Part shown: positions 1 through 64,000 of the stretch, one piece after another | Layout of the letters: every line of letters begins with the position of its first letter | Numbering within the stretch: position 1 is the stretch's first letter | Source of the DNA: an uncultured Bacteroides sp. | Lineage (GTDB): Bacteria; Bacteroidota; Bacteroidia; Bacteroidales; GCA-2748055 | Assembly: GCA_964453785.1 (NCBI GenBank) | Contig: CAYVRK010000015.1 | Location: 7,142 to 71,141, forward strand | DNA: 64,000 nt | Direction of reading: 5' to 3' | Position numbers and translations under genes: made by a program | Notes under the pieces: model-generated | Database searches by the model: none | Told to the model about the DNA's origin: nothing | Seen by the model: the letters and a program-made list of their open reading frames with translations, nothing else

Positions 1-181
1 GGCCGGTCCTTGCGCCTCTTTCTGAAACTGAGAACGATCCGAAGCCTACGAGAGCAACGCGATCACCTTTTTTCAATGCACCAGTTGTAACAGCGATAAA
101 AGCGTCAAGAGCCCTTTTGGCATCTGCTTTAGTCAAGTTGGCATCAGCAGCAATAGCATCTATTAATTGTGCTTTGTTCAT
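1..181 (-). CDS. hup: HU family DNA-binding protein (N-terminal 60 aa only; C-terminus lies beyond the window start)
   Basis: Reverse translation from the ATG at 181-179 gives [60 protein letters not shown], a textbook HU/IHF N-terminus. It is absent from the ORF track because it is truncated by the window edge. Confidence 0.85.
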
Positions 182-497
182 AATAAAATGAATTTAAGGG
201 TTAGTAAATGTTTTTTCTAAATATTTTCGCCAAATTCTATACAAATATAATTTTTTCTCAATGCCGTCCAAGAATCAGCCTATAAAAAATCGCTGAAATG
301 TTGATAAATGCTAGGTTTTTGGTGATAACCCTCTTTCAGATCCCCCTTCCTCAACCCATTTTTTGACCCTCAACACCCTCATTTCTTATTTTTCGACCAA
401 ACCGCCTGAATGGTCCGCCGATACTAGCCTACTCCTTAACATATAGAAAAACCAGCCTCCACCAATACATATTCATTACCACATTCCAGATTTTTAC

Positions 498-505
498 TAA
501 TTTTG
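498..505 (+). promoter_or_regulatory. Candidate Bacteroidota sigma-A -7 element (TAATTTTG) for tRNA-Ser
   Basis: TAATTTTG fits the TAnnTTTG -7 consensus and ends 6 nt before the mature tRNA 5' end. Confidence 0.4.
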
Positions 506-511
506 CGGCCC

Positions 512-598
512 GGAGGAATGGCAGAGTGGTCGAATGCGGCGGTCTTGAAAACCGTTGTTCGCTCGCGCGAACCGGGGGTTCGAATCCCTCTTCCTCCG
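512..598 (+). tRNA. tRNA-Ser (anticodon UGA), class II with a long variable arm
   Basis: The acceptor stem GGAGGAA/TTCCTCC pairs perfectly. The anticodon stem is GCGGT/ACCGT with loop CTTGAAA (anticodon TGA). The variable arm is GTTCGC-tcgc-GCGAAC and the T loop is GGTTCGAATCC. Discriminator is G, and no CCA is encoded. Confidence 0.93.
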
Positions 599-613
599 CA
601 AAGCATCTCAAAG

Positions 614-640
614 CCCGGACACGTAAGTGTTCGGGTTTTT
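614..640 (+). terminator. Rho-independent terminator after tRNA-Ser
   Basis: A CCCGGACAC-gtaa-GTGTTCGGG hairpin (one G:U pair) is followed by TTTTTATTT. Confidence 0.6.
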
Positions 641-785
641 ATTTGGTGTTTGCCGAACCAAACTTGTTTGAGGGAGGCAAGCAGCAAATAATAACACATT
701 GCGAACGAAGTGAGCGATGGGTTTTGAGATGATTTGCAAGCCTCCCCTCTTGGGATCACGAAGTAATTCCTCTTCAATATGAGTT

Positions 786-1085
786 TTAACCAGAGCCTTT
801 CCGATCAGCTTTCAGGCACACGTAAACATAACCCTTGTCTGCCTCGGTATGAAAAGAACTTCCCACACAACCAATATTCAAAAAGTAGTTTATTACTTCA
901 TTGGCTATCTCTCTATTTTCGACTTTGGCAATTTTGAAGTTTTCAGTGCTTAGAAAAATATCATTACCTATATTCAGATTAGATGGATCATCGGTATTGC
1001 CAACAATAAAATCTTTAAATCCATATTTGCTGTAATACATAAATGCTGAAAGCTTGGCCACCACAACTGATCTGTTGCTCCTCAT
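786..1085 (-). CDS. Hypothetical 99-aa protein, translationally coupled to the upstream 83-aa gene
   Basis: ORF track entry. Its ATG overlaps the stop of 1082..1333 by 4 nt (ATGA). I recognise no domain. Confidence 0.55.
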   Translation of the reverse strand: MRSNRSVVVAKLSAFMYYSKYGFKDFIVGNTDDPSNLNIGNDIFLSTENFKIAKVENREIANEVINYFLNIGCVGSSFHTEADKGYVYVCLKADRKGSG

Positions 1086-1333
1086 CCTTGTTGGATTTTC
1101 TTTAGTTTATAACACTCGATGCATAGAATTTCATACACATGTTCCTTTGATGGACCCTGGTCTGATATACAAATTACCTCCCAGCTCCCCGGCATATCAG
1201 CCTTCCCTCTGCAAGCCCATTCCAAGGGTTTGTTACACCTGATATTGTAATGGTTATGTGAAGGATCACTGCACTGACACCTCGCTTCAGCTTTCTTCCA
1301 GGCTTCCTGGATCAAAAATGGTCGCAACATCAT
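1082..1333 (-). CDS. Small Cys-rich protein with HNH (beta-beta-alpha-Me)-like spacing but without the canonical catalytic His
   Basis: The 83-aa product contains WKKAEARCQC...RCNKPLEW...GSWEVICISDQGP...EILCIECYK. This resembles the W-x-K-x-R...C-x-C...(W/V)E-x-HH-I...N-x-x-LC-x-x-C layout of small HNH nucleases, with HH replaced by IC. It is preceded by bipartite motif copy 1. Confidence 0.55.
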   Translation of the reverse strand: MMLRPFLIQEAWKKAEARCQCSDPSHNHYNIRCNKPLEWACRGKADMPGSWEVICISDQGPSKEHVYEILCIECYKLKKIQQG

Positions 1334-1364
1334 GGTTGATGAAATGGATTAAACACAATGAAGT

Positions 1365-1395
1365 GTTTAATCAGAATGGACACCCTTTTGTTACC
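1365..1395 (-). promoter_or_regulatory. Bipartite motif copy 1: GGTAACAAAA-N13-GATTAAAC (candidate alternative-sigma promoter)
   Basis: The minus strand reads GGTAACAAAAgggtgtccattctGATTAAAC and ends 31 nt upstream of the ATG at 1333. Confidence 0.55.
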
Positions 1396-1481
1396 CTTCC
1401 AGGGCAAAAAAATTGCATGTTGCTTGAAAAGAGTTTTTCTTACCTTTAATCCGTCAAGAAAAAAGTGCTTAAGGTTATTCC

Positions 1482-2096
1482 ATGCAAAGCTACAGCGAAG
1501 ATATTCTCATCAATGGCATCAGGAACCGTGATGATGGTGTATTTAAGTATCTCCAGGTGAAATTCCAGGATGGAATCAGGCTGATGGTACTGGAGATGGG
1601 AGGCCGACCGGAGGATGCGAAAGACGTATTCAATGAGGGACTCATTGCTCTCATCCGTTTGGTTGATAAGGAAGACTTTAAACTAACATGTAAACTTGGG
1701 ACGCTGCTGTATGCTCTATGCAATAAGATATGGAAGCAGCAGATTGAGAAACAAACCGCAGCGCGGAACTATCATTTACGAAAGCTTGATACTACTCCAA
1801 CAAAAGATTTCTCTGAAAACTATGATGAGGAATTATTCAAAGATATTTTCTGGGGTTGTTTCGAATTGCTTGATACGGTCTGCAAAGAGATCCTGAAAGG
1901 ATACCTCAAAGAAATATCCCCTATGGATATCGCTAAATCTCTTGGTTACAGCTATGGGTACGTTAGAAAGAAAAAAAGCACTTGCCATAGTTATTTGATA
2001 CAAATGATCGAGAACAACCCAGTATTTGTCAAAATTCAAAATAGTGAAAAAGAGTTAACACCTGTACAAAAAGCAATCGCAGTTGATGAAGGATGA
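1482..2096 (+). CDS. RNA polymerase sigma factor, sigma-70 family, ECF-like
   Basis: The 204-aa product has a region-2-like segment (PEDAKDVFNEGLIALIRL) and a region-4 HTH (ISPMDIAKSLGYSYGYVRKKKSTCHSYL). Its size and two-domain layout are typical of group 4 sigmas. Confidence 0.85.
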   Translation: MQSYSEDILINGIRNRDDGVFKYLQVKFQDGIRLMVLEMGGRPEDAKDVFNEGLIALIRLVDKEDFKLTCKLGTLLYALCNKIWKQQIEKQTAARNYHLRKLDTTPTKDFSENYDEELFKDIFWGCFELLDTVCKEILKGYLKEISPMDIAKSLGYSYGYVRKKKSTCHSYLIQMIENNPVFVKIQNSEKELTPVQKAIAVDEG

Positions 2097-2868
2097 TGTA
2101 GGAAATAAGCAATTATTGGCCGATTACCTTTACGGTGACCTGGAACCCGGTGATGAAATGGAATTTGAAAGAATGATTTCAGATCATCCGGAGCTGTCTG
2201 AATCCTATCACTTTCATGTCAAGGTAAGAGACTACCTGAAAGCAAAGATCCAATTGGAAGAGATGAGATCGGACCCATTGCTCGGCGAGGCGGAAAAACT
2301 GGCAGAACATGCCTTCGACGATGATGCTGAAGCTTCGGTTCCAGGTATGCTGAGAAAGAGGTTGAAATATATTCCTGCGGTGGCAGCATCAATTGCCCTT
2401 CTTTTGGTCGTACGTTTCTTTATCCCCGCAACAAATCCGGATGCCTTGTTCTCAGCTTATTATACTCCGCTTTCTGCGACCAATTTCAACCAACGGGGAG
2501 AAACGGATGTTATCTCCTCCGAATTCTCAGAAAGTATCGATCTGTTTAACCAGGGGGCATACGAACAGTCCATCCGAATTTTAAATCAGCTGGAAACGGC
2601 TCAAACTGAGCTGCCGGAAGTGGAGCTGTTTCAGGGATTAAACTATATGGGACTGGAACAGTATGGTAAAGCAAAGGATTTTCTTAATCATTATATCGAG
2701 AACAACACCCGTTTGCTCCCTGAAGCATACTGGTATCTGAGCCTTTGTTTCCTGAAAACCGGCGAATATGCAAAAAGTCAAGAATTTCTTACCCGGCTGG
2801 AAGCATATGACGGAATATATAAAAAAGACGCTCAGGTCCTCGAGCGAAAACTGCGGCGGATCAGGTAA
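2086..2868 (+). CDS. Anti-sigma-like single-pass membrane protein with an extracytoplasmic TPR-like domain
   Basis: It overlaps the sigma stop by 11 nt. The N-terminus (LLADYLYGDLEPGDEMEFERMISDHPEL) is of the anti-sigma type. There is one TM segment (IPAVAASIALLLVVRFFI) and a C-terminal part with TPR-like helices (AYEQSIRILNQL, GKAKDFLNHYIE, YAKSQEFLTRL). The start is set at ATG 2086 rather than TTG 2083. Confidence 0.7.
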   Translation: MKDDVGNKQLLADYLYGDLEPGDEMEFERMISDHPELSESYHFHVKVRDYLKAKIQLEEMRSDPLLGEAEKLAEHAFDDDAEASVPGMLRKRLKYIPAVAASIALLLVVRFFIPATNPDALFSAYYTPLSATNFNQRGETDVISSEFSESIDLFNQGAYEQSIRILNQLETAQTELPEVELFQGLNYMGLEQYGKAKDFLNHYIENNTRLLPEAYWYLSLCFLKTGEYAKSQEFLTRLEAYDGIYKKDAQVLERKLRRIR

Positions 2869-5591
2869 ATACCCATTCCGCAGATTGCCAGAATAACAAA
2901 TGAAAAATACACCCGTTTCGGGATTTTGATAAGCGGATCCGGATTGCCGGTGACCTGGTATCCCGCCCAGTAGTAAGGATGTGTATAAGAGGGAGGCGAA
3001 TTGACCAGGTATTTTTTCTTGGCCATGGAGAGTGCCTGCCCCTTTGATTTTCCGGTTTTCAGCTCCTGATAGAACCCTACCATGATCTGATGGGCTTTTA
3101 CATCTTCTACCGGCCATAATGTGTGTATCACTGAAGCGGCTCCTGCCAAGAGAAAACTCCTTGAAAGACTAAAGATCCCTTCCCCCAGCTGAAGCAGCCC
3201 TCCTCCTGTTTCACAACTGCTTAATACAACCATCGGTGAGGTCAGTACCATGGAGTTGATTTCATAGTCGTACAGGCGGTCTGAATAAACTGAATCATGA
3301 TCTGTATCAAGAAGGAAATACGGTGGGCTACCACCCTTATCATCCGCATGAGCGTGCATGGCAAGATGTATGACTACCTCATCGCTCATGTATTCCAGAA
3401 GCTCATCTTTCGACAGCACATCCTCGATACGGCTTCCTTTAACCATTCCGACTATTTCACGGACTTCAGAAAGAGCCCCCCAGAGATAAAGGGAGCTGTC
3501 TGGCCGGGTGTGTGCATAGTCAGGCACAAACGCATGGATCTTTGGAAAGGAAGATTCAGGTTTCCAGACCCTGTTCATGGTCCGGGAATTATACATATAA
3601 GTTATATCATAATCATTTAACAGGTAAGGTAATCCGGCATAGTTCAGAATCGTGTCCTTTTCATGTTGCCGGATCAGCGCATCGAAGGGTAAACTTGCAA
3701 TCTCCGCATCGGGTGCTATGATCAGGTTCCTGCCTTTAATACGTTGCTCCACCGGTTCAAATATTTGCTGATAGATCCCGTACAATGACGTTTTCAGGTT
3801 TTCGAATTGTACCTGGGATTCGGTGAAAAAATTAAACCCATGGAGATTCTGCATTATATTTTCCAGGTATATGTAAAAACTGCTATCGAGATCCCCCTGC
3901 CATATATAAAAATCCTTCCTGGAAACAACGAATGCATACAGTCTTTGTGGTCCTTCTGCTTCTTTGCCGGATATGTAATACTCCACAAGTGTTTCCCTTT
4001 TTCCCAGGTGCCGGCGAGTCCACTCAAGTGAAAATTCATTGTCAGACAAATCAAATTGTCCTATCTGGGGATGTTCCTTTTTAAGTTGTTCCATTTTCCG
4101 GCCAAAAGCCTGCCTGGAACTGAACAGATGATCCTGCCAGGCGGACAATCTTGAAGAATCAGGGATCACTTCCTGGATCTCATTCTGAATCAGGTTTGAA
4201 AAGAGGTCTATTCGCTGTTTCAGCTCCAGAACACTGGTGGCCAGCGTATCGGACAGGCTCTCAAGGTACAGCCATTCTTTCTCTCTCATCTCAAATACCA
4301 GTTCATTTGATTTTCCGGTAGCGGCCAGGATGAAGGCCTGTTCCTTCAATTTTGTGTCATGGACGAGTCCAAATTGCATGATATTCAAACGGATACCCGT
4401 GCTGAATAGATCTTTCTGACCTGAGATAAGATAAGTACGGCTTTCACCGGACAGGTAGGATCCCTGTATGAGATAGAGCACCTCAATGGCCCTGGCATTT
4501 GTTGCCAATGCTGCATCAAGGATTTCAATTTTCGTCGAATCAGGTATTGACTTGCCGGCCATGCCTTCCAGTACTTTGGTTTTTGTGCCAAGGCATTTCA
4601 GAAGGGTCAGGTCATGAAGCGATTGTTTGATTTCCGGATTTGTATAAGGGTCCCTGTCATTAAATCCGCCGGAAACCGATATCAGGGCAAGCTGGACCAT
4701 TTCAAGTGCCTGAGAGAAATTCTTCTCTTCAAGGTAAAAATTTGCCAGACGTTCATATGCGGCAGCAGTAAGAGGGTGTCTAATCCCATAGTTGTTTTTA
4801 TAATTCTGTATGGCCAGGGCTATATTTGATCTGGCCCCCTCACGGTCTCCCTGTTGGGCCATGAACAGCCCGAAGTGAAGATAAACATTGGCAAGCTGGT
4901 AATGGTCTTCCCCTGATTCCACAATCCATTGATCAATGCTTTTACCAAAATACCGGCCTGCCATCTCAGGACTATCGAGCGCCATGTAAATCCGGGCCAG
5001 GTTATAATAAACACTTCCCAGGTAGGATTGGGCCCGGGTTTCCTTAATCTGCTCACTCTCCTTCATAAGTTCCAGTGCTTCCTTAAACCGTCCAAGCCGG
5101 TAATAGACAAGTCCCTGGTTGAACTTGAGCATGGACAACTTGTTGTAATATGCCTCATCATGTACAGGCAGGGATTGAAGCAGCTTGATGGCCCTGTCAT
5201 AGTAGGAAAGTGCATCGGGATATTCCCCCAGCCAGCCATGGAGCAAAGAGAGGTTGTTATAGACACTGATCTTCAGTTGTACAGTCCCTTGGTCATAAGA
5301 ACGGGTAAGACTATCTGCTATCCGGTATTGTTCCAGGGCATCTTCAATGTAACCCATTTCATAATAGACAATACCAAGAGAGTTGCACACCAGCGCCAAA
5401 TTATAATCCGGCAGTTGATCTCCTTCATCTATAATACGTTCCAGAAGGGATCCGGATCGAACGAAGTCCCCCGCTGCCCATGCTTTCCGGTATTCAGAAT
5501 ATAACAGACGCGCCGAATCTGCCGGAATCTGACAGAGAATCTCCGGCAGGATACCCAAGCCCAGTAAAAACCACAAGAAATGCTTTTTCAT
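2832..5591 (-). CDS. Exported TPR-repeat CHAT-domain (caspase-fold) protease with a C-terminal membrane anchor
   Basis: The 919-aa product has a signal peptide (MKKHFLWFLLGLGILPEILCQ), then about 350 aa of TPR repeats. The C-terminal CHAT domain carries a His/Cys dyad context (VIHLAMHAHAD ... VVLSSCETGGG). A terminal hydrophobic helix (VYFSFVILAICGMGIYLI) is followed by RRSFRSR. Confidence 0.9.
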   Translation of the reverse strand: MKKHFLWFLLGLGILPEILCQIPADSARLLYSEYRKAWAAGDFVRSGSLLERIIDEGDQLPDYNLALVCNSLGIVYYEMGYIEDALEQYRIADSLTRSYDQGTVQLKISVYNNLSLLHGWLGEYPDALSYYDRAIKLLQSLPVHDEAYYNKLSMLKFNQGLVYYRLGRFKEALELMKESEQIKETRAQSYLGSVYYNLARIYMALDSPEMAGRYFGKSIDQWIVESGEDHYQLANVYLHFGLFMAQQGDREGARSNIALAIQNYKNNYGIRHPLTAAAYERLANFYLEEKNFSQALEMVQLALISVSGGFNDRDPYTNPEIKQSLHDLTLLKCLGTKTKVLEGMAGKSIPDSTKIEILDAALATNARAIEVLYLIQGSYLSGESRTYLISGQKDLFSTGIRLNIMQFGLVHDTKLKEQAFILAATGKSNELVFEMREKEWLYLESLSDTLATSVLELKQRIDLFSNLIQNEIQEVIPDSSRLSAWQDHLFSSRQAFGRKMEQLKKEHPQIGQFDLSDNEFSLEWTRRHLGKRETLVEYYISGKEAEGPQRLYAFVVSRKDFYIWQGDLDSSFYIYLENIMQNLHGFNFFTESQVQFENLKTSLYGIYQQIFEPVEQRIKGRNLIIAPDAEIASLPFDALIRQHEKDTILNYAGLPYLLNDYDITYMYNSRTMNRVWKPESSFPKIHAFVPDYAHTRPDSSLYLWGALSEVREIVGMVKGSRIEDVLSKDELLEYMSDEVVIHLAMHAHADDKGGSPPYFLLDTDHDSVYSDRLYDYEINSMVLTSPMVVLSSCETGGGLLQLGEGIFSLSRSFLLAGAASVIHTLWPVEDVKAHQIMVGFYQELKTGKSKGQALSMAKKKYLVNSPPSYTHPYYWAGYQVTGNPDPLIKIPKRVYFSFVILAICGMGIYLIRRSFRSRT

Positions 5592-5657
5592 CCGGTCATG
5601 TCATCAACAGACCATAAAAATATTTAAAATTTCACAGAGCCGGATGAAAAAGCATTT
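5578..5657 (-). promoter_or_regulatory. Perfect 18-bp inverted repeat with a 44-nt spacer, covering the CHAT start codon
   Basis: 5578-5595 AAATGCTTTTTCATCCGG and 5640-5657 CCGGATGAAAAAGCATTT are exact reverse complements. The first arm contains the CHAT ATG (5591-5589) and the 4 nt upstream of it. Confidence 0.5.
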
Positions 5658-5676
5658 TTCGATAGTTTCGTTAAAC

Positions 5677-5823
5677 TTATTTTTTCGGATCCCAGGGATC
5701 ATCATTACCGGGCTGGCTTCCATCGCCGTCACCACCCAGGAGAAAATTCATTTTGTTTTTTTCCAGTTTTGCATTTCTGAACCTGGCTTCCATGTCCGAA
5801 ATTAAGAATCTTGCTTTTTTCAT
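5677..5823 (-). CDS. 48-aa peptide with a double-glycine leader-like N-terminus (below the ORF-track size cut-off)
   Basis: Hand translation gives MKKARFLISDMEARFRNAKLEKNKMNFLLGG/DGDGSQPGNDDPWDPKK. The LEKNKMNFLLGG segment has hydrophobic residues at -4, -7 and -12 relative to GG. It is preceded by motif copy 2. Confidence 0.5.
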   Translation of the reverse strand: MKKARFLISDMEARFRNAKLEKNKMNFLLGGDGDGSQPGNDDPWDPKK

Positions 5824-5850
5824 TTTTTGTAGATTTTGGTGAATACTGCC

Positions 5851-5881
5851 GTTTAATCCGAAACAGTAGTAAATTGTTACC
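5851..5881 (-). promoter_or_regulatory. Bipartite motif copy 2: GGTAACAATT-N13-GATTAAAC
   Basis: The minus strand reads GGTAACAATTtactactgtttcgGATTAAAC and ends 27 nt upstream of the ATG at 5823. Confidence 0.55.
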
Positions 5882-5904
5882 TGATTGTTAAAGAAACTTC
5901 ATCT

Positions 5905-5961
5905 ATAAAAAAAGTGGTGCAACGTTCAGAAATCAAATATTTGATACTGAAGCTGCACCAC
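5905..5961 (-). terminator. Rho-independent terminator after the 54-aa ORF
   Basis: The minus strand reads GTGGTGCAGCTTCAGTATCAAATATTTGATTTCTGAACGTTGCACCAC. This gives a stem of about 20 bp with few mismatches, followed by TTTTTTTAT. Confidence 0.65.
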
Positions 5962-6025
5962 ACGACGGGGATTCCATGTTTCCCAATCCAGTTTATATTG
6001 CGCAGCAACTGATAACGGTAATTAT

Positions 6026-6190
6026 TCAAACTGATCCCTTGTTTTCCAATCCATCTAGGATTTTATTCTTGAACCGCTTCAATTCAGGAGTGATCCAGAT
6101 ATCACTCATCATAAAGATCAGTATTTCAAGGTCTTCCTGTGAAAGAGGCACCAGTTCGATTTTTCCATTTTTCTTGTCATTGCTTCTCAT
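6026..6190 (-). CDS. Hypothetical 54-aa protein (below the ORF-track size cut-off)
   Basis: Hand translation gives MRSNDKKNGKIELVPLSQEDLEILIFMMSDIWITPELKRFKNKILDGLENKGSV. The ORF is bracketed by motif copy 3 upstream and a strong terminator downstream. Confidence 0.45.
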   Translation of the reverse strand: MRSNDKKNGKIELVPLSQEDLEILIFMMSDIWITPELKRFKNKILDGLENKGSV

Positions 6191-6208
6191 ACCATTTAAT
6201 TTATACCG

Positions 6209-6239
6209 GTTTAATCAGAATTGGTCTTGAATTGTTACC
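6209..6239 (-). promoter_or_regulatory. Bipartite motif copy 3: GGTAACAATT-N13-GATTAAAC
   Basis: The minus strand reads GGTAACAATTcaagaccaattctGATTAAAC and ends 18 nt upstream of the ATG at 6190. It lies back-to-back with copy 4, 23 nt apart. Confidence 0.55.
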
Positions 6240-6262
6240 CTGTTATATAAAACCAAGTCTCA

Positions 6263-6293
6263 GGTAACAATTCTCCCTCCTTTCTGATTAAAC
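6263..6293 (+). promoter_or_regulatory. Bipartite motif copy 4: GGTAACAATT-N13-GATTAAAC
   Basis: The plus strand reads GGTAACAATTctccctcctttctGATTAAAC and ends 31 nt upstream of the ATG at 6325. Confidence 0.55.
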
Positions 6294-6324
6294 TCCAAAC
6301 TGAATTCAAAGCCAAATGGGAAAT

Positions 6325-6489
6325 ATGCGAATCTTGGAGAAAAAGATATTGAATTCTGAGAATCTCATCAGGATAGAATATCAATGTACCGTGTGCGGGA
6401 ATCATTACGATGAGAGTGCTACCAAGGGAACTGGTTCATTACGTATAACCTGCAAGGTTTGCGGTAATACACTCGTAGTTTATGTATAA
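6325..6489 (+). CDS. 54-aa zinc-ribbon protein (CxxC...CxxC; below the ORF-track size cut-off)
   Basis: Hand translation gives MRILEKKILNSENLIRIEYQCTVCGNHYDESATKGTGSLRITCKVCGNTLVVYV. It is preceded by motif copy 4 and followed 36 nt later by the pentapeptide-repeat gene. Confidence 0.55.
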   Translation: MRILEKKILNSENLIRIEYQCTVCGNHYDESATKGTGSLRITCKVCGNTLVVYV

Positions 6490-6525
6490 TCTTGTCTAGG
6501 TTCAAACTTCTGTGTACCTTCAACT

Positions 6526-7098
6526 ATGGAAGCATTCATAGAAGACAAAACATTTGAAAACATCAACTTTCAGGAAAATCCGCTGGCCAAAAGTGAGTAT
6601 GAAAATTGTGTGTTTCATCAATGTGATTTATCAAACGCAGACCTATCAAACATAGGGTTTACGGAATGTGAGTTTCATGGATGCAATCTAAGTCTGTCAA
6701 AAATCATCAAAACTGCATTTCGGGATGTACATTTCAGGGAGTGCAAAATGCTGGGGCTTCAATTTGAAAATTGCAATGAATTCGGGCTATCCTTTTCATT
6801 TGAGAAGTGCCAGCTGAATCATTCTTCATTCTACAGGACAAAAATCAAAAAGACCCAATTCAGGAATTCACAAATCCAGGAGACTGATTTTACGGAGTGC
6901 GACCTGACGGGTTCAACGTTTGATCATTGCGATCTGGGCGGGGCTACTTTTGACCACACAAATCTTGAGAATGTGGATTTCCGGACTTCAGACAACTACT
7001 CCATTGATCCCGAAATAAACCGGATAAAGAAAGCAAAATTCTCTCTGCAGGGACTTTCAGGATTATTAGATAAATATGACATCGAAATTGATAGTTGA
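6526..7098 (+). CDS. Pentapeptide-repeat protein (Qnr/MfpA-like right-handed quadrilateral beta-helix)
   Basis: The 190-aa product consists almost entirely of A(D/N)LxX-type pentapeptides (CDLSNADLSNIGFTECEFHGCNLSLSK, CDLTGSTFDHCDLGGATFDHTNLENVDF). Confidence 0.9.
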   Translation: MEAFIEDKTFENINFQENPLAKSEYENCVFHQCDLSNADLSNIGFTECEFHGCNLSLSKIIKTAFRDVHFRECKMLGLQFENCNEFGLSFSFEKCQLNHSSFYRTKIKKTQFRNSQIQETDFTECDLTGSTFDHCDLGGATFDHTNLENVDFRTSDNYSIDPEINRIKKAKFSLQGLSGLLDKYDIEIDS

Positions 7099-7227
7099 AT
7101 TTTAGAGGGAGCTAGAGTACCGGGGATGATCTACTGAGAATCCGGTGAGGGAGATATCTTGAAAACTGCTGGTCATTTCCGGTGAGTGTCCTATATTTGG
7201 TATACGAACACCTCACTTTTCAGATTG

Positions 7228-7920
7228 ATGACAAATAAAACCAAATGGATCATCCTGTTTTTTCTGATCATCGGTAGTTCTGATGCATTTAGCCAAACCC
7301 TTGAGATTTTTGGAGGTCCGAACCTCAGTGTCCTGTATAATGTCGGTCAAGACGGTCACTACGAAACCACCTACGAAAACAGAAATGGGATTAACTTGGG
7401 TATTGGTGTGGAAAATGTAAAAATCGATTGGGTCACCATGCGATTCACACTAAGCTATGATATGTATGGAGGTGAGATTCATGAAAAAGTATCCGGCCTT
7501 GCAAGTGGCTCGGCAACTGCAGCCAAATTTGAAAAGTCTGTCCTGTCTCTCGGCCTATACCCGCTCAACTTTTATTTATTCAAGCACATAGATGTCAATT
7601 TCGGGGTAGAGTTATCCAGGCGGGTATATGAATCCTTCTCCGGAACATATAGTGGATTCAGTATTATTGATAGCGGTTATTCATTTTCCAGCTACGACTT
7701 GCAGGACGAATACGAGAACCTTAGTTCTGCCTCGCAATTCGGACTCCGTGCAAGAATTGCATACGATATTCATTTGACCGGGTCGCTGGTATTATCGCCC
7801 CAATATTCCTACTACCTGGGATTATCATCTGAATTCGATTACAAAATAATAGCATATGCAAAATCCATGAGGCACTATTTCTGTATCGGAATTAAAATGA
7901 ACTTTAAAACGAACCCTTAA
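7228..7920 (+). CDS. Small outer-membrane beta-barrel (porin-family/OmpW-like) protein
   Basis: There is a signal peptide (MTNKTKWIILFFLIIGSSDAFSQ) and an alternating hydrophobic/aromatic strand pattern. The start is moved from the GTG at 7186 to ATG 7228. Confidence 0.7.
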   Translation: MTNKTKWIILFFLIIGSSDAFSQTLEIFGGPNLSVLYNVGQDGHYETTYENRNGINLGIGVENVKIDWVTMRFTLSYDMYGGEIHEKVSGLASGSATAAKFEKSVLSLGLYPLNFYLFKHIDVNFGVELSRRVYESFSGTYSGFSIIDSGYSFSSYDLQDEYENLSSASQFGLRARIAYDIHLTGSLVLSPQYSYYLGLSSEFDYKIIAYAKSMRHYFCIGIKMNFKTNP

Positions 7921-8104
7921 AACAATTTTCATCATAAAATAACCTGTGGGAGAATATCAATACTGCCGATCAGTCAGAAATGACGATGGCTGAAAGGGAG
8001 CAACGGGGATATTTCACTTCCATGGAACAGTTGAAGGGAATTGGGATCAATTTATTCTCTATGGCATAGAACGCAACCAAAATGCCGGGTTTTGTATCTT
8101 AGAG

Positions 8105-9364
8105 ATGGACCCAAAACAACACCCCATGAAACACTGTGCCACCTTGTTTCTGTTCATACTCATCCCATGGTGTGGGATGATCTCCTGTGAAAAAGATGAC
8201 CCTGTTGACAAAGAACCACAGAAAATAGCCCTTCACCATAAATCGACCGAGATCATTAAAGCCGATCAGGCATTTGGTTTCGAACTGTTCAGGGAGGCAA
8301 TCAGCCTGTGTGACGAGGAGAACATCATGATCTCTCCTCTAAGTGTGGCCTATGCACTGGGGATGACTTACAACGGAGCAGCCGGAACCACGCTGGAAGC
8401 ATTCAATGAAGTCCTGCATTTCGGCGAACTCACCACCCGGGAAGTCAATGAGAGCTACAAGGACCTGATGGACCAACTGGTTCACCTGGACGACCGGGTG
8501 TTGTTTTCAATGGCCAACAGCATCTGGTACCGGCTGGGATATCAGGTATTGTCAGAATTCAAACAAACCAACGAAGACTATTTTGATGCCGGGGTAGAAG
8601 AGATAGATTTCAGTGACCCGGAAACCTTGGAGGTGATCAACCAGTGGATAGAGAACAACACCAACGGCAAAATCAAAGATATGCTTGATTACATCCCTTC
8701 GGATGCGGTCATGTACCTGATCAATGCCATCTATTTCAATGCGCAGTGGAAATATGAGTTTGTGAAGGAGGAAACCTATGAAGGAGATTTCAGGATGGCA
8801 GATGGCTCTCTTTATCCGGCTGATTTCATGCGCGTATCGGGCAATTTTGCCTTTACAACAAACGAAGCCTTCTCGGCTGTTGAACTTCCTTATGGAGACA
8901 GCACCTTCAGCATGGTGATCCTGCTCCCTTCGGGTGAGATTAAAGTATCAGATCTGGTCGCCCAACTGGATGAATCCCACTGGGATTCCTGGTTCGACAA
9001 TACCACCTGCACGGGAATGCAGATCGATCTGCCGAAATTCAAATACGGGTTTAAGGGCCTGTTGAACGATCCGCTGATCAACCTGGGTCTTGGAGATGCT
9101 TTCTCGGGCCAGGCAGATTTCACCAGGATCAACCCGGAGGGAAATATCTTTATTTCAAGGGTCATTCACCAGACCTTTATCGATGTGCAGGAAGAGGGCA
9201 CCGAAGCTGCTGCAGCCACCATTGTGGAGATGAGATATAACAGCGCAGAAGGAGGCAGTCCCATCTTCTTCAAAGTGGACAAACCTTTCCTCTACCTTAT
9301 TAAAGAAAACTCCACCGGAGCCCTTATGTTTATGGGAAAGGTGGGGAAGCCCGAATACGATTAG
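8105..9364 (+). CDS. Serpin family protease inhibitor, probably a lipoprotein
   Basis: The product shows SPLSVAYALGMTYNGAAGTT, NAIYFNAQWKYEF and an inhibitory-type hinge/reactive-centre loop (QEEGTEAAAATIVEMRYNS). The C-terminus is FLYLIKENSTGALMFMGKV and the N-terminus has a lipobox-like GMISC. Confidence 0.9.
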   Translation: MDPKQHPMKHCATLFLFILIPWCGMISCEKDDPVDKEPQKIALHHKSTEIIKADQAFGFELFREAISLCDEENIMISPLSVAYALGMTYNGAAGTTLEAFNEVLHFGELTTREVNESYKDLMDQLVHLDDRVLFSMANSIWYRLGYQVLSEFKQTNEDYFDAGVEEIDFSDPETLEVINQWIENNTNGKIKDMLDYIPSDAVMYLINAIYFNAQWKYEFVKEETYEGDFRMADGSLYPADFMRVSGNFAFTTNEAFSAVELPYGDSTFSMVILLPSGEIKVSDLVAQLDESHWDSWFDNTTCTGMQIDLPKFKYGFKGLLNDPLINLGLGDAFSGQADFTRINPEGNIFISRVIHQTFIDVQEEGTEAAAATIVEMRYNSAEGGSPIFFKVDKPFLYLIKENSTGALMFMGKVGKPEYD

Positions 9365-9442
9365 ACAGGGGGCCTCCCCGTTTCAGCCATTCCCATGCTG
9401 AAAAACCGTACATTTATTACTCTCAATCATTAGAAATATCTG

Positions 9443-10231
9443 ATGGTAAAGCAGGATAATTATACGGAATCCATCTCAAAACTGAACAAACTGAAGGCTG
9501 GAACAACAGTGAATCTGGTGTTGAGCGGAGGGGGTGAAAAAGGGATTGCCCATGTGGCACTGCTTGAAAAGCTGGAAGACCTGCAGATTAAAATCAATGC
9601 CATATCGGCAACCAGTGCCGGTTCACTGGTTGGCGCCATGTATGCTTCAGGAGTCAGACCCGGGGAAATCATCGAAATCTTTACAGAAACTCCGCTTTTC
9701 AGGTACTCCTGGCTTAACCCCCTCAATTCAGGAATATTCAAATCTGAAAAGTACCAGGTATATCTGAAGGATCTGGTAAGAGACAGCTTTGAGAGACTTG
9801 ATATTCCCATGTTCATATGCGCCACCAATATGGAAGACGGGGAGAGCCACTATTTCCACCAGGGCCAGTTGCTCAAACCTTTGATCGCATCGTGTGCTGT
9901 ACCCGGTATTTTTTCTCCGGTTGAAATCGACGGGAAGCTCTATTCGGATGGCGGGGTCATGGATAATTTCCCTGTTTTCCCGTTCCGGGATGATCCTTTA
10001 CCGGTCATCGGAAGCTATGTGGTTGTACCCAAAATCGTTGGGAAAAAGGATTTGGATAATCCCATTAAAGTAACCAGCCGGTCGGCCACCCTGATGGGAT
10101 ATGCAGTGAACCGTTCCAAATTCTTTGACACCTATTTGACGGTTGTTCACCAGATCCGGGATTTCGGAATATTCGATCAGAAGCACGGGCACCAGATCTA
10201 TGACAAGGCCCGGCAGGAGTTGTTCGGCTAG
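9443..10231 (+). CDS. Patatin-like phospholipase
   Basis: It has an oxyanion GGGEKG motif, a nucleophile elbow (ATSAGS, the GxSxG position) and a catalytic DGG (YSDGGVMDNFP). Confidence 0.88.
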   Translation: MVKQDNYTESISKLNKLKAGTTVNLVLSGGGEKGIAHVALLEKLEDLQIKINAISATSAGSLVGAMYASGVRPGEIIEIFTETPLFRYSWLNPLNSGIFKSEKYQVYLKDLVRDSFERLDIPMFICATNMEDGESHYFHQGQLLKPLIASCAVPGIFSPVEIDGKLYSDGGVMDNFPVFPFRDDPLPVIGSYVVVPKIVGKKDLDNPIKVTSRSATLMGYAVNRSKFFDTYLTVVHQIRDFGIFDQKHGHQIYDKARQELFG

Positions 10232-10245
10232 AACAACTGCATTAC

Positions 10246-11409
10246 TCATTCCCAGTAAAGTCTGTTATCCATTACATACTCCAGCATCTCTTCATACAGG
10301 ATCAACTGGGTATCAAGAATATCAGCATAGGATACGATGGGCTCCGGGCGCTGATCAGATACACAGCCATGACTACATTCGAAAGTAAAGGCCATGGTGC
10401 CGGAAATATGGTGCAGGGCACTGATCAGATTGAAGCTTTCCTGCGGGGGGAACTCTTTGTCTTCCACGGATGGCTCACCCATCTGGTTGTCCGGATAACA
10501 GGGCAAACCTTCCTCCCTGAATCTCTGGTTGAGCTGCCTGGCCAGCTGTTCAATGCGTTGTTTCATGAACCAGGGTTCATAGCTGGCATGCAGGATCCTG
10601 GACTCTTCCTCCATGGAATGAAGAGATACAGTCATATCCGGCGCTTCAGCCCGGGCAATTCCCATGATGGCTTTGGTTTCATCTGCCATGGGGGAGAAAA
10701 AATCATCATGCATCAGGTTGATGCCATTGTCGTTGAAATAGGCGCCAAGGATCCCCACATTCCCCTCCATGGGATGAAGGGATTTTGCCTGGGGCCAACC
10801 CCAGGATGAACCATCGGTGCGGGTACCCTGACCGTATTTGGTCATGATCTCGGTAGGAATGCCGGTAAAACTGTCATAAGGACATCTTTTCCGCCCATCG
10901 GGATTGCCGCAGGGAACGATGATTACCCGGCACTGGTCCAGTAATTCCTTCAATCGACCCCATTCCTTTCCCCGGTGATCCCTACCTGTTTCTGCAACAT
11001 GGATCAGGTTGATCAGACCAACCAACCCTTCGACTTCATGACCGTGTACCGGACCAAGGAAATAGACCACAGCTTTGGTACCATGGCCTTTTTTTGCATA
11101 ATAAGCCGGATTCAGAGCTGCCACTGCAGAATTGTAATTGGCCTGTGATTGGAAATCTTCTTTCTCCCCATAATAAACTGCATACAGGGGTAGGCCTCCC
11201 GGTGAAGTGGCGATGACCTCTTTTTTACCCTTTTTAATGCTATTGAGTTCAGCTTCCAGATCGGACAAAGTGGATTTGTAGAATGAGGGCAAATCAGTAA
11301 GGTTGGGTGGGTCACCGGCTTCTATGGGACTCTGGGCACGGCATAGCCCCGCGAAGGAAATGAGAACAGAAATGAGGAAGCCTTTGAAGAAAAAGTTACG
11401 CTGTACCAT
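10246..11409 (-). CDS. Secreted M14-like zinc carboxypeptidase family protein
   Basis: There is a signal peptide, an HxxE zinc motif (GPVHGHEVEG) and a distal His (TVSLHSMEE). Confidence 0.6.
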   Translation of the reverse strand: MVQRNFFFKGFLISVLISFAGLCRAQSPIEAGDPPNLTDLPSFYKSTLSDLEAELNSIKKGKKEVIATSPGGLPLYAVYYGEKEDFQSQANYNSAVAALNPAYYAKKGHGTKAVVYFLGPVHGHEVEGLVGLINLIHVAETGRDHRGKEWGRLKELLDQCRVIIVPCGNPDGRKRCPYDSFTGIPTEIMTKYGQGTRTDGSSWGWPQAKSLHPMEGNVGILGAYFNDNGINLMHDDFFSPMADETKAIMGIARAEAPDMTVSLHSMEEESRILHASYEPWFMKQRIEQLARQLNQRFREEGLPCYPDNQMGEPSVEDKEFPPQESFNLISALHHISGTMAFTFECSHGCVSDQRPEPIVSYADILDTQLILYEEMLEYVMDNRLYWE

Positions 11410-11485
11410 GATTTTTAAAGTTTGCGGTTCGAAACACTACCCAAGTTAATGATAAAAGGGCTAAAACCCGAAAGGCTTTGTTTGC

Positions 11486-12520
11486 CTAGAATAGTTGAGA
11501 GACCGGACCCTGACTGACCCCCAGGTATGTGTTGTGATCCGGATCAATCTCCCTGAGCAACTCGACGGACCTCTCCCACAGTTTCAGCCCTTCTTCCGGT
11601 TCATACACCTTGGGATCCATTCTCTTGGGATTGAACATATGGAGGTACTCGTTGGTTTTGCCCTCGTAGTCAGGCGACAGGGCCATGTAAACCACCGGCA
11701 GGGCCGCTTTGGCAGGTGGCCGGAAAACTATCCAGAAGATCCCGTTAAGGACCTTTCTCAGCAACCAGGGCGCTTCTTTCACGATGTTGGAATGAACGGG
11801 ACCCGGGCAGATTGCATTGATGCCAAGCAGAACCTTATTTTTGTTGACCCGTTTGGAGAGCTCGGTGGCGTAAGTGTTCAGGACCAGCTTGAAGTAGCTG
11901 TAGTTGGAGATGGCCTTGGACACCCCGTATTCGAAATAGCGCCCGAATTCATCATAATCAATGTAGGTGGCTCCCTGGTGCGAATCGCTGGAGATGAAGA
12001 TCAGCCTGGAGAGCCTGCCCGCCTCCTTCAGTTCGAGTACCCCGTGCTGGATCATCAGCAGGGTGAGGGTTACATTGGAAAGGTAATTGACCTGGAAGAA
12101 TTCATCCTGGCCCGTTTCTGTTTTCCGTGGACCGGGCAGGGCCACCGCCGCATTGAGGATGCATACATCAAGGGTGATCCCGTCACTCACAAGCGATTGC
12201 ACAAATGCATGGATGGTCTTGATCTTGCTGAGATCCAGGTACCTCATTTCGACGGTATCCGATCCGGAGAGTTTCTTTACCCGCTCTCCCGCTTCCGGGA
12301 TCTGGCTTCTGCAAGCCATGATCACCCTGGCGCCCCGTTTGGCAAAATCAACCGCAAGGGCAAAACCCAGTCCCGATGTGGCACCGGTAATCACCACCGT
12401 CTTGCCATCAGCTCGATCATCGTCTGTTAACCGGGATTCAAGTTTTTGCCCCGAAAAGAAATCCCTGACCCCGGCAAGGGATGCCACTACGGGATTGGTA
12501 AAACGACCTTCAGCCATCAT
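11486..12520 (-). CDS. SDR family oxidoreductase (paralogue 2 of a tandem pair)
   Basis: It carries a TGxxxGxG motif (VVITGATSGLGFA), a YxxxK motif (YGVSKAISNY) and a 45-aa N-terminal extension. Overall architecture matches 12510..13541. Confidence 0.88.
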   Translation of the reverse strand: MMAEGRFTNPVVASLAGVRDFFSGQKLESRLTDDDRADGKTVVITGATSGLGFALAVDFAKRGARVIMACRSQIPEAGERVKKLSGSDTVEMRYLDLSKIKTIHAFVQSLVSDGITLDVCILNAAVALPGPRKTETGQDEFFQVNYLSNVTLTLLMIQHGVLELKEAGRLSRLIFISSDSHQGATYIDYDEFGRYFEYGVSKAISNYSYFKLVLNTYATELSKRVNKNKVLLGINAICPGPVHSNIVKEAPWLLRKVLNGIFWIVFRPPAKAALPVVYMALSPDYEGKTNEYLHMFNPKRMDPKVYEPEEGLKLWERSVELLREIDPDHNTYLGVSQGPVSQLF

Positions 12521-13541
12521 TCAAAAGTTTTGTGTCAACAGTTTTCATCAGTTCTTCAGACAATTCCCACAAGCGACGGCCATTTTCAGGATCCACCGCC
12601 TTCTCGTCCATCTCCTTGTGCTGCATCAGGAACATGTATGCACCGGTCCGGCCCTCCATGGCTTTGGAAGCAGCCAGGTAGATCACCGGCCTGCATGCCT
12701 TTTCGGGCGACCGGAAAAAAATGCCAAACACCAGCTTCAGCAAGGGCTGAAAAAGCCGGGGCGCTTCCCGTGCGATGTTCGAGTTGACAGGTCCCGGACA
12801 GAGGGCAAAGACCGAGCAATGCACATCCTCTCCGGGGTTGATCCGCCTGGAGAGTTCACTGGCCATGGTCAGCAGCAAAAGCTTATAATACCCGTACATG
12901 GCCACCGAGGCTTTAATACCGTAAGGCTCGAACCTGCCGAAACTTTCCCATTCAATCTTTTCCGGGTTCCTGTGACTTTCGGAAGCCACAAAGACGATTC
13001 TGGGAATGGTACCAGAGGGATTCCGGCTTTCTCCATTGATCAGGCCATTCCCATTCATCAGTAAGTTGACCAGGATGAACTTGGCAAAGTAGTTCACCAC
13101 AAACATCTCGTCCAGCCCCTCCTTCACGGGCCGCCCCTGCCTTGCTACCATGCCCGCATTGCAAACCATGATGTCAGGAAAGCCAAACCTGCTTTTCAAT
13201 TCTTTTACAAACCCGGGGAGGGAATCCAGGCTGGCCAGGTCCAGGTGGATCATCTCCACCTTGTCCGATCTGCTCTTTCGTTTCACCAGTTCTCCTTTTT
13301 CAGGAATACCGCTTCGGACGGCCATGATCACATGGGCACCACGGCTGGCCATCTCGATGGCCGTAGCAAGTCCCAGTCCCGAACTGGCACCGGTAACCAG
13401 AACCTTTTTACCCTCCAGGGAGGGAAGCCCGTCCAGGCTGATTTCATCCACTGGCCGCCTGAAAAGGTCTGTAATTCCCGTGACCATGGCTGTAAGCGGA
13501 CTTTTGTATTTTTCTTTCCCGGAATGCTCCTTCTTCATCAT
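12510..13541 (-). CDS. SDR family oxidoreductase (paralogue 1 of a tandem pair)
   Basis: It shows VLVTGASSGLGLATA, NAGM and YGIKASVAMY. It overlaps the next SDR gene by 11 nt. Confidence 0.88.
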   Translation of the reverse strand: MMKKEHSGKEKYKSPLTAMVTGITDLFRRPVDEISLDGLPSLEGKKVLVTGASSGLGLATAIEMASRGAHVIMAVRSGIPEKGELVKRKSRSDKVEMIHLDLASLDSLPGFVKELKSRFGFPDIMVCNAGMVARQGRPVKEGLDEMFVVNYFAKFILVNLLMNGNGLINGESRNPSGTIPRIVFVASESHRNPEKIEWESFGRFEPYGIKASVAMYGYYKLLLLTMASELSRRINPGEDVHCSVFALCPGPVNSNIAREAPRLFQPLLKLVFGIFFRSPEKACRPVIYLAASKAMEGRTGAYMFLMQHKEMDEKAVDPENGRRLWELSEELMKTVDTKLLNDG

Positions 13542-13547
13542 GTCTGA

Positions 13548-14807
13548 TTACAGTTGAGTTCCGCTTAGCTTATGATACAATGCATAGTAGGTGCTGTTTT
13601 TCTGTACCAGATCCCGCGCATTCAATCCGAAATCTGAAAGATCGTATTCGTGAATGCCATACTTGCCCTGGGGATTTTCCGATTCGGCCAGTTCAAAACG
13701 CCTCCTGATCGGGTCCGGGATTCCACCGTACCTTTCATATATTTTGTCCAGCTGTCCCATGCAGTCCTTCACCAGGTCGGCGTACATGATATCGGTAATG
13801 TTGCCCCGCTCCTTAACCTGCTCCCTGTATGCCAAGCCTTTCTCCAGCATATAGGTGGTCTTCCGTACCCAATGATCCGTGACCCTTTTAATCTGCACAT
13901 CATCGGTAAAGATGACCCGGCTGTGACAAACCATACTCAGAAATGAGGGGATGCACTCGGTGGGCTCCCGGTGGGTCCAGATAAGATGGGGATCACCATA
14001 ATACTTTTCAATCAGCGGAAGAAATTCCATGTGATGGGGGGACTTCAGGACCCAGCGTTTGCTAGGTTGCTGCCACTGCAATAGCCGCAGTAGCTTGCTT
14101 CCGTATTCATAGGCATGGGACTGATCCGTGGCTTCAAGCCAGCCGGAATAGGAAGGAACATGGGTGGTCGCTTCAGGGGTGGTGCTCAGAAAAGTCACAT
14201 CAAGCAGCAGGATGTCCTCTTCGGGAGCCGAATGTTCCACAGGATGGATGGCAAAAAAGCCTGGGGTCATCCTGCGAAGGGCCTTCTCGCTTGTTTTTGC
14301 AACTTTTATCCGCCTGTCCTTTCCGTTCATATGGAGTTTAAAGGGAGCCGGATTGATGGCTTCCCAGCTTCTGAGCACCCTGTTATCAGGATCGGCCGAA
14401 AGCAGACGATGAAGCTTGGTGGTCCCGGTGCGCTGTAAACCCACAATCACCATGGGAGGGTGAACCTCCGCCTCGAGTATTTCGGGGTACTTTCTAAACC
14501 AATTCTCTGCCCGCAGCCTCACACCCAGCAGGTTGATAATCCGTTTACGCGAAATGTACCATCCGATGGGATGCAAATTTGCTTCATGATTCAGTGAGTA
14601 GATCAGCCTGTCCAGGGGTTCATCCCAGAAATCTGAACCAAAGTCATGAAGGCCATATGCTTGCCGGGCAGCAGTTATCAGTTCATCCTTTTTCAACAGG
14701 GGAGCCGGTCCGAGAGACTGGGCTTTTCTCCAGATATAATTGATGCCGTTGAACCACCCGGGGCGATTCATAAAATCTGTGGAGGTGATAATTCTTCCTG
14801 TTTTCAT
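13548..14807 (-). CDS. PAPS-dependent sulfotransferase family protein
   Basis: The 5'-PSB loop is LQRTGTTKLHRLL. A 3'-PB-like region is present (WTHREPTECIPSFLSM). The size of 419 aa matches the bacterial Sulfotransfer_3 type. Confidence 0.8.
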   Translation of the reverse strand: MKTGRIITSTDFMNRPGWFNGINYIWRKAQSLGPAPLLKKDELITAARQAYGLHDFGSDFWDEPLDRLIYSLNHEANLHPIGWYISRKRIINLLGVRLRAENWFRKYPEILEAEVHPPMVIVGLQRTGTTKLHRLLSADPDNRVLRSWEAINPAPFKLHMNGKDRRIKVAKTSEKALRRMTPGFFAIHPVEHSAPEEDILLLDVTFLSTTPEATTHVPSYSGWLEATDQSHAYEYGSKLLRLLQWQQPSKRWVLKSPHHMEFLPLIEKYYGDPHLIWTHREPTECIPSFLSMVCHSRVIFTDDVQIKRVTDHWVRKTTYMLEKGLAYREQVKERGNITDIMYADLVKDCMGQLDKIYERYGGIPDPIRRRFELAESENPQGKYGIHEYDLSDFGLNARDLVQKNSTYYALYHKLSGTQL

Positions 14808-15991
14808 AAATGGCTTAGTTCGGTGGTCTTAATGACACGGCAAAAGGGTTGTACGGGCCGGGCGCCCTGATGGATACGGTACCACCTCCAGCACATGGTA
14901 CCTTCCAGGTGATGGGCTGTTTCAATCCAATTGGGCAGACCCGGATCAGCGTGGCTGACAATGACCCGGACACTTCCATCCGGACCATAACTGGCATTGT
15001 GTGCATTGATACAAATATTGTGGTATCGATAATCCAGGGATTCCATCCAGTAATTGTCCAGCTGAAAATTCCATGCGTCGCACGCCGGAGGCACCACCTC
15101 AATCACCAGTGCCTCATCGGAATCCAGCTTCCAGTAGCTGTGGTAATAAGTAATGCTTTCGTCACCGCCCGCGGCATTGGATGTTTCCGGGTCAAACAGG
15201 GGCAGCTGGTTCACATGCTTTTTAAATCCATTGGCCCACCTGGCAAAGAGAAGGCTGGCCCCCCCCACAAACATGGAAGCGGTCTTCAGCCCCTCATCCA
15301 CCTGTCGGGTGGTGAGTGCCCCGGGTTTTTGATCCGCCATGGTGTTGATCACTTTCAGTTCGGCAGGCACCTCTTTGAATCGGTCAGAGAAAGTCTGACG
15401 AACCATCAACAGGCTTGTCTCTTCTTCCATCTTCAGCCAGTTCTTCCCGGCCCGTTCCCTGCTCAGGGTTATCTCAAAGGATCCGTCCGGCTCTACCACC
15501 AGTTCATCGTTTCCGATCTTCCCGCACGGTGCCAGTCCGCCCGTGGTTCCGTAATTGCCATTTTGTGTATGGAAACTGATGTGATCCACCGTATTTCTTT
15601 TCCCCACAATTTTATAGCTGTATTGTCCGCTGATCTGGGCATTCTGGTAATAGTTATCCGGGTTATCGGCCCCCATCTTCACGGTTTCGTGAACCATCCT
15701 GCGCAACTCGGGGACCATGGGATCCTGGTATTCCAGATAAGCCTCAAGTCCGGCCCGGGTGAGCCGGGAGAGATAACGCACACCTTCTGCCTGCTGAAAC
15801 GGATCGCGTGGTGCACCCGGAGAGAGCAGCACGTTACCCGCCGCTTTCAGATGATCGCAGAATTCTGCCCACGCTTTGCCGGTGACCACCCGCTGGTCAT
15901 ACAAATCCTGCGAGATTTTTCCACGCATCTTCAGAAAGAGCCTTTGAATGGCCCCCTGGATACGAAGAAAATAGTACAGGATTTTTCTCAT
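14804..15991 (-). CDS. Conserved hypothetical protein, possibly DUF1214-like
   Basis: A 395-aa ORF whose stop overlaps the sulfotransferase start by 4 nt. The domain call is from memory of DUF1214-type sequences only. Confidence 0.6.
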   Translation of the reverse strand: MRKILYYFLRIQGAIQRLFLKMRGKISQDLYDQRVVTGKAWAEFCDHLKAAGNVLLSPGAPRDPFQQAEGVRYLSRLTRAGLEAYLEYQDPMVPELRRMVHETVKMGADNPDNYYQNAQISGQYSYKIVGKRNTVDHISFHTQNGNYGTTGGLAPCGKIGNDELVVEPDGSFEITLSRERAGKNWLKMEEETSLLMVRQTFSDRFKEVPAELKVINTMADQKPGALTTRQVDEGLKTASMFVGGASLLFARWANGFKKHVNQLPLFDPETSNAAGGDESITYYHSYWKLDSDEALVIEVVPPACDAWNFQLDNYWMESLDYRYHNICINAHNASYGPDGSVRVIVSHADPGLPNWIETAHHLEGTMCWRWYRIHQGARPVQPFCRVIKTTELSHL

Positions 15992-16035
15992 AGCAGCTTG
16001 GTTTACCTGTCGGAATTGTCGCCAAATATATTCAT

Positions 16036-16719
16036 TTAGCTTTTGAAATGGACCTCTGTAGCCAAATACGTTTCAATTCTTTTCATGTCAATAAATGATC
16101 TGGTATCGGTGAGTACCTGAAGCATGTGCCATGGGACTTTCAGGGGTGGCCCGAAGAAAACGAGCGGATTCAACAACTGGGAAGACTCCCTGAATTGCTC
16201 CTCAACGATGCCGTCATACCACATCGCGTTGTCAGAGATCATCTTTTTTACCACATTCCGGTTGTAGTTCCAAAGGGGGTGCAGTTTCAGCGACAGGGGC
16301 GTATGTCCGTCGTGCCACCGGCTGATAAAGCGTTCATCATCCAGATTCGGTTTGCTGTGAAAAAGGGTCAGCAGGCATACGCCAGGGGTCGGACTCCGGT
16401 CTTCCCATGTTTTTTCATAGGCCACCGGAATTGCCTCCTCCACCTGGTACCCTCCGCCAAATCCACCGGTTCCTGAAAGGTGCAAGGAACAATCCTGCTT
16501 TCTTCCCGAAAGGGAAAATACCGCTATTTTATCTTTTTTAAAGGGAATAACAGAAATCGCAGGAGGACGCTTTGTGGTCAATGACATTTTTAATGTATCG
16601 GGGAGGCACTTTTCCAGTAAAGCATCAGCAAGTTCAAACATCCTGTCAGTAAAGCTTTTGTGGTCCTCCGAAGAAAGGCCCCTGAAGATATATATCTCTT
16701 TCTGCATTTCTTGTCTCAA
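16036..16719 (-). CDS. Hypothetical protein with an EthD-like (dimeric alpha/beta barrel) C-terminal half
   Basis: LTLFHSKPNLDDERFISRWHDGHTPLSLKLHPLWNYNRNVV fits the EthD pattern (short strand, 'eeF..yW...H.pl'). It is the first gene of the minus-strand operon. Confidence 0.55.
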   Translation of the reverse strand: MRQEMQKEIYIFRGLSSEDHKSFTDRMFELADALLEKCLPDTLKMSLTTKRPPAISVIPFKKDKIAVFSLSGRKQDCSLHLSGTGGFGGGYQVEEAIPVAYEKTWEDRSPTPGVCLLTLFHSKPNLDDERFISRWHDGHTPLSLKLHPLWNYNRNVVKKMISDNAMWYDGIVEEQFRESSQLLNPLVFFGPPLKVPWHMLQVLTDTRSFIDMKRIETYLATEVHFKS

Positions 16720-16768
16720 GGTTTTTCCTATTTTAAGCCTCCTAAAATAGCTCTTTTATATTGTTACA

Positions 16769-17821
16769 ATGGCATCAGATCAGACAATTCCTTCCGGGTA
16801 CAACATACTCCTTACCGGCGGTTCAGGGTTCCTGGGAACCTCCATCATTCAGGAAATCCTTGGCGAAGATACTTTGCTACCCGTTAAACAGCTCAGGGTA
16901 CTGGACCTGCTGCCGGTAAAGGGCCATTCAGATCCACGGATCAGTTTCATCCATGGAGATGTTAGGGACTCTGCCCTTCTTGTTACCGCCTGCAAAGAGA
17001 TCGACCTGGTTATTCATTCAGCGGCCATTGTGGACTGGGGAACCAAATCCCGGGAAGAGATTATGTCGGTCAATTTCCAGGGCACCCTCAATATGATTGA
17101 AGCCGCCAGATCCAACAAGGTCAGGGCAATGGTGTTTACCAGTTCCCTGGATGTCCTGTTTGACGGGAAACCCCTTCGGGATGTGAATGAAAAGACCCCT
17201 TATCCCGAAACCCATTCTACCTCTTACTGCGAGAGCAAATACCAGGCAGAAATGGCGGTGAAAAACGCCAATGATGACCAATTAAAAACATGTATCATCC
17301 GGCCTTCCGACATCTTTGGAGAAGGTGATCCCTACCACATCGGTTCACTCATTGATATGGCCAGGGGCGGATTCTATGTCAGGCTCGGAAACGGCAAATC
17401 AAAATGCCAGCATGTCTATGTGGGAAATGTGGCACATGCGCACATTGGTGCAGCGGCAGCCCTGTTGAACGGAGAGACCGTGGTGGAAGGACAGGCCTAT
17501 TTTATTACCGACGGACCCGCTACCAACTTTTTTACCTTTTTTGACCGCTTTGTAGAGGGAGCCGGCTACCGGATTTGGCCAAAAAATATCTGGCTTCCAC
17601 GCCGGCTGGCCTTCGGGATGGGATGTGTGTCAGAAGCAGTGGCTTTCCTGTGGAGGCCCATTAAAAAATACTCACCCAAGATGAGCCGGTTTGCTGTTAC
17701 CTATACCTGCACCGATTATACTTTTGGATCAGACAAAGCCCGTGACGAATTCGGTTTTGTTCCAAAGTACAGTCGTGAGGAAGCCTTCGACCGGACGGTG
17801 AAGTATTTCAGCAAGGATTAA
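16769..17821 (+). CDS. NAD-dependent epimerase/dehydratase, 3-beta-hydroxysteroid dehydrogenase/isomerase family
   Basis: It shows LLTGGSGFLGTSI (GxxGxxG) and YCESKYQAE (YxxxK). It is divergent from the sulfotransferase operon across a 49-bp gap. Confidence 0.85.
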   Translation: MASDQTIPSGYNILLTGGSGFLGTSIIQEILGEDTLLPVKQLRVLDLLPVKGHSDPRISFIHGDVRDSALLVTACKEIDLVIHSAAIVDWGTKSREEIMSVNFQGTLNMIEAARSNKVRAMVFTSSLDVLFDGKPLRDVNEKTPYPETHSTSYCESKYQAEMAVKNANDDQLKTCIIRPSDIFGEGDPYHIGSLIDMARGGFYVRLGNGKSKCQHVYVGNVAHAHIGAAAALLNGETVVEGQAYFITDGPATNFFTFFDRFVEGAGYRIWPKNIWLPRRLAFGMGCVSEAVAFLWRPIKKYSPKMSRFAVTYTCTDYTFGSDKARDEFGFVPKYSREEAFDRTVKYFSKD

Positions 17822-18069
17822 GGCGTAGCAGGAGTGCCCCTTTCTTCACAGGTCTGCCCTTTGTAAAATGTCCAGCTGACCCCGTTTACGCCAATATCGT
17901 CCCACTCTTCACACTCCGCTTTGGTCCAGCCGTCTTTGCAATAAGTGCTGTTGTATTCGGCGCTGTAGCCGGTGCAAACACCCGTACTGATCTTCGCACA
18001 ATTGGTAGCCAGGGCCAGCAGGCACGTGACTCCTGCGATGCTGATCAAATGCCGTACTCTTCTCATCAT
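17818..18069 (-). CDS. Small secreted Cys-rich protein (lipoprotein-like)
   Basis: An 83-aa product with a signal and lipobox-like LATNC, then six further Cys. I recognise no domain. Confidence 0.5.
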   Translation of the reverse strand: MMRRVRHLISIAGVTCLLALATNCAKISTGVCTGYSAEYNSTYCKDGWTKAECEEWDDIGVNGVSWTFYKGQTCEERGTPATP

Positions 18070-18121
18070 ATAGCGATTATCCAGAAAATAAATGAATGGT
18101 TAAAAATAGTTGATCTGCCGT

Positions 18122-19755
18122 CTATTTCAAAACCTGCATTTTTCTGACAAGGTAAGTCTCCCCTGCCCGCATGCAATAAAAATAGACTCCACCCGGGATA
18201 TCGGTCAAATGCATATCAACAGAATAGCTTCCCGGACCCAGTCGATCGTCCACTAGAAAGGTTACCACTTTTCCCATTACATCAAGAACCTTGATTTCCA
18301 CATAGCTCTCCTCTGGTATCTCGTAACGAATGGTTGATGAATTCCTGAAGGGATTTGGAACATTCTGATGAAGCATGAATTGTGGTGAAGCTTTCCGACC
18401 TTCCGTGGAAACAGTGGATGCGACAATGGAAAACGGTATAGCATCGGCAACGGAGACCCTGGTCAATGTGGTATCAGCTGCAGCTATGCGTACCGTATAG
18501 GTTCCCAGGAGAGTCTCCGGGAGATCGGCCCGGACGGTGTTGTTGGTAAAAAATCCATCGCCGGCAAACTCATCCCCAAAAGAACCATCGTCCACCAGCA
18601 TCCCGCTGTAAGGCCAGTCGGCCGTTAAGGCCCGGAACTTGAATACCCCTTCCTGGTAGGCATCAAAAGTCACCGCATGGATATCCCGACCCGGGTATGT
18701 CACATGTGCGGTGATGGTGGAGGTGGTCGATCCGTCGATGGCCACTTCATCCGGGTCAAACCTAATCTGTGAGATTGACGGAAGGCTGGTGATCGCGTCG
18801 GAGTCAATGGTGGCTATCCATATCTGGCGGGGTATGCTGGTTGATAGAAAGCAAAACTTGTCCCCGTTCCAAGGGGAACAGAGTACACATTGATCTCGTC
18901 AACACCCAGTTCTGTATTGAACTCTCTCCTAAATACAGTAAACATATCTCCGTCTACGTATGTTGCAAATGGTTGATTTCCTATCGCGTAATCGCCAATA
19001 TTATAAAAATCTGTGCCATCCACCGCAATGGCATCTCCCCTGTCCAGGTCGCCGGCAGCTATCTTGAAGATCCGTGTCCCAAGGACCATCCTGATACCAT
19101 CTGCGGAAATATCGAACCCATCCGCAAAAGCTACATTGAAGTCGTATTCAGCTGTATCAGTCCCAAACAGATCCTCCGCCATGTCATTGTAATTAAAGAT
19201 CTGTGTTAAATCTGAATCGTCGTAATTGACCCGCCAGACCCCTGAACCCCTAGGGTCCCTGCCCATATGTATAAAGAGCACCTGGCTACCGTCGGCGGTA
19301 ATGCGGGGTGGAAGGGGAATGATGGGCTCCATATCTGCAAAATTGGGATCGGGATTGGGAAGCAGGGTGGCTAATTCTAACAGGTTGCTGCCATCAGGAT
19401 TGGCAATGAATACCTCTCCTTCACCGTCGCACCAGATCACTTTGGTTCCGTTGGCGTTGATATCCACCGAAGGACCAAATCCTGTCCGCTCAAAATCATA
19501 AACCTGGGTCAGGTGCGTTCCATCCGAATCGATGGTATACACTTTCACTGCCGGACCGGAAGTGGCAAATACAATCCTGGTTCCATCTCCGCTAATCTTC
19601 ATAGCGGTAATGGAATAATCCGTTTCAAAATTGCTCACCTGCCTGTAATCGATCCCGTCAATTACCTCAACCTGGGCATTGGAAGCAAGGAAGGTGCAAA
19701 ACAGAAGGGGTAGCAAAGCTGCCAGATAGCAGCCGGCGGTTTTCTTTAAATCCAT
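18122..19755 (-). pseudogene. T9SS-secreted beta-propeller protein split by a frameshift (or sequencing error)
   Basis: ORF 18814..19755 has a signal peptide and TolB/PD40-like propeller repeats. ORF 18122..18745 ends in a T9SS C-terminal sorting domain (NVPNPFRNSSTIRYEIPEESYVEIKVLDVMGKVV...GVYFYCMRAGE). The downstream frame stays open up to 18898, so the two frames overlap across 18814-18898. Confidence 0.6.
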
Positions 19756-19924
19756 GGTTATGAACTTTTTGAATCCAAATTAAATGAACTGAACAGGGCA
19801 ACCCAAGAATTCAATTTACAGTGTAATTTTTGGAAAAGCAAAAAAGGATAGTTGGTTCTCCCGGGATGCAATTTCACCTAAATTCATTATCTTTTTTCCC
19901 GAATCCATAAGACCTGGAAAAACC

Positions 19925-20656
19925 ATGGAAAACTCAAAAACCTTTAAAGACAGCCTTTCACGAAGAAATTTCTTAATAAACACAGGCGCAATCTCTCTGG
20001 GATTGGCAGGATTAAGCACCGGTGCCATATCCTGTCAGGCAGATCCAGGCAAGGCAGGGAGTGCAGGAACGGCAGGGGAAAATAAGGGACAACTCTTCAT
20101 CGGGGAACCAGCGTCGCTTCAGGACAAAATCGAGCGGGTTCTGGTAGCAACCATCGGTATGCAACGGTTCGATTGGGAACAGGGCACGGTTGCCCAGGCG
20201 CTTCTGGAAATGGGTAAATTTGATCTGGTTGTTTCCTTTGCCCGTGCGGCCATCATGCGACAGGTGGAGGGGCGTTTCTCAGTGATCAAAGGGAATATGC
20301 CCATTACGGATTGTGCCAGTGTAGGGGAAGCTGTACTTTTTGCCGGCCAATTAACCGGAGACCCGATCTTCAGTCAGGGAGCAAACGAAATGCTTGAAGT
20401 GATTCACAATACAAATCATAAAAACGAGGAAGGAATTATTTATCACACCCAGGAACCGTTGAAATTCATCATGTCGGATGCCTTTTATATGCTGCCGCCC
20501 TTTCTTGCTGCTGCCGGCGAATTTGACGAGGCACTGAAACAGATTGAGGGCTACAGAAAGTATTTGTATCACCCGCAGGAGCAGCTTTATTCACATATCT
20601 GGGATGCCCCCAACCAACGATTTGAGCGGGAAGATTTCTGGGGGGTTGGAAACGGC
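19925..20656 (+). pseudogene. 3'-truncated GH88/GH105-type unsaturated glycuronyl/rhamnogalacturonyl hydrolase with a Tat signal
   Basis: The Tat leader is SRRNFLINTGAISLGLAG. GH88/105-like blocks follow (DWEQGTVAQALLE, FIMSDAFYMLPPFLA, YSHIWD, FWGVGNG). Similarity stops after WGVGNG at about 20656, and the remainder of the track ORF is antisense to the neighbouring gene. Confidence 0.65.
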
Positions 20657-20680
20657 TGCCAAAGATCTGGCAGGGTAGCC

Positions 20681-21646
20681 TTATTCATAATACTCAAACG
20701 CATCAATGATGTCCAGATAGACGCCATCGAAGCCCGCATCCAGGATCTTTCCCAGGTAAGAATCATCACTTCCGTAAATGATGGCCTGCCACTCCTCTTC
20801 CCAGTACCACACCTTGAAATTCCCCTCCCAGGCCGGATTTTCACCATCCATCCACGAGGGAGGGTTCTTTTTCCAGTCATCCTGCCAGTAGTACCTGTAA
20901 TCTTCGGCCTCACCGATGGACATGTAGGCAATCACCAGCCGTGAGCCCCCGTTGGCCTTGCTTTTCAACTGTTCGATCTCCGCAGCAGAAAAGGGAGAGT
21001 CATCGTTGAAAAAGAGGTCCATGATCAGGAGATCATAATTGGAGGAAGTGACGGCCTGGATGAAATCCTGTTTGGTATTGAATCTCCCCGGATTGATCAT
21101 GTACAGGAAGTTGTGGACCTCCTGCAGATTTTGGATTTCCGCATCATTCTCCCCATAAATGGGATCCGGGTATCCGGGAATGCGGTCCAGCTCCCTGTTG
21201 TTGGCTGCAAATGAGACATAGCCTTCAGCATGGTTCCGGGTGTATGAATCATCCATGTTGGAAGGGGTGGAACAGTAATCGGTGACCAGGATGGTGTTTC
21301 CCCCGGCCAGGGATCTGTCCAGGAATGACCGCAGGTAGACATTTTCACTTTCCGGGGTGGCCTTGTCGTCTTTGCTATACCCGTAAAACAGGTCCTCCTG
21401 TCCGTGACCGTCAATGGCCTCCAGATAATCCGTATGAACCGGACCATCGGATTCGCCATTGGTTGTTACCAGTTCAATACCGTTCTGGGGAATCACGATG
21501 AAGGAATTATCCAAGGCCCTGGCATATTCGCTGATCCCGATCACAAACTCCCGCATCTCGCCGCGAAAATCAATATCTCCGGGTACATCATCACCACATG
21601 AAACCAGCACAAGAGCGATTGCCAAAAAACAGATTGGTTTTCTCAT
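20681..21646 (-). CDS. GH114-like (TM1410/endo-alpha-1,4-polygalactosaminidase family) lipoprotein
   Basis: It has a lipobox (LVSCGDD) and the blocks YMSIGEAEDYRYYW and GFDGVYLDIIDAFEY, which are characteristic of the Glyco_hydro_114 TIM barrel. Confidence 0.7.
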   Translation of the reverse strand: MRKPICFLAIALVLVSCGDDVPGDIDFRGEMREFVIGISEYARALDNSFIVIPQNGIELVTTNGESDGPVHTDYLEAIDGHGQEDLFYGYSKDDKATPESENVYLRSFLDRSLAGGNTILVTDYCSTPSNMDDSYTRNHAEGYVSFAANNRELDRIPGYPDPIYGENDAEIQNLQEVHNFLYMINPGRFNTKQDFIQAVTSSNYDLLIMDLFFNDDSPFSAAEIEQLKSKANGGSRLVIAYMSIGEAEDYRYYWQDDWKKNPPSWMDGENPAWEGNFKVWYWEEEWQAIIYGSDDSYLGKILDAGFDGVYLDIIDAFEYYE

Positions 21647-21775
21647 ATGAACAAGGTAATAAGGAAACCTGAGGAATCAAAGGCCAATCCGGCTTCCCAA
21701 ATCCTTTTATCGAAGAATCCAACATAAAACCTTATCTTTTCTGAAGAAATTCCAATCATTTAAAAACACTTCGAT

Positions 21776-22378
21776 ATGAAAAAGATCTCCATGCTTTCAA
21801 TGATAGTTCTCCTGTACTGCCAGGGAGTGATTCTTGCACAGACGGAACCTATTTTCAACGGGAAGGACCTGACGGGCTGGACCATCTACGGGACCGAAAA
21901 ATGGTATGTGGAAGACGGATTGCTGGTGTGTGAAAGCGGTCCTGACAAGGAATACGGCTACCTGGGAACAGAGAAGGAATATGATAATTTTGAGCTCACA
22001 CTTGAATTCAGGCAGGGTGCCGACGGGAACAGCGGGGTATTCTTCCGTTCATCCATCGAAGGGACGAAAATTGCCGGCTGGCAGGTGGAAGTCGCCCCTC
22101 CGGGCAACAATACCGGAGGCATCTACGAATCCTACGGGAGGGGATGGCTCATCACACCCGACCCGGAACTTGACAGGTATCTGAAATTCGGTGACTGGAA
22201 CACCATGAAGATACGTGTGGAAGGCGACCAGGTGGACACATGGCTGAACGGGAACAAGATGGTTTCATTGAAGGATGCAAAGATCGGAGAAGGAAAAGGG
22301 ATCATTGCTCTTCAAATTCACTCCGGAGGGGGTATAAAAGTTCAATGGAGAAACCTGAACATCCGGGTGATTGAGTAA
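21776..22378 (+). CDS. DUF1080 (3-keto-disaccharide hydrolase-like) secreted protein
   Basis: There is a signal peptide followed by LFNGKDLTGWTIYG...WYVEDGLL...YDNFELTLEFR...GNSGVFFRS...IALQIHSGG. Confidence 0.8.
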   Translation: MKKISMLSMIVLLYCQGVILAQTEPIFNGKDLTGWTIYGTEKWYVEDGLLVCESGPDKEYGYLGTEKEYDNFELTLEFRQGADGNSGVFFRSSIEGTKIAGWQVEVAPPGNNTGGIYESYGRGWLITPDPELDRYLKFGDWNTMKIRVEGDQVDTWLNGNKMVSLKDAKIGEGKGIIALQIHSGGGIKVQWRNLNIRVIE

Positions 22379-22381
22379 TAC

Positions 22382-22861
22382 CTATTCGATGATTGAAGTG
22401 CAACCTGGCAAACCCGTGCTGATTTTCCGGTTCAACTCTTTTACCAGGTCTTTATAATTGCTTTTGTTCCCGCAATTATACAATGCCTCAAAGGGGTTCT
22501 TTTCCAGGATGTGATCATACAACTCCTGCAATGATGGAGCAGCATCCATTTCAGCGTACTCCTCATAGGTATAGGATGTAAAGGCAGTGTTTGCACTGAT
22601 CCCTCTTGTGTCCAGCAGATAGCCCTTCTTTAACCTGACCGGCAGCGCAAGCGCTCCATCATGATACAGATCGGCCGGAGCAGGATAGGATACGATCCTG
22701 TCTTTACGCTCATTTAAGCGGACCGGCACCTTGTTGAAGTAATCCGCAGCAGTTTTATAAACCATGATGGGAGCCTGGTCATTAATCAATCCTGTATTGA
22801 TTTTGGTGGTACTGCAAGAGACCAGAAGGGCTCCGAGGATGATATATATTGCCCTTCTCAT
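22382..22861 (-). CDS. Hypothetical lipoprotein, translationally coupled to the C10 protease gene
   Basis: It has a lipobox (LLVSCS). Its ATG overlaps the C10 stop (ATGA at 22858-22861). Confidence 0.7.
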   Translation of the reverse strand: MRRAIYIILGALLVSCSTTKINTGLINDQAPIMVYKTAADYFNKVPVRLNERKDRIVSYPAPADLYHDGALALPVRLKKGYLLDTRGISANTAFTSYTYEEYAEMDAAPSLQELYDHILEKNPFEALYNCGNKSNYKDLVKELNRKISTGLPGCTSIIE

Positions 22862-25443
22862 TGCTTGACGATTTTACGTACCGTGGTCTGATCCTGCTGC
22901 AGGATATGGATGTAATAGATACCCTCACTCAGATTTGAAACGTCAATGGTGGTATTTTCAGAATGCTTCTCAACACCCACTATCATCCTTCCTTTCGCAT
23001 CAAATAAATCAATCCTTTCAATTACTGCAGTTCCCTCAATAATAATCAGATCATCAGCCGGATTGGGATAAATTTTCAATTTCTGTTCTTCAGGAATCCC
23101 GACCGATACTGCCTCGGTGCGGTTCACCTGAATATCCAGCAGGTAGGTGCCGGTTTCTCCTTCAAAATAAGGGACCACTACAAAGACGATTTCACTGCCT
23201 CCCGGGACTTCAATAGCGCCTGGCATGACATCGTCGTATACTTCTGACCATTTTTTATCTGAATAATATGCCCAGAGCACGTCGTTGGTATAGATCTCCT
23301 GGTTCCCGCTGTTGTAGGAGTCATGCGTTCTTGCCGAAATGGTATAATCATATCCCTCTTCAAGAGCAATGCCGTAAAAATCAATATCATCTCCAACGTG
23401 AGAGTTGGAACCTGTGGTGGTGATGTTTGCATTGTTTCCGGTATAGCTCAGCATGAGCATATATGGATTCTCTTCAGAATCATTCTCCTCATACATATCC
23501 GGATCCAGGGGAGCCTCCATGACAACAACCTTCGTTGGATTCGTATAATAGGAGGCTCCTGATAATGTCCATTCACCCCCATCCGGTAAATGAAACAATG
23601 CCATCAGATATGTACCCGGATCTATGGAAACACCATTGGAGGAAAATTCCAGATCTTCATAAAAGTAGCCAGGTTCCAAATCAGCTCCGCTAATTTCTTC
23701 AACAGGGGCAGCATATTCAATATCCATGCTTAACAAATCTATTGAGAATGTGCCATAGAATGTGGAATCCCCGTCGTTCAGAATATCTGCAGTTACGGTG
23801 AATGGTTCATTTTGAGTAATGGAGGTTCCTGTGCTGATTTCAAAATCCTTGTACAATTCCATGTCACTGGAGTGGGTGACTTTGAAATACAACAGATTGG
23901 AATAATCCCCGTCACCGATGACTTTCCAGTTTTCGCCTGCGGGCCTGTAGTAAGCTTCAGCCAGATACCACGCCGGGACCATTGATACAGATCCGGGATT
24001 TGAGAAGGTTAAACCAGCTTTATAGTGCATTCCTCCCTCAAGGGTCTCCCCTTCTTTGATTTCTGCAAATTCGACGAAATTATTATCCATGTCAAAAATG
24101 GCCACACAATAATCCCCGCTAAATGCCGTCTCACCAAAATTTCCAATATCCATATGTATTGTGAAAGGATTGCCCCATAGTATAGAATAATCGGAAATAG
24201 TCAGGCTATCGTACAAGGCAAGTTCATGGTCAGTCATTTCAACGGGCGGCCTGATCCCAATCACTGCCTGGTGTCCGGTGTTGTATCCGCCGGAACCTCC
24301 TCCTGTACCGGTTCCTAACGGATCCATGGCATCAAGAGCGAAAAAACCATCGTAATATCCTCCCCAACCCCAGTTAAAGTGAAAGAAGTCATTGGCATCA
24401 AAACCATCACATACAAATGCATGTCCGCCACCGGTACCGTAACCTACATATTCTATGGGGCGCCCCGATTCGAGTTCTGTCTTTAACATTTGAATCCAAT
24501 CATCTGTTGCGTAGCTGTCGTCCCGTAAAACACCTTTCAGGCTGTTGTCATAACCAAAATACTCTTTGAATGCATATTCTGAACAATGTTCAACCGGACT
24601 TTCATCTGATATTACATAGGCACCTGAACCGTTTGCGCTGTAATCCATCTCTACGCTTACACCACAATGGAACATCAGGGTAGCCACAGCCATGTTCTCA
24701 CTGTTTACCGTATTGGTCATTGATTCCCAATCATAAGTGGTATTCCCAAAGTTTGCAGAGAGGGTTCCGAAACTGGAATGGTTGTAGGAATGAAATCCAT
24801 TGCCTGTTTCGGGATAATTCCAGTATTTCATGATCTGGGCCATGGCGGTTGCCACACATCCGGTGACAGAATTCTCATTGCTCTCCGCATCATAGGGGCA
24901 CAGATCATTAAAATAGGGGCTTTGATCCCATTGGGTAGCAAGCAGAGGCCCTATGGCCGTTGTGGATTTAGTCGCATCACCGCTCTTCCCGGAAACCAAT
25001 CGTTCCCATTGATTTTCTATTTCCCTGGATGCCGGTTCCGGGTTTGACCGGGCAAACCTTATCTGGCTTTTATAACCCTCTATCCATTTCCGGAAATTAT
25101 CGGGCATTTTGGAAACATCCGGGTTGTTTTTCAGTGAATATCCCAGAACCGGCGTTGCCTCATCATCTCCTGAAACAAGGATATAGCCTCCATTTTCATT
25201 TATTTGAAACAGATAGATGAGATTCTCACCTGCAGAAGCTGATTTTTTTAAACTCTTCTCAAAGGAGCGGGTGGTTGAAAACTGAACCTGCGTCAGACTG
25301 AAATTTCCTGAGCCCTTCAATCCCGGTGCTGTGTTCAACATTAGAAAATTCTTCGCCACCGTTTGTGCCTTTTCAACAGGAACTTCTTTTGCAAAAAGCG
25401 GTAACGATAATACGAGCAGAACGAAGATAATCCTTGATCTCAC
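22858..25443 (-). CDS. C10 (streptopain/SpeB-like) cysteine peptidase with an N-terminal Spi-type prodomain and a T9SS C-terminal sorting domain
   Basis: QWDQSPYFNDLCPYD...VTGCVATAMAQIMKYWNYP places the catalytic Cys, and GGHAFVCDGFD the His. The C-terminus is KIYPNPADDLIIIEG...GIYYIHILQQDQTTVRKIVKQ. Confidence 0.9.
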   Translation of the reverse strand: MRSRIIFVLLVLSLPLFAKEVPVEKAQTVAKNFLMLNTAPGLKGSGNFSLTQVQFSTTRSFEKSLKKSASAGENLIYLFQINENGGYILVSGDDEATPVLGYSLKNNPDVSKMPDNFRKWIEGYKSQIRFARSNPEPASREIENQWERLVSGKSGDATKSTTAIGPLLATQWDQSPYFNDLCPYDAESNENSVTGCVATAMAQIMKYWNYPETGNGFHSYNHSSFGTLSANFGNTTYDWESMTNTVNSENMAVATLMFHCGVSVEMDYSANGSGAYVISDESPVEHCSEYAFKEYFGYDNSLKGVLRDDSYATDDWIQMLKTELESGRPIEYVGYGTGGGHAFVCDGFDANDFFHFNWGWGGYYDGFFALDAMDPLGTGTGGGSGGYNTGHQAVIGIRPPVEMTDHELALYDSLTISDYSILWGNPFTIHMDIGNFGETAFSGDYCVAIFDMDNNFVEFAEIKEGETLEGGMHYKAGLTFSNPGSVSMVPAWYLAEAYYRPAGENWKVIGDGDYSNLLYFKVTHSSDMELYKDFEISTGTSITQNEPFTVTADILNDGDSTFYGTFSIDLLSMDIEYAAPVEEISGADLEPGYFYEDLEFSSNGVSIDPGTYLMALFHLPDGGEWTLSGASYYTNPTKVVVMEAPLDPDMYEENDSEENPYMLMLSYTGNNANITTTGSNSHVGDDIDFYGIALEEGYDYTISARTHDSYNSGNQEIYTNDVLWAYYSDKKWSEVYDDVMPGAIEVPGGSEIVFVVVPYFEGETGTYLLDIQVNRTEAVSVGIPEEQKLKIYPNPADDLIIIEGTAVIERIDLFDAKGRMIVGVEKHSENTTIDVSNLSEGIYYIHILQQDQTTVRKIVKQ

Positions 25444-25465
25444 AATGGTAGGTTTTATAAATAGG

Positions 25466-27076
25466 TCAATTAAATACCGGAAATGGCAAATTCTCCTTCA
25501 TCTGAGGTGGAGTTTGGGTAGAGTTGATATGATCGATCAGCAGCAGGGCATATTTGATGGTTTGCTTCATGCCCTCCAGTTCCCATTCGGGATTGAACTC
25601 ATCCCTTACGGTATGATAGTCCTTCCCCCAGAATTCGGTATAGTTTTTGTCCCCGTTTATTTCGTCTTCACCAGCCGAGATCCAGACCGAAGGGATCCCG
25701 TAACGGGCAAAGGAGAACTGGTCGGAACGGTAGAAGAGTCCCTGGTTGGAAAGGGAGAAAGTGGAATAGTTCAGACCGTCACTGGTAGCCAGATCCCTGA
25801 TCATCTCCTCGAAACCGGAGAAGCGCGCACCTATGCCCATGATACTTTCTGAGGCTTGCCATACCGGGGTGGATTCGAAGTTGATGTTGGCAACAATGGT
25901 ACTACGGTCCGTATTCCGGGCATAATACTTGGAACCCAGCAATCCGGATTCTTCCGCATTGCACCCCAGGATGGTCACCGAATAATAAAGATCTTCCTGG
26001 AACTCTTTCAGCACTTTGGCCACCACCATCATGGCTCCCACTGCCGTTCCATTGTCGATGGCCCCGTTGTAAATGTTGTCTCCCTCCTTCAGGGGATCCA
26101 GGCCCAGGTGGTCCAGGTGGGCGCTCAGCACAATCCGCTTCTTGCTCTTTCCGGGAATCTCAGCCACCACGTTGCGGGTGGTCACCTGGCGGAAACTGTT
26201 TTTGCCTTTGACCCGGAATGGAATTCCCAGTTCAAGGGGATGGAAGTCTGCTGTGGCATTTCCTTCATAAAGCTCCTCCAGGTCAACTCCTGAAGCGGCC
26301 AGAACCCGTTTCAGGCTGCTCTCCCTGATCCAGCCCCTGAACTTCAGGTTGTTTTGCAGGTCGGAATCGATATACAACTCCTCTCCTGTCCATGAATTCT
26401 TTACCACATTCCAGTCATACCCGGCCGATTCATCGGTATGGATCAGCAGGATTCCTGCGGCACCCCGCCTGGCGGCTTCTTCGATATGGTAGGTCCACCG
26501 GCCGAAATAGGTCAGTGTTTTCCCTTCGAAAACTCCGTCATCAATCATCCCCGGATCATTGACGCGGGTAACCACGATTTTATCCTTCACATCCACATCC
26601 TTGTAGTCGTCCCACTCCCAGATTCCGGTTGTGATCCCAAATCCCACAAACACCGCTTCACCTTTAAAATCAACCTCCTCCTGTTCAACGGAAAAGGTTC
26701 CAACGATATCATCAAGGTATTCAAGGTCAACGCCATTGGCATTTACGGAAAATCCTGTATTGGAAAAACCTTTCATCACGAAGGGCTGGAAATAGGAACC
26801 TTCCACTCCCGGGTTCAGACCAATGAATTTACAGAGTGCCTGCATGGAAATTTCTGCCAGATCCCCTCCCCTGGTTCCCGGAGCACGGCCTTCAAACAGG
26901 TCATTTCCCAGCAATTCAGTCACACTCTCCATTTCCGGTCTCGATACCCGGTCGATCCGCTGTTCAAGTGTCTCACCCTTCCGGGAGTTGCAACCCATTA
27001 ACATGACACTAAAACCCATTAATACAATATACCCTGTTGTCTTCATATTCTGTTTGTTATGTCCTGTCCCTTTCAC
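25466..27076 (-). CDS. M28 family metallopeptidase with a PA domain
   Basis: It shows LSAHLDHLG, AIDNGTAVGAMMVVAKVL, NAEESGLLGSKYY and YHTVRD. Confidence 0.85.
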   Translation of the reverse strand: MKGTGHNKQNMKTTGYIVLMGFSVMLMGCNSRKGETLEQRIDRVSRPEMESVTELLGNDLFEGRAPGTRGGDLAEISMQALCKFIGLNPGVEGSYFQPFVMKGFSNTGFSVNANGVDLEYLDDIVGTFSVEQEEVDFKGEAVFVGFGITTGIWEWDDYKDVDVKDKIVVTRVNDPGMIDDGVFEGKTLTYFGRWTYHIEEAARRGAAGILLIHTDESAGYDWNVVKNSWTGEELYIDSDLQNNLKFRGWIRESSLKRVLAASGVDLEELYEGNATADFHPLELGIPFRVKGKNSFRQVTTRNVVAEIPGKSKKRIVLSAHLDHLGLDPLKEGDNIYNGAIDNGTAVGAMMVVAKVLKEFQEDLYYSVTILGCNAEESGLLGSKYYARNTDRSTIVANINFESTPVWQASESIMGIGARFSGFEEMIRDLATSDGLNYSTFSLSNQGLFYRSDQFSFARYGIPSVWISAGEDEINGDKNYTEFWGKDYHTVRDEFNPEWELEGMKQTIKYALLLIDHINSTQTPPQMKENLPFPVFN

Positions 27077-27125
27077 CTTTTTCCTTTCACCTTGCCACGA
27101 AATACTGAGTACTCAGTGCTTCGTG
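27068..27125. repeat. Intergenic repeat, site A: TTCCTTTCACCTT 13-mer plus a 30-nt palindrome centred on ACTGAGTACTCAGT
   Basis: 27081-27093 is TTCCTTTCACCTT. 27096-27125 is CACGAAATACTGAGTACTCAGTGCTTCGTG, a 15-bp stem with one mismatch and one wobble. The palindrome overlaps the methyltransferase stop. Confidence 0.7.
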
Positions 27126-27730
27126 GCCCAACCCCAATAGTTAAAACTTGTCCCCCGCCAGCCATCCAGGTACCCCTTGTTCAAACCGTCCGTATGAAAA
27201 CCGCACTGCTCCAGCAACAGCCCGATATCGCGGTTCAGGTTGCATCCACCTCCTATCCTTTTCCAGAGGGGGTTGATCCGGTTCTGGAAGCGCTCAAGCT
27301 TTTCATCGGGAGCCTTTCCGTGCTCTGAGAAGATCAATTTGCCTCCGGGCTTCAGAACCCTGTATATCTCATTCAGCGACTGCTCAATTGGATTGACGGA
27401 ACACAGGGTATAGGTACTCACAACTGTATCAAAGGTATCATCTTCAAAAGAAATATGATCTGCCATACCCCGGATGTAAGTCACTTTAAAATTCAGAGCC
27501 GAAAGATCCGTTGTTCTTCGTTCCCACAATTCTATGGAGGGGTCAATGGCTGTCAGTTGTGTCACTTTCGAGCCGTTATACAGCTCCAGTGTATTCCCCG
27601 ATCCGATCCCGATCTCCAGGACATGTCCCACAGCCAGGGGAATCAGTTTTTCCCGCTGCTCCCGGCTGGTAACTGAACTACACGCCCAGTCTATCACCCC
27701 GGGCAGGATATATGTCTTGTAGATTCCCAA
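27113..27730 (-). CDS. Class I SAM-dependent methyltransferase
   Basis: Motif I is VLEIGIGSGNTL and the post-I/II regions include LKPGGKLIFSEH. Confidence 0.85.
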   Translation of the reverse strand: MGIYKTYILPGVIDWACSSVTSREQREKLIPLAVGHVLEIGIGSGNTLELYNGSKVTQLTAIDPSIELWERRTTDLSALNFKVTYIRGMADHISFEDDTFDTVVSTYTLCSVNPIEQSLNEIYRVLKPGGKLIFSEHGKAPDEKLERFQNRINPLWKRIGGGCNLNRDIGLLLEQCGFHTDGLNKGYLDGWRGTSFNYWGWATKH

Positions 27731-27748
27731 ACCCGTTCCCGCACGCTC

Positions 27749-28438
27749 CTACTTCATCAGATCCTTCAGTTGTCCCGTTTTCCCTGATTCCCTGATTCGC
27801 TGAATATCTTCAATGGTAAGAACACGCTTGATCATAGAAGTTGATTTTCTTTTAGGATACTCGTAATAGTAATAGGTATTGTCATCAAAGTCCATATAGT
27901 TCAGTGTTCTCGAAATCATGGGATAAGAATCGACCGCAATACACATGGTTCCGTCTGCCAGTTCAAAGTAAAGTTGTAAAGGTGAGTGTTCGGTAATCAC
28001 TTCATCGCTCCAGGTATTGGGGGTCATGGTTCCATGTTCATAATAGGACTCTATCTCTGTCCCGTTGTGATAAAAACTCATCACCTCGTATAAGGTATTA
28101 CTGGAAAGATTCCTCACAATATAAGTGGTGGGCTGGGTGATGGTGACATTCTTGGTGGCCTGGCTCTCTCCACCCCTTCCCTTGGCCATCAGGGCCACTG
28201 TGTAGGTGCCCGCCTGGTTAAAGGTATGTACCGGCTCTGTTTCCGTGGAAATATCCCCATCACCAAATTCCCATCTATAGCTGTCTGCCTCCTCCGACAG
28301 ATTTATAAAAGTAATTTCGGCAGGGGCGGTATTATCGGTATAGGAGTAATCAAAACTGGCAACGGGTTCGGGGTAACAACCCTGCAGGATTGCCACCATA
28401 ACAGCGATCGGGACAATGTATAAGGCTTTCATATTCAA
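27749..28438 (-). CDS. PKD-domain lipoprotein
   Basis: The lipobox is ILQGC. The PKD signature is ITFINLSEEADSYRWEFGDGDISTETEPVHTFNQAGTYTVAL. Confidence 0.8.
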   Translation of the reverse strand: MNMKALYIVPIAVMVAILQGCYPEPVASFDYSYTDNTAPAEITFINLSEEADSYRWEFGDGDISTETEPVHTFNQAGTYTVALMAKGRGGESQATKNVTITQPTTYIVRNLSSNTLYEVMSFYHNGTEIESYYEHGTMTPNTWSDEVITEHSPLQLYFELADGTMCIAVDSYPMISRTLNYMDFDDNTYYYYEYPKRKSTSMIKRVLTIEDIQRIRESGKTGQLKDLMK

Positions 28439-28612
28439 TCAGGTTTACGCTGGTTTGATTTTCTCAAAATACGAAATAAATCAATAAGGACAATCAGGAA
28501 CCACCTGTGAGGGCCATCTTGGAACATATCTCCTCCAGTTCATGGCGCCTGTTCCGGGCAACCTTCAGGGTAACAGCAGGATCACCTTTAAGCTTGCAAA
28601 TGCTGCTTCTTT

Positions 28613-29968
28613 TCACACCATTGTTGACAACGATGGATTGTCAGCCCGGAAGGCAAGAAACAGCAGTCCTGCTGAAACGGCAAGACAGATCCATCCCACC
28701 AGGTCATAATGCCCGGTCCATCCGAATGAAAGACTGAACATATAAGGTCCCAGCGCAGATCCGATCACGGTCCAGCTGAGAGAGGCCCCCGATATGGCCC
28801 CCAGGTTTTTTAAGCCGTAGAATCTGGGCCAGGTCACGCCGATCAGCACCGTGTAAAGTCCCCATACAACACCGTTTCCTGTTACAATGAGCCAGTAAGC
28901 CCCGTCCATTCCTCCCAGGCTCGTAAGTCCGAAGGCGGTAACAAGCATGCCGGCCATGAAGAGAATCAGCAGGTACTTCAATTTCACAAAGTCACTTATG
29001 TAACTACAAATGAACTGAATACCTACAGCTATGACCGAGGTGGGGATAAAAATCGACAGTCCTTTGGCCCGGGTCAGTCCGGATGACTCAAAAACCGAAA
29101 CGATATGGAAAGTGAATCCGCTGATATAGAGTGCCGAGATGGCCAGTGCCATCGTGAATGCCCAGAAAGCCTTCGTCCTCCTGGCTTCACCCAGGCTGAA
29201 ATCATGGTCAGGAAGACTGGGAGGCCTGCTTTTCTGCCTTCTCCCCCGCATTTTACCATCGGCTTCCAGACCACAGTCCCGTGGATTGTCCCTGAAAATG
29301 GCAAGCACAAAAAGCGCAAAAACAATCCCTACCACCAGGGCCATGAAGATCCAGGCACCCCTCCAATGGAGCCTTACAATGATCGTGTTCAATAGCTTAG
29401 GGGCAATGGCAAATCCCATGGCTGTGAAGATGCCAAGCACAGCGTTGGCCATGCCCCTTCTTTTGTCAAACCATTTCATCACCATGTTCCTGGATACCAT
29501 GGTAAGCATCCCCTGGCCGAAAAACCTGATCCCAAAAAATCCCAGTGAAAGCAATGCGAATGTAAGCAGGCCCGGAGAGAACCAGTTGACCCAAGCCAGT
29601 GCGCCCGCAATCCTATCCACCCTTGTAAGGTAAATCAGCATCACGCCGAGCAGAACCCCCGAAACAAAGGCCATGATCCGCGCACCATATCTGTCATAGA
29701 GTTTGCCTGCCCTGGTAATGAGAAGCCCGGATAGCGTGGTGCCCACCAGATATGCCAGGCTCAGACTGTTCCGGTTGATGGCCAGGTCTTCAATCAGGTT
29801 TTCTGTAAAAACAGACACCCCCATGGTCTGGCCGGGAATACTCATCAGGACCCCGATGATTCCTGCGGCCAGGATCACCCAACCATAGAAGAAAGGGAGC
29901 CTGGATGGGGAGAAGGGTTTATTGCAGTGTCGTTTCATTCCGGCAGGTTTGACAGGTAAATGGATCAA
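28613..29968 (-). CDS. MFS transporter
   Basis: A 451-aa product with about 12 hydrophobic spans and a charged central loop (RDNPRDCGLEADGKMRGRRQKSRPP). Confidence 0.8.
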   Translation of the reverse strand: MIHLPVKPAGMKRHCNKPFSPSRLPFFYGWVILAAGIIGVLMSIPGQTMGVSVFTENLIEDLAINRNSLSLAYLVGTTLSGLLITRAGKLYDRYGARIMAFVSGVLLGVMLIYLTRVDRIAGALAWVNWFSPGLLTFALLSLGFFGIRFFGQGMLTMVSRNMVMKWFDKRRGMANAVLGIFTAMGFAIAPKLLNTIIVRLHWRGAWIFMALVVGIVFALFVLAIFRDNPRDCGLEADGKMRGRRQKSRPPSLPDHDFSLGEARRTKAFWAFTMALAISALYISGFTFHIVSVFESSGLTRAKGLSIFIPTSVIAVGIQFICSYISDFVKLKYLLILFMAGMLVTAFGLTSLGGMDGAYWLIVTGNGVVWGLYTVLIGVTWPRFYGLKNLGAISGASLSWTVIGSALGPYMFSLSFGWTGHYDLVGWICLAVSAGLLFLAFRADNPSLSTMV

Positions 29969-30064
29969 AGATATATTATAAAGATTATAAAGAAGTTGCA
30001 GAATGTAACCAGCCCTGGAAAAAAAAGTCTACTTTTGACCCACAAGTTCATCAAAGAGAATCCA

Positions 30065-31132
30065 ATGAAACCATTAAAAATCGGAGAATTAACCATACGG
30101 GTCCCTATTATACAGGGCGGAATGGGCATAGGTATCTCTTTGTCAAAACTTGCATCAGCAGTGGCCAACATGGGTGGTGTGGGGATCATCTCCACCGTGG
30201 GAATCGGACTTACCTCCAAAACCAACAAACTGGGATACAAAAAAAGCAACATTGTGGCCATCAGGGAAGAAATCCGGAAAGCCAGGGAACTTACCCCGGG
30301 GGTACTGGGCGTAAACATCATGGCTGTGATCACCAACTTTTCCGACATGGTCAGAACGTCCATCGAGGAGGGAATCGATATTATTTTCTCCGGGGCCGGT
30401 CTGCCGCTGGATCTTCCCAAATACCTGGTGGGGGGTGCCAAAACAAAACTGGTACCCATCGTTTCTTCGGGCAGGGCCGCCAGCATCATTGCCCAGAAAT
30501 GGCAGCAGAACTTTAATTACCTGCCCGATGCATTTGTGGTGGAAGGCCCGAAAGCGGGCGGACACCTGGGTTTTAAAGCCGAGGCGCTACAGGAGATCGG
30601 GAATAAACTGGAAAACCTTGTGGATGAAGTGGTGAGGGTGGCTATGGAACTCAAAGAGAGATTCAACAAAGAGATACCGGTTATTGCCGCCGGAGGAATT
30701 TTTTCCGGAGAGGATATCAAAGAGATCATGAAGAGGGGCGCCAGTGCAGTTCAGCTGGGTACCCGTTTTATAGCAACCAAAGAGTGCGATGCGTCCGAAG
30801 AATTCAAACAGGCCGTGGTAGATGCCAGGGAGGAGGATATTCAAATTATCAAGAGTCCTGTGGGGATGCCGGGCCGCAGCATCTTCAACCGGTTTCTCCA
30901 GGAAGCCGGGGAAGGCCAGAGACGTCCGGCAGTCTGCAAACACAACTGCATCCGTTCCTGTAACCCCAAGACCACCCTGTATTGTATCTCCGAAGCACTT
31001 CTGGCAGCCTTTAAGGGCAACCTGAAAGATGGTTTTGCATTTGTGGGGTCCAATGCCGGGAGGGTCAAAGAAATCACTACTGTAAAAGAGATCTTTGACG
31101 AATTACAGACCGAATACGACCAGGCCCTTTAA
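30065..31132 (+). CDS. NAD(P)H-dependent flavin oxidoreductase (nitronate monooxygenase / FabK-like)
   Basis: It shows PIIQGGMGIGIS, VVEGPKAGGHLG and AAGGIFSGEDI. The start is moved to ATG 30065, because the upstream part of the track ORF overlaps the MFS gene start. Confidence 0.85.
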   Translation: MKPLKIGELTIRVPIIQGGMGIGISLSKLASAVANMGGVGIISTVGIGLTSKTNKLGYKKSNIVAIREEIRKARELTPGVLGVNIMAVITNFSDMVRTSIEEGIDIIFSGAGLPLDLPKYLVGGAKTKLVPIVSSGRAASIIAQKWQQNFNYLPDAFVVEGPKAGGHLGFKAEALQEIGNKLENLVDEVVRVAMELKERFNKEIPVIAAGGIFSGEDIKEIMKRGASAVQLGTRFIATKECDASEEFKQAVVDAREEDIQIIKSPVGMPGRSIFNRFLQEAGEGQRRPAVCKHNCIRSCNPKTTLYCISEALLAAFKGNLKDGFAFVGSNAGRVKEITTVKEIFDELQTEYDQAL

Positions 31133-31896
31133 TCACTCCTACCCAGCGCCTCCAGCCAGGTTTCAGCCATAAGCTGCGCCCCTGCCATGGAGGGGTGTAC
31201 ACCATCATGGGTCCAGTAGGTGGGGGGGGCAATCTTCCTGGCCCTGTCAAAGGCCTCCTGGAAAGGCACCCATACCGCATCAAACGCATCTGCTATATTT
31301 CTGGCGATCTCCTGATAAGGTTTGAAAGGCTCAAGCCAGGTCTCATCCACTGCAGATGTATCTGTCACGATGAAAGGCTGGCAGATCACCAGTCTCATAT
31401 CCGGCAATTGCTCTTTGGTACGGTTCAGCAGGTCCCTGTAATCCTTCTCATAAACCTCGGGCGTACCGTCATACTTTCCATTGCGAAAATGCCAGTAATC
31501 ATTCACCCCTATCAGGATGCTGAGGACATTGGGCTTCAGCATCAGGCAATCTTTGTCCCACCGTTCGGCGAGCTGGTACACCTTGTTCCCGCTGATCCCC
31601 CTGTTATAAATGGTCAATTCCTTTTCTGCCATCTCTCCTAGTAGCCAGGAAGCCGCCAGTTGGGCATAACCGGTTCCGAATGAGCCAGCGTGGTTGGGCC
31701 ACTCATTTTCCTTGTCCCTCCCTGCGTCGGTGATGGAATCCCCCTGGAAAAGAACCACATCCCCGTGGAAAAAATAATTGCTGATCCTTCCCGCTTCATT
31801 GTTGCCCGAACATGATCCTGTGAGCAATGGCATTCCGGCCACGGCGGCTGCACCCATACCGGCATTTCTGAAGAAATTTCTTCTTGAGGTTTTCAT
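31129..31896 (-). CDS. SGNH/GDSL hydrolase with a Tat signal
   Basis: It shows SRRNFFRNAGMGAAAVAG, block I GDSITDAG and block V DGVHPS. The start is set at ATG 31896 rather than TTG 31923. Confidence 0.8.
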   Translation of the reverse strand: MKTSRRNFFRNAGMGAAAVAGMPLLTGSCSGNNEAGRISNYFFHGDVVLFQGDSITDAGRDKENEWPNHAGSFGTGYAQLAASWLLGEMAEKELTIYNRGISGNKVYQLAERWDKDCLMLKPNVLSILIGVNDYWHFRNGKYDGTPEVYEKDYRDLLNRTKEQLPDMRLVICQPFIVTDTSAVDETWLEPFKPYQEIARNIADAFDAVWVPFQEAFDRARKIAPPTYWTHDGVHPSMAGAQLMAETWLEALGRSD

Positions 31897-31981
31897 AAAA
31901 TAAAGGTAGTAATTCCTGTTCAAATTCTTGACAAAGGATTATCTTGGACCAGCAATTACATCACCAACATTCATATGAGCT

Positions 31982-32956
31982 ATGAAATACCGCAAATTAG
32001 GGAAGAGCGGACCGGAGGTATCAGAAATTGGTTTCGGTGCCTGGGCCATTGGCGGAAGCTGGGGCGATCAAAAAGAGTCAGACTCACAGGAAGCACTTGA
32101 GACAGCCCTTGAAAAGGGTGTGAATTTCATCGATACCGCTGCAGGGTATGGAAACGGGAAATCGGAGCAGATCATCGGCCGGTTTCTGAAGTCCCGTTCC
32201 GAAAAAGTACATGTATGCACAAAGACACCCCCGGCTCCCGGGAAGTGGCCTCCCACTCCCTATTGCATGATCGGGGAGCGGTACCCGGAAAAATACCTGC
32301 GTGAAAACGTTGAGGAGAGGCTTACCAATCTTCAGACAGAAAGCCTTGATGTGTTGTTGCTCCATACCTGGACCCGTGCCTGGAATGACCGGCCCCTGGC
32401 CCTGGAGATCCTTCAAAAAATGAAACAGGAAGGGCTGATCAAACAAATCGGGATCTCTACTCCCGAACATGACCAGAATTGCGTGATACAGCTCATGCGG
32501 GACGGCATGGTGGACGTGTTGCAGGTGATTTACAATATTTTTGAGCAGGAACCTGCCGCACAGATTTTCCCGGTGGCGCAGGAAACGGGAACCGGCATCA
32601 TTGTGAGGGTGGCCTTCGATGAAGGTGTTCTTACAGGAAAATACAAGGGTGATGAGACTTTCGCAGACGGGGACTTCCGGAGCAATTATTATGCAGGAGA
32701 CAGGCTTATGCGCGGTGTACAAAGAACCGAAAAGATCCGCAAAGCGTTTGAAGGGAGCGGCTACTCCATGCCTGAACTGGCACTGAAGTTTGCCATTTCC
32801 CATCCGGCTGTCTCCACCGTAATCCCGGGCATCCGAAACCGGAAGCAGGCCCTGCAAAACACCGCTGTTTCGGACCTTCCGGATCTGTCAGAGAGGGATC
32901 TGCACCGCTTGCGGGAACATATGTGGAACAGGGGATTCTGGTACGGGGGGAAATAA
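31982..32956 (+). CDS. Aldo/keto reductase
   Basis: It shows LGKSGPEVSEIGFGAWAIGG, FIDTAAGYGNGKSE and IPGIRNRKQ. Confidence 0.9.
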   Translation: MKYRKLGKSGPEVSEIGFGAWAIGGSWGDQKESDSQEALETALEKGVNFIDTAAGYGNGKSEQIIGRFLKSRSEKVHVCTKTPPAPGKWPPTPYCMIGERYPEKYLRENVEERLTNLQTESLDVLLLHTWTRAWNDRPLALEILQKMKQEGLIKQIGISTPEHDQNCVIQLMRDGMVDVLQVIYNIFEQEPAAQIFPVAQETGTGIIVRVAFDEGVLTGKYKGDETFADGDFRSNYYAGDRLMRGVQRTEKIRKAFEGSGYSMPELALKFAISHPAVSTVIPGIRNRKQALQNTAVSDLPDLSERDLHRLREHMWNRGFWYGGK

Positions 32957-32990
32957 AGAGCGTCTCCCGGTTCGTCAAACATAAGCTGAA

Positions 32991-34262
32991 TCAATATACC
33001 GCCATCACCTTCAAGGGCCTCTCTTCCCGCATGATCTCGCGGGAAAGCGGCTGGCTGCCCAACCATAGCCGGTTCTCCCCTATCTCAAAGCTTGCTCCCG
33101 GACCGGTATTTTCGTCCATGGACTCCCATTTTAGCCATTCCAGGAACCTGCCGGCTTCGGTATAACTTCTGAATTGCAGCGGGTATTCCATGCCGGTAAG
33201 GGTTCGGATTCGTACCTTTTTCTGTCCGGATTCGGTACCAATGCTCCAGAGCGAAGGGAGATAATCCTGTTTCTTAAAAAGCGTGACCTCCCTGGTTACT
33301 TTTCCCTTATAAAAAGCCACACGGTCGTCCCACTCCTGGAAGGTTTTCCATCCCGATACCACATGCCTGTATATATATTCCATTTCCAGTATTCCGGTAA
33401 TGGCTTCTGGTGCATCTTCCATGCGGGGGACCATTATATCCACAAATTTCAGGGCAGGCACTGCCTCCGTCCCTCCCTTTGCTTCTCGGGAGAAAAGAGG
33501 AATGGTGATCCGTTCCGGAAAACCATCAAACTGAAGTGACACGTCCGCAATCACATTTCCTGTCAGGTCGGCTCCGCGGGTCCCCTCCTCCACCATCTCG
33601 AGCCTGTGATCACCGATACTCCCGTTCAGCTTCAGATACCTGGATCTGACCACCTGTTTCTCATTCCGGTCCACTGAGCTTTTAACACTCCCCTCTGTGA
33701 TCTCTCCGCTCACCTGGGCATCCATCTCCAGGCTCCTGGAGAAACTCACATCCGCAATCTCGATCTCCCCGTATTCGGTGGAGTAGCGGTTCCATCCTGT
33801 GAAGTGAAGATTGGCCTTTGCCGGAATCCGGAGACTGAATCTCAGGGACTCGATCCGGTCAGCCGGTGAATACAGCTCCCCGGGCTTGCCCAGGGCCGAT
33901 TGGTCATGTTCCCTGGAGATGGTGAAAACCATCCGCAGGCTGGACGTGGTATAATCCGTCACAGGTCCGGCACCCTTCTGCATGTACTCCTGGTTGAGGG
34001 CACCTGTAAACTGTCCGTTATCAGGATACCTTTCATGAAGGATCTGGATCAGCTGGGTCTGGGCACTTGCACTCAGGTCCCACAGGTTTTTCCCTGAGGG
34101 ATCAAAGCCGGGAGGCTCAAGTCTTGCTCCGAACAGATCCATATCCACCAGAGAACGGGCCTCTCCTTTGTAAGTAGCGGATTTAAACCGTTTTACCGTT
34201 GTACAGCCTGATGCAATGAAAACAAGTACCCATGCGGTACAGAGGAACATCCGGGTTTTCAT
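32991..34262 (-). CDS. Hypothetical lipoprotein (423 aa)
   Basis: It has a signal and lipobox (FIASGC). I recognise no domain. Confidence 0.7.
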   Translation of the reverse strand: MKTRMFLCTAWVLVFIASGCTTVKRFKSATYKGEARSLVDMDLFGARLEPPGFDPSGKNLWDLSASAQTQLIQILHERYPDNGQFTGALNQEYMQKGAGPVTDYTTSSLRMVFTISREHDQSALGKPGELYSPADRIESLRFSLRIPAKANLHFTGWNRYSTEYGEIEIADVSFSRSLEMDAQVSGEITEGSVKSSVDRNEKQVVRSRYLKLNGSIGDHRLEMVEEGTRGADLTGNVIADVSLQFDGFPERITIPLFSREAKGGTEAVPALKFVDIMVPRMEDAPEAITGILEMEYIYRHVVSGWKTFQEWDDRVAFYKGKVTREVTLFKKQDYLPSLWSIGTESGQKKVRIRTLTGMEYPLQFRSYTEAGRFLEWLKWESMDENTGPGASFEIGENRLWLGSQPLSREIMREERPLKVMAVY

Positions 34263-34591
34263 GGTATATTAGTTTTGACGGGTCTTGATTCAGTTGCGGT
34301 ACACCCGGGCCCTTAACCATGGCCCGTGGACTTCACTGCAGGAAATGCTGATCTCCTTCACCAGATCACCTCCGGGAAATTCCAGGTCAGGGGTACAATT
34401 CAGCGACATTCTATCCGTATACACATCATCCCCGCTGCGGTGGATGCAACGCTCAACACCGAGATTCTGAACAACTAAATAATACATGCTATTTTCGCTT
34501 TTGCTTCTTCAATATTCCCATATTAAAAGTAACAAATCATGAAATATGAGTCAAGTATTCTTCAGGCATCGTGCATGGGATCAGATACCTT

Positions 34592-35455
34592 TCACAACTC
34601 TATTTGTGTGGTTTTGTATCCCTTCTTCTTCAGCATCCTGATGATTCCATCCGTGCCAAATACATGCAAGGCTCCCACCAGAACCAATTCCACATCCTCA
34701 TTGTCCAGGTATGAATCAATGATGGTTATCCAATTGTTATTCCGGTCTGCCAGCACCTGATCGTAAACCTCCGGATACTCCTTCTTCATCTCTTTTTGAA
34801 GATCTCTGAATATCTTTTCATTTCCCTGGAGCCAGTTTGCCTTGATGTCAGCACCCAACGCATCCATCTGATCCAATTCATCCAAAAATTGAAGCACCAA
34901 TTGGTCTTCATTTTCCTCCTCTTCACCAAAGAGTATTTCCAATTGGCTGTCCACTGTTTCCAAAAACAAAAGAGCCTTCCTGTCAGCAAGGGCCCTGGAG
35001 AGATAATACTGATCAACGCCGGCAGAAGTGCTTCCGGATTGTTGCATTTTGGTCACGGAAATAATCAGCATGACCATGGATGGTTTAAATTTAGACAGGG
35101 ATGTCAGCGGAACTTCAATCTTTGCACACTCTTCTTCCAGCCTTCCATAGACCTCTTCGCTCAGTACACTTTGCAGCGTCCGTCCGTCCTGGTACATAGC
35201 CATGGTCATCATCCTTTGAACCACAGCAGGATCTTCCATTTTTTTCAAATCGGCCTCCAGAACCAATACATCCGACCAGGCATAGGCACTGTCAAATTCA
35301 ACCGGCAGTGGGTAATCCTCAGGAGTTAGCAGATGCATGGTTCCTCCAATGTAAACGGTGTTTCCTTTTCCTTCCACTTTCCAGACCGAAGATTGTGCTG
35401 CACAAACAGAAATCAGTGCAAAACTTATTGTGAGTACAAAGAATAGTTTTTTCAT
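34592..35455 (-). CDS. TraB/GumN family protein
   Basis: There is a signal peptide plus GGTMHLL and LVLVGALHVFG motifs. Confidence 0.8.
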   Translation of the reverse strand: MKKLFFVLTISFALISVCAAQSSVWKVEGKGNTVYIGGTMHLLTPEDYPLPVEFDSAYAWSDVLVLEADLKKMEDPAVVQRMMTMAMYQDGRTLQSVLSEEVYGRLEEECAKIEVPLTSLSKFKPSMVMLIISVTKMQQSGSTSAGVDQYYLSRALADRKALLFLETVDSQLEILFGEEEENEDQLVLQFLDELDQMDALGADIKANWLQGNEKIFRDLQKEMKKEYPEVYDQVLADRNNNWITIIDSYLDNEDVELVLVGALHVFGTDGIIRMLKKKGYKTTQIEL

Positions 35456-35458
35456 GTG

Positions 35459-36325
35459 CTATTTTTTTGGTTCAACCCACTCGAGGATCCTGGCAAAAAT
35501 CTTATTCCGGTTGAGTTCGTTGAAGTTTTCGTGAAAGTTTCCGGGGTAATGCTGAACCGTGACCAGATCCGGCTCTATCTCACCAATCATTCGATTGGCT
35601 GCATCATTATCAGCGATTCTGTCATCGCCTGCGAGGATGAACAACACCGGGTGTTTCCAGCGCGAAATATTTCCAGGGATCCAACGCTGGGCTTTTATCA
35701 ACTCATGGCCACTCCTGGTTGTTACGGATGAAACCACGTATCCATCCTCCTCATCCTTCCTCTGTCTGTCACAGACCTCTTTATCATGGGTGACAACCGC
35801 CTTGAAGTCCTCGGTGGGAATGATCATCCCGGGTACCAGGAGTGCTAAAAATCCTACCAGGGTGATCATGATCCGGGGGACCTTTACTGCATTGACATAA
35901 TAGGGTGAGGACAAAATAAACCCCCTGACCACCGGGTCAGGCTTCAGGCGGCTTATGCCAAAATGTGTGGCCACCAGGCATCCCATGGAATGGGCCAGAA
36001 TGAATACGGGGTTTCCGGGATATTGCTCTTTCACCCATGTAGTCATCAGTTCCAGGTCCTCTGTCAGGGCTTCAAACCGGGAAATGGAAACTTTTCCGGG
36101 ATGATCAGGGCCCTTATGGTCATGTCCCTGCTGGGCATAAGCCACCGAGGCAATACCGTGGCCCCTGAAATAAAGCGCCGGCAAAATATAATTTCCACAA
36201 TGGTCCATGAGGCCATGTACAATCAGAAATACCATCTGTGGCTTTTCCGGTTCCCAGATGTGGATGCTGCGCTGTTTCCCGTCGCTACAGGTCAGCTTTT
36301 CAATGCGGTCTTCTGAAAATCTCAT
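35459..36325 (-). CDS. Alpha/beta hydrolase (lysophospholipase/monoglyceride lipase-like)
   Basis: It has an HG oxyanion motif (LIVHGLMDH) and a nucleophile elbow (AHSMGC). Confidence 0.85.
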   Translation of the reverse strand: MRFSEDRIEKLTCSDGKQRSIHIWEPEKPQMVFLIVHGLMDHCGNYILPALYFRGHGIASVAYAQQGHDHKGPDHPGKVSISRFEALTEDLELMTTWVKEQYPGNPVFILAHSMGCLVATHFGISRLKPDPVVRGFILSSPYYVNAVKVPRIMITLVGFLALLVPGMIIPTEDFKAVVTHDKEVCDRQRKDEEDGYVVSSVTTRSGHELIKAQRWIPGNISRWKHPVLFILAGDDRIADNDAANRMIGEIEPDLVTVQHYPGNFHENFNELNRNKIFARILEWVEPKK

Positions 36326-36342
36326 TGCTTGCTTTCTATGGT

Positions 36343-37128
36343 TTATACATTGATCTCACCTATCAAATAGGTCACTGCCTGTCCGGAGATCTTCACCCTT
36401 TCGCCGCAATTTTCACACTTTAGTTCGCCGCCACGGGCAGAAAGCTGCCGGGCTGTCAGCACCTTCTTGCCCAGGACCCTGGACCAGTATGGAGTCAGGG
36501 TTGTATGTGCCGATCCGGTTACAGGGTCTTCGTTGATCCCGGAATTTGGTGCAAAAAAGCGGGAGACGACATCCACCTCTCCCCCCATGGCCGTTGCAAT
36601 CACCCCCCTGACTCCCTGTAGGGACAGCAACCCGAAGTCGGGTTTCATGCTCTCAATCTCGGACTGGCTGGCAAAAACAAACATGATGTCGGTCTTCCCT
36701 TGGTATGCTTTTACCGGGGATTTGTGAAGCGCCTTGACTACCCATCCGGGAACCGCGATCTCCTCTACTTCATCGGCCGGAAAGTCCAGGATCAGTCTGT
36801 CGCCTGCTTTCTCTACTGTTAGTTTTCCGCTCTGTGGAGAATGGAATTCCACCGTCGGGGATGGGTGTGACAGGTGTTCAAAGAGCACATGGGCCGTGGC
36901 CAGTGTGGCATGTCCACACAGGTCCACCTCCAGTTCGGGGGTAAACCACCTGATGGCATACCGTTCCCCATCCCTGACTGCAAATGCAGTCTCCGACAGG
37001 TTGTTTTCGTTGGCTATATGCTGCATGGTGGCATCCTCCAGCCACTCATCCAGAATACATACTGCAGCCGGATTTCCGCTGAACAGCTCTGATGTAAATG
37101 CATCCACCTGAAATATCTGTAAACCCAT
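36343..37128 (-). CDS. PhzF family isomerase-like protein
   Basis: It shows IFQVDAFTSELFSGNPAAVC, SETAF and GINEDPVTGSAH. Confidence 0.88.
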   Translation of the reverse strand: MGLQIFQVDAFTSELFSGNPAAVCILDEWLEDATMQHIANENNLSETAFAVRDGERYAIRWFTPELEVDLCGHATLATAHVLFEHLSHPSPTVEFHSPQSGKLTVEKAGDRLILDFPADEVEEIAVPGWVVKALHKSPVKAYQGKTDIMFVFASQSEIESMKPDFGLLSLQGVRGVIATAMGGEVDVVSRFFAPNSGINEDPVTGSAHTTLTPYWSRVLGKKVLTARQLSARGGELKCENCGERVKISGQAVTYLIGEINV

Positions 37129-37136
37129 GATCTGTT

Positions 37137-37739
37137 TTATTGATTGCCTGTATATACGTAATGACCGATGATCCTGAAATCGAAAAGGCAGTCCTCCAAC
37201 ACCTGTCCTGCACCTATGTTATGTACCACCTGGAAGCCGTCCCACTTTGCCGACCTCCGTTCCACCACGATCCCGATGTGGGTCACTGTCCCTCCCAGGT
37301 TCCAGCATACCAGATCCCCCGGCAGGTAGTCAGCCGGATCATCTCCGGTGGATTTCACCGTCCCGTGCCGTTCAAAGAAGGTTATCAGGTTGGGAACCCT
37401 GCGGTGGTCAATGTTGGGATCGGTCCTGCTCATTCCCCAGATCGCCGGGTACAGATCGAAATGATCCTGCATGTCCTCATGTACCTCCTTTTGCAGGTCG
37501 ATTCCCAATTTCCTGTATGCGCGAATCACCAGATCGGAACATACTCCTTTGCCTGCCGGCACATCCCCGTTGGGATAGGCCATGGCATAATACCCCGGAT
37601 CATATACCACCACATCGCGGGTCAGATCGAGGGCAGCGTCGCTCAGTCGCCGGGCAAAATCCTCCCGGCCCCTATCCTCCTGGGCCGAAATCTCCTGCCA
37701 GAAACAGCTAAGCGCAATAAACGAGAAAAGCAATCTCAT
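37137..37739 (-). CDS. DUF1287-like secreted protein
   Basis: There is a signal peptide and GKGVCSDLVIRAYRKLGIDLQKEVHEDM...GDLVCW...HIGIV. The family is assigned from memory. Confidence 0.6.
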   Translation of the reverse strand: MRLLFSFIALSCFWQEISAQEDRGREDFARRLSDAALDLTRDVVVYDPGYYAMAYPNGDVPAGKGVCSDLVIRAYRKLGIDLQKEVHEDMQDHFDLYPAIWGMSRTDPNIDHRRVPNLITFFERHGTVKSTGDDPADYLPGDLVCWNLGGTVTHIGIVVERRSAKWDGFQVVHNIGAGQVLEDCLFDFRIIGHYVYTGNQ

Positions 37740-37903
37740 GGAGAATACATTGATCCATTAAACTACAAAATAAAAGCCTCTTTCTGATGGTTTCATCCCA
37801 CAAAAACCATATGGAGTTTGAGAAGGGAAAAGTTCTGACCAACCGGGTGGACTTCACCGCGATAAAATAAACTGATATATTTGTAGTACAAAATGCTGAA
37901 CAA

Positions 37904-38353
37904 ATGAAGTCAATCGTGCAGTTCCTGATCATGGCAGTAATCACAACAAGCATGGCCGGATGTGGTTCCGGAAATGGTGATTCGGGCAAAGCAAGGGAAG
38001 AGGAAAAACCCACCATCGTGAAAAAGTACCATGATGACGGTACCCTTTCCAGCGTGAACCCGGTGGACGATAAGGGATATGTACACGGGGTCAAGGTAAA
38101 CTATTACGAGGATGGTAAAACGGTACACTCAAAAATCACCTATGACCACGGAAGGAAGCAGGGTCCTGCACTCTGGTACTATAAAAATGGCCAGGTTTAC
38201 GAACACACCAACTACCACTTTGGAAGAAAACAAGGTCTCACAAAAACGTACTACGAAAACGGACAGCTGTTCGAAGAGCTCACCTATGAACAGGGTAAGG
38301 TGCTGCCGGGTAAAAAGACCTATGACAAAAAGGGAAATCTGATCCCGGAATAG
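37904..38353 (+). CDS. MORN-variant repeat (YwqK-like) lipoprotein
   Basis: The lipobox is MAGC. The product contains repeated G-x-x-x-x-YYENG/YYKNG units. Confidence 0.7.
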   Translation: MKSIVQFLIMAVITTSMAGCGSGNGDSGKAREEEKPTIVKKYHDDGTLSSVNPVDDKGYVHGVKVNYYEDGKTVHSKITYDHGRKQGPALWYYKNGQVYEHTNYHFGRKQGLTKTYYENGQLFEELTYEQGKVLPGKKTYDKKGNLIPE

Positions 38354-38360
38354 CGGAGAC

Positions 38361-39320
38361 CTACTTTTTCAAAAAAATGTAATTTTTGAACTCACCCAAC
38401 CTGTTACCCCTGAGGAAGTTCTTCTCAAACCAGGAGATAATCCGGTATTTAAACCTGTCGTGCTTTGCCTTCATGGGATTGAGACTCCTGGCCGGACCGG
38501 TGATTCGGAGCTGGTCTTTCCAGTCATAGGCTGCGATCCAATCTTTCATCGCTGCAGGGTGGGTCCCATTGAACCGGGTCAGCTTGGTGATGTTTCCGTA
38601 GTCAAATATCCTGTCGTACTTGTGTTCGGCTATCTGTTTTTCAATTTTTGTCCTGCCCTGATGGTTCATGCTGAATACCTTGATCTTGTTTTGCATCAAC
38701 CTCGGGGGGCGCACCCAACCATAGTGAAAGATCTCAGCATCCACTTCTGCCACTTTCAGTTTATAGGTTCCCTCCTGCTGCCGGTAGTTTAGGCCTCCAA
38801 ATCCTGGAATTTTCCGGAACGACTGGGCCGATTCCCAGGAGTGAATATCAGGCAGATTCCTTACGATTCTTATTTCCTTTCGGTACCAGCAGTGGGAATC
38901 CTGCAGGTGAAGATAGTCGCCCCAGAAATGGCGGTAACGGAATAACAAACCTTCCACATCCTGATCGCCGAGCAACTCATCGCAACGGAGGCGAATGTTG
39001 TCAAGATCCTTCTCATGGACCACCTCATCGCTCTGCAGGTAAAAAAGCCAGTCGCCTGTACAGGCCTTCATGGCGATATCGGTCTGGTGGGCATGTTCCA
39101 TCCCCCGGGGGAACATTTCGATGTCCCATACCGTATCGATTATCCTGATTTTATCATTTCCGATGGCCAGGATCTCAGCCCGGGTGGTATCATCTTCATC
39201 AGAATCCCCGAGGGCTACCACAAACTCATCCACAAGGGGTAAAATCGATTCCACCGCCTGTCGCATGGGATAATAAAGCTTAAGGGCATTCTTGCCCATG
39301 GAAAAACCGCTGATCTTCAT
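38361..39320 (-). CDS. Glycosyltransferase family 2-like protein
   Basis: The N-terminal GT-A-like segment is ILPLVDEFVVALGDSDEDDT, and it has a DEV/DxD-type motif (YLQSDEVVHE). The family assignment is tentative. Confidence 0.5.
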   Translation of the reverse strand: MKISGFSMGKNALKLYYPMRQAVESILPLVDEFVVALGDSDEDDTTRAEILAIGNDKIRIIDTVWDIEMFPRGMEHAHQTDIAMKACTGDWLFYLQSDEVVHEKDLDNIRLRCDELLGDQDVEGLLFRYRHFWGDYLHLQDSHCWYRKEIRIVRNLPDIHSWESAQSFRKIPGFGGLNYRQQEGTYKLKVAEVDAEIFHYGWVRPPRLMQNKIKVFSMNHQGRTKIEKQIAEHKYDRIFDYGNITKLTRFNGTHPAAMKDWIAAYDWKDQLRITGPARSLNPMKAKHDRFKYRIISWFEKNFLRGNRLGEFKNYIFLKK

Positions 39321-39326
39321 TACCGG

Positions 39327-41159
39327 TTAAAACATCTGCATTTTATACAGTTTATTATAGAGCCCCTTTTTATTCTTGATGAGTTCGTTATGGGTGCCCC
39401 GTTCCACAATTTTACCTTCATCGATGACCAGGATCTGGTCGGCGTGCTTGATGGTGGAAAGCCGGTGAGCGATCACAATGGAGGTGCGGTTCTTCATCAG
39501 GTTGATGATGGCTTCCTGCACCAGTCTTTCTGACTCGGTATCCAGTGCAGAGGTTGCCTCATCCAGGATCAGGATGGGCGGATTGGCCATCACGGCCCGG
39601 GCAATGCTTACCCGCTGCTTCTGACCACCACTTAGTTTGCCGCCTCCTTCACCCACACCCTCATCGTATCCTTTCTCGGTCTCGGTGATAAACTCATGCG
39701 CATTGGCCACACTGGCCGCATTGATGATGTCCTCCTCGGTGATCTCCCTGCTGGTACCAAATGCAATGTTGTTCCTGAAGGAATCATTGAACAGGATCGA
39801 CTGCTGGCTCACTATTCCCATCAGTTTTCTCAATGGCTTGACGGCATAATCCTTCACGGGAATGCCATCAATCAATACCTCTCCCTCTGTGGTATCCATG
39901 AACCTGGGCATCAGGTCTACCAGGGTTGACTTCCCCGAACCCGATTTGCCCACCAGGGCAATGGTCTCCCCCTTTCTGATGGTAAAGGAGACATTCTGAA
40001 GCACATACTCCTTGTCATATTTAAAGGATACATTCCTGAATTCAATGGACTCTTTGAACTCATTCACAGGTACAGGGTCGGTTTTTTCCTCGATCTTCAG
40101 GTCGGCCTGCAACAGATGATCGATCCTGTCCACCGAAGCCATCCCTTTCTGTACGCTGAACCAGGCAGTGGTGACATTCTTTGCCGGAGGGATGATCTGG
40201 CTGAATATAATCAGAAACAGGATCAGGCTCTCACCTTTCAGGCTGCCTGTCCCGGATAAGACGAGGTTTCCCCCGTAGGCCATGATCACCATGAGTACGA
40301 TGGTGGCCATCAATTCACTGAACGGACTGGCCAGGAAGCGGCGGCGGATTATTTTCCGGAGGAGTAAAGAAAACCGGTTGTTGGTGAAAGCAAATTTTTC
40401 GGTCATTTTTGCCTCACCATTGAATGCCTTGATGATCCTTAATCCCGAAAGGGTCTCTTCGAGCAATGCAAGCAACTCCCCCAGCCGCTCCTGTCCCCTG
40501 AAAGAGGACCTCCTGAGCGACCTGGCAATGCGGCCGATCAGAATACCTGTTATGGGTAGTACGATGATGACGAAAAGGGTCAGGTTGAAGCTGATGGAGA
40601 ACAGGACAACGAGGTAGACCACGATGGTGATGGGATCCCTGATAAGCATCTGGAGCGAACTCATGATGCTTGCCTCCACCTCCTGTACGTCACTTGACAT
40701 CCTGGAGATAACATCCCCTTTTCTGGCCTCGGTATAATAGGACAGGGGGAGCCTGAGTACCTTCTGGTATATTTCATTCCGCATGTCCCTGACCACAAAT
40801 GCCCTGATGGGTGCCAGCACATAGTTAGCGCCAAACAGGAAACCATTCTTCAGGATACTGAACATCACCACCAGAATGCTCACCAGGATCAGGGCCCCGG
40901 TGTGGCCATGATTGGTCATGATCAAGCTCATGTAGTAATTGAGGGTGTGCAATAAATAAGCTGTACTGAGCTCGAATGCGGCTGGTTCGGTAACAAGCGG
41001 CTGGTTGTTGAACAGGATCCTTAAAAAAGGTAGTACCATGGCAAATGAAAACAGCCCGAAGAAGGCTGCAAAAATATTGTACAGCACATTCTGAACAACG
41101 AACCATTTATAGGGAGATAAATAGGATAAAAGCCTTAAAAATCTTTTCATAGAAATCAC
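39327..41159 (-). CDS. ABC transporter, fused permease/ATPase, MsbA-like lipid exporter
   Basis: It has six N-terminal TM helices, Walker A (GKSGSGKST), signature (LSGGQKQR) and Walker B (ILILDEATSALD). The start may instead be ATG 41150. Confidence 0.92.
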   Translation of the reverse strand: MISMKRFLRLLSYLSPYKWFVVQNVLYNIFAAFFGLFSFAMVLPFLRILFNNQPLVTEPAAFELSTAYLLHTLNYYMSLIMTNHGHTGALILVSILVVMFSILKNGFLFGANYVLAPIRAFVVRDMRNEIYQKVLRLPLSYYTEARKGDVISRMSSDVQEVEASIMSSLQMLIRDPITIVVYLVVLFSISFNLTLFVIIVLPITGILIGRIARSLRRSSFRGQERLGELLALLEETLSGLRIIKAFNGEAKMTEKFAFTNNRFSLLLRKIIRRRFLASPFSELMATIVLMVIMAYGGNLVLSGTGSLKGESLILFLIIFSQIIPPAKNVTTAWFSVQKGMASVDRIDHLLQADLKIEEKTDPVPVNEFKESIEFRNVSFKYDKEYVLQNVSFTIRKGETIALVGKSGSGKSTLVDLMPRFMDTTEGEVLIDGIPVKDYAVKPLRKLMGIVSQQSILFNDSFRNNIAFGTSREITEEDIINAASVANAHEFITETEKGYDEGVGEGGGKLSGGQKQRVSIARAVMANPPILILDEATSALDTESERLVQEAIINLMKNRTSIVIAHRLSTIKHADQILVIDEGKIVERGTHNELIKNKKGLYNKLYKMQMF

Positions 41160-41181
41160 TCTAATTAAGGAACGAAAGAAA

Positions 41182-42549
41182 CTACAAACCTGTATAATTC
41201 CAGGGGGTTATTTTCAGTAGTTCTTCCTTGACGGCATCGGAAACCGAAAGTCCGCCTATAAAACGGCTGATGGTTTCCCGGGTGACCACTTCATTGGTGC
41301 GTGTAAGATCCAGGAGGGCTTCATAGGGTTTGGGGTAGTTTTCCCTGCGAAGTATGGATTGAATGGCTTCTGCCACCACAGCCCAGTGTTTCTCAAGGTC
41401 GGAGTGGATGGCCTCCTGGTTGACAATCAGCTTTCCCAGTCCCCTGATCAGGGAGTGCATGGCAAGGATCGAGTGGCCCAGGGGTACACCCAGGTTGCGT
41501 AGCACTGTAGAATCGGTCAGGTCACGTTGCAGACGGGAGACCGGCAGTTTGGCAGCCATGTGTCCGAACAGAGCATTGGCAAATCCCAGATTTCCCTCTG
41601 CATTCTCAAAATCAATGGGATTCACCTTATGGGGCATGGCAGATGACCCGATCTCTCCCTTCAGGATTTTCTGTTTAAAATACTCCATGGAGATGTAGGT
41701 CCAGATGTCACGTGCCAAATCCACCAGGATGGTATTGATCCTTTCGAATGCATGGAACATGGCCGCCAGGTTGTCATAGTGCTCGATCTGGGTGGTGGGC
41801 CATGATCTTTTCAGTCCGAGCACCTCTCCAACAAACCGCTCTCCAAATCCAAACCAATCCATCTCCGGATAGGTGACCACGTGTGCATTCATATTACCGG
41901 TGGCTCCGCCAAATTTGGCCGGCAGCGGAATCTCTTCCAGTTGCTCCAGCTGTACATCCAGCCTCTCAATAAAGACCCGGATCTCCTTACCCAGTCTGGT
42001 GGGAGAGGCCGGCTGACCATGGGTGCGGGCCAGCATGGGAATATCCTCCCATTCAGAAGCGAGCTTTTCAAGTACCTGGGTGAGTTCATCCAGCAAAGGG
42101 TAGTAAACCTGTATCATTCCCTCTTTTAAAGAGAGAGGGATGGCTGTATTGTTAATATCCTGGGAGGTAAGCCCGAAATGAATAAATTCTTTATAATCTG
42201 AAAGTCCCAGCAAGTCAAACTGCTCTTTTACAAAGTATTCCACTGCCTTCACATCGTGGTTTGTCACTTTTTCGATCTCTTTGATCTGCTGAGCATCTTC
42301 CAGCGAAAAATTCTCAACAAGTGTTCTCAAGCGTTCAAACTGGCTGGCACCCACCCCTTTCAACTGGGGAACGCCTGCCTCGCACAGGGCAATGAAATAC
42401 TCCACCTCCACACGGACGCGGTATTTGATCAGTCCGAACTCGGAAAAGAATCCGGCGAGCTGTTCCGTTTTGGACCTGTAACGGCCATCCACCGGTGAGA
42501 GGGCTGTCAGTTTGCTAAGTTGCATGGATTGTGAATTATATGACGCCAC
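41182..42549 (-). CDS. purB: Adenylosuccinate lyase
   Basis: The fumarate-lyase signature is GSSAMPHKVNPIDFEN. It also shows LSPVDGRY and TSQDINNTA, and its 455 aa fit the long PurB form. Confidence 0.93.
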   Translation of the reverse strand: MASYNSQSMQLSKLTALSPVDGRYRSKTEQLAGFFSEFGLIKYRVRVEVEYFIALCEAGVPQLKGVGASQFERLRTLVENFSLEDAQQIKEIEKVTNHDVKAVEYFVKEQFDLLGLSDYKEFIHFGLTSQDINNTAIPLSLKEGMIQVYYPLLDELTQVLEKLASEWEDIPMLARTHGQPASPTRLGKEIRVFIERLDVQLEQLEEIPLPAKFGGATGNMNAHVVTYPEMDWFGFGERFVGEVLGLKRSWPTTQIEHYDNLAAMFHAFERINTILVDLARDIWTYISMEYFKQKILKGEIGSSAMPHKVNPIDFENAEGNLGFANALFGHMAAKLPVSRLQRDLTDSTVLRNLGVPLGHSILAMHSLIRGLGKLIVNQEAIHSDLEKHWAVVAEAIQSILRRENYPKPYEALLDLTRTNEVVTRETISRFIGGLSVSDAVKEELLKITPWNYTGL

Positions 42550-42590
42550 AAATTTAGCAGAAATTATTCTTACTTTTGAGCAAATAAACC

Positions 42591-44078
42591 GTGATTATGA
42601 AGCAATTCATCCATATACTTTCCCTGATGTTACTGGCACTCGTGCTCTCAAGCCAGGTGACGGCACCCGACAGCACCAAAGGAACGGCCTCTGGCACCAA
42701 AGAAAGGATAGACACCCTGATCCCCCACATGAAAAGGGGGAATGGGACCGGGGATTCAATTCTGGTCTACACCTTTGCCATCAAAGACAACATTGCTGCA
42801 CCCACCTGGAGAATAACCCAGGAAGCACTCAAGGAGGCCCTTGAGCTTGATGCCGATGTGGTGATCCTGCATCTGAACACATACGGGGGAGAGGTAAGTG
42901 CGGCTGACTCCATCCGGACAAAAATTCTTAATTTCCCTATTCCGGTGCACGTTTTCATTGATGACAATGCAGCTTCGGCCGGTGCACTGATCGCTATTGC
43001 CTGTGACAGCATTTATATGAAAAGAGGAGGAAAGATCGGTGCAGCCACAGTTGTCAACCAGACCGGAGAACAGGTTCCGGACAAATACCAATCCTACATG
43101 CGGGCCACCATGCGGGCCACTGCCGAAGCCCACGGAATGGATACAATCATCACCGGGTCTGACACGGTAATTGCCTGGCATCGCAACCCGGCCATCGCTG
43201 AAGCCATGGTCGATCCCAGGCTCTATGTGGCGGGAGTAAGTGATACCGGTCAGGTACTCACCTTTACTGCTTCAGAAGCCATGAGAAACGGATATTGCGA
43301 AGGGATCCGGGAATCCATGGAGGAAGTTATTGCGTCCCTGGGAATTGAATCATATGAACTGAAAACCTTCAGGCAGTCGGGGATTGATAAAATCATTGGT
43401 TTTCTGATCAATCCCATCATGAGCGGCATCCTGATCATGATCATTATCGGAGGAATTTACTTTGAACTGCAATCCCCCGGCATCGGATTCCCTCTGTTCG
43501 CCTCCATTGCAGCCGCCCTGCTCTATTTTGCACCACTCTACCTGGAAGGAATGGTCCAGAACTGGGAACTGATCGTCTTTATTGTGGGGGTGATCCTGAT
43601 CATGGTGGAGATTTTTGCCATTCCGGGATTCGGGGTGGCAGGGATCGCCGGGATCATTGCCATGGTTACCGGTCTTACCCTGGGCCTGATCGACAATGTG
43701 GTATTTGAGAATCCGGGGTTCACCGGGGAGGGACTTGGACTGCTCATGAAATCACTCAGCCTGGTCATGGTGGCAATCCTGTTGGGATTGATTGTTTCGC
43801 TCTGGGCAGCAAGAAAACTGCTGACCACCACCGCATTTTCAAACCTCTCACTGAAAAGTGAACAGCGCCTGGATAAAGGTTTCATCGGGGTGGAAACCGA
43901 ACAGAAAACCCTGGTTGGAGAAACAGGGGTAGCCCACACAGTGCTCCGCCCCTCTGGCAAGGTAATGGTCCATGGCAAGCTTTATGATGCCAAGGCCGAA
44001 TACGGTCTGATTGAGAAGGGTGCACAGATCAGGGTAATCCGGTATGAAACAGGACAGGTATACGTGGTAAAAGTCTGA
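42591..44078 (+). CDS. NfeD family membrane-bound ClpP-class serine protease
   Basis: There is a signal peptide, a ClpP-like domain (VILHLNTYGGEVSAADSI), a multi-TM core and a C-terminal OB-fold (GVAHTVLRPSGKVMVHGKLYDAKAE). Confidence 0.8.
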   Translation: MIMKQFIHILSLMLLALVLSSQVTAPDSTKGTASGTKERIDTLIPHMKRGNGTGDSILVYTFAIKDNIAAPTWRITQEALKEALELDADVVILHLNTYGGEVSAADSIRTKILNFPIPVHVFIDDNAASAGALIAIACDSIYMKRGGKIGAATVVNQTGEQVPDKYQSYMRATMRATAEAHGMDTIITGSDTVIAWHRNPAIAEAMVDPRLYVAGVSDTGQVLTFTASEAMRNGYCEGIRESMEEVIASLGIESYELKTFRQSGIDKIIGFLINPIMSGILIMIIIGGIYFELQSPGIGFPLFASIAAALLYFAPLYLEGMVQNWELIVFIVGVILIMVEIFAIPGFGVAGIAGIIAMVTGLTLGLIDNVVFENPGFTGEGLGLLMKSLSLVMVAILLGLIVSLWAARKLLTTTAFSNLSLKSEQRLDKGFIGVETEQKTLVGETGVAHTVLRPSGKVMVHGKLYDAKAEYGLIEKGAQIRVIRYETGQVYVVKV

Positions 44079-44083
44079 CAAAA

Positions 44084-44500
44084 ATGGTCATCCGAGATTA
44101 CCATCCGGACGATTTTCCACAGGTGGAAAAGATATGGCAGGATACAGGCATCTACAAGGTGGAGCGCGGCGATACTGCTGAACGCATTCTTCAATGCAAC
44201 AGGCATGGTGGCAGATTCCTCATCATGGAAGATCCGGAAACCGGACAGCTGGCAGGCACTTCGTGGATGACGTGGGATGGCCGAAGGGTGTTCCTGCACC
44301 ATTTTTGCATCCGGCCTTCGGAACAGGGCAAGGGGCACGGCCGCACCCTGGCCATCCGGTCCCTGGAGTTTGCCAGGGAGAAGGGGTGTCCCATGAAACT
44401 GGAAGTCCACCGGGAAAACAGAGCTGCCGTGAACCTTTACAGGAGCCTCGGATTTGAGATTTTTGAGGATTACCATGTGTATATGATCCTGAACCCTTGA
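44084..44500 (+). CDS. GNAT family N-acetyltransferase
   Basis: The acetyl-CoA motif is RPSEQGKGHGRTL, with NRAAVNLYRSLGFE downstream. Confidence 0.85.
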   Translation: MVIRDYHPDDFPQVEKIWQDTGIYKVERGDTAERILQCNRHGGRFLIMEDPETGQLAGTSWMTWDGRRVFLHHFCIRPSEQGKGHGRTLAIRSLEFAREKGCPMKLEVHRENRAAVNLYRSLGFEIFEDYHVYMILNP

Positions 44501-44523
44501 AGCCAGACAATTGTTATAAGTTG

Positions 44524-45180
44524 ATGAAACATCTTCGCTTTTCCATGCTTGCTGCACTGGTTTGGATATCCCTCCAACTCCATGCGCAGAGCTCTGCCTG
44601 GGACCGGTGGGATCCCGGGGTGGTCAGAAGCCTCTATACCAGTAACGGCATCCCCTACCTCACCGAAGAGGAGCAGAAAGTGGTACTGTTTATGAACATG
44701 GCGCGATATAACGGGTCCCTCTTTGCCGAAACGTTCCTGAATACCTACGTGGAAGAGAACCAGGTGGAAAACACCAGTTACCTGAGATCGCTTCGAAGGG
44801 AACTGAAGGATGTTTCAGGACTTCCTGCACTGGTTCCCGAGGAGGATCTCACCAGTGTGGCTCAGGGTCATGCTACCAGATCGGGAGAGACGGGTCATGT
44901 GGGTCACAAGGACATGAACAAGCGTTTTGAACCCCTGCGCGGCAATCCCTACTTTGCCTGGGGAGAGAATTGCTCTTACGGTTACGACGAGGCCATCAGT
45001 ATCGTGATCGTCCTGCTGATCGATGAAGATATCGAGGGTGTTGGCCACCGCAGGAACATGCTGAATGCAGCTTACAACTCGGTGGGTGTAGCCATCAGAC
45101 CTCATAAAAACTACCGGTACAACTGTGTAATCGACTTCGGGCAAAAGAGCCGTTCCGGAATCAACCAGGTACCTTACTGA
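44524..45180 (+). CDS. CAP/SCP domain secreted protein
   Basis: There is a signal peptide followed by HVGHKDMNKRF...GENCSYG...GHRRNMLN. The start is moved from TTG 44497 to ATG 44524. Confidence 0.75.
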   Translation: MKHLRFSMLAALVWISLQLHAQSSAWDRWDPGVVRSLYTSNGIPYLTEEEQKVVLFMNMARYNGSLFAETFLNTYVEENQVENTSYLRSLRRELKDVSGLPALVPEEDLTSVAQGHATRSGETGHVGHKDMNKRFEPLRGNPYFAWGENCSYGYDEAISIVIVLLIDEDIEGVGHRRNMLNAAYNSVGVAIRPHKNYRYNCVIDFGQKSRSGINQVPY

Positions 45181-48100
45181 TCATCCTCCTCCTCTTCCTG
45201 GGGCAGAATTTTGCCCTGCTGCCTGTAGGCAAAAAGGCTCAGGACGGTCAATACCACCACAGCCACATAAACAGCCACAGGCATTTTAAAAGCCGAACCG
45301 CTGGCGTAGGAGTGCATCCCACCCAGAAAGTAGTTCACCCCGAAATAGGTCATCATCACCGAAGAATAACTGACGAATGAGGCCAGGTTATAAGCGAATG
45401 CTCCCCTCATTCCGGGAATCCGGTGCATATGGGTCACAAATGCATAGACCAGCACGGTAATCAGTGCCCATGTCTCTTTGGGATCCCATCCCCAGTAACG
45501 GCCCCACGATTCGTTGGCCCATACACCACCCAGGAATACCCCGGCAGTCATGAAATAGAGCCCCACAATCAGGGTAAGATGGTTCACATTGCTTACCTGT
45601 TTGATCACCTCCTGGATCCGTCCTTTGTTCGACCGGGTGAGAAAGGCATACAGCACCACATTCAACAATCCCATGACAGATGCCAGTCCAAGGAATCCAT
45701 ACCCGGCCATGATCACGGCCACATGGATGGAGAGCCATGGTGACTTCAAAACAGGGACCAGGTTTGTAATCTCCGGATTCATATTGCTCATTCCGGCCAC
45801 CATCAGGGCAAGTGCTGCCAGGATACCTGTCAGTCCCATGACATAACCTGACTTCCTGACAAAAATCAGTCCCGCCAGCAGGGTAACCCACGACACGAAG
45901 ATCATCGATTCATACCCGTTGCTCATGGGTGCATGGCCACTGATGTACCACCTTTCTGCCAGTACCAGGGTGTGGATCACAAAGGCAGCTGTCAGACTGA
46001 TGATCCCTATATTAAATAAAATCCTGTAAAGCTTGCGTGTCCGGAAAACGATCATGAACTGCAGGAACATCATCAACACCCCCAACAATCCGTAAAACTT
46101 GGCCAGGCGCGGGAAAACATTGATCCGGTTGTAATTGATCTCCAGCTTCATGGTGGAGTGTGACGGAAGCAGTGATTCATTGGCCAACTGGTTGTCCTTA
46201 AGGTCAACCAGCCTGGACTGGGCCGTTGCGTAGTCTCCGTTCCTCAAAGCATTCAGATACTTCAGGAAAACGGTGGACATTGTATCCCCCTCAGGTTGGG
46301 ACTGATTTGTCAGAGCATCCGAAACGGAGATCCATTTGTGATTCTCTGCATTTTGATCGGGGAATATGGTCACCATACCTCCCGACTGCACCAGGAACAT
46401 GGCATTGATGCGGTCATCCAGTTTGATCACCTCCTTATCCAAGTCGGTCTGCTGGGCAACCTGCTTGGAGTAGGCTTCATTCACGAGGTCTGAAAGCAGG
46501 TATGAACTGCCGCCGGGACCCATCAGGTCATTGAAACTGACCAGGTCTCCCTTAAAGCCGATGACACGGTGCAGTTCGGCATTCTTGATTCTGAACAGAG
46601 GCTGGCTTTGCCAGACATCGGGATAGAGCATCATGCCCAGCATGACCTGGTCGGGAGTATAATCCCGGAACTTTGCTTTCTTGGTAATCTTACGTACCAC
46701 TTCGTGGGAAAGGGTATTCATGGGCTCAAACCTTCCTCCCTTGTCCTGTACCCAAAGGTATCCAAACTCTTTGGCCAACTCCTTTGGGGGAACCATCTGC
46801 GAGAATGCCGGCGTTCCAAGGCCCAGGATCAGCAGCCCCATCACAAGGACCTTCGCTTTGGAAGAGGTTTTTTTCGCAATCATGGCGAACCGGGTGCCCT
46901 TGACGAACATGGCCAGGATCATTCCGCCAATCAGTACAAGGTAACCAAGGTAGGTGATAAAGGTACCGGCCAGGTCCTTATTCACGGACAGGACCGTTCC
47001 TTTCTCATCATTGTCATAGGAGGACTGGTAGAATCGGTACCCCCTGTGTTTCAGTACGTTGTTCATATATATCCGGCGATCTTCCTGGATCCCCCTCTCT
47101 TTGTCCACAAGGACCACCTCACTGGCAAAGGAGGAGGGGCTGTGTGAACCAGGGTAACGCTCCACCTGGAAGTCCTTCAGGAACAAGGAAAATGGAAGAG
47201 GTATCTCCATGGCTCCATAGGTAATGGCATATTTCAGATCACCCATCTCTCCCTGTACAGGATCGCCTATCATGCGTGCCAGTCCGGGGACATACACCTC
47301 AGAGGTCATGCCCCTGTATTCGATTTCAACCCGGACTGCTGCCAGGTGGGATCCCATCTGGCCCTGTGGAGCCTGCACCAGTTTTTTTCTGGCTGAAGGG
47401 ATGAAATTCTGAAGAGCCATCCGCATATGCCCCACCACATACAGGGTTCCTTCCTTGAAGGGAACCTTTGCCCAGGCCGGGTAATCGATCTGTCCATCTC
47501 CTCCCATCTGCATGGAGGAGATGGTGAAGGGAGCTGAAACGCTTATCTCCTGCCCGTCGGAAACAAACCTCAGTATGGCGGTGGTGTCAGGATTGTTAAA
47601 AGAGACATCCATTCCATCCACATTCCGCACCGCTCCGGATGGAAGTCCGACGGAGCTTTGCTGTTCAGCGACCATCACAACCTGAAGGTAGGGCTCTCCC
47701 CCCGGCGCAGCCATAAATTGTTCCATGGCACTGGACATATACCCTGTGGATTTGATCCTTACTTTTTCGCCCCCGATATGTGTACTCATTTTATAATTTT
47801 TCGGCGTAAGCTCTGTGATCATCACCTCTTTGTTATTTTCTTTTCTTTCCCCGTTGGCCTCAAGAACAACCTGCATATACCCGTTGTCGCTGGTCATGGT
47901 ATTGGAAATGGACTGCTCCCTGATATGCATGATTCCTTCATAGCTGATAAACCTGGTAACGGAAGCTCCCAGAAGGATCAGAAGGAATGCCAGGTGGAAA
48001 ACAAGTACAACAATTTTTTTTCTGTTAAAGAATTTATATTTGAACATCACACCCACAATATTGATAGAGATGAGAAGCATCAGGAGTTCGAACCAGTGGG

Positions 48101-48239
48101 TCCCGTAAACCACCGCCCAGGCAGTGGCTGTATCATGGGCACTCTCAATAAAAGTGGCCAGGGCCAGGACAACGATCAGCAGAATCAACAATACACCCAT
48201 GAAGGACATGGAAATCAGAAATGATAATCTCTTCATCAT
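45174..48239 (-). CDS. ccsBA: Fused system II cytochrome c biogenesis protein CcsBA (ResB-like N-terminus plus CcsA haem-handling C-terminus)
   Basis: A 1021-aa product. The N-terminal ResB-like part has TM helices and a large periplasmic loop. The C-terminal CcsA part has the W-rich motif [20 protein letters not shown]. Confidence 0.88.
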   Translation of the reverse strand: [1021 protein letters not shown]

Positions 48240-48287
48240 ACGATCTGTAAAAATGTTATAAAACGGGGGTGCAAGATATCAAAATCC

Positions 48288-50798
48288 TTAAATATGTAGT
48301 AATGTACCTAACTGGAAAACAGCAAAGCTGGCCACCCAGGCAATGGCTGTGGTGTAGAGAAGGACAAAACCTGCCCATTTCCAGCTGCCTGATTCTCTCC
48401 CTACAGCTGCTACCACTGCCACACAGGGAAGATAGAATAAGACGAAAATCAGAAATGAGATTCCCACCAGGGGGGTGAAAACCGTCTGACCCGCTCGTGG
48501 TCCCGTTGTGTACACCTGCTCGCGAATCCTCGACTGTAAAGAAGCGGCCTCCCCCGGGGGCGCATGTTCATTGGCCTGATAGAGAACGCCTATGGTGCTT
48601 ACCACAATCTCCTTGGCGGCAAAACCGGTTGCCAGGGCAATGCCCATTTTCCAGTCAAAACCAAGCGGGGCAATCACAGGTTCTATGGCCACACCCAGCC
48701 TGCCGATGAAAGAGTGTTGCTGCCGCTCAGCTTCCTGCTCCATCTGCAGGTCAGAAATATGCTCCCTGATGGCACTGATCCGGCCAGAATCCATTCCGGA
48801 ACCCTCCAGGTCCGTCATCTTCTCCTGTTGCAGCGTTATTAATCCATCGAAATCCTTTGAATATTCCACGTCCCTTGGAAAATACCCCAGAGCCCATATG
48901 GCAATGGAAGCCACGAGAATCACGCCCCCCATCTTCTTCAGATAGTGTGCCCCTTTCCCCCACATGTGGCGAAGAATGACCCGGATACCGGGATTGCGGT
49001 AGACGGGCAGTTCCATGACAAAGGGGGCTTCTTTGTTCTTGAACAGTATCTTTTTAAACAGTACAGACATCAGCATGGAAAAGAACACTCCAATCATGTA
49101 GAGCATGAAGATCACATGACCGGCATTATCAGGAAAAATGGCGCCGGCGATCAGCACATACACCGGAAGCCTGGCACTGCATGACATAAACGGGATGATC
49201 AGCATGGTCAGAATCCGGTCATTCCGGTTCTCCAGGGTGCGGGTAGCCATGATGGCCGGTACATTGCATCCAAACCCCATGATCAGGGGGATAAATGATT
49301 TTCCGTGAAGTCCGAAAAGGTGCATCACCTTATCCATGATGAAGGCAGTCCGTGCCATGTATCCCGTATCTTCCATAAGGGATATGAAAAAGAAGAGGAT
49401 CAGGATGTTGGGAAGGAAGACAATCACGCCACCCACACCCCCGATAATTCCATCCACCAGCAGATCCCTCAGGATGCCGTTGGCCATGTTCTCCTTTAAA
49501 AATCCGCTGAGCACTTCCACACCTGCTGAGATCCATTCCATGGGATAATTTCCAAGGGAAAAGGTTGCATGGAACATAAGCCAGAGGAATCCCAGGAAAA
49601 TGGGTAGTCCAAAGTATTTGTGGGTCAGGATTCTGTCAATCCGTTGTGATGAGGAAAATCCCGGATTGGAACCGCTCTTTTTCATGGTCTCCTTCAGGGC
49701 ACCGGCCACAAATCCGTAACGGGCATCGGTGACCAGGCTCTCTGTATCCTCTTTGAAAAGGGTTTCCAGCCTGCGACCCTCTGCCTCAGCCTTTTCACGA
49801 ATCTCGTGAAAGTTCCTGACATCTGCCAGAATATGAGCACAATTGTCATCCCGTTCAAGCAATTTGAGAGAGAGGAAACGGGATGAGAAATGGTCGGTGA
49901 TGGATGGATTTTTCCGGATCAGCCGCTGAATCCTGGAAACCGACGCTTCGATTTCCTCCCCGTAATTGATGTGGATATGCCTGATATCGGGGTCCTCTCC
50001 TTCAAATACCCTGATCACATGGTTCAGTAAGCGGTAAACACCTTTTCCGCGGTGACTGATGGTTGGGACCACCCGGATCCCCAGCAACCGGCTCAGCAGG
50101 CCTATATCCAGCGTATCCTTTCTTGCCTGGAGATCGTCATACATGTTCAGGGCCAATACCACGGTCACATCCATATCGATCAGCTGACTGGTGAGATAGA
50201 GGTTCCGTTCCAGGTTGTTGGCATCAACCACATTCACAACCACATCGGGTTTCTCGTGCAAAATATGTTCCCTTACAAAGCGCTCTTCACTGGAATAATC
50301 AGACAATGAATAGGTCCCGGGCAGATCCGTGATCCTGAATGTGTAGCCCCTGTGAAGAAAGATCGCCTGTTTTGAATCCACGGTCACTCCGGCATAATTG
50401 CCCACATGCTCCCTGGATCTTGAAACCCGGTTGAACAGGGTTGTTTTTCCACTGTTGGGGTTACCCACCAGCGCCACGTCAATGATCTTCCCCGGCCTCG
50501 GGACCACCGGTCCCCGCTGGATGGTATCAGCGAACCGTGAGGAAGGGGGGGCCACTGTTACGGAGGCCATCTCCACTCCTGAGACCACTTCGATCAGTTC
50601 AGCCTCGCTTCTCCGAAGGGAAACATTGCTGTCCATGATTCTGTATTCCACCGGATCCTTCAGGGGAGCCGCCTTCAGCAAGGTGACCGGTTTGCCGCGG
50701 ATAAAACCCATCTCGGAAATTCTTTTCCGGAATGCACCACGCCCCCTGATCCTGGTGATCGTGGCTGTTTCACCCGTATGCAAATCGTTCAGGGTCAT
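48288..50798 (-). CDS. feoB: Ferrous iron transporter FeoB with a fused N-terminal FeoA domain
   Basis: The FeoA-like SH3 segment is LNDLHTGETATITRIRG. The G domain has GNPNSGKTTLFN and DLPGTYSL, followed by a polytopic permease. Confidence 0.93.
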   Translation of the reverse strand: MTLNDLHTGETATITRIRGRGAFRKRISEMGFIRGKPVTLLKAAPLKDPVEYRIMDSNVSLRRSEAELIEVVSGVEMASVTVAPPSSRFADTIQRGPVVPRPGKIIDVALVGNPNSGKTTLFNRVSRSREHVGNYAGVTVDSKQAIFLHRGYTFRITDLPGTYSLSDYSSEERFVREHILHEKPDVVVNVVDANNLERNLYLTSQLIDMDVTVVLALNMYDDLQARKDTLDIGLLSRLLGIRVVPTISHRGKGVYRLLNHVIRVFEGEDPDIRHIHINYGEEIEASVSRIQRLIRKNPSITDHFSSRFLSLKLLERDDNCAHILADVRNFHEIREKAEAEGRRLETLFKEDTESLVTDARYGFVAGALKETMKKSGSNPGFSSSQRIDRILTHKYFGLPIFLGFLWLMFHATFSLGNYPMEWISAGVEVLSGFLKENMANGILRDLLVDGIIGGVGGVIVFLPNILILFFFISLMEDTGYMARTAFIMDKVMHLFGLHGKSFIPLIMGFGCNVPAIMATRTLENRNDRILTMLIIPFMSCSARLPVYVLIAGAIFPDNAGHVIFMLYMIGVFFSMLMSVLFKKILFKNKEAPFVMELPVYRNPGIRVILRHMWGKGAHYLKKMGGVILVASIAIWALGYFPRDVEYSKDFDGLITLQQEKMTDLEGSGMDSGRISAIREHISDLQMEQEAERQQHSFIGRLGVAIEPVIAPLGFDWKMGIALATGFAAKEIVVSTIGVLYQANEHAPPGEAASLQSRIREQVYTTGPRAGQTVFTPLVGISFLIFVLFYLPCVAVVAAVGRESGSWKWAGFVLLYTTAIAWVASFAVFQLGTLLHI

Positions 50799-50801
50799 TG
50801 A

Positions 50802-52067
50802 TCAGAACTTCCCTTTGAAGGTGTAACCCAGTCCTTCGATGGTCTCTTTTACTTCCGTTTCCGAGAGATTCTCAGCCTCCACGGTGACGAGGTTCTTACC
50901 CGGATCGGCAAGGGCGCTGGAAATGGATTCCATCCTTTGCAATCCGTTCTCCACAGTTGCCTTGCAGTGATTGCAGGTCATTCCTTCCACCCTGAAGGTG
51001 TGTATCTGTTTTGTCATCTGTTCGCTATTTATTCTGTTTTTTCTTTTGTTCCTGAACCTTCCAATGATCTTCAACATGTATCCGTTGAATATGAGCAAAA
51101 CCAGCAGTGCCGATGAGGTCCACCGGAGCCATCCCATAGGATGCCCGTGATGGCCCTCATGGATGAATGACGGGATGAATCCGGTGATCCATTCCCGTGG
51201 GATCAGTTCATTGACAAGCACCCCGAAAAAAAGTGCACCCCCGATGATGCTGGAGAGATAGATCCATAAAGTCTTCTTGCCCATGGCATTCCCGATCACA
51301 GCCATGGTGGCAATGTTGGTGGCCGGACCGGCCATCAGCAACACGAGTGCAGCACCGGGTGACAATCCTTTCATCAGCAGCACCGCTGCAATGGGGATGG
51401 AACCGGTAGCACAGATATAAAGCGGCACCGAAGCGGCCAGCATCAGGATCATGGCCAGGTATTCGCTGGAAATGCGGTTGGTAAAAAAGTCGCCGGGAAT
51501 CAGTACCGAAAGAAGGGCGGCCACCATCATCCCGATGATCAGCCATTTGGAGATATCCTGCAGAAGCTCCACAAAACCATACCTGAAGAGTTCCTTCACA
51601 GAACGTTCAGGCTGCTCCACTTCTGAAAGGGCATGTGGCTTTTCCGGCACACCGTTCTTATCGGCTAGGTTGCCTGCCAATCCTCCAATGACACCGGTAA
51701 CCAATGCCACAACGGGCCGGATAATGGCCAGCGGCAATCCCAGCAGTGAATAGGTGGCCAGGATGGAATCCACACCCGTCTGCGGGGTCGAGATTAAGAA
51801 TGATATGGTGGATCCGCGTGAAGCCCCGTTTTTGTAAAATCCAATGCCGGTGGGCAATACGCCGCAGGAGCAAAGCGGCAAGGGTACCCCCAGGAGGGAT
51901 GCATTCAGAACAGACCTGAAATTCCGCTGCCCCATGTATTTGGTGATGATCCGCTGTGGGAAAACTACCCGCAGCACACCCGCAAAAAAAAATCCAAGCA
52001 AAAGGTAAGGCGACATTTCATTCACCAGCCTGACCAGTTCCACCCCATACGATCTTACCATTTCCAT
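50802..52067 (-). CDS. Predicted metal permease (DUF318/ArsP-like) fused to a C-terminal heavy-metal-associated domain
   Basis: It is a multi-TM permease with an LPLCSCGVLP motif. The C-terminal HMA fold carries GMTCNHCKATVENGL. Confidence 0.85.
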   Translation of the reverse strand: MEMVRSYGVELVRLVNEMSPYLLLGFFFAGVLRVVFPQRIITKYMGQRNFRSVLNASLLGVPLPLCSCGVLPTGIGFYKNGASRGSTISFLISTPQTGVDSILATYSLLGLPLAIIRPVVALVTGVIGGLAGNLADKNGVPEKPHALSEVEQPERSVKELFRYGFVELLQDISKWLIIGMMVAALLSVLIPGDFFTNRISSEYLAMILMLAASVPLYICATGSIPIAAVLLMKGLSPGAALVLLMAGPATNIATMAVIGNAMGKKTLWIYLSSIIGGALFFGVLVNELIPREWITGFIPSFIHEGHHGHPMGWLRWTSSALLVLLIFNGYMLKIIGRFRNKRKNRINSEQMTKQIHTFRVEGMTCNHCKATVENGLQRMESISSALADPGKNLVTVEAENLSETEVKETIEGLGYTFKGKF

Positions 52068-52236
52068 CTCTTATCCTCTGCTTTCACTGTATAACAAAGA
52101 AATTGCCCGAAAGATCAATAAGGTGCAAAACTACAACAACCAATCATACGGTAAATCCCCATAATTGGGTATTTTATAGTCAATATATTATCGGGAAAAA
52201 AGTGATTTAGGTTACGGGCAGAGGTGCAAAATGAGC

Positions 52237-54618
52237 TTATTCATATCTAAGTGAATTGATTGTATTTTGGCGTGAAGCCTTGTAGCATTGCCAAGCGATA
52301 CTTCCTATGGCAATTATATAGATGGCCAGTCCTGCCAGGATAAATACCCACCAGCTTTCCTTTGTTTTGTAAGCAAAGCCCTGCATCCATTTTTTTACCA
52401 CCATCCAGGAGACCGGAACAGCAATGATGAATCCCCAAAACAACCATTTGCTTGTATCACTGACAAACAGACCAATAATATCCATTGAAGTGGCACCGTT
52501 CACTTTTCTTATCCCGAGTTCCTTGGTACGGCGGATGATGCTGTACATCACCAGACCAACCAATCCAAGGCATGAGATGATGATGGCAAGTATGGACAGG
52601 ATAGTGGTCACAAATCCAAGTCTTCGATCAGTTTTATACCAGAAATCAAATTCCTTATCCATGAATGAGTATTCCATCGGGCGGTCCGGCACAAATTCTC
52701 TCCACCTTTCGTTCACATAATCAAGAATTTCATCCGTGCGGCCCGGACTATACCTGATGCTGATAAAACTCTCTGAACCCGCTTCAATAAGCACCATCCC
52801 CAAAGGTGCAATATCATCATGCAATGATATGTAATGGATATCCTGGATCACACCTATCACATGGTAAACTGTATCCAGCCTGTATCGTTTCCCGATAGGA
52901 TCCTTCCAACCCAGTTTTTCGATAGCGGCCTCATTAAGTACCATGGCCATATTATCGGTGGGATGATCCCGTGAAAAGAATCTCCCGAATTTCATTTTTA
53001 ATCCCAGGGTTTCGGCAAAATCATAATCACAATAATAGACAGAGATGTGGGAGTCATTCAAAGCTGAATCAACTGGATGTCCCCATGTACTGTACCAGTC
53101 TATCCCAGGAACACTTTCCGAACTTGCAACACCCGAAATATCGTTATGCATTAAGAGGATGTCCTTAAATGCAGCATGTGAGGTTCCCAAATACCAGGGA
53201 TTCTTAATCAAAAGGATGTTTTCCTTATTGAATCCCTGGTTGGTTTCTGATTGAATATACCTGAATTGTTTATAGATGAAACCAGAGCAATTAAGAAAAA
53301 TGATACAAATGGCGAATTGAAGAATGATCAGTTTGGCGTCGAATAACGCGTGGCTGCTTCGGAATTCTTTCCTGGAATCCTGTTTGTTCCAATACTTCTC
53401 TGAAACGAGATTTGTTGCCGGGTATAGACCTGCTATCAAAGCCAAAATCAAGGCGATGGAAACACTGAGTAGTAAATTCAGAGGTTTGTACAGGAACTCT
53501 ATCTCCATATCCCTTTCCACAAGTGTCTCGAAAGCCGGAAAAATAATTTCCACAAGGCACATGGCCAAAATGAAGCCCACTTCAAAAAGGAGAACCGAAT
53601 CCAGAAGGAAAAAACTTATCTCCTGCCTGGAGAATGCTCCGCTAACTTTTTTGATCCATACCTCTTTCCTTCTACCAAGCGACTGACTGGTAAGGAGGTT
53701 TATAAAATTTATAATTGAAATCAATACAATGAAAATTGCAAGGGCCGGAAAAAAATACAGGGTGCTATAATTCCCCTTGGATGTCTCGTATCCGGTCTGG
53801 TAAACCTTGGTATTGAGATGAATATCCTGAATGGCCTGCAAGAGGTAGGTCGAGGCACTGTAGTTATAATAATCCTCACCGTAAAAGCCCTTCATAAAAT
53901 CAGACAGTTTCTTTTCAAGCAATCCTTTATAACCGGCAGTTTGAAGTAATACATAAGTCTGTAGGAAATGGTTGAAATGACTGGGATTGTCAATAAATTC
54001 AAAAGTAGATGATGATATTAGATAATCCGGCCGCATATGACTTTGCACCGGGAATTCATCAAAGACCCCTGTAACAATGACATCTTTGCTTCCGGTTCCA
54101 AAACCGCTGCATTCAAATGTCAGGCTCTTTCCGATGGGATCAGTATTGCCAAATAGTTTTCGGGCCTTTGTTAAACTGATGACAACAGTTCCGGGTTGAC
54201 TGAGGCTTTGTGGTGTGTTGCCCGCTTCAAGCTCAATCCCAAAGACAGTAAAAAATGCAGAATCGACTGCAAACACAAGGTCCTCCCTAAACACCTCCCT
54301 ATCCCTGATAATCAGATTATTTGTGCTACTTATAAGTCGTGTAACAGAGACTACTTCCGGAAATGTACTAAGCAGTGCCTCTGCCAATGGTGCAGGAACT
54401 TCAGTTTCATATTTTTCACTCCCCTGCCAATTCCTGACCATCCTGAAAATCCGATCCTCATTTGCAAATGACTTATCATAAGAGAGTTCATGGGAAACGA
54501 AAATCCAGACCAGCATGGCCACTGCAAATCCAATAACAAGACCAAAAAGGTTGATCAGTGATAATACCTTGTTTCTCAGGATGGTTTTGACAAATACCTT
54601 AAAGTGCGACCTATACAT
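52237..54618 (-). CDS. ABC transporter permease, FtsX/MacB-like, duplicated
   Basis: The N-terminus is MYRSHFKVFVKTILRNKVLSLINLFGLVIGFA. There are two FtsX four-helix modules, and the protein ends in ...NTINSLRYE. The start is moved to ATG 54618. Confidence 0.85.
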   Translation of the reverse strand: MYRSHFKVFVKTILRNKVLSLINLFGLVIGFAVAMLVWIFVSHELSYDKSFANEDRIFRMVRNWQGSEKYETEVPAPLAEALLSTFPEVVSVTRLISSTNNLIIRDREVFREDLVFAVDSAFFTVFGIELEAGNTPQSLSQPGTVVISLTKARKLFGNTDPIGKSLTFECSGFGTGSKDVIVTGVFDEFPVQSHMRPDYLISSSTFEFIDNPSHFNHFLQTYVLLQTAGYKGLLEKKLSDFMKGFYGEDYYNYSASTYLLQAIQDIHLNTKVYQTGYETSKGNYSTLYFFPALAIFIVLISIINFINLLTSQSLGRRKEVWIKKVSGAFSRQEISFFLLDSVLLFEVGFILAMCLVEIIFPAFETLVERDMEIEFLYKPLNLLLSVSIALILALIAGLYPATNLVSEKYWNKQDSRKEFRSSHALFDAKLIILQFAICIIFLNCSGFIYKQFRYIQSETNQGFNKENILLIKNPWYLGTSHAAFKDILLMHNDISGVASSESVPGIDWYSTWGHPVDSALNDSHISVYYCDYDFAETLGLKMKFGRFFSRDHPTDNMAMVLNEAAIEKLGWKDPIGKRYRLDTVYHVIGVIQDIHYISLHDDIAPLGMVLIEAGSESFISIRYSPGRTDEILDYVNERWREFVPDRPMEYSFMDKEFDFWYKTDRRLGFVTTILSILAIIISCLGLVGLVMYSIIRRTKELGIRKVNGATSMDIIGLFVSDTSKWLFWGFIIAVPVSWMVVKKWMQGFAYKTKESWWVFILAGLAIYIIAIGSIAWQCYKASRQNTINSLRYE

Positions 54619-54790
54619 ATCAACAAATACAGAGCTAAATATAAGTATCCACAAAAAAAATGCCTAGATAAGTAATGCTCTATTATTTAATTACTTAATC
54701 AATCGAAAAAACTCTTCGGCACCTTTGAATCGTGCGAAACCGGACATTATATTGTAAAAACCGAACACTGTTTTCATTAACTTTATAGGT

Positions 54791-55963
54791 ATGAAAAAAC
54801 TGATTACAGTCTGTGTTTTATTATCGGGATTCGCCCTTCAGGGATATTCACAGTCCGATTCATATATAATAAAAAAAGAAATCTACAACCCCGGTCCCAG
54901 TGCCATTCAATTCTCTCCCGACGGAACCCTGCTGCTGGTCGGATTTGCAGATGGTTCCTTTCGCGTGCTGGATCCGGAGACTTTTACCCCTTCCCTGGAG
55001 GTGGCCGGGGCCCATACCAAAACCATCACTGCCCTGGATATGCCTCCCAAGATGGATTTTATTCTGACTGCAGGGGGGAAAGAAATTAAATTGTGGGACA
55101 GAAGCGGAAAACACATTGGCAATTTTACAGGCCACGCCACAACGATCTGGAATGCTGACATCAGTCCGGACGGGAAATACGCCGTTTCGTCGGCCTTCAA
55201 CAAGACTTTCCTGCTTTGGGACGTATACAACGGGGAGATAGCAGCACACATGCGGGGGCACGATGATGTGACCCTGACTGTTTGCATTAGCCCCGACAAC
55301 AGGTACATCGCCAGTGGCAGTAACGACCTGACCATCAAAATATGGGACCTGGAGACCCTTCAGGTAAAAAGCACACTGCACGGACCGACCCAGGACATTT
55401 TTGATGTGGCTTTCAGTCCCGACAGCCGGTTGATTGCAGCAGCTTCGGCAGAGCGAACGGTCAGGGTGTACAATGTGGAAGATGAAAAACTGATTCACAT
55501 TCTGAAGGGGCACAGGGGAACCGTTAGGAAAATCGCTTTCAGCCCGGATGGCCAATACCTTGTCAGCGCTTCGGAGGATCACGCCCTGATCCTGTGGGAT
55601 GTGGCTTCGGGTGACAGAATCCATACTTTCCTGGACAATGAGGATGTCCTGCTGGATGTGGAATTTCATCCCGATGGCAACTCTTTTTACAGCATCTCCA
55701 AAGCCGGCGATCTGACCCGGTGGGAAATGCACCCCGGGCTGTTTGTCACCCGCTACTTCAACGATCCCTACCAGGAGGAACTCTCCGCCGATCCGCTTTT
55801 TGAACCCAGGCGAAATGGAGAGTCCAAAAAGGATTACCTGGCAAGGGAAACAGAAGCCACCCAAAAAAAGGCTGAGATCACTGCCCGCTATTACCAGCAA
55901 TACCTCATGGAGAGAAAGCGCCAGGCCCCTGCCCAAGAACATTCTCCCGGGAAGGAAAAATAA
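54791..55963 (+). CDS. Secreted WD40-repeat protein
   Basis: There is a signal peptide and repeated GH...S.D...ASGS.D.TIKIWD-type units (7 blades), followed by a charged C-terminal tail. Confidence 0.85.
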   Translation: MKKLITVCVLLSGFALQGYSQSDSYIIKKEIYNPGPSAIQFSPDGTLLLVGFADGSFRVLDPETFTPSLEVAGAHTKTITALDMPPKMDFILTAGGKEIKLWDRSGKHIGNFTGHATTIWNADISPDGKYAVSSAFNKTFLLWDVYNGEIAAHMRGHDDVTLTVCISPDNRYIASGSNDLTIKIWDLETLQVKSTLHGPTQDIFDVAFSPDSRLIAAASAERTVRVYNVEDEKLIHILKGHRGTVRKIAFSPDGQYLVSASEDHALILWDVASGDRIHTFLDNEDVLLDVEFHPDGNSFYSISKAGDLTRWEMHPGLFVTRYFNDPYQEELSADPLFEPRRNGESKKDYLARETEATQKKAEITARYYQQYLMERKRQAPAQEHSPGKEK

Positions 55964-56058
55964 CTGCATTTGGTCCTACCTTTGCATCAGCAATGAATGG
56001 AATCCATTCCATATCATCCAAACGTCTCTTCCTGAACATCAAGAACAGGGACAGGTAT

Positions 56059-56144
56059 AGTGCTCAGTACTCAGTATTTTGCACTAGGCACTGAGTACTA
56101 GGCACTCCATTTCCTTTCACCTTTCATCTTTTACCTTTTACCTC
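56059..56144. repeat. Intergenic repeat, site B: ACTGAGTACT/CTCAGTACTCAGT palindromic modules plus the TTCCTTTCACCTT 13-mer
   Basis: 56059-56105 reads AGTGCTCAGTACTCAGTATTTTGCACTAGGCACTGAGTACTAGGCAC. 56111-56123 is TTCCTTTCACCTT, identical to sites A and C. Confidence 0.7.
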
Positions 56145-56151
56145 ATTTGAC

Positions 56152-57540
56152 ATGTTGCCATACGCAGAACCATATAAGATCAAGATGATCGAACCCATGC
56201 ATCCCAGTTCGGCCGGGGAGCGCAAAAAATGGATCAAAGAGGCCGGGTACAACCTTTTCAACCTGAAAAGCGACCAGGTATTTATCGACCTGCTCACCGA
56301 TTCGGGAACCGGTGCCATGAGCCAGGAACAGTGGTCGGCCCTGATGTCCGGGGATGAATCCTATGCAGGCAGCAGGTCCTTTGATCAGCTTCGGGAGACC
56401 ATTACCTCGCTGACCGGTTTCCCCTATGTGCTTCCCACCCACCAGGGCCGGGCAGCTGAAAATGTGCTGTTCTCGGTGATGGTCAAAGAGGATCAAGTGG
56501 TCCCCGGTAATGCTCATTTCGATACCACCAAAGGTCACATCGAATTCAGGAAGGCCAGTGCCTTTGACTGCACCATTGATGAAGCTACCGATACCCGGAA
56601 GTATCACCCCTTCAAGGGCAATCTGGACCTGAACAAACTGGAGAATGTGCTCCAGGTTTACGGCAAAGAGCGGATCCCCATGATCATCGTCACCATCACC
56701 TGCAACTCCACAGGTGGACAACCGGTAAGTATGGAAAATTTGAGACAGGTCAGGGAGTTCAGTAAAAAACAGGGGATTCCTGTGATCTTTGATGCGGCTC
56801 GGTTTGCTGAGAATGCATATTTTATCAAAACCAGGGAGGAGGGTTATGAAAACAGCTCCATCCGTGAGATTGTACGGGAGATGTTTTCCCTGGCCGACGG
56901 GATGACCATGAGCAGCAAGAAGGACGGGATCGTCAACATGGGCGGATTCATCGCCCTCAACAGTCAGGCCATCTACCGGGAAGCAACCATGTACAACATC
57001 TTGTTCGAAGGATATATTACTTACGGGGGCATGTCGGGCCGGGACATGGCCGCCCTGGCCCGGGGACTGGAAGAGGCCACTACCTTCGGGTATCTGGAAA
57101 GCCGGATCAAACAGGTCCATTACCTGGGCCGGAAACTTCACGACATGGGAATCCCCGTACAGGAACCCTTCGGCGGACATGCCATATTCGTGGATGCCAC
57201 CCGATTTCTCCCGCATGTACCCAGGGAGGAGTATATTGCCCAGACCCTGGCCCTGGAGCTCTACCTGGAATCGGGGGTGAGGGCCGTGGAGATCGGAACG
57301 CTTCTGGCAGACCGGGATCCGGAGACCAGGGAGAACCGGTATCCCAAACTGGAGCTTATGCGTCTGACCATTCCGCGGAGGGTCTATACACGCAACCACA
57401 TGGATTATGTTGCAGCGGCGCTTCATCAGGTATACCGCCGCAGGGAAAAAATCACCTCAGGATACAAAATCCGTTACGAAGCCCCCATCATGCGCCATTT
57501 CACAGTGGAGCTGGAAAAAGCAGATACAAGTTCAGCCTAA
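56152..57540 (+). CDS. tnaA: Tryptophanase / beta-eliminating lyase family (TnaA-like; tyrosine phenol-lyase not excluded)
   Basis: It is co-linear with my memory of E. coli TnaA: PYAEPYKIKMIEP, FIDLLTDSGTGAMS, PTHQGRAAE, ARFAENAYFIK, PLP-Lys context SSKKDGIVNMGG, and RLTIPRRVYT. Confidence 0.88.
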   Translation: MLPYAEPYKIKMIEPMHPSSAGERKKWIKEAGYNLFNLKSDQVFIDLLTDSGTGAMSQEQWSALMSGDESYAGSRSFDQLRETITSLTGFPYVLPTHQGRAAENVLFSVMVKEDQVVPGNAHFDTTKGHIEFRKASAFDCTIDEATDTRKYHPFKGNLDLNKLENVLQVYGKERIPMIIVTITCNSTGGQPVSMENLRQVREFSKKQGIPVIFDAARFAENAYFIKTREEGYENSSIREIVREMFSLADGMTMSSKKDGIVNMGGFIALNSQAIYREATMYNILFEGYITYGGMSGRDMAALARGLEEATTFGYLESRIKQVHYLGRKLHDMGIPVQEPFGGHAIFVDATRFLPHVPREEYIAQTLALELYLESGVRAVEIGTLLADRDPETRENRYPKLELMRLTIPRRVYTRNHMDYVAAALHQVYRRREKITSGYKIRYEAPIMRHFTVELEKADTSSA

Positions 57541-59222
57541 TATCCGTAATGCCAGCCCATGTGGTTCTGACCATGACAGTTCAGGTAACACCGACCGGTA
57601 AACAAGCCTGTACTCTCATACCTGAAAGCTCCGTTGAAATGGGGAGAGACGATGTTTACATCAAAGTTGATCAGGTGGGCATTGTTGGTGCTGTTGCCCT
57701 GCGTATGGCTGATGCCATGGGGATCATGGCAGGCATTACAGGGAGTCTGAAGGTCACGTATGTGTTTGTCGTGATCATCAAAAGATTCATCACCCAGGAT
57801 GCTGTTGCGGTTGTGACAGCTGTAACACAGTTCATAGGCAGACGCCGACTCAACCGTATAGTCAGCCGTCAGGTACCTGTATTTAAGCAGAGCCGGAAAA
57901 ATGGAACCATGTGGACCAGCGGGAGATCCGCTGCCATCGCTGGCATGACAATCGGTGCAGTAAATGACGCTGGATTCGGTCAGGGGCGGGATCAGGCTGG
58001 GCACATTTGGATTGGTGCCCGGTGAGTTGACCGCATGATGGGATGGATTGGCCGGGTCAAATTCAAGCCGTACATTGTTTTGCACCACCAAGCGGGTGGT
58101 TAAACTGGCAGGCTTGGAGGGACTATCAGCATGGCAACGGTAGCATAATTCATAGGCATACTGAAGGGGGACCACCGGATTACCGCTCTGGTTCACCCCA
58201 CGGGCCCCGGTAAGGAATCCATTGGCAGCGGGAGCCACGGCAGAAGTATTGTTCACAGCATGTGGATTATGACAATCTTCACACTCCACATGCATGGAGA
58301 GTGCCTGGGCATCCTCGCCGGCATCATGCTCCAGGTTGTATCCATACACATTGTGCAGGTATGGTTTGGCCAGCTGGGCAACCAGATTGGTGGATGCCAC
58401 GTTGCCGTTGTGACAGGGGAGGCAGTTGCCCTCTTCATCCAAAGTATTCATCAGCCTTCGCTTGTTCCCTGCACCATGCGGATCGTGACAATTCTCACAT
58501 GCATTCTCTGCCACATTCGGGTAGCTTGTATGGGGCCAGGGATCATTGCCGTTGCCGTTCCAGGTAGCTGTGGATGTACTGTGGATTGAAAATGTCCAGT
58601 AATCCCTTTCGTGACAGCTGAAACAGAGCTCCGAATACCGGTTGGTGACCCTTAGAAAATCATTGGTCAGGTTCCGGTGGGGATCATGGCACGATGTACA
58701 TTGCATGCGACCGTTATCCAGGACAACCGGGGGTACAATGGCAGTGGGATCCTTCAACTGTCCGTCAGCCGCCGCAAGTCCGGTGGTATAATCAAATGAA
58801 ACAGGGTGGTCATCTGCCAGGTCGGTTGACAGGTTGGCGTGACCTGCGGGCATGCTGGTGATTCCATCTGCAAACTCAATATCACCGGTCCTGCTGATCA
58901 CATTGCCCAGGGCCGTGGTTCCGTCGTGGCAGCTCAGGCAGAGTATGGAGGCACCATCGGGCTGACCCGGCACCGCCTGAACAGTGGAGCTGTGGTACAG
59001 GGTATAGGTATAGCCCGGATCATGCTTGTTCCAGAGCGGACTGGAGGGGCGTGTGTTGTGGGGCGTGTGACAAAAAACACAGATCTCCGGTTCGGTACTG
59101 GCCTTCACATCACCGGGACCCGTCACCGACAGGTTATGGACCGAATTCACAATGGATTGTGAACCTGCCCAGGGTGTGAAAAGAAGAAGGAAAAGCGCTC
59201 CCATCACTATGGTTTTTCTCAT
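57537..59222 (-). CDS. Secreted multihaem c-type cytochrome, 11 CxxCH plus one CxxxCH (12 sites)
   Basis: There is a signal peptide. The sites are CVFCH, CLSCH, CTSCH, CFSCH, CENCH, CLPCH, CEDCH, CYRCH, CTDCH, CYSCH, CNACH and CYLNCH. Many occur as CxxCH(D/N)PH, the doubled-CXXCH style. Confidence 0.92.
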   Translation of the reverse strand: MRKTIVMGALFLLLFTPWAGSQSIVNSVHNLSVTGPGDVKASTEPEICVFCHTPHNTRPSSPLWNKHDPGYTYTLYHSSTVQAVPGQPDGASILCLSCHDGTTALGNVISRTGDIEFADGITSMPAGHANLSTDLADDHPVSFDYTTGLAAADGQLKDPTAIVPPVVLDNGRMQCTSCHDPHRNLTNDFLRVTNRYSELCFSCHERDYWTFSIHSTSTATWNGNGNDPWPHTSYPNVAENACENCHDPHGAGNKRRLMNTLDEEGNCLPCHNGNVASTNLVAQLAKPYLHNVYGYNLEHDAGEDAQALSMHVECEDCHNPHAVNNTSAVAPAANGFLTGARGVNQSGNPVVPLQYAYELCYRCHADSPSKPASLTTRLVVQNNVRLEFDPANPSHHAVNSPGTNPNVPSLIPPLTESSVIYCTDCHASDGSGSPAGPHGSIFPALLKYRYLTADYTVESASAYELCYSCHNRNSILGDESFDDHDKHIRDLQTPCNACHDPHGISHTQGNSTNNAHLINFDVNIVSPHFNGAFRYESTGLFTGRCYLNCHGQNHMGWHYGY

Positions 59223-60193
59223 GGCAATCCGTTTTTAACCCGTTCAAAGATCTGGATCCTTCCGTTATAACTGTCGGCCACATAAATGCGATCCTGTTCA
59301 TCGATATAAATCCCTGCCGGCATCCAGAACTCTCCTTCCCCTTGTCCCTGCTTCCCAAAGTTGTAAAGGTAGTGTCCTTCCCCATCGAAGATCTGGACCA
59401 CATGAAACAGGGCGTCGGCCACATAGATGTTCCCTTCTGAATCGGTGGCAACTCCTTTCGGCCTGGCCAGGTTTCCCGTGGCATCGCCGCTCTCTCCGAA
59501 TACAAAGAGAGCTGTTCCCTGCTGATCAAATGCCTGCACACGAAAATTCATTGAATCAACAATATACACCCGTCCATCCTGGTCAATCCAAATGAAAGTG
59601 GGATAATTGAAAGCCCCCGAAGCCGAACCCCGTTCACCGATATACTTCACAAGTTCTCCTTCTCTGTCCAGTACACAAATCCTGTGGGCCCCGGTCTCCA
59701 CCACCCATATTTCCTGCCTGCTATTGCAGTAGGCAATCCCGGTGGGCTGATCAAATGAAACAGACCCGGATAGAGGAGACAATCCCTTTTCTGAGATCCT
59801 GAATACCAGGTTCTTCCTTGAGTCGGTACAGAGCAGATCACCTCCCGGCATCCGACACATCCCTACCAGTGAGGGGAATTCCCGGGCTGCCTTTTTTATG
59901 GATTTAAGCTCATGAGCCACTCCCTCATTGCACTCGAAAACAGTTCCGGCACCCTGATCCAGAATCAGGAATTCCTGTGGAGTGAGCGCTACAATTCCAA
60001 AGGGTTTGATCACTTCCTGAGGCATTCGTCCGAATACAAGATCGGAAACACGCCGGCTGAAGGTGGTTTTTTGATCCTCCTTAACCGGTGGAAACTGACC
60101 GATCCACCTGATCTTATATTCACTGCCCGTCTGCGCAGCTATGGTGGAGAGACAATAAAAAAACCACACCCATAGAGCCAGTTTTCGTTTCAT
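59219..60193 (-). CDS. NHL-repeat six-bladed beta-propeller protein, secreted
   Basis: The signal peptide is MKRKLALWVWFFYCLSTIAAQ. NHL units include FNYPTFIWIDQDGRVYIVDSMNFRVQAFD, LARPKGVATDSEGNIYVADALFHVVQIFD and FWMPAGIYIDEQDRIYVADSYNGRIQIFE. The start is moved to ATG 60193. The stop overlaps the next gene's start by 4 nt. Confidence 0.88.
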   Translation of the reverse strand: MKRKLALWVWFFYCLSTIAAQTGSEYKIRWIGQFPPVKEDQKTTFSRRVSDLVFGRMPQEVIKPFGIVALTPQEFLILDQGAGTVFECNEGVAHELKSIKKAAREFPSLVGMCRMPGGDLLCTDSRKNLVFRISEKGLSPLSGSVSFDQPTGIAYCNSRQEIWVVETGAHRICVLDREGELVKYIGERGSASGAFNYPTFIWIDQDGRVYIVDSMNFRVQAFDQQGTALFVFGESGDATGNLARPKGVATDSEGNIYVADALFHVVQIFDGEGHYLYNFGKQGQGEGEFWMPAGIYIDEQDRIYVADSYNGRIQIFERVKNGLP

Positions 60194-60243
60194 CCCATCG
60201 AACAGGGATCTTCTATATTTGACTTCACTCCTCATACAGCACT

Positions 60244-60284
60244 CTTTTCCCTTTTTCCTTTCACCTTTTCCCTTTTCCCTTATT
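60244..60284. repeat. Intergenic repeat, site C: pyrimidine-rich tract containing the TTCCTTTCACCTT 13-mer
   Basis: 60255-60267 is TTCCTTTCACCTT, embedded in CTTTTCCCTTTTTCCTTTCACCTTTTCCCTTTTCCC. Confidence 0.65.
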
Positions 60285-61166
60285 TCACCTGGTATAGGAG
60301 AGATTTCCATGACACCCGGGAAGACAGGATCCTCCGTTCTCACGGGGTATAAAATTCATCTCCATTTCCCATTTCCCGAATTCCACGACCTCTTCCACGA
60401 GGTATGGCTGGGGTGATCCATGCAGGTTATGGCACATCCTGCAATTCCTGCCTTTGTTCCCGTTGATGTGAACGAAATGCAGGTTTCTGTTCCCGTTCCT
60501 GAAATTGGTTGCCCACTGGGTCTCCTCTGCATCGATGATATCGGTGTCATGGCAAAGAAAACAGAGTTCAAAATTCTCCGTTTTTGCCGGCAGGTAATCT
60601 GCTTCCGGGTATGGAGTGTTCAGGAGCGCCCTGTATTCCGATCCGTGGGCCTGATGACATACCGTGCAACCGCCCCCGTCTATGGCCGAATGGGCCATGG
60701 CCTGTCCGCGAACCAAGCGCCTGATGTTGATGGTCTCAGAGGAATCGGTCCTGTAGACCCTGTTGTGACAGGAGAGGCACAGTTCCTCCCCCGGAAGGTG
60801 CAGGAGACTGGGTTCAGAGGATCCGTGTGCATCATGACATGACAAACATGCTCCCTCTGCCACCGGCTGGTGTCCATGCGACGGGTCTGCGGGCTCCTCA
60901 TGACAATAAAAACAGAGTTCCGGTATTTGGTCCATCAGTGTAAAACCCATCACCCCTTCCCGGGGATGGGATTCACCTGTTGACTCGTGGCAGTTGTCAC
61001 AGGCATCCGAGGCAGGCATATGCATCACCTCATGTTCCACCAGCGCTCCATGACAATCCACACACATGCTTGTCTGCAGGACTTTCTTCCCATGACCCGC
61101 GTGGGATGCTGCCGGACCCGGGAGGAAAAGCGAGATCAATATTTCTACAATGATAAAATGGATCAT
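60285..61166 (-). CDS. Multihaem c-type cytochrome, 8 CxxCH plus one CxxxCH (9 sites)
   Basis: It has an N-terminal hydrophobic signal/anchor. The sites are CVDCH, CDNCH, CFYCH, CLSCH (twice), CTVCH, CFLCH, CRMCH and CLPGCH. Confidence 0.9.
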   Translation of the reverse strand: MIHFIIVEILISLFLPGPAASHAGHGKKVLQTSMCVDCHGALVEHEVMHMPASDACDNCHESTGESHPREGVMGFTLMDQIPELCFYCHEEPADPSHGHQPVAEGACLSCHDAHGSSEPSLLHLPGEELCLSCHNRVYRTDSSETINIRRLVRGQAMAHSAIDGGGCTVCHQAHGSEYRALLNTPYPEADYLPAKTENFELCFLCHDTDIIDAEETQWATNFRNGNRNLHFVHINGNKGRNCRMCHNLHGSPQPYLVEEVVEFGKWEMEMNFIPRENGGSCLPGCHGNLSYTR

Positions 61167-61185
61167 ATCAGTCCCTTTTCATGCA

Positions 61186-63147
61186 TTAAAATTTCCGTGT
61201 CAGCTGGACATAAGCGCCATTGAAAGCAAACCAGCTGTTCTGGTACGTCCGCCTGTACATCTCCACACCCACCCTCACATGGAGTTTATTGAATACCGAA
61301 TGGAATTCTGCCCTGGCCGTCAGGAGGTCCAGGTCGATATTCCTCCCTCTCTGGTTCAGATATCCAGACTCCAGGCTTACCCTCATCTGCGGACGAATCC
61401 TGTAGGCCAACTTTCCGGATATATTGGTATAAAGCTGGTCCTCCTGATCAGCAATCATCCTGTAATCACGTACATTTCCATTGAGGGTAAAGATCAGCCT
61501 GGATTTATAATTCCAGTTCATATCCACATAGTACCGCTTCATCCTGTAAGGAATGATATTGCTGTCATACAGGTCGGCTTCAATTCCGGCTCTGGCAAAT
61601 CCCACATCCATCCGTACACCGAAAACATTCTGGCTGTAATAGTTCAGCGTCAGCAGATCCCCCTGGTCTACCTTCGGATAATCCTGTACCGAATACCGGT
61701 AATAAAACTCCAGCAAGCGATTAAACAGCTGGACGCTGGCACTGAAATGGTTGTTGTTTGCCCCGTACGAATAGGTCCCGGGTTGCCGGTAGGTGTAATC
61801 GATATATACAGAAGAATTATTGGGGATCAGTCCGCCCGGCACCCTCTGGATTTCCATATAACTGGCTCTTTCTATAAGTATATAGTCAAAATTGGGCTGG
61901 TAAATAATGGTCCCTGTACCATCCTTCACCACCACGGATGCCACCTCCACATAGGGCTTATTCAGCAGGATCAGCACACCGTCGGTCAAGCCCTGTTCCT
62001 CATTGATGATTTGCAGGAAACCCGTTACTCCCTCTGAAGAATGATGATGCCTGTAATAGCGGTAGGACAGGTTCAGGTGCCCGGTAGGTATTTTCTTGGT
62101 GTACCTGAGGTCCACCCCACCCCTGGTATCTGTTTCTTCATGCAGGGTGGCGGCAACTTGATTCACTTTGGCATACTCAATGTAAACCTTTGTGGTCAGG
62201 CTCTGGAACAGTTTGTGCTCAAGAGAGGCCCGCCCCCGTTTCTGATCCCAGGTCTGTATGGGATCTTTCAGGTTATAAAGGTCAAAATTCCCCCTCAGTT
62301 TCAGTTGATAGGGCAGCTGCAGCGAGACTCCTTCAAGAACCTCCACCCGCCTGAAGCTTGTGGTCCCCTCCTGGTCATACCAGGTGATCCTGGAGTTCAG
62401 ATTGTATCTCCTTCCGGCATCCAGGTATACATTGTTGTTCATTGCCACCCGGTTCGTCAGATGCTGCGTCCGGTGCAGTTCGGCATAGCTGTAGAGATAG
62501 TTGTTGTGCGCACAGACCAATTCACTGCGGTCCCTGGAACCGAATGATTTGCTTGTCCTCACCTGGAGGTTTTCCTGGTCCATACTGAACTTGCGGCCAG
62601 TCTGTGTCTCTTCCTGGTCCCAGTTCTGGTTCCGGTATGTAACGGTAACCGGCAGGATCCTGTTGTTCAACGAAAGGATAGCGCCCCACTGCAAGTTATT
62701 GGACCTGACATTGGTAAGCAATTCACGGTTGTAGTAATTCTGGTCAAAATTGAAAAATCCCTGGAGTGTGACCGGTTTGTTGTTACATAAGGTGGCCGTC
62801 AGGTCCACCTTTTTCAGGGTCCGGACTTCGGACCGGTCAGGAATGGTAATGTATTTCTCATCCCTGGTCTCGGGACTGTAAGCACCATTCAGATCAATCA
62901 GGAGGATCTCTTCATCCCAGAGGTAGCTGCTGGTATTCAGCTTGATCCCTCCCAGCAGGTAAGTGCTTCTCTGATCTTCGGTAACTTCGTTGAAATTACT
63001 CTCCAACTGCCGGTACTGCCCCCTCAGGTCCACCTCCCCGGTAATGCTTCTGAATTGCCAGATGCCCGGTTTAGGGGCCGGTTGTGAAAAACAGAAGACC
63101 GGGCCCAGCATGAAAGCTACCATCCATATGTTCCTGATCGTTTTCAC
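61186..63147 (-). CDS. Large outer-membrane beta-barrel protein (porin-like, 653 aa)
   Basis: The signal peptide is MKTIRNIWMVAFMLGPVFCFSQ. There is a pervasive alternating aromatic/polar strand pattern rich in Y/R/N, and a C-terminal ...YVQLTRKF with terminal Phe, typical of OMPs. Confidence 0.8.
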   Translation of the reverse strand: MKTIRNIWMVAFMLGPVFCFSQPAPKPGIWQFRSITGEVDLRGQYRQLESNFNEVTEDQRSTYLLGGIKLNTSSYLWDEEILLIDLNGAYSPETRDEKYITIPDRSEVRTLKKVDLTATLCNNKPVTLQGFFNFDQNYYNRELLTNVRSNNLQWGAILSLNNRILPVTVTYRNQNWDQEETQTGRKFSMDQENLQVRTSKSFGSRDRSELVCAHNNYLYSYAELHRTQHLTNRVAMNNNVYLDAGRRYNLNSRITWYDQEGTTSFRRVEVLEGVSLQLPYQLKLRGNFDLYNLKDPIQTWDQKRGRASLEHKLFQSLTTKVYIEYAKVNQVAATLHEETDTRGGVDLRYTKKIPTGHLNLSYRYYRHHHSSEGVTGFLQIINEEQGLTDGVLILLNKPYVEVASVVVKDGTGTIIYQPNFDYILIERASYMEIQRVPGGLIPNNSSVYIDYTYRQPGTYSYGANNNHFSASVQLFNRLLEFYYRYSVQDYPKVDQGDLLTLNYYSQNVFGVRMDVGFARAGIEADLYDSNIIPYRMKRYYVDMNWNYKSRLIFTLNGNVRDYRMIADQEDQLYTNISGKLAYRIRPQMRVSLESGYLNQRGRNIDLDLLTARAEFHSVFNKLHVRVGVEMYRRTYQNSWFAFNGAYVQLTRKF

Positions 63148-63165
63148 ATCATCCTGATCAATAAT

Positions 63166-63771
63166 CTATTGAAAAATATACCGGTCCTCACCCCCGTGGG
63201 GATTGTGGCAGTCCATACAAGTCATGCCTTCCAGTCCCTCGTGTATCTCGTTCCTGAACACGCTTTCAGCCTGGTGACAATAAAAGCACAGTTCTTCACC
63301 CGTAAACCTGAGTAGCTTCGCTTGTTCGGACATATGAGGATCATGGCACGAAGTACAATATCCCCCGGCCACAGGTCCGTGCAGGTATTGAAACCTGTCA
63401 TTTAAATCCTCGTGACATGTGTAGCAGAGTCCCGGCTGGGGTTCAGTCATGCTGCCCAGTGCCTCCGGGTCGTGGCAGGCTTCGCATTCTCCCTCTTCAT
63501 AGGGATAGTGTATGAATAGCGTTTGGACCTCCTCTTCCGGATCATTTGCAACAAGGTTGGCGGAGTCTGCCGGAAAAGCCTTGGATCCTTGCAGCTCCAC
63601 CCGGGTGCTGTCTGATTCGGGAACCCCATCGAAAAAAAAAGTCAACAGGCTCTTCCCGGAAGGGGAACACTGGCTGAGCAGGAAAATACCAACCGTAAGG
63701 AGAAATCCCACCCATATTTTGCCTTCCTGGTTCATCAATTGAGGGTTAAGGTGAAGAGGGCTTCTCTTCAA
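63166..63771 (-). CDS. Pentahaem c-type cytochrome, lipoprotein-like
   Basis: The sites are CEACH, CYTCH, CTSCH, CFYCH and CMDCH. The N-terminus is hydrophobic with LLSQC. The start may be the internal ATG at 63735, which would remove the overlap with the upstream gene. Confidence 0.88.
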   Translation of the reverse strand: MKRSPLHLNPQLMNQEGKIWVGFLLTVGIFLLSQCSPSGKSLLTFFFDGVPESDSTRVELQGSKAFPADSANLVANDPEEEVQTLFIHYPYEEGECEACHDPEALGSMTEPQPGLCYTCHEDLNDRFQYLHGPVAGGYCTSCHDPHMSEQAKLLRFTGEELCFYCHQAESVFRNEIHEGLEGMTCMDCHNPHGGEDRYIFQ

Positions 63772-64000
63772 CGAAACCGTATATATTCACCTTTGCCGGC
63801 CCATACTGGTTGGTTACGTAAATCAGGTATTTCAGCTCAAAACTTTCATCCACATAGGGTTGAAAATATGAAAGATTTTCATAGCTGATCTCCACTGCAG
63901 CCGGAAGCCACATGGCCCCGGCTCCTTCATAGGCGCCGCCAAAATACATCAACAGTTCCCTCCTGCCATTGAAGATCTGTACATTCTCAAAGGCGGCATC
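63746..64000 (-). CDS. C-terminal 84 codons of an unidentified protein, first visible gene of the cytochrome operon (continues past the window end)
   Basis: The frame is open from the window edge (DAAFENVQIFNGRRELLMYFGGAYEG...VEEKPSSP*). I recognise no domain. Confidence 0.5.
   Translation of the reverse strand, partial: DAAFENVQIFNGRRELLMYFGGAYEGAGAMWLPAAVEISYENLSYFQPYVDESFELKYLIYVTNQYGPAKVNIYGFVEEKPSSP

Follow-up and report, generated by a model that had tools for sequence, protein, structure and literature searches.

A bipartite motif of fixed geometry, GGTAACAAWW-N13-GATTAAAC, is present four times in the window (the whole 64-kb stretch of DNA that was analysed), each copy being oriented toward the start of a small gene, and it is conserved in relatives in strict linkage with a cassette whose sigma gene is itself preceded by a box of the housekeeping type. 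The explanation that best accounts for these observations, with a probability of roughly 0.78, is that all four serve as promoters for an alternative sigma factor, namely the ECF-type one encoded at 1482-2096, and are transcribed by RNA polymerase that carries it, within the circuit proposed below. It is the linkage that points to this particular sigma factor. This previously undescribed cassette brings together a sigma factor, a putative anti-sigma, a caspase-like protease and a peptide of the secreted type; it is conserved across many uncultured Bacteroidales and constitutes a compact module, widespread in members of this group from sediment, wetland and other environmental metagenomes. Since the regulons of ECF sigma factors are usually predicted starting from autoregulated promoters, this sigma family would escape such prediction, and comparative genomics still yields a clean target motif for it.

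Four copies of the motif in the window

A pattern search of the 64 kb, in which up to three mismatches were allowed, returned exactly four matches to the motif, all of them with 0 mismatches (Table 1), while the mean chance expectation was 0.19 and none of 100 dinucleotide shuffles reached four. The four copies reported by the first-pass annotation were thus recovered exactly where it had placed them, and its remark that no further copy was visible can be extended to the whole window: no degraded copies were found elsewhere in the 64 kb with up to three mismatches, and two looser patterns (GTAAC-N17..19-WTWAA and GGTAACA-N13-Y-N3-ATWAA) retrieved nothing beyond the same four sites. When these were aligned with 50-nt flanks, identity was confined to the two boxes and a TTC just 5' of the second one, in agreement with the earlier description of invariant boxes separated by a spacer that is fixed in length alone. 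The distances to the downstream start codons likewise agreed with those first given: 31 nt from motif 1 to the ATG at 1333 of the 83-aa ORF, 27 nt from motif 2 to the ATG at 5823 of the 48-aa peptide ORF and 18 nt from motif 3 to the ATG at 6190 of the 54-aa ORF. For motif 4 the distance depends on the start codon chosen for the Zn-ribbon ORF, being 22 nt with the first ATG (6316) and 31 nt with the second (6325), the latter being the value originally reported.

Table 1. Features of the cassette region and their positions in the window
Feature	Position	Strand	Remarks
TAATTTTG box in front of tRNA-Ser	498-505		TAnnTTTG type
Two-gene unit downstream of motif 1	786..1333	-	conserved in relatives
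99-aa protein	786-1085	-	4-nt overlap with 83-aa ORF
83-aa Cys/His-rich protein	1082-1333	-	4-nt overlap with 99-aa ORF
Promoter-like motif 1, GGTAACAAAA-N13-GATTAAAC	1365..1395	-	exact match
TACCTTTA, one mismatch to the Bacteroidota housekeeping -7 box TAnnTTTG	1441..1448	+	likely sigma-operon promoter
Divergent ECF-type (group IV) sigma-70 family sigma factor, 204 aa	1482..2096	+	profile matches
Anti-sigma-like membrane protein, 261 aa	2083..2868	+	TPR matches; weak NF052375
TPR-CHAT caspase-like protease, 919 aa	2832..5591	-	CHAT E 6.8e-42; TPR_12 E 4.6e-26
48-aa GG-leader peptide	5677..5823	-	leader ...KMNFLLGG, then core DGDGSQPGNDDPWDPKK
Promoter-like motif 2, 5' of GG-leader peptide gene	5851..5881	-	exact match
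54-aa conserved small protein	6026..6190	-	conserved at amino-acid level, >20 loci
Promoter-like motif 3, 5' of 54-aa ORF	6209..6239	-	exact match
Promoter-like motif 4, 5' of Zn-ribbon ORF	6263..6293	+	exact match
57-aa Zn-ribbon protein (CxxC...CxxC)	6316..6489	+	Zn_ribbon_8 E 2e-4
Pentapeptide-repeat gene	6526-7098	+	starts 36 nt after Zn-ribbon ORF

Motif 1 is directed toward the 83-aa/99-aa ORF pair, with the sigma gene behind it at a distance of 87 nt to the ATG; an equivalent of motif 1, in both position and orientation, was found in two further loci (L001 and L007) and in 28 of the 35 clade B loci. Motifs 3 and 4 stand back-to-back, with 23 nt between their -35 boxes. Motif 2 probably drives the TPR-CHAT gene downstream of the peptide gene as well, and the pentapeptide-repeat gene may be co-transcribed with the Zn-ribbon ORF. 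A generic sigma-70 promoter and terminator scan gave results at shuffle level, such models being uninformative for Bacteroidota. An Rfam scan of positions 1-9000, at E values up to 1, returned tRNA and noise only, with no family at the sites, and an RNA-structure reading of them was rejected. The cassette region is island-like, with a GC content of 42.6% versus 49.4%, and adjoins the tRNA-Ser gene.

The motif in related loci

The comparison covered about 100 related loci, all carriers being uncultured MAGs. The composition of the cassette was kept in every one of these loci: sigma factor, membrane anti-sigma-like TPR protein, convergent periplasmic TPR-CHAT protease, GG-leader peptide and small ORFs. 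Two sigma clades, A and B, can be distinguished, which share just 42-48% sigma identity. In 610 kb of sigma-anchored DNA, a relaxed pattern detected 80 motif sites versus 0.3 in shuffles, and the pattern search in relatives proposed by the first-pass annotation revealed sites that invariably face an ORF. They cluster at the two ends of the cassette: one group precedes the sigma gene by 60-520 nt and is on the opposite strand, the other is at the peptide/CHAT end, 3.8-6.3 kb downstream of the sigma gene, and none was found in the cassette flanks out to 8 kb. All the loci that reach the peptide region carry the motif there (23/23; 11/11 in clade A and 12/12 in clade B). Moreover, when GG-peptide genes were identified by protein pattern and position, without using the motif, 24 of 25 had it within 100 nt upstream, at 24-36 nt from the peptide ATG. 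The alignment of 24 distinct peptide promoters showed a GTAACA-N17-ATnnAAC core that does not vary between the two sigma clades, with 17 ungapped nucleotides and variable flanks, which bears out the ECF-like layout claimed earlier, that is, an AAC-containing -35 box followed by a fixed spacer. The GTAACA-N17-ATTAAA spacing was observed in 20/20 clade A sites and the N17 spacing in 32/46 of those from clade B, where GGTAACAA also emerged de novo as the top shared 8-mer (37/39 loci).

All 73 unique sites fall outside ORFs of at least 150 aa, and the next ORF on the same strand begins at a median of 82 nt, compared with 177 nt in the opposite direction. The promoter reading, as opposed to a REP or MITE, was therefore sustained by the motif's intergenic, ORF-facing position at a fixed distance from the peptide ATG and by the conservation of the boxes and the spacer length only. 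Sites 3 and 4 do form an inverted pair, and the island-like composition of the region and its location beside tRNA-Ser might evoke the remnants of a repeat or recombination element, or the inverted repeats of an invertible segment. However, similarity stops at the two boxes, most loci have their sites in direct orientation, no recombinase is conserved in the cassette, and the 2-4 copies per locus each precede a gene start, all of which makes such an origin extremely unlikely. The REP/MITE and invertible-element readings were rejected on the basis of the identity restricted to the boxes, the mostly direct orientation and the lack of a conserved recombinase.

It could also be conceived that the motif is an operator, bound by a transcription factor (a small protein of the cassette or an unlinked regulator), and that transcription itself is left to the housekeeping sigma. 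The 54-aa and Zn-ribbon proteins are of unknown function and might provide such a factor; in addition, a perfect palindrome at 1346-1372 overlaps motif 1, and some of the copies located outside the cassette contain a palindromic spacer, ATTGGnnCCAAT. Against this possibility, the two boxes are dissimilar and do not form a mutual repeat, and they occur with one spacing, one orientation and a short, constant distance to the gene. No TAnnTTTG box is found near the sites, though it is plainly conserved at the sigma gene, and the small proteins are missing from some cassettes, while the motif is present in all the testable ones. The operator explanation is thus considered quite improbable, and recognition of the motif by an alternative sigma factor is preferred.

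Which sigma factor would read these promoters is a separate matter. Good copies of the motif are also found on other contigs of cassette-carrying MAGs. The contig-wide scan returned at least 120 stretches, with per-genome copy numbers that are lower bounds, and about half of the stretches listed were chance matches (unrelated phyla, random spacers, positions inside genes), from which genuine sites were separated by the extended -10 signature and the context. In the MAG JAGLOO01, the full extended signature appears on at least four contigs devoid of a sigma gene (L017, L066, L083 and L126). The first-pass annotation had proposed a private regulon contained within 5 kb; its linkage to the cassette stands (23/23 loci), but its confinement does not, because the same MAGs have good copies on other contigs. 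These orphan copies, in JAGLOO01 and others, together with the fact that the cassette's sigma gene itself lacks the motif, would fit a scenario in which the sites are promoters of another alternative sigma encoded elsewhere, the cassette being one member of its regulon. This scenario appears improbable in view of the co-occurrence of motif and sigma gene in all 23 testable loci across both clades, with empty flanks. Furthermore, JAGLOO01, CAZIAU01, CAZWUB01 and PLNF01, all of which have orphan copies, also show a cassette among the matches listed, and the -10 variants track the sigma clade. In fact, the sigma-4 recognition helix (YGYVRKKKS) and the -35 box are both unchanged between clades, whereas sigma-2 and the -10 box both differ, a co-variation that lends soft support to the notion that the cassette's own sigma factor reads the motif.

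The sigma operon and the products of the cassette

The product of 1482-2096 is, judging from its profile matches, a divergent member of the ECF sigma-70 family. The match to TIGR02937 (E 2.2e-9, 37.2 bits) remains below the cut-off of 42.9, and so does that to Pfam Sigma70_r2 (E 0.011, 16 bits, cut-off 24). However, the profile of the family spans both domains of SigW (E 1.7e-6; positions 10-174 versus residues 9-182) and also matches both domains of sigma-E and AlgU-type chains, which are solved ECF sigmas. A total of 197 homologous clusters was collected, all from Bacteroidales MAGs, with lengths of 195-204 aa and annotated as sigma-70 family wherever named. The earlier identification of the adjacent gene as an ECF-type sigma is therefore upheld by the alignment with SigW over both domains, though the scores do not reach the thresholds of Pfam and TIGRFAM. 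CHAT is not mentioned in the main text of the ECF reclassification paper.

A forward-facing motif within 300 nt upstream of the sigma gene was found in none of 74 related loci, and none precedes the sigma gene of the window. Most of the 74 loci have instead a canonical TAnnTTTG box, positioned between -36 and -49 relative to the start codon of the sigma gene, and in the window TACCTTTA is likely the promoter of the sigma/anti-sigma operon. Because no sigma-facing copy exists and a housekeeping box stands there instead, the sigma operon is, as far as its upstream sequence tells, not autoregulated, which reinforces the initial impression that autoregulation was not evident. Equally, the motif had been described as different from the TAnnTTTG element at 498-505; this box was confirmed there, and the motif sites themselves contain no TAnnTTTG. 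In clade B, the target promoter is placed back-to-back with the housekeeping promoter of the sigma gene.

The anti-sigma-like gene overlaps the 3' end of the sigma gene and encodes a protein in which a short N-terminal segment in the cytoplasm is followed by a single TM helix and a TPR domain in the periplasm; its position, TM helix and TPR domain are kept in both clades. The N-terminus is of the LADYLYGDL type, its version in the window contains no Cys, and the only match of the protein to an 'anti-sigma' model is a weak one to NF052375 (E 0.03). Since a PDB search with a profile of the N-terminus yielded no anti-sigma match, the role of this TPR membrane protein as an anti-sigma is a putative one. 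The TPR-CHAT gene is convergent with it, with a 37-nt overlap, and its product is predicted from sequence to carry a signal peptide at its N-terminus and a TM anchor at its C-terminus. Residues H746 and C793 are invariant in five aligned clade A homologues, the His-Cys dyad thus being intact. A weak match (E 7e-4) links this protein to the CHAT domain of 8rot_B, a chain of 991 residues named 'CHAT domain-containing protein' which, given its length, we take to be DdvA.

The GG-leader peptide, for which the match to TIGR04149 is weak (E 0.0077, 16.1 bits versus a cut-off of 25), belongs to a family present in at least 25 loci, from clade A as well as clade B, and in each case the peptide gene immediately precedes the CHAT gene. 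A protein search with the peptide retrieved so few clusters (three) because the query is very short. The cassette encodes neither a modifying enzyme, of the radical-SAM type or any other, nor a C39-ABC exporter. The 54-aa family (..LIYMxSDxWITPELKRFK..) is found downstream of a motif copy in more than 20 loci, and the protein has no match in Pfam, NCBIfam or PADLOC. Regarding the Zn-ribbon protein, one locus (L042) reproduces the arrangement of motif 4 with a homologue behind it, and in another (L018) a motif copy precedes a stretch that matches the family in tblastn (39% identity). The 83-aa and 99-aa proteins, with no family match in Pfam or NCBIfam domain searches, are both kept in L001 and L002, the former being also present in L007; a protein search with the 83-aa ORF gave only two clusters, and its AF2 model, built from a three-sequence alignment, is of low confidence (pLDDT 58). 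PADLOC assigned no defence system, its matches to CHAT and TPR being weak, and neither cas nor CBASS genes were found in the neighbourhoods of the loci.

The proposed circuit and comparison with known systems

In the proposed circuit, GGTAACAA would act as the -35 box and TTCnGATTAAAC as the -10 region, around the invariant core described above, and transcription would be expected to start about 5-8 nt after GATTAAAC. The sigma/anti-sigma operon would be transcribed from an ordinary Bacteroidota housekeeping promoter of the TAnnTTTG type, with no autoregulation, and the co-translated anti-sigma-like TPR protein would keep the sigma factor at the inner membrane. An extracytoplasmic signal would then lead to inactivation of the anti-sigma, most likely via cleavage by the periplasmic, membrane-anchored TPR-CHAT protease of the cassette; a role of this protease or of the peptide in signalling is presumed. 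The freed sigma would activate four units, namely the 83-aa/99-aa pair, the GG-leader peptide plus TPR-CHAT, the 54-aa protein and the Zn-ribbon protein, and in relatives it would probably also fire a few genes elsewhere in the genome. Four short promoters, a 200-aa sigma and a peptide are small enough for direct testing in a heterologous Bacteroidota host, and they could serve as orthogonal expression parts.

To our knowledge, DdvA/DdvS and Craspase-Csx30-RpoE are the only couplings between CHAT proteins and sigma factors characterised to date; if the proposed circuit is true, a third, split and periplasmic version would broaden the idea of CHAT proteases as sigma-release triggers. The Myxococcus xanthus DdvS/DdvA system comprises an ECF sigma, a single-pass membrane anti-sigma and, in the periplasm, a caspase-like module of the TPR-CHAT type; the sigma acts on a handful of promoters in front of genes nearby, and the model is one of CHAT-triggered regulated proteolysis (PMC6061681, PMC11506125). 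Outside the Myxococcota, its authors found proteins resembling DdvA in a single species of Comamonas only (PMC6061681, PMC11506125). The cassette described here resembles this system in its ECF sigma, membrane anti-sigma-like protein and periplasmic TPR-CHAT, in the few candidate sigma-dependent promoters placed before genes close by, as well as in the weak CHAT similarity to 8rot_B. However, TPR-CHAT is fused to the anti-sigma in DdvA, while here they are separate convergent genes (261 and 919 aa) in all loci, and TPR-CHAT, unlike DdvA, is predicted to carry a signal peptide of its own as well as an anchor at its C-terminus. The anti-sigma-like protein has a small TPR domain of its own and no Cys-containing zinc motif, in contrast to the zinc-binding CHCC of the DdvS/DdvA type, and the His-Cys dyad, described as incomplete in DdvA, is intact. 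Finally, DdvS is expressed from its own promoter, and the sigma here is not, and the candidate regulon consists of small proteins and a GG-leader peptide instead of CBASS and CRISPR.

In the Type III-E Craspase, Csx29 (TPR-CHAT) cleaves the sigma-binding protein Csx30, which provides a coupling to RpoE (PMC9825189, PMC10028731). Both systems tie a TPR-CHAT protease to an ECF-type sigma genetically and, in the present case putatively, also in function, but Craspase is cytoplasmic, RNA-guided and CRISPR-associated, whereas here there is no CRISPR/cas, and the protease and the sensor domain of the anti-sigma are predicted to be extracytoplasmic.

The general layout of ECF promoters is an AAC-containing -35 box with a rigid spacer (PMC6061681). 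Canonical examples (E. coli sigma-E and B. subtilis sigma-W/X/M) are likewise bipartite, with an AAC-containing -35 (G-G/T-[T/A]-AAC) and a rigid spacer, and the distance from AAC to the -10, about 18 nt here, is comparable to that for sigma-E. The small regulon and the co-encoded membrane anti-sigma of canonical systems also find their counterparts here, the latter in a putative role. In contrast, the -10 is AT-rich (ATTAAAC, with TTC before it) and differs from the CGT/GTC common in ECF promoters, the sigma is too divergent from the canonical ones for the Pfam/TIGRFAM cut-offs, and a housekeeping TAnnTTTG box takes the place of autoregulation, which is usual but not universal among ECF systems. 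Indeed, ECF32 and ECF203 are non-autoregulated groups, controlled transcriptionally by other regulators (PMC7826278). They share with the present family a sigma gene without its own target promoter, and the target motifs of such non-autoregulated sigmas are consequently missed when, as is usual, the region preceding the sigma gene is searched; unlike them, the present family still has a co-encoded anti-sigma-like partner.

A more specific version of the circuit, which should be regarded as tentative and on balance unlikely, is that the cassette is a self-contained, peptide-gated ECF circuit with a split-DdvA architecture, of an undescribed kind. According to it, a sigma-dependent promoter would drive the GG-leader peptide and the periplasmic TPR-CHAT protease; the exported peptide, or a related external cue, would be sensed by the TPR modules, and the CHAT protease, acting in trans, would perform the site-1 cleavage on the TPR anti-sigma. 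Sigma release would then close a positive-feedback loop, as in autoinducer or quorum sensing. If correct, this would represent the first candidate for ECF-sigma peptide signalling in Bacteroidota. The peptide resembles the rSAM-modified RiPP precursors of TIGR04149 in that the leader ends in GG after a helix-like L..E.L...GG stretch and is followed by a short core. It differs in scoring below the cut-off, in the lack of an rSAM gene or a C39-ABC exporter in the cassette, and in its core, which, unlike that of the TIGR04149 family, is an acidic, Gly- and Pro-rich 15-20-mer.

Motif copies and gene content of the cassette

A pattern search for GGTAACAAWW-N13-GATTAAAC returned four copies in the window, each with 0 mismatches, and dinucleotide-preserving shuffles, with a mean of 0.19 matches, never reached four, confirming as written the first-pass annotation's account of four copies with fixed spacing. 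No extra copies were found in the window at up to 3 mismatches, and looser patterns, such as GTAAC-N17..19-WTWAA, recovered the same four sites in the 64 kb and no further ones. In an alignment that includes 50 nt on either side, the two boxes and a TTC just 5' of the second box are all that the copies have in common. Sites 3 and 4 form a back-to-back divergent pair. The motif lies 31, 27 and 18 nt from the start codon at sites 1, 2 and 3, respectively, and 22 nt (first ATG) or 31 nt (second ATG) from the zinc-ribbon ORF at site 4. No Rfam family matched at the motif sites. The palindrome overlapping the -10 box of site 1 is not present at the orthologous sites of the related loci L001 and L007.

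Features of the cassette and of related loci (window positions unless a locus is named)
Feature	Position	Strand	Remarks
Housekeeping box TAATTTTG	498-505		Bacteroidota type, ahead of tRNA-Ser
tRNA-Ser	512-599
Palindrome GATTAAACAC-N6-GTGTTTAATC	1346-1372		perfect; overlaps site 1 -10 box
Site 1	1365-1395	-	exact match
99-aa ORF and 83-aa Cys/His-rich ORF		-	behind site 1
TACCTTTA	1441-1448		counterpart of TAnnTTTG box at sigma gene
Sigma factor, 204 aa	1482-2096		Sigma70_r2 E 0.011, TIGR02937 E 2.2e-9, both sub-threshold
Anti-sigma-like gene	overlaps sigma gene end		single-pass membrane protein, C-terminal TPR; weak 'anti-sigma' NCBIfam match, E 0.03
Tail-to-tail overlap	2832-2868; L001 11369-11405; L201 9782-9824		37 nt; 37 nt; 43 nt (L201, clade B)
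TPR-CHAT protein, 919 aa	converges on anti-sigma-like gene		CHAT E 6.8e-42
48-aa peptide gene	5677-5823	-	upstream of CHAT gene, same strand; leader ends GG; weak TIGR04149 match
Site 2	5851-5881	-	exact match; 48-aa peptide gene behind
Site 3	6209-6239	-	exact match; fronts 54-aa ORF
Site 4	6263-6293	+	exact match; fronts 57-aa zinc-ribbon ORF
419-aa ORF	8105-9364	+	just past cassette; serpin-like by eye from C-terminal sequence
Clade B histidine kinase (HisKA + HATPase_c)	L201 6488-7798; L200 6544-7683; L205 6356-7585	-
Peptidase_S74/T9SS protein genes behind orphan motifs	L017 5588-6652; L039 2835-4109	-; +	unrelated MAGs

A profile of 14 sigma family members aligns over both domains to ECF sigma factors of known structure, among them SigW (5wuq, E 1.7e-6) and sigma-E and AlgU-type chains. 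As read from its sequence, the TPR-CHAT protein has a signal peptide and is membrane-anchored at its C-terminus; its His-Cys dyad (H746/C793) is invariant across five aligned homologues from clade A, one of the two groups of related sigma loci. The CHAT domain shows weak similarity to PDB chain 8rot_B, taken here to be DdvA. The window peptide is represented in the public protein collection (P0124) by a 38-aa product from an internal Met; the form conserved in relatives has 45-48 aa and begins at an ATG further upstream, which lies 27 nt from the motif. The tail-to-tail overlap of the anti-sigma-like and TPR-CHAT genes is kept in both clades.

The cassette region (1-7200) has a GC content of 42.6% versus 49.4% for the rest (7201-64000), and it adjoins the tRNA-Ser gene. 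Together with the flanking genes of orthologous cassettes, which vary between loci, these features suggest an island-like module that may have moved horizontally.

Conservation of the cassette and promoter-like behaviour of the motif

A protein search gathered sigma homologues in 197 protein clusters, mostly of about 195 aa, and those with names are labelled sigma-70 family factors from Bacteroidales/Bacteroidia MAGs. The contigs of homologues with 79%, 74% and 65% identity show the gene order and motif positions of the window. Scanning metagenomes with the sigma alignment added 80 further loci, belonging to clade A (60-86% identity) or clade B (42-48%). Clade B retains the sigma gene, a longer TPR anti-sigma-like protein, the convergent TPR-CHAT gene and the GG-leader peptide, and has in addition a gene for a soluble histidine kinase, transcribed divergently from the sigma gene. 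In L201, L200 and L205 the motif beside the sigma gene is directed at this kinase gene, whose leader is about 150 nt long, and the cassettes of these loci contain no response regulator. Conservation of amino-acid sequence between loci, seen in each of the peptide, 54-aa, 83-aa and zinc-ribbon families, marks the small ORFs as real genes.

The relaxed pattern GGTAACA-N13-Y-N3-ATWAA occurs at 80 sites in 610 kb of sigma-anchored DNA (0.3 in shuffles), all confined to two positions. One set precedes the sigma gene by 60-520 nt on the strand opposite to it; the other is at the peptide/CHAT end, 3.8-6.3 kb downstream. Elsewhere in the flanks, up to 8 kb away, there are no sites. Every locus of sufficient length to cover the peptide region has at least one site there (11/11 in clade A, 12/12 in clade B), and in an unseeded ranking of 8-mers in clade B loci, GGTAACAA was the most widely shared (37/39).

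When GG-leader peptide genes were located independently of the motif, by a protein pattern and by their position before an ORF of at least 700 aa, 24 of the 25 distinct genes had it within 100 nt upstream, and the remaining one had a variant. In the alignment of these 24 upstream regions, from both clades, GTAACA and AT..AAC are invariant, with an ungapped 17 nt between them, and the two T's before the second box nearly so; the only other invariant columns are the ATG and two A's of the A-rich leader. Clade A spacing is exclusively GTAACA-N17-ATTAAA (20/20), and the motif lies 24-36 nt from the peptide start codon in about 30 loci. All 73 unique sites fall outside ORFs of at least 150 aa and point at a same-strand ORF whose median distance is 82 nt; in the opposite direction the median is 177 nt. 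Clades A and B have the same -35 box and an invariant sigma-4 recognition helix (YGYVRKKKS). Their -10 boxes differ, with CTGATTAAAC in 29/31 clade A sites and CCTATTAAAC, CTAATTAAAC or CCTATAAAAC in clade B, and sigma-2 differs substantially between clades. This co-variation of promoter boxes with sigma regions across clades is soft evidence for recognition. In most clade A peptide promoters, the -35 box is directly preceded, at about 5-25 nt, by a T-rich tract (ATTTTTT), which may be an UP-element-like feature.

The reading with most support is that the cassette's ECF-type sigma factor uses the sites as its promoters; linkage, fixed spacing and placement before ORFs all support this proposal of the first-pass annotation.

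Expression of the sigma operon and a proposed circuit

In none of 74 loci do the 300 nt preceding the sigma gene contain a forward-facing copy, in agreement with the earlier view that autoregulation is absent; a canonical Bacteroidota -7 box, TAnnTTTG, stands instead 36-49 nt before the sigma ATG in most of them. This positive evidence for a housekeeping promoter is a correction to the earlier reading. A motif copy that faces the other way adjoins this promoter back-to-back in clade B as well as in L001, L007 and the window. ECF groups without autoregulation are already known (PMC7826278).

In the proposed mechanism, the housekeeping promoter would express the sigma/anti-sigma operon, and control of sigma would be post-translational, through the membrane anti-sigma factor. 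By analogy, sigma may be released by proteolysis involving the TPR-CHAT protein, which is predicted to be extracytoplasmic. The circuit would then feed forward on itself, because a sigma-dependent promoter would drive the peptide gene and probably the CHAT gene. Given the convergent overlap, a transcript that starts at the motif promoter and crosses the CHAT gene would continue into the anti-sigma/sigma operon as antisense RNA.

A TPR-CHAT protease is coupled to an ECF sigma factor in two characterised systems, DdvS/DdvA and Craspase (PMC6061681, PMC11506125, PMC9825189, PMC10028731). Myxococcus DdvS/DdvA has an anti-sigma factor whose own periplasmic domain is the protease module, and a CBASS/CRISPR island forms its regulon (PMC6061681, PMC11506125); in type III-E Craspase, the RpoE-binding protein Csx30 is cleaved by Csx29 (PMC9825189, PMC10028731). 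The cassette is alike in logic, but it lacks the TPR-CHAT/anti-sigma fusion, zinc motif and defence genes of the former and the CRISPR context of the latter, and it belongs to neither type. In the literature searched, 'CHAT domain' and 'ECF sigma' were co-mentioned for these two systems only, and CHAT is absent from the main text of the paper reclassifying ECF sigma factors. The interest of the module, which is readily testable, lies in the association of a split, putatively periplasmic TPR-CHAT protein and a GG-peptide with an ECF sigma factor.

Motif copies beyond the cassette

Across 185,579 species genomes, the pattern GGTAACAA-N15-GATTAAAC matched at least 120 stretches. About half of the matches listed are single occurrences due to chance in unrelated phyla, lying inside genes and having random spacers; the others listed have the extended TTCnGATTAAAC signature and come, except for four chance-looking ones, from Bacteroidales/Bacteroidota MAGs. 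Among the latter, some are cassettes and others orphan copies that lack a sigma gene within 4 kb. The MAG JAGLOO01, whose cassette is L005, has orphan copies on at least four further contigs, and orphan copies and a captured cassette occur together in at least four MAGs. Of the 'private regulon' first proposed, the tie between motif and cassette stands (80 sites in two places), but in relatives the regulon reaches beyond the cassette.

Genes downstream of orphan copies, among the matches listed, encode Peptidase_S74 proteins with a T9SS tail (twice independently), CarboxypepD_reg-like proteins, PAS-rich sensors and a LuxR-type HTH protein. The Peptidase_S74 (endosialidase chaperone) proteins with a T9SS C-terminal sorting domain are a candidate recurrent regulon member outside the cassette. 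Several orphan sites (L020, L023, L047, L058 and L103) have in common a palindromic spacer, ATTGGnnCCAAT, between the boxes, which may be a second regulator's putative binding site overlapping the promoter.

Follow-up and report, generated by a model that had tools for sequence, protein, structure and literature searches.

A conserved Bacteroidales cassette pairs a sigma/anti-sigma couple with a predicted exported CHAT protease and a small, putatively exportable peptide

Introduction

CHAT domains belong to the caspase-fold proteases, and two described systems connect them to sigma factor control. In the Craspase-Csx30-RpoE system, the TPR-CHAT protease Csx29 cleaves Csx30, which holds an ECF-like sigma factor. 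In Myxococcus xanthus, the transmembrane anti-sigma factor DdvA carries an anti-sigma domain, a transmembrane (TM) segment and a periplasmic TPR-CHAT domain in a single chain (PMC11506125). Removal of its TPR-CHAT allows cleavage by RseP, and DdvA has been proposed, without proof, to act as its own site-1 protease. Its active site is incomplete in the resting state, and the DdvA-DdvS pair controls a CBASS/CRISPR island and confers phage resistance (PMC11506125). Caspase-like proteins with an ECF sigma and a TPR protein have also been noted in conflict systems (PMC8195603).

We analyzed a 64,000-nucleotide stretch of DNA (the window) from an uncultured Bacteroides sp., in which an earlier note had described a sigma gene, an anti-sigma-like gene and a convergent gene for an exported TPR-CHAT protein. 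The note proposed that the CHAT protein is a site-1 protease or sensor that releases the sigma factor, by analogy with Craspase and with no known precedent for an envelope ECF pathway. We found the description of the locus to be correct, including the three open reading frames, both overlaps, the His/Cys dyad and the four promoter-like motifs. The proposed interpretation was only partly supported. The closest analogue is DdvA rather than Craspase-Csx30-RpoE, so that the idea is not unprecedented. This locus is a split version of that design, in which the anti-sigma factor and the TPR-CHAT are two separate proteins, and a small peptide gene, missed in the note, accompanies them.

Results

The sigma and anti-sigma genes overlap each other and converge on the CHAT gene. 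The sigma-like gene, at 1482..2096(+), encodes a 204-aa ECF-like (group 4) protein. It matches TIGR02937 with E=2e-9 and 37 bits, below the 42.9-bit cut-off. A profile built from 13 orthologs hit only ECF sigmas in the PDB, with the sigma2 region matching 5or5 (E=5e-5), SigW and RpoE, and the sigma4 region matching SigL 3hug (E=2e-3). Orthologs share 54-71% identity, apart from that of one orthologous locus, L013, at 38-40%.

The anti-sigma-like gene, at 2083..2868(+), encodes 261 aa. Its TTG start at 2083 is followed by an ATG at 2086, so that the overlap with the sigma gene is 11 nt from the ATG, or 14 nt from the TTG. Simple hydropathy analysis gave one TM segment (residues 96-114; nt 2368-2424) preceded by a basic cluster. 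This separates a predicted cytoplasmic helical N-domain (residues 1-80) from a conserved juxtamembrane YY.PL..(x)QRG segment with invariant R138 (nt 2494-2496) and a predicted periplasmic 3-TPR domain (residues 143-258; nt 2509-2856). Although the C terminus gave only weak TPR hits in Pfam searches, in the AF2 model (pLDDT 83.5) it matched peptide-binding 3-TPR modules such as SycD, YbgF and CHIP. The N-domain was not recognizable by sequence as an anti-sigma domain, with only weak similarity to NF052375 (E=0.03) and zf-HC2 (E=0.15-0.27).

The TPR-CHAT gene, at 2832..5591(-), encodes a 919-aa predicted caspase-like protease. CHAT (PF12770) scored E=7e-42 over residues 606-883 (nt 2943-3776) and TPR_12 scored E=5e-26. 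The TPR region covers residues 25-320 approximately, followed by a helical scaffold at about 325-530. By the same simple hydropathy analysis, the protein has a predicted signal peptide (residues 1-20) with Q21 at +1, which fits the Bacteroidetes Q-rule (PMC5837995), and a C-terminal TM segment (residues 893-911; nt 2859-2915) followed by RRSFRSRT. Thus, the TPR-CHAT domain and the anti-sigma TPR domain are both predicted to face the periplasm. Foldseek searches with the AF2 model (pLDDT 81) matched separase, Csx29 and DdvA, and DdvA was also the best sequence match for this CHAT domain in the PDB. H742, H746 (in HLAMH; H746 at nt 3354-3356) and C793 (in SSC; nt 3213-3215) were invariant in 22 orthologs, and H746 and C793 aligned with the catalytic H862 and C907 of DdvA. 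The coding regions of the anti-sigma and CHAT genes overlap at their 3' ends by 37 bp (2832-2868), with the CHAT sequence ...RRSFRSRT* antisense to the anti-sigma sequence ...VLERKLRRI.

We then asked whether this arrangement is conserved; synteny, together with dyad integrity and topology, had been named beforehand as a point on which the interpretation could fail, and it did not fail on any of them. All 17 orthologous loci (the L numbers used here designate such comparison loci), from distinct GTDB species, carry sigma and anti-sigma convergent on the CHAT gene, with CHAT identities of 37-52%. Three further loci found through the small peptide (L088-L090) show the same six called genes. An overlap of 37-55 nt is kept in 16 of the 17 loci and in L088-L090, i.e., in 19 of 20. 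The flanking genes differ between the window and the other loci, which carry polysaccharide genes and PadR, indicating that the cassette behaves as a unit.

The association extends to distant relatives. Of six loci of distant anti-sigma homologs, five have an adjacent CHAT gene. The sigma/anti-sigma relatives at L082 and L083 lack an adjacent CHAT gene. Among 62 distant CHAT loci, 17 have an ECF-like sigma gene within 2 kb, which is 7 times the density found further away (binomial p=2e-5). No tandem or CRISPR array was found in the window.

Directly upstream of the CHAT gene, on the same strand, lies a conserved small gene, pep48, at 5677..5823(-). It encodes a 48-aa putative double-glycine-leader peptide precursor, MKK...KMNFLLGG followed by DGDGSQPGNDDPWDPKK, whose leader has hydrophobic residues at -4, -7 and -12 relative to GG. 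It is conserved in every orthologous locus that has upstream DNA, and at least 233 clusters exist in the protein database, one of them named "natural product precursor". The TIGR04149 GG-leader model scored E=0.008, below the cut-off. In a sister clade, three of three loci carry a canonical GG-leader peptide (LS..EM..VKGG) and an adjacent C39-peptidase ABC exporter (PCAT). In contrast, no PCAT was found in the 64-kb window, whose one ABC exporter lacks a C39 domain, or within about 8 kb in the 20 orthologous loci. The peptide and the sister-clade exporter together suggest what the signal could be.

The ECF-type promoter-like motif was reexamined in its bipartite form. The 10-mer GGTAACAATT alone was not significant, with 4 hits at up to 1 mismatch against 4.6 expected, one of them inside the CHAT gene. 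The form GGTAACAATT-N13-GATTAAAC gave 4 hits against 0.07 expected, each ending 18-32 nt upstream of a small open reading frame. It occurs only beside the cassette, in the window and in L001-L011, and it changes along with the sigma factor in L013 and in the PCAT clade, where it reads TGTCACAAA-N13-GACATGTA. None of the four faces the sigma gene.

The exact motif at 5851-5881(-) ends 27 nt upstream of the pep48 ATG. As only 85 nt separate pep48 from the CHAT gene, with no scored terminator between them, it probably serves the CHAT gene too, which is therefore probably part of the regulon as well as a possible input. The motif at 1365-1395(-), with 2 mismatches, faces away from the sigma gene toward cys83 (1082..1333(-)), which starts 31 nt downstream and encodes an 83-aa Cys/His-rich protein, a putative regulon member. 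L001 has an equivalent motif at 12197-12227 and an ortholog of cys83 in the same position (46% identity); cys83 had no Pfam, NCBIfam or PDB hit. An exact motif at 6209-6239(-) precedes pep54 (6026..6190(-)), which encodes a 54-aa protein of unknown function (...LIYM.SD.WITPE.KRFK...). It is conserved in L001-L011, is called as a 55-59-aa gene in L088-L090 (66 aa in L089) and had no family hit. Divergent from it, an exact motif at 6263-6293(+) precedes zn57 (6316..6489(+)), a small CxxC...CxxC zinc-ribbon protein and putative regulon member, with hits below their cut-offs to Zn_ribbon_8 (E=2e-4) and FmdB-type CxxC_CxxC (E=4e-4). Equivalent minus-strand motifs occur in L004 and L007, but L007 has only a weak counterpart of zn57. 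A pentapeptide-repeat gene, at 6526..7098(+), follows zn57 on the same strand.

Discussion

The organization of this locus suggests a self-contained envelope signaling cassette, although we propose this mechanism only tentatively. In this view, the sigma factor would be held at the inner membrane by the cotranslated anti-sigma protein, whose 3-TPR domain faces the periplasm. The Sec-exported TPR-CHAT protease would be tethered to the same membrane, with its active site beside the periplasmic part of the anti-sigma. On a periplasmic cue it would clip the anti-sigma in the manner of a site-1 protease, and a general site-2 protease would then finish the job and release the sigma factor. The cue would most likely be the 13-17-residue acidic peptide (DGDG..Q....DPW) made from the pep48 precursor and exported by a C39-peptidase ABC transporter. 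The released sigma factor would transcribe from the GGTAACAATT-N13-GATTAAAC promoters, driving the peptide-CHAT operon, hence positive feedback, and a few small genes, namely, pep54, orfX in other genomes, the Zn-ribbon gene and cys83. Our analysis established the gene content, the conserved linkage, dyad and promoters, the predicted topology, and the link between the peptide and the PCAT exporter. In contrast, sigma binding by the anti-sigma, peptide export and sensing, and recognition of the motif by this sigma factor are inferred, and cleavage of the anti-sigma by the CHAT protein is pure inference. The existence of DdvA as a fused form nevertheless argues, in a Rosetta-stone manner, for a functional link between the two proteins.

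It may be that the CHAT protein is an output rather than an input, although we consider this less likely. The sigma/anti-sigma pair would then respond to another envelope cue through ordinary proteases and switch on the peptide-CHAT operon, whose protease would mature, trim or degrade the exported peptide or other envelope proteins. The conserved motif promoter upstream of pep48 and CHAT, and the absence of a motif facing the sigma gene, are consistent with this. However, it does not explain why the anti-sigma carries a conserved periplasmic TPR domain, why DdvA exists as a fusion, or why the CHAT and anti-sigma genes stay physically interlocked even where the gene order is rearranged, as in the PCAT clade and in L067, where all the genes lie on one strand. 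The two roles are not mutually exclusive. A nonproteolytic role, in which CHAT acts as a TPR scaffold or coreceptor that binds the anti-sigma TPR domain and controls it by sequestration, without cleavage, appears more doubtful still. Both periplasmic parts are TPR modules, which typically mediate protein-protein contacts, and the incomplete resting active site of DdvA would fit. Nevertheless, the dyad and its flanking motifs (HLAMH, LSSCET) are invariant in orthologs that share only 42-71% identity with the window protein, and in the PCAT clade, which argues for selection on catalysis.

A conflict or anti-phage sensor of the DdvA type also seems unlikely. The periplasmic TPR-CHAT would detect a foreign protein, such as a phage or competitor protein, and release the sigma factor to turn on small effector genes, the GG peptide being a toxin or an alarm signal rather than a self-signal. 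In line with this, beyond the precedents cited above, the putative regulon consists of small, poorly conserved genes, including Cys/His-rich proteins, whose set varies between genomes, and in the window the cassette lies next to a tRNA-Ser gene. However, PADLOC models matched no cassette protein except for a weak BovA hit to the CHAT region, and no recognizable nuclease, toxin or defense gene was found in the cassette or its flanks. The predicted mature peptide is short, acidic and rich in Gly and Pro, unlike pore-forming bacteriocins. Finally, coincidental or merely inherited adjacency is very unlikely. All close orthologs come from related Bacteroidales MAGs, and 12 of the 17 also share unrelated flanking polysaccharide genes, but the window keeps the cassette with none of those flanking genes. 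In addition, the coding regions physically overlap, and the association recurs with different gene orders in distant clades and in other phyla.

Organization of the locus and its putative promoters

The three open reading frames (ORFs) described in the earlier note were found exactly where it had placed them. The 204-aa sigma-like gene is at 1482..2096(+). The 261-aa anti-sigma-like gene at 2083..2868(+) begins with TTG-ATG, and counted from the ATG at 2086 it overlaps the sigma stop by 11 nt, or by up to 14 nt if the TTG is used. The convergent 919-aa gene at 2832..5591(-) has its last 37 nt complementary to the last 37 nt of the 261-aa gene. The observation of the note is confirmed.

We then searched for sequence elements that might control the locus. 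The 10-mer GGTAACAATT taken alone is not enriched, and only the 31-nt bipartite form is significant. The pattern GGTAACAATT-N13-GATTAAAC occurs four times against 0.07 expected, and all four copies lie within the roughly 5-kb locus. Each copy ends 18-32 nt upstream of a small ORF, namely, cys83 at 1082..1333(-), a 48-aa ORF (pep48) at 5677..5823(-), a 54-aa ORF (pep54) at 6026..6190(-), and a 57-aa zinc-ribbon ORF at 6316..6489(+). A bipartite promoter with an AAC-containing -35 element upstream of its own operon would be expected of an autoregulated ECF sigma factor. The GGTAAC...GATTAAAC motif is present four times, but none of its copies faces the sigma gene, which is not visibly autoregulated. 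A scan for generic sigma-70 promoters and terminators gave nothing above background. A terminator-like hairpin sits at the CHAT stop codon, at 2846-2829(-), inside the anti-sigma gene, but it is one of 7 hits against 6 expected.

Conservation of the cassette in uncultured Bacteroidales

To determine if the three genes are conserved together, we scanned one genome per GTDB species with a profile of CHAT orthologs, which returned 79 loci. The 17 closest loci (L001 to L017) have 37-52% CHAT identity, and all are from uncultured Bacteroidales or Bacteroidota MAGs. In every one, the anti-sigma and sigma genes lie immediately downstream of the CHAT gene and convergent on it, and are adjacent to or overlap each other. 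In 16 of the 17, a 37-55 nt overlap of the two coding 3' ends is kept. Every locus with upstream DNA also carries the 48-aa gene directly in front of the CHAT gene, and all of these except the divergent L013 carry the 54-aa gene further upstream. The bipartite motif sits in front of both small genes in L001-L011, mostly as an exact copy. Three further loci (L088-L090), reached independently through homologs of the 48-aa peptide, show the same order of called genes, i.e., small, small, peptide, CHAT, then convergent anti-sigma and sigma, with a 37-40 nt overlap.

Within the overlap (2832-2868 in the window, and the equivalent positions in L001-L017 and L088-L090), the same DNA encodes on opposite strands the Arg-rich C-terminal tail of the CHAT protein (RRSFRSRT) and the Arg-rich tail of the anti-sigma (VLERKLRRI). 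Both tails are conserved at the protein level. With the terminator-like hairpin inside the anti-sigma gene, this leaves room for antisense or collision effects between the two convergent operons.

Twelve of the 17 loci also share flanking polysaccharide-synthesis genes, and seven share a PadR gene. The window has none of these and lies beside a tRNA-Ser gene instead, indicating that the cassette travels as a unit. We considered that the synteny might reflect chance linkage retained through shared ancestry. This was rejected, because the window lacks the flanking genes that the other loci share and because distant clades keep the association with different gene orders.

The association was also sought beyond the orthologs. 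Distant homologs of the anti-sigma protein (18-30% identity) were traced to their contigs, and in five of six distinct loci a large CHAT gene is adjacent. L085 and L087 repeat the layout of the window, whereas L080, L084, and L086, which belong to a sister clade, have the order C39-peptidase ABC exporter (PCAT), sigma convergent on CHAT, small peptide, and TPR anti-sigma-like gene. In L082/L083, a distant sigma/anti-sigma pair of the same family (5412-6870) has no CHAT gene nearby and sits next to T9SS-type cargo and PorP/SprF genes; the pair therefore also occurs without a dedicated protease.

HMMs built from the cassette proteins were run over all loci. Among the 62 more distant CHAT loci, 17 have an ECF-like sigma within 2 kb of the CHAT gene, which is seven times the density found further away (p=2e-5). 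These loci span Saprospiraceae, Phycisphaeraceae, Acidobacteriota, Chloroflexota, and Heliobacteriaceae. In the Bacteroidota and Phycisphaeraceae loci that we examined, most CHAT proteins have the signal peptide plus C-terminal TM layout, with the distant locus L048 as an exception. The acidobacterial, chloroflexal, and heliobacterial proteins lack the C-terminal TM.

Features of the sigma factor and of the anti-sigma-like protein

The sigma factor matches TIGR02937 over residues 22-169 (E=2e-9) but scores 37.2 bits, below the curated cut-off of 42.9, and Pfam Sigma70_r2 scores only E=0.011, also below its cut-off. In contrast, a profile of 13 orthologs hits only sigma factors in the PDB, nearly all of them ECF-type. 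The sigma2 region (regions 2.1-2.4) matches the SigE/SigW chimera 5or5 (E=5e-5), SigW 5wuq, and RpoE 1or7, and profile positions 97-165 match the SigL sigma4 domain in 3hug (E=2.4e-3) and 6dv9. The protein is small (204 aa, orthologs 194-203 aa), with no sigma1 or sigma3 domain. It is therefore a divergent group 4 sigma factor. Its orthologs carry four invariant cysteines, C70 and C80 in sigma2 and C134 and C168 in sigma4. This is unusual for an ECF sigma, and these residues might form a redox or metal site.

The 261-aa protein has one hydrophobic segment (residues 96-114) preceded by a basic cluster, a pattern seen in all 13 orthologs and indicating, from hydropathy only, a single TM with the N terminus in the cytoplasm. 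The AF2 model, run with database homologs (pLDDT 83.5), shows an N-terminal helical domain (helices 3-16, 22-34, 36-63, and 65-80), a disordered linker, a TM helix, and a C-terminal domain of six to seven helices. The best structural matches of the latter are peptide-binding 3-TPR modules such as SycD, IpgC, YbgF, and CHIP, whereas at the sequence level only weak C-terminal TPR hits were obtained.

The N-domain could not be assigned to the anti-sigma-domain family by sequence. PDB profile searches with the full-length protein and with residues 1-95 found only TPR hits or noise, the NCBIfam 'antisigma' hit is very weak (NF052375, E=0.03), Pfam zf-HC2 scored E=0.15-0.27, and Foldseek on the whole model was dominated by the TPR domain. 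The putative anti-sigma role therefore rests on gene coupling, topology, and shape. A juxtamembrane periplasmic segment (YY.PL...QRG) is conserved, and R138 is invariant in 27 sequences, including distant ones. It may be a docking or cleavage site, but this is speculation.

Features of the TPR-CHAT protein and its predicted export

The large protein has a strong CHAT domain (PF12770, 144 bits against a cut-off of 24, E=7e-42, residues 606-883) and strong TPR hits. H742, H746, and C793 are invariant in 22 sequences. In a direct alignment, H746 and C793 pair with the catalytic H862 and C907 of the Myxococcus anti-sigma factor DdvA, and the Cys region aligns with that of Csx29. The AF2 model (pLDDT 81) is most similar to separase (E=7e-13), to Csx29 of Craspase (TMt up to 0.60), and to DdvA (E=1.6e-10), consistent with a separase/Csx29-type TPR-plus-CHAT fold.

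Orthologs start with a basic, then hydrophobic, segment ending just before a nearly invariant Gln (Q21), which fits the Bacteroidetes Q-rule for signal peptidase I substrates (PMC5837995). We considered a lipoprotein (SPII) signal and rejected it, because the Cys that precedes Q21 in some orthologs is not conserved, whereas Q21 is. Most orthologs end with a hydrophobic TM segment, and all 22 end with an (R/K)RRSF..R tail. The TPR-CHAT is thus predicted to lie in the periplasm, as is the TPR domain of the anti-sigma.

A conserved small peptide gene upstream of the CHAT gene

The earlier note had missed the 48-aa ORF directly upstream of the CHAT gene. It belongs to a family with at least 233 clusters in the protein database, all of 39-50 aa and all unnamed except one that JGI labels 'natural product precursor'. 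Its alignment shows MKK, a leader with hydrophobic residues at -4, -7, and -12, an invariant GG, and then a short acidic core, DG(D/N)G.Q....DPW. In the window the leader reads L(-12)EKNKM(-7)NFL(-4)LGG with D after the GG, and the candidate mature peptide is DGDGSQPGNDDPWDPKK. The GG pair and G35 are invariant in 15 sequences. The match to the Bacteroidetes GG-leader model TIGR04149 is weak (E=0.0077, 16.1 bits against a cut-off of 25).

In the sister clade, the equivalent peptides have textbook double-glycine leaders (LS..EM..VKGG, in fuller form EFVLS.EEM..VKGG), and in all three loci examined (L080, L084, and L086) a complete C39-peptidase ABC transporter lies next to the cassette. Upstream of these peptide genes lies a related but distinct bipartite motif, TGTCACAAA-N13-GACATGTA, and L013 has CGTAACAAAA-N13-GATAAAC. 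The promoter motif therefore changes together with the sigma factor. Also in the PCAT-linked clade, a short (267-278 aa) HisKA/HATPase_c protein with no obvious sensor domain directly follows the TPR anti-sigma-like gene (L080:6784-7587, L081:1329-2132, L086:7544-8380). No PCAT was found in the window, where the only ABC exporter, at 39327..41159, has no C39 domain, or within about 8 kb in the 20 orthologous loci. For the clade of the window, export of the peptide is thus an extrapolation.

The small proteins pep54, cys83, and orfX have no Pfam, NCBIfam, or PDB match, and a resemblance of orfX and cys83 to HNH proteins is unsupported. orfX is a conserved gene of about 85 aa (W..SVKEAVWKKG.I.PDYSP.VLRWD..GR.MMWS.YGR.DS.FGW.I) that lies between pep54 and the pep48 promoter in nine of the orthologous loci and in L088-L090 (L001:7426-7674, L002:841-1095, and L088:8566-8823, among others). 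It is absent from the window, where only an unrelated-looking 50-aa ORF at 5877-6029(-) fills the gap.

Comparison with known systems

The earlier note had likened the locus to the type III-E CRISPR Craspase module, i.e., Cas7-11/gRAMP with Csx29, Csx30, and RpoE (PMC10028731). The analogy holds for domain content, with a TPR-CHAT protease genetically tied to an ECF-like sigma factor and a protein that holds it, in our case by inference, and for the overall TPR-CHAT fold (Foldseek TMt 0.51-0.60 to 7zoq, 7y84, and 8d9f). It fails on Cas association and on cellular compartment. The 64-kb window has no Cas gene and no tandem or CRISPR array, no Cas-type domain appears in the called genes of L080-L090, and the PADLOC defence models gave no Cas hit for the cassette proteins and no system-level match. 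Craspase is cytoplasmic and RNA activated, whereas here the protease is predicted to be periplasmic, and Csx30 is not a membrane anti-sigma factor.

The closer relative is DdvA-DdvS (PMC11506125). In both cases an ECF-type sigma factor is controlled at the inner membrane, in our case by inference, and a TPR-CHAT that is periplasmic, here by prediction, carries an intact His-Cys dyad. The proposed logic is also the same, with CHAT acting as a site-1-like protease ahead of RseP. DdvA is the best PDB sequence match for this CHAT domain, although the similarity is remote (E=2e-4 over about 110 residues). However, the anti-sigma domain, TM, and TPR-CHAT of DdvA lie in a single polypeptide, its defining feature, whereas here they are split between two proteins of 261 and 919 aa encoded on opposite strands. 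The CHAT protein has a predicted cleavable signal peptide and a C-terminal anchor instead of an N-terminal anti-sigma domain plus TM. The anti-sigma has its own small TPR domain and lacks the CHCC zinc site, as its residues 1-95 contain no Cys in the window or in the orthologs. The putative regulon is a handful of small genes plus the peptide-CHAT operon rather than CBASS/CRISPR, and a GG-leader peptide belongs to the cassette. DdvA-like proteins were reported only in Myxococcota and one Comamonas species, while this cassette is from Bacteroidota. The locus is therefore not a member of that family but a split variant that may work the same way.

The cassette also recalls regulated intramembrane proteolysis of single-pass anti-sigma factors (RseA/DegS/RseP, RsiW/PrsW, and RsiP/signal peptidase), in which the anti-sigma is translationally coupled to an ECF sigma and its extracytoplasmic domain is the presumed target of a signal-activated site-1 cut. 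Known site-1 enzymes are serine or metalloproteases encoded elsewhere, whereas the candidate here would be a clan CD cysteine protease encoded inside the cassette. Another parallel is with Gram-positive pheromone circuits using double-glycine leaders (ComC/ComAB/ComDE and class II bacteriocin three-component systems). There too a GG-leader precursor is paired with a C39-peptidase ABC exporter, which in our case is adjacent only in the sister clade and is not linked to the cassette in the clade of the window. The peptide gene lies behind the promoter of the regulator that it would activate, which is the autoinduction layout. Here, sensing would go through a periplasmic TPR-CHAT, an anti-sigma factor, and an ECF sigma instead of a histidine kinase and response regulator, and the host is a diderm Bacteroidota.

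Earlier surveys had noted ECF sigma genes near CHAT or caspase genes. ECF54 of Actinobacteria has a genomic context that includes proteins with carboxypeptidase, subtilase, and CHAT domains, for which proteolytic control was proposed (PMC8999054). ECF54 lacks an anti-sigma factor, it is from a different phylum, and no membrane topology or peptide component has been described for it. Neighborhoods with caspase, ECF sigma, and TPR proteins have also been noted (PMC8195603). Full-text searches found no description of a Bacteroidota cassette combining sigma, TPR anti-sigma, and exported TPR-CHAT and none linking a GG-leader peptide to an anti-sigma system.

Possible mechanism

The interpretation of the earlier note, that the CHAT protein is a site-1 protease or sensor that releases the sigma factor, is partly supported. 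All its sequence-level predictions hold, including conserved synteny, an intact dyad, and a common predicted compartment for the two proteins, but cleavage remains an inference. The note was not aware of a CHAT protease shown to gate an envelope ECF pathway, and the novelty of the idea must be narrowed because of DdvA. What is new is the peptide, its link to the PCAT, and the conserved interlocked gene arrangement.

In the best-supported reading, the anti-sigma would hold the sigma factor at the membrane, and the membrane-tethered periplasmic TPR-CHAT would act on the periplasmic part of the anti-sigma, as a site-1-like step, in response to a periplasmic ligand. The released sigma factor would then fire the motif promoters, including that of the peptide-CHAT operon, resulting in positive feedback. 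The self-encoded GG-leader peptide is the most economical candidate for the ligand. Our analyses establish the conserved linkage and overlap, the conserved dyad, the predicted colocalization, the conserved cassette-specific promoter motifs, and the peptide-PCAT link. Every biochemical step is inferred, including binding and inhibition of the sigma factor by the anti-sigma and the proteolytic activity of the CHAT protein. The strongest indirect argument is the fusion precedent, as DdvA carries the anti-sigma domain, a TM, and a TPR-CHAT in one chain, its TPR-CHAT blocks RseP, and an S1P-like self-cleavage has been proposed (PMC11506125). The main alternative is that the CHAT protein is an output of the sigma factor and acts on the peptide or on other envelope proteins. 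It may also be that the cassette is a DdvA-like defence sensor for foreign proteins. These readings do not fully exclude one another.

A bolder possibility, which we consider unlikely on present evidence but which is not excluded, is that the cassette is a peptide-autoinducer, quorum-sensing-like circuit of a diderm phylum that uses no histidine kinase. In this view, the GG-leader peptide exported by a PCAT would activate the tethered caspase-like protease, which would perform the site-1 cut of the TPR anti-sigma and free the ECF-like sigma to transcribe the peptide-protease operon and a small regulon. This would be the first case in which a CHAT protease is a dedicated, trans-acting site-1 protease of an anti-sigma factor, and the first in which the activating ligand is encoded in the same cassette.

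The proposal made for DdvA could not be tested, because its activating signal is unknown and the protease and its substrate are one polypeptide. The cassette described here separates them and appears to encode its own candidate ligand, a 13-17-residue peptide, so that the hypothesis becomes directly testable with four defined components and one reporter promoter. If the peptide loop is real, it would add a new wiring for peptide-based cell-cell signaling in Gram-negative bacteria, from a GG-leader peptide through a caspase-like protease and an anti-sigma factor to an ECF sigma. It would also give a function to part of the very large pool of unannotated bacterial TPR-CHAT proteins, many of which, in our sample, sit next to ECF-like sigma genes across several phyla. 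The compact sigma, anti-sigma, protease, and promoter set could also serve as an orthogonal synthetic-biology switch.

Variant loci and neighboring genes

The anti-sigma gene of L006 (10724-11534) and the CHAT gene of L011 (6627-9090) are each split into two ORFs, which could result from a frameshift, a pseudogene, or an assembly error. In the window, a gene for a pentapeptide-repeat protein (Pentapeptide_4, E=1e-24) at 6526-7098(+) starts 37 nt after the zinc-ribbon ORF on the same strand and could be cotranscribed from the motif promoter at 6263-6293. It is not found in the other loci. Further neighbors, at 8105-11409, are a serpin (E=2e-108), a patatin-like phospholipase, and an M14-like carboxypeptidase homolog. 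A bacterial serpin a few kb from a caspase-like protease is curious, but it is not conserved in the related loci. The tRNA-Ser(TGA) gene is at 512-599, about 500 bp from the cys83 end of the cassette. The genomic context of the cassette here differs from that in most related genomes, and it may therefore have been relocated.

Follow-up and report, generated by a model that had tools for sequence, protein, structure and literature searches.

How a member of the Bacteroidales might carry electrons across its outer membrane is the question raised by a run of multihaem cytochrome genes at the end of a 64,000-nt stretch of DNA (hereafter the window) from an uncultured Bacteroides sp. A sequence-only reading had taken these genes for an extracellular electron transfer conduit of the Bacteroidota, with a 9-site cytochrome, a barrel and a 12-site cytochrome in the places of MtrA/MtrB/MtrC or OmaB/OmbB/OmcB. 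We found that the operon very probably encodes an outer-membrane electron-transfer system, and the multihaem conduit around a large barrel holds up, whereas the specific Mtr/Pcc layout does not: it is not the best match, none of the proteins passed the Mtr family models and an OmcE-type gene set fits instead.

Organization of the operon

Of a seven-gene operon, the window contains the five and a half genes at the 3′ end, and an identical contig from a public assembly (L001) shows the operon in full, with positions converted as window = 70999 − L001. In operon order, the genes encode an OmcE-like tetrahaem cytochrome, an NHL propeller lipoprotein (NHLa), a pentahaem lipoprotein, an outer-membrane barrel of ~30 strands, a nonahaem cytochrome, a second NHL propeller (NHLb) and a dodecahaem cytochrome, located as follows.

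57537-59222, minus strand: dodecahaem cytochrome, ORF of 561 aa, 11 CxxCH and 1 CX3CH
59219-60310 (ORF to 60343), minus strand: NHL beta-propeller NHLb, 324-363 aa by start codon (60310, 60235 or 60193, the last being M51)
60285-61166, minus strand: nonahaem cytochrome, ORF of 293 aa, 8 CxxCH and CLPGCH
61186-63147, minus strand: outer-membrane beta-barrel, 645-653 aa, start at 63123 or 63147
63166-63735 (ORF to 63771), minus strand: pentahaem lipoprotein cytochrome, 189 aa from the called start (201-aa ORF), 5 CxxCH
63746-64000, running off the window end, minus strand: last 84 codons (C-terminal part) of the propeller lipoprotein NHLa, whose full length is 360 aa
L001:6171-7253 (to ~64828 in window numbering, outside the window): full NHLa gene, read on L001
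L001:5492-6130 (~64869-65507 in window numbering, ~0.9 kb beyond the window): OmcE-like tetrahaem gene

The five complete ORFs and one partial ORF of the window are co-directional on the minus strand, in line with the at least six genes first counted, and the further components expected upstream of 64000 proved to be the rest of NHLa and the OmcE-like gene. The spacings of 18 nt (63147 to 63166) and 19 nt (61166 to 61186) and the 4-nt overlap at 59219-59222 were all as first described, while a claimed 91-nt gap exists only if the NHLb gene starts at M51 (60193). Signal-peptide-like N-termini, claimed for all products, were present throughout, with a conserved lipobox Cys only in the pentahaem protein and NHLa. 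At 9 kb from the operon, the window also encodes a fused CcsBA for haem maturation, and the upstream flank on L001 carries genes for a hybrid histidine kinase and, in divergent orientation, a MatE transporter. As had also been noted, no catalytic reductase or quinol dehydrogenase adjoins the operon in the window, and neither the window nor the flanks yielded a module for electron input at the inner membrane.

The three cytochromes of the window carry the 5 + 9 + 12 = 26 haem-binding sites originally counted, 24 of them canonical CxxCH and 2 of CX3CH form (CLPGCH and CYLNCH). The CX3CH of the 9-site protein is kept in 28/28 orthologues, and that of the 12-site protein (CYLNCH; C545, C549, H550) is invariant in 41 homologues. 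These sites lie far above the chance expectation of ~0.0035 CxxCH per 1000 aa for the composition of this window, and no CxxCH occurs among its ~50 other ORFs. The form CxxCH(D/N)PH, previously said to make up many of the sites, is present in its strict form but accounts for 6 in the three cytochromes, where CxxCHxxH occurs 10 times. Pfam Paired_CXXCH_1 matched all three (dodecahaem 4.4e-31, nonahaem 8e-35, pentahaem 6.5e-28). Cytochromes other than the pentahaem lipoprotein have plain Sec signal peptides, and none of the cytochromes has a recognised surface-export signal; those that we propose below to be extracellular have neither a lipobox nor a recognisable secretion domain, an observation that counts against the reading preferred below.

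Two products contain OmcE-like modules

For comparison with known clusters, we used the omcE locus of G. sulfurreducens (L039) and a canonical two-propeller cluster (L043). Judged by its sequence, the product of the first gene is a homologue of OmcE: the 212-aa protein with 4 CxxCH aligned end to end with both solved OmcE filaments, namely 9YUQ_N (5.6e-20), which is OmcE of D. soudanensis WTL (Petersen et al. 2025, bioRxiv 10.1101/2025.10.22.684050), and 7TFS_A (1.3e-18), the nanowire subunit OmcE of G. sulfurreducens (PMC12954529). Across 30 Bacteroidales copies and 120 OmcE homologues, the 4 CxxCH and 4 distal-ligand His never vary; the tetrahaem protein keeps the full set of eight OmcE ligand His, the N-proximal one among them. 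In addition, 30/30 Bacteroidales proteins have an invariant ninth His (motif WNH) at a position occupied by Arg in 120/120 OmcE homologues. By the reasoning of Petersen et al., four haems with nine His are expected of a non-propagating “stopper”. With its ninth His, the tetrahaem protein could be a monomer that ligates its own haems, or a cap, and not a subunit that polymerises.

A second OmcE-like tetrahaem module makes up residues 1-205 of the dodecahaem protein, followed by 8 more haems in doubled-CXXCH units (residues 206-561). Searches of the PDB with phmmer matched residues 1-205 to 7TFS_A (3.2e-35) and 9YUQ_N (4.2e-24), and a profile built from OmcE and the tetrahaem protein matched the same residues at E 1.7e-55, with generic haem-motif matches only in the C-terminal part. 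The 8/8 OmcE haem-ligand His are conserved in this module, and 28 His are invariant in the family (41 homologues). The signal peptide of the protein is of the Sec type, and a lipobox is lacking. Its assignment as an MtrC-like lipoprotein was rejected in view of the N-terminal nanowire-subunit module (7TFS, E 3e-35).

Propellers and accessory cytochromes

Both propellers have counterparts in the Desulfuromonadia clusters. NHLb, with a signal peptide but no conserved lipobox, matched Pfam NHL (1.6e-30) and the DUF5128 6-bladed propeller (1.1e-14), and by phmmer the NHL protein of the G. sulfurreducens omcE cluster (4.4e-46) and NHL360 of L043 (8.4e-45). The window part of NHLa matched Pfam NHL at 1.1e-13; NHLa matched the same G. 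sulfurreducens protein at 6e-37 and had NHL350 of L043 as its best match (3.5e-37). The best pairing with the two-propeller cluster is NHLa with NHL350 and NHLb with NHL360. The NHLb and dodecahaem genes move together in L026, L030, L031 and L035.

On alignment, the nonahaem protein is a homologue of the 10-11-haem cytochrome in Desulfuromonadia omcE clusters, matching the 370-aa cytochrome of G. sulfurreducens at 2.4e-62 by phmmer (37% identity over 266 aa, reaching the C-terminus) and cyt328a of L043 at 1.6e-59. Its C-terminus carries a conserved GGSCxPGCH, and orthologues at this position have 8, 10, 14 or 20 CxxCH. Similarity to MtrA (6R2Q_A, E 1.3e-10) is real but partial in sequence terms, covering the C-terminal part of MtrA, and the DmsE family model TIGR03508 scored 67.9 bits, below its cut-off of 192. 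We regard the protein as a candidate trans-barrel wire. The pentahaem cytochrome, earlier called lipoprotein-like, has 5 CxxCH and a lipobox (...LLSQC-SP) whose Cys is conserved in the orthologues examined (14 loci), and matched the 370-aa (5.7e-37) and 330-aa (7.4e-24) cytochromes of G. sulfurreducens.

A large barrel of an undescribed family

The barrel was rightly described as large with a terminal Phe: it has a signal peptide, ends in ...TRKF and was modelled by AlphaFold2 (pLDDT 86.7) with 30 long strands joined by turns of 1-9 residues, apart from a loop at 83-99 and a conserved 57-residue insert at 380-436 (numbering of the 645-aa form). It is thus neither small nor plugged in the TonB manner, two points raised by the first reading. 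The count of ~30 strands exceeds the 26 of MtrB and is close to the 28 predicted for UetC, and because of the short loops the pore, if empty, would be leaky. All Foldseek matches were large barrels, the best in the PDB being MtrB (6R2Q_B) at a TM-score of 0.46.

No match was obtained in Pfam or NCBIfam or by a profile search of PDB sequences, and outer-membrane-protein families, including the MtrB_PioB Pfam, matched 0/50 barrel homologues, so the suggested check against MtrB-type models went against an Mtr assignment. With 1753 representatives at E ≤ 1e-3, the barrel belongs to an undescribed protein family. Comparison with the 750-aa barrel of Geobacter-type omcE clusters gave an hhalign probability of ~1% and 0.7 bits in hmmsearch, and for this defining partner the relation is therefore one of analogy at best.

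Distribution among Bacteroidales and relatives

The operon is syntenic in 37 MAG loci labelled Bacteroidia or Chlorobiota, all of its carriers being MAGs. The OmcE-like gene is present in 31/32 informative loci, and the flanks contain housekeeping genes only. A link to a periplasmic reductase had been named as a point against a conduit; none of the 37 loci has a linked catalytic reductase or subunit. The five phyla named in a 2025 survey of OmcE clusters do not include Bacteroidota (Petersen et al., bioRxiv 10.1101/2025.10.22.684050). He et al. had earlier pointed out Bacteroidetes MAGs with putative novel porin-cytochrome clusters.

Interpretation and alternative explanations

The gene set described for Desulfuromonadia comprises an OmcE homologue, two NHL propellers, multihaem cytochromes and a large barrel. 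The full operon on L001, together with the homologies of its partners, points to this OmcE-type set rather than to an Mtr/Pcc analogy, and we consider the operon to be probably a Bacteroidales version of the OmcE-type “cytochrome nanowire” cluster of Geobacter and Desulfuromonas. In such a system, a quinol dehydrogenase of the inner membrane (not encoded in the window) would pass electrons to the pentahaem lipoprotein, anchored in the outer membrane and presumably facing the periplasm, and to the nonahaem cytochrome, which would carry them across the outer membrane in or at the wide, short-looped barrel. The haem chain would be continued outside the cell by the OmcE-fold proteins, the tetrahaem subunit and the dodecahaem protein, most likely as a polymer, short or long, in which His-haem ligation links the subunits, with the dodecahaem protein as a possible adaptor (base or cap) between conduit and filament. 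Each propeller is paired genetically with one of the OmcE-module proteins and may help in assembly or serve as a scaffold, and the barrel is possibly also the exit pore for subunits. The physiological role of cytochrome filaments is debated even for Geobacter (PMC11077965). If true, our reading suggests that Bacteroidales, common sediment and soil anaerobes, are also able to pass electrons outside the cell.

The operon could also be a plain porin-cytochrome conduit without a filament, an unlikely but serious alternative in which the barrel forms a sheath around the nonahaem cytochrome, in the manner of MtrAB, and the OmcE-fold proteins are monomeric partners, at the surface or in the periplasm, that deliver electrons to minerals or soluble acceptors at the cell surface. 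The large, short-looped barrel with MtrB as its best structural match and the partly MtrA-like nonahaem protein are consistent with this, as are the ninth His, which could complete haem ligation in cis, the earlier porin-cytochrome clusters of He et al., and the wide occurrence of OmcE-similar tetrahaem cytochromes, not all of which need polymerise (Petersen et al.). However, the full partner set of an OmcE cluster is kept, including two orthologous propellers that Mtr/Pcc systems do not need; no OmcE ligand His has been lost; and the Mtr, DmsE and OmcA family models were not passed.

Electron uptake by the same hardware run in reverse, from Fe(II) minerals, cathodes or partner cells, appears distinctly improbable. 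The parts list is strikingly close to that of the Uet cluster of Ca. Tenderia electrophaga, multihaem conduits can in principle work in both directions (PMC10734462), and cytochrome and NHL clusters of D. ferrophilus have been linked to uptake (PMC5815863). Yet this likeness to Uet is one of parts lists, genes specific to Uet are missing from the operon (see below), and nothing in the window points to autotrophy or to an oxidase. Moreover, the uncultured Bacteroidales living in anoxic soils and sediments are generally organotrophs in need of electron sinks, which also speaks against uptake.

A periplasmic multihaem network that stores electrons, or that detoxifies or reduces a soluble compound taken in through the barrel, without electron transfer across the outer membrane, would suit the plain signal peptides and the lipoprotein but is very improbable given 0/37 loci with a linked catalytic subunit, a 30-strand minimal-loop barrel unlike a substrate-specific channel and two proteins homologous to an experimentally extracellular filament subunit.

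Comparison with known electron-transfer systems

MtrCAB of Shewanella (PDB 6R2Q) and MtoAB/PioAB share with the operon a large barrel paired with a multihaem wire, and for MtrCAB the likeness extends to the TM-score of 0.46 with MtrB and the alignment of the nonahaem protein to C-terminal MtrA. The operon differs in the lack of an MtrB_PioB match, a DmsE score of 68 bits against a cut-off of 192, ~30 rather than 26 strands, the absence of an MtrC-type lipoprotein decahaem, and the presence of NHL propellers and OmcE modules. No cytochrome reached the cut-off of the OmcA/MtrC model, and the dodecahaem protein gave no match at all.

The clusters DFE_0448-0451 and DFE_0461-0465 of Desulfovibrio ferrophilus IS5 resemble the operon, by description, in multihaem cytochromes co-transcribed with NHL beta-propellers; they have been proposed to act at the outer membrane, and deletions left Fe(III) oxide reduction unimpaired (PMC5815863; PMC9769857). 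Unlike the operon, they include no barrel gene.

The undecahaem electron transfer (Uet) cluster of Ca. Tenderia electrophaga and some Gallionella, with a proposed role in electron uptake (bioRxiv 10.1101/2022.05.06.490989; PMC10734462), is alike by parts list: tetrahaem UetA, the predicted 28-strand barrel UetC, two NHL proteins (UetH and UetI), the 11-12-haem doubled-CXXCH UetJ and nearby ccsAB. Its peptidyl-prolyl isomerase, three c7 trihaem cytochromes and cupredoxin are absent from the seven operon genes.

From the OmcE cluster of the Desulfuromonadia, the operon differs in phylum, in gene order, in its 645-aa barrel without detectable sequence similarity to the 750-aa one, in the ninth invariant His in place of Arg, in a conserved lipobox on NHLa alone among the propellers and in the lack of an adjoining glycosylation island. 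Its accessory cytochromes number three rather than two, with an extra pentahaem lipoprotein, a dodecahaem protein in which an OmcE module is joined to 8 further haems, and no clear orthologue of the Geobacter 330-aa octahaem cytochrome. Common to both are an OmcE-family tetrahaem protein with 4 CxxCH and 4 distal His, two NHL propellers pairing one to one with the Desulfuromonadia paralogues, a 9-11-haem doubled-CXXCH cytochrome (2.4e-62), a large outer-membrane barrel gene and a nearby system II cytochrome-maturation gene, resB-ccsB adjoining omcE in Geobacter and CcsBA here.

A seven-gene multihaem operon extends past the window end

On the public 14.9-kb contig L001, which is identical to the window and continues beyond it, the operon comprises seven genes, encoding in order a 212-aa tetrahaem cytochrome, a 360-aa NHL propeller (NHLa), a pentahaem protein, a barrel, a nonahaem protein, a second propeller (NHLb) and a dodecahaem protein. 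An earlier, sequence-only reading had anticipated further components upstream of position 64000, and these were found on L001 as the rest of NHLa and the tetrahaem gene. Upstream of the operon on the same contig lie, divergently oriented, genes for a MatE transporter and a hybrid histidine kinase.

Genes of the operon, from last to first (window coordinates unless stated)
57537-59222, minus strand: ORF for the 561-aa dodecahaem cytochrome
59219-60343, minus strand: ORF for the propeller NHLb (probable start 60310, 60235 or 60193)
60285-61166, minus strand: ORF for the 293-aa nonahaem cytochrome
61186-63147, minus strand: ORF for the barrel (653 aa; 645 aa from the called start)
63166-63771, minus strand: 201-aa ORF for the pentahaem protein (189 aa from the called start)
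63746-64000, minus strand: partial ORF truncated by the window end, the last 84 codons of NHLa
L001:5492-6130 (~64869-65507 in window coordinates, ~0.9 kb past the window end): operon gene 1, the 212-aa OmcE-like tetrahaem cytochrome

For the start codons chosen in the sequence-only reading, its spacings of 18, 19 and 91 nt and its 4-nt overlap were right, and its count of 26 haem sites was borne out as 5, 8 + 1 and 11 + 1, corresponding to 24 CxxCH and two CX3CH motifs. The CX3CH of the nonahaem protein was kept in all 28 orthologues and that of the dodecahaem protein was invariant across 41 homologues. CxxCH is expected by chance at ~0.0035 per 1000 residues and was absent from every other ORF of the window. 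Pfam and NCBIfam models recovered the doubled-CXXCH domains pointed to in the sequence-only reading, in all three window cytochromes, together with NHL repeats in the propeller. The lipobox Cys was kept in NHLa and the pentahaem protein, but not in NHLb.

The first and last genes encode OmcE homologues

Sequence searches against solved structures matched the tetrahaem protein over its full length to 9YUQ_N (5.6e-20) and 7TFS_A (1.3e-18), and residues 1-205 of the dodecahaem protein to 7TFS_A (3.2e-35) and 9YUQ_N (4.2e-24). These structures are the OmcE nanowire of G. sulfurreducens (7TFS; PMC12954529) and a bundled OmcE filament from Desulfuromonas soudanensis (9YUQ; bioRxiv 10.1101/2025.10.22.684050). 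We aligned 30 Bacteroidales tetrahaem proteins (L001 and orthologues in the related loci L002-L038) with 120 OmcE homologues from other phyla, and found the four CxxCH motifs (8 Cys) and all 8 ligand His to be invariant, the four His outside CxxCH being the additional haem ligands. The same eight ligand His are kept in the N-terminal module of the dodecahaem protein.

An arrangement of the dodecahaem protein as three tandem OmcE modules was ruled out, since the OmcE profile matched residues 1-205 only; beyond residue 205, the protein shares with that profile only doubled-CXXCH motifs of 50-60 columns. Judged by its sequence, the dodecahaem protein is one OmcE module fused to eight further haems. 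Its AlphaFold2 model, built on a 41-sequence alignment, was unusable (pLDDT 32.6, pTM 0.18).

All 30 full-length Bacteroidales tetrahaem proteins carried a ninth invariant His, in the motif PLWNH (WNH), at a position occupied by Arg in 120/120 OmcE homologues and by Lys or Arg in the dodecahaem N-terminal module. Considering the argument of Petersen et al. that a filament "stopper" would carry nine His and four haems (bioRxiv 10.1101/2025.10.22.684050), this substitution might alter the polymerisation behaviour of the tetrahaem protein, or might equally just replace a propionate-binding Arg.

Other operon products were compared with omcE clusters of Desulfuromonadia, namely the G. sulfurreducens locus and the canonical two-propeller cluster L043. 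Propellers matched between 1e-30 and 1e-46, with best matches pairing one-to-one. In the G. sulfurreducens locus, resB and ccsB are followed by genes for two cytochromes (370 and 330 aa), an NHL protein, OmcE and a 752-aa product that matches no family, and then by glycosyltransferase genes. A 'Rhodocyclaceae' contig (L042) resembles a Geobacter-type locus.

Matches of operon products to proteins of omcE clusters
Nonahaem protein: 370-aa cytochrome, 2.4e-62; 328-aa cytochrome (328a), 1.6e-59
NHLb: NHL360-type propeller, 8e-45
NHLa: NHL350-type propeller, 3.5e-37
Pentahaem protein: 370-aa and 330-aa cytochromes of G. sulfurreducens, through repeated doubled-CXXCH units, 5.7e-37 and 7.4e-24

The barrel is predicted to be wide and belongs to a separate family

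The public gene call for the barrel starts 8 codons later than the 653-aa ORF, giving the 645-aa form whose numbering is used here. Its homologues, all unnamed and 640-655 aa long, came from Bacteroidales, Bacteroidota or 'Chlorobi' MAGs, and an exhaustive profile search yielded 1753 representatives after clustering at 50%, of which 346 had E-values below 1e-30. A confident AlphaFold2 model (pLDDT 86.7, built on 50 homologues) contained, according to DSSP, 30 long antiparallel strands connected by turns of 1-9 residues with two exceptions, a conserved charged loop (residues 83-99) and a conserved 57-residue insert (380-436). By standard barrel geometry, 30 strands should make it wider than the 26-strand MtrB, and the insert appears far too small to serve as a plug, so that the barrel, as the conduit proposed in the sequence-only reading needs it to be, is predicted to be neither small nor plugged. 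Foldseek returned large outer-membrane barrels only (TonB-dependent receptors, ushers, LptD, SlpA and MtrB), with the highest TM-score, 0.46, for MtrB.

The densest invariant clusters of the family fall in the two non-strand segments rather than in strands, with the motifs PExRDExYxxxPDRSEVR and VKDxxGxIIYQxNFDY...EIQRVPGG. A partner protein is likely to make contact with the barrel at these segments.

At the sequence level, the barrel profile had 0 matches among PDB sequences at E<=10, and the window barrel matched no Pfam or NCBIfam family. The comparison with MtrB suggested in the sequence-only reading was negative, as neither the window barrel nor any of the 50 homologues matched MtrB_PioB (PF11854) at E<=1, and none of the homologues matched another Pfam barrel family. 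A Cyc2-type fusion, also suggested there, was not found, the barrel polypeptide containing no CxxCH or variant motif.

Gene order is conserved across uncultured Bacteroidales

A conservation scan in which each GTDB species was represented by a single genome found 37 loci, all from MAGs and all labelled Bacteroidales, Bacteroidia or Bacteroidota except one Chlorobiota, with sources labelled as Danish soils and sediments, Guaymas, Chesapeake sediment, lakes and other sites. The seven-gene order was conserved among these loci, and the OmcE-like gene was present in 31 of the 32 whose contig reached far enough upstream. The sole informative locus without the subunit gene, in a Rikenellaceae-labelled MAG (L017:1-9400), kept the pentahaem-to-dodecahaem genes; NHLa was reduced to its last ~100 codons and the OmcE-like gene was absent despite 10 kb of upstream sequence.

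The cytochrome encoded after the barrel varied between loci, with 8, 10, 14 or 20 CxxCH motifs, which suggests a wire of variable length. It has 8 CxxCH in the window, 14 in L020:4960-6291 and L023:4154-5425, and 20 in L026:11884-13557, and the three expanded forms retain the C-terminal ending GGSCxxGCH. NHLb and the dodecahaem protein travelled as a unit in four loci (L026, L030, L031 and L035), so that each OmcE-module protein has its own adjacent propeller.

Several loci showed further variants. The Chlorobiota-labelled L035 encodes an OmcE-like protein with a fifth haem motif in a CIGCH insert (7621-8229) and, after the post-barrel cytochrome, an extra 246-aa, 5-haem OmcE-like paralogue (13004-13744), recalling the '5-haem OmcE-like' family, for which Petersen et al. 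predicted OmcZ-like, leaky behaviour. Giant genes directly follow the cluster in one Bacteroidales MAG (L031:8310-15294), encoding a 985-aa NHL-like protein and a 1333-aa protein with 19 CxxCH. Several operon genes were broken into 2-3 ORFs in three long-read Microflora Danica bins (L003, L019 and L036), which points either to sequencing errors that cause frameshifts or to copies in decay.

Flanking genes are housekeeping or transport genes

Clustering of the ORFs flanking the operon across the 37 loci returned recurrent families of beta-eliminating lyase, MatE, WD40 protein, ArsP-HMA permease, FeoAB, histidine kinase, YicC, cytidylyltransferase and guanylate kinase, that is, housekeeping or transport genes. 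No linked reductase, molybdo/FeS subunit, cytochrome b or quinol dehydrogenase was found in these flanks, indicating that across these loci the cluster is not tied to a catalytic reductase, consistent with the absence of such genes noted in the sequence-only reading.

Genes flanking the operon in the window
45174-48239, minus strand: fused ResB-CcsA of system II cytochrome c maturation (1021 aa), downstream, ~9 kb from the operon
48288-50798, minus strand: fused FeoA-FeoB ferrous-iron transporter, downstream of the operon
50802-52067, minus strand: ArsP-type permease with a C-terminal heavy-metal-associated domain
56152-57540, plus strand: beta-eliminating lyase, tryptophanase-like, convergent with the dodecahaem gene

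FeoA-FeoB and the ArsP-type permease recur near the operon in 12 and 14 related loci, respectively, which may be mere chromosomal synteny of close relatives or may mark a link to Fe(II) handling. The 3' ends of the dodecahaem and lyase genes overlap by 4 nt (57537-57540), leaving no room for a terminator between them. An ORF of 427 aa lies antisense to the lyase on the minus strand (56143-57426) and most likely is not a genuine gene.

A proposed OmcE-type electron-transfer system

The best-supported reading is that the operon encodes a putative OmcE-type extracellular electron-transfer system, in which the lipoprotein pentahaem protein, facing the periplasm, and the nonahaem protein would carry electrons to and through the wide barrel, and OmcE-fold proteins, probably polymeric, would extend the haem chain outside the cell. 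The dodecahaem protein may serve as an adaptor, base or cap, and the propellers as assembly or scaffold factors. The barrel may double as an export pore, a role proposed for the OmcE and OmcS regions (Petersen et al., bioRxiv 10.1101/2025.10.22.684050). Homologies, motif conservation, synteny, modelled barrel size and lipoboxes were observed here, all computationally and all in uncultured carriers; from these we infer topology, polymerisation, which way electrons flow and what the propellers do.

Taken to its full extent, this reading would place a Bacteroidales OmcE-type haem filament on a ~30-strand barrel family with no detectable sequence relationship to that of Geobacter, with the dodecahaem protein as adaptor. 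We consider this combination tentative, and somewhat unlikely to hold in all its parts. If it does, the dodecahaem protein would use an inter-subunit His-haem bond to dock its OmcE module onto the end of the filament, with its eight extra haems either linking to the barrel conduit or making a reactive tip. Petersen et al. sought a base or cap protein for the nanowire and found none, and listed five phyla with OmcE clusters, Bacteroidota being absent (bioRxiv 10.1101/2025.10.22.684050). On the adaptor reading, an OmcE operon would for the first time be seen to encode a candidate nanowire base or cap, the dodecahaem protein, and a sixth, ecologically very abundant phylum would join the nanowire makers.

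Work on cytochrome nanowires and the genes that accompany them has been confined almost entirely to Desulfuromonadia, and the field still asks how filaments are exported, anchored, started and stopped. In soils, sediments and digesters, few anaerobic heterotrophs are as abundant as the Bacteroidales, which are usually regarded as fermenters; a conserved OmcE-type system would let them respire by passing electrons to minerals, humics, electrodes or partner cells. The orthology of the two propellers across phyla points to them as the truly indispensable partners, and it is informative that a barrel unrelated by sequence appears to fill the same role. With one OmcE module naturally joined to eight further haems, the dodecahaem protein is a concrete candidate for the link between filament and conduit.

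Comparison with known systems

The first alternative to weigh is a porin-cytochrome conduit without a filament, as proposed in the sequence-only reading after MtrA/MtrB/MtrC and OmaB/OmbB/OmcB. Homology of the nonahaem protein to MtrA is partial (6R2Q_A, 1.3e-10, residues 56-178 only), and the protein scores 67.9 bits against the MtrA/DmsE family (TIGR03508), for which the cut-off is 192.2. The dodecahaem protein has no match to the OmcA/MtrC family (TIGR03507) and no lipobox, and passes only the generic haem-domain model PF22113 (47.4 bits). The GSU2203 family decahaem model (NF041028) gave sub-threshold matches only, 51-60 bits against a cut-off of 325.

A second alternative is that the same hardware could serve electron uptake, by analogy with the proposal for the Uet cluster of Tenderiales. 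Described by its parts, that cluster is similar to the operon (the shared parts being UetA, UetC, UetH, UetI and UetJ), but it also has a peptidyl-prolyl isomerase, three c7 trihaem cytochromes and a cupredoxin, domains absent from all seven operon genes. A third alternative, a purely periplasmic network, is much less likely.

Compared with Desulfuromonadia, the system differs in several respects. Petersen et al. (2025) define the OmcE cluster by two beta-propeller lipoproteins, and the operon has two NHL propellers with the lipobox Cys conserved only in NHLa. Of the two accessory multihaem cytochromes of the Desulfuromonadia cluster, the 370/328a protein has a clear homologue in the nonahaem protein, whereas the Geobacter 330/328b octahaem protein has no clear counterpart, its best match being the pentahaem protein (7e-24, resting on repeated motifs); in its place the operon has the pentahaem lipoprotein and the dodecahaem OmcE fusion. 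The glycosylation island that follows the Geobacter cluster has no equivalent after the operon. A shared feature is that maturation genes lie nearby, directly before omcE in Geobacter (resB/ccsB), after the uet cluster (ccsAB) and ~9 kb from the operon here (ResB-CcsA).

The ~750-aa barrel of omcE clusters and the operon barrel are both large, but sequence homology was not detected, with hhalign probabilities of 1.1% (G. sulfurreducens) and 0.4% (3-sequence profile) and 0.7 bits in hmmsearch with a 164-sequence profile. Homology to Geobacter-type barrels is not claimed, since profile-sequence, profile-profile and wide-profile HMM comparisons gave no signal.

Putative porin-cytochrome clusters of unknown type in Bacteroidetes MAGs were noted earlier (bioRxiv 10.1101/392027; PMC8258643), with no OmcE link drawn in either report, and our literature search found no paper tying OmcE to Bacteroidota gene clusters. 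Considering this together with the differing barrel and the fusion, we class the operon as a variant of the OmcE cluster. It has the parts list of an OmcE-type cluster, and we read it as such a cluster in a sixth phylum, one whose barrel comes from a different family and whose dodecahaem protein carries a fused OmcE module.
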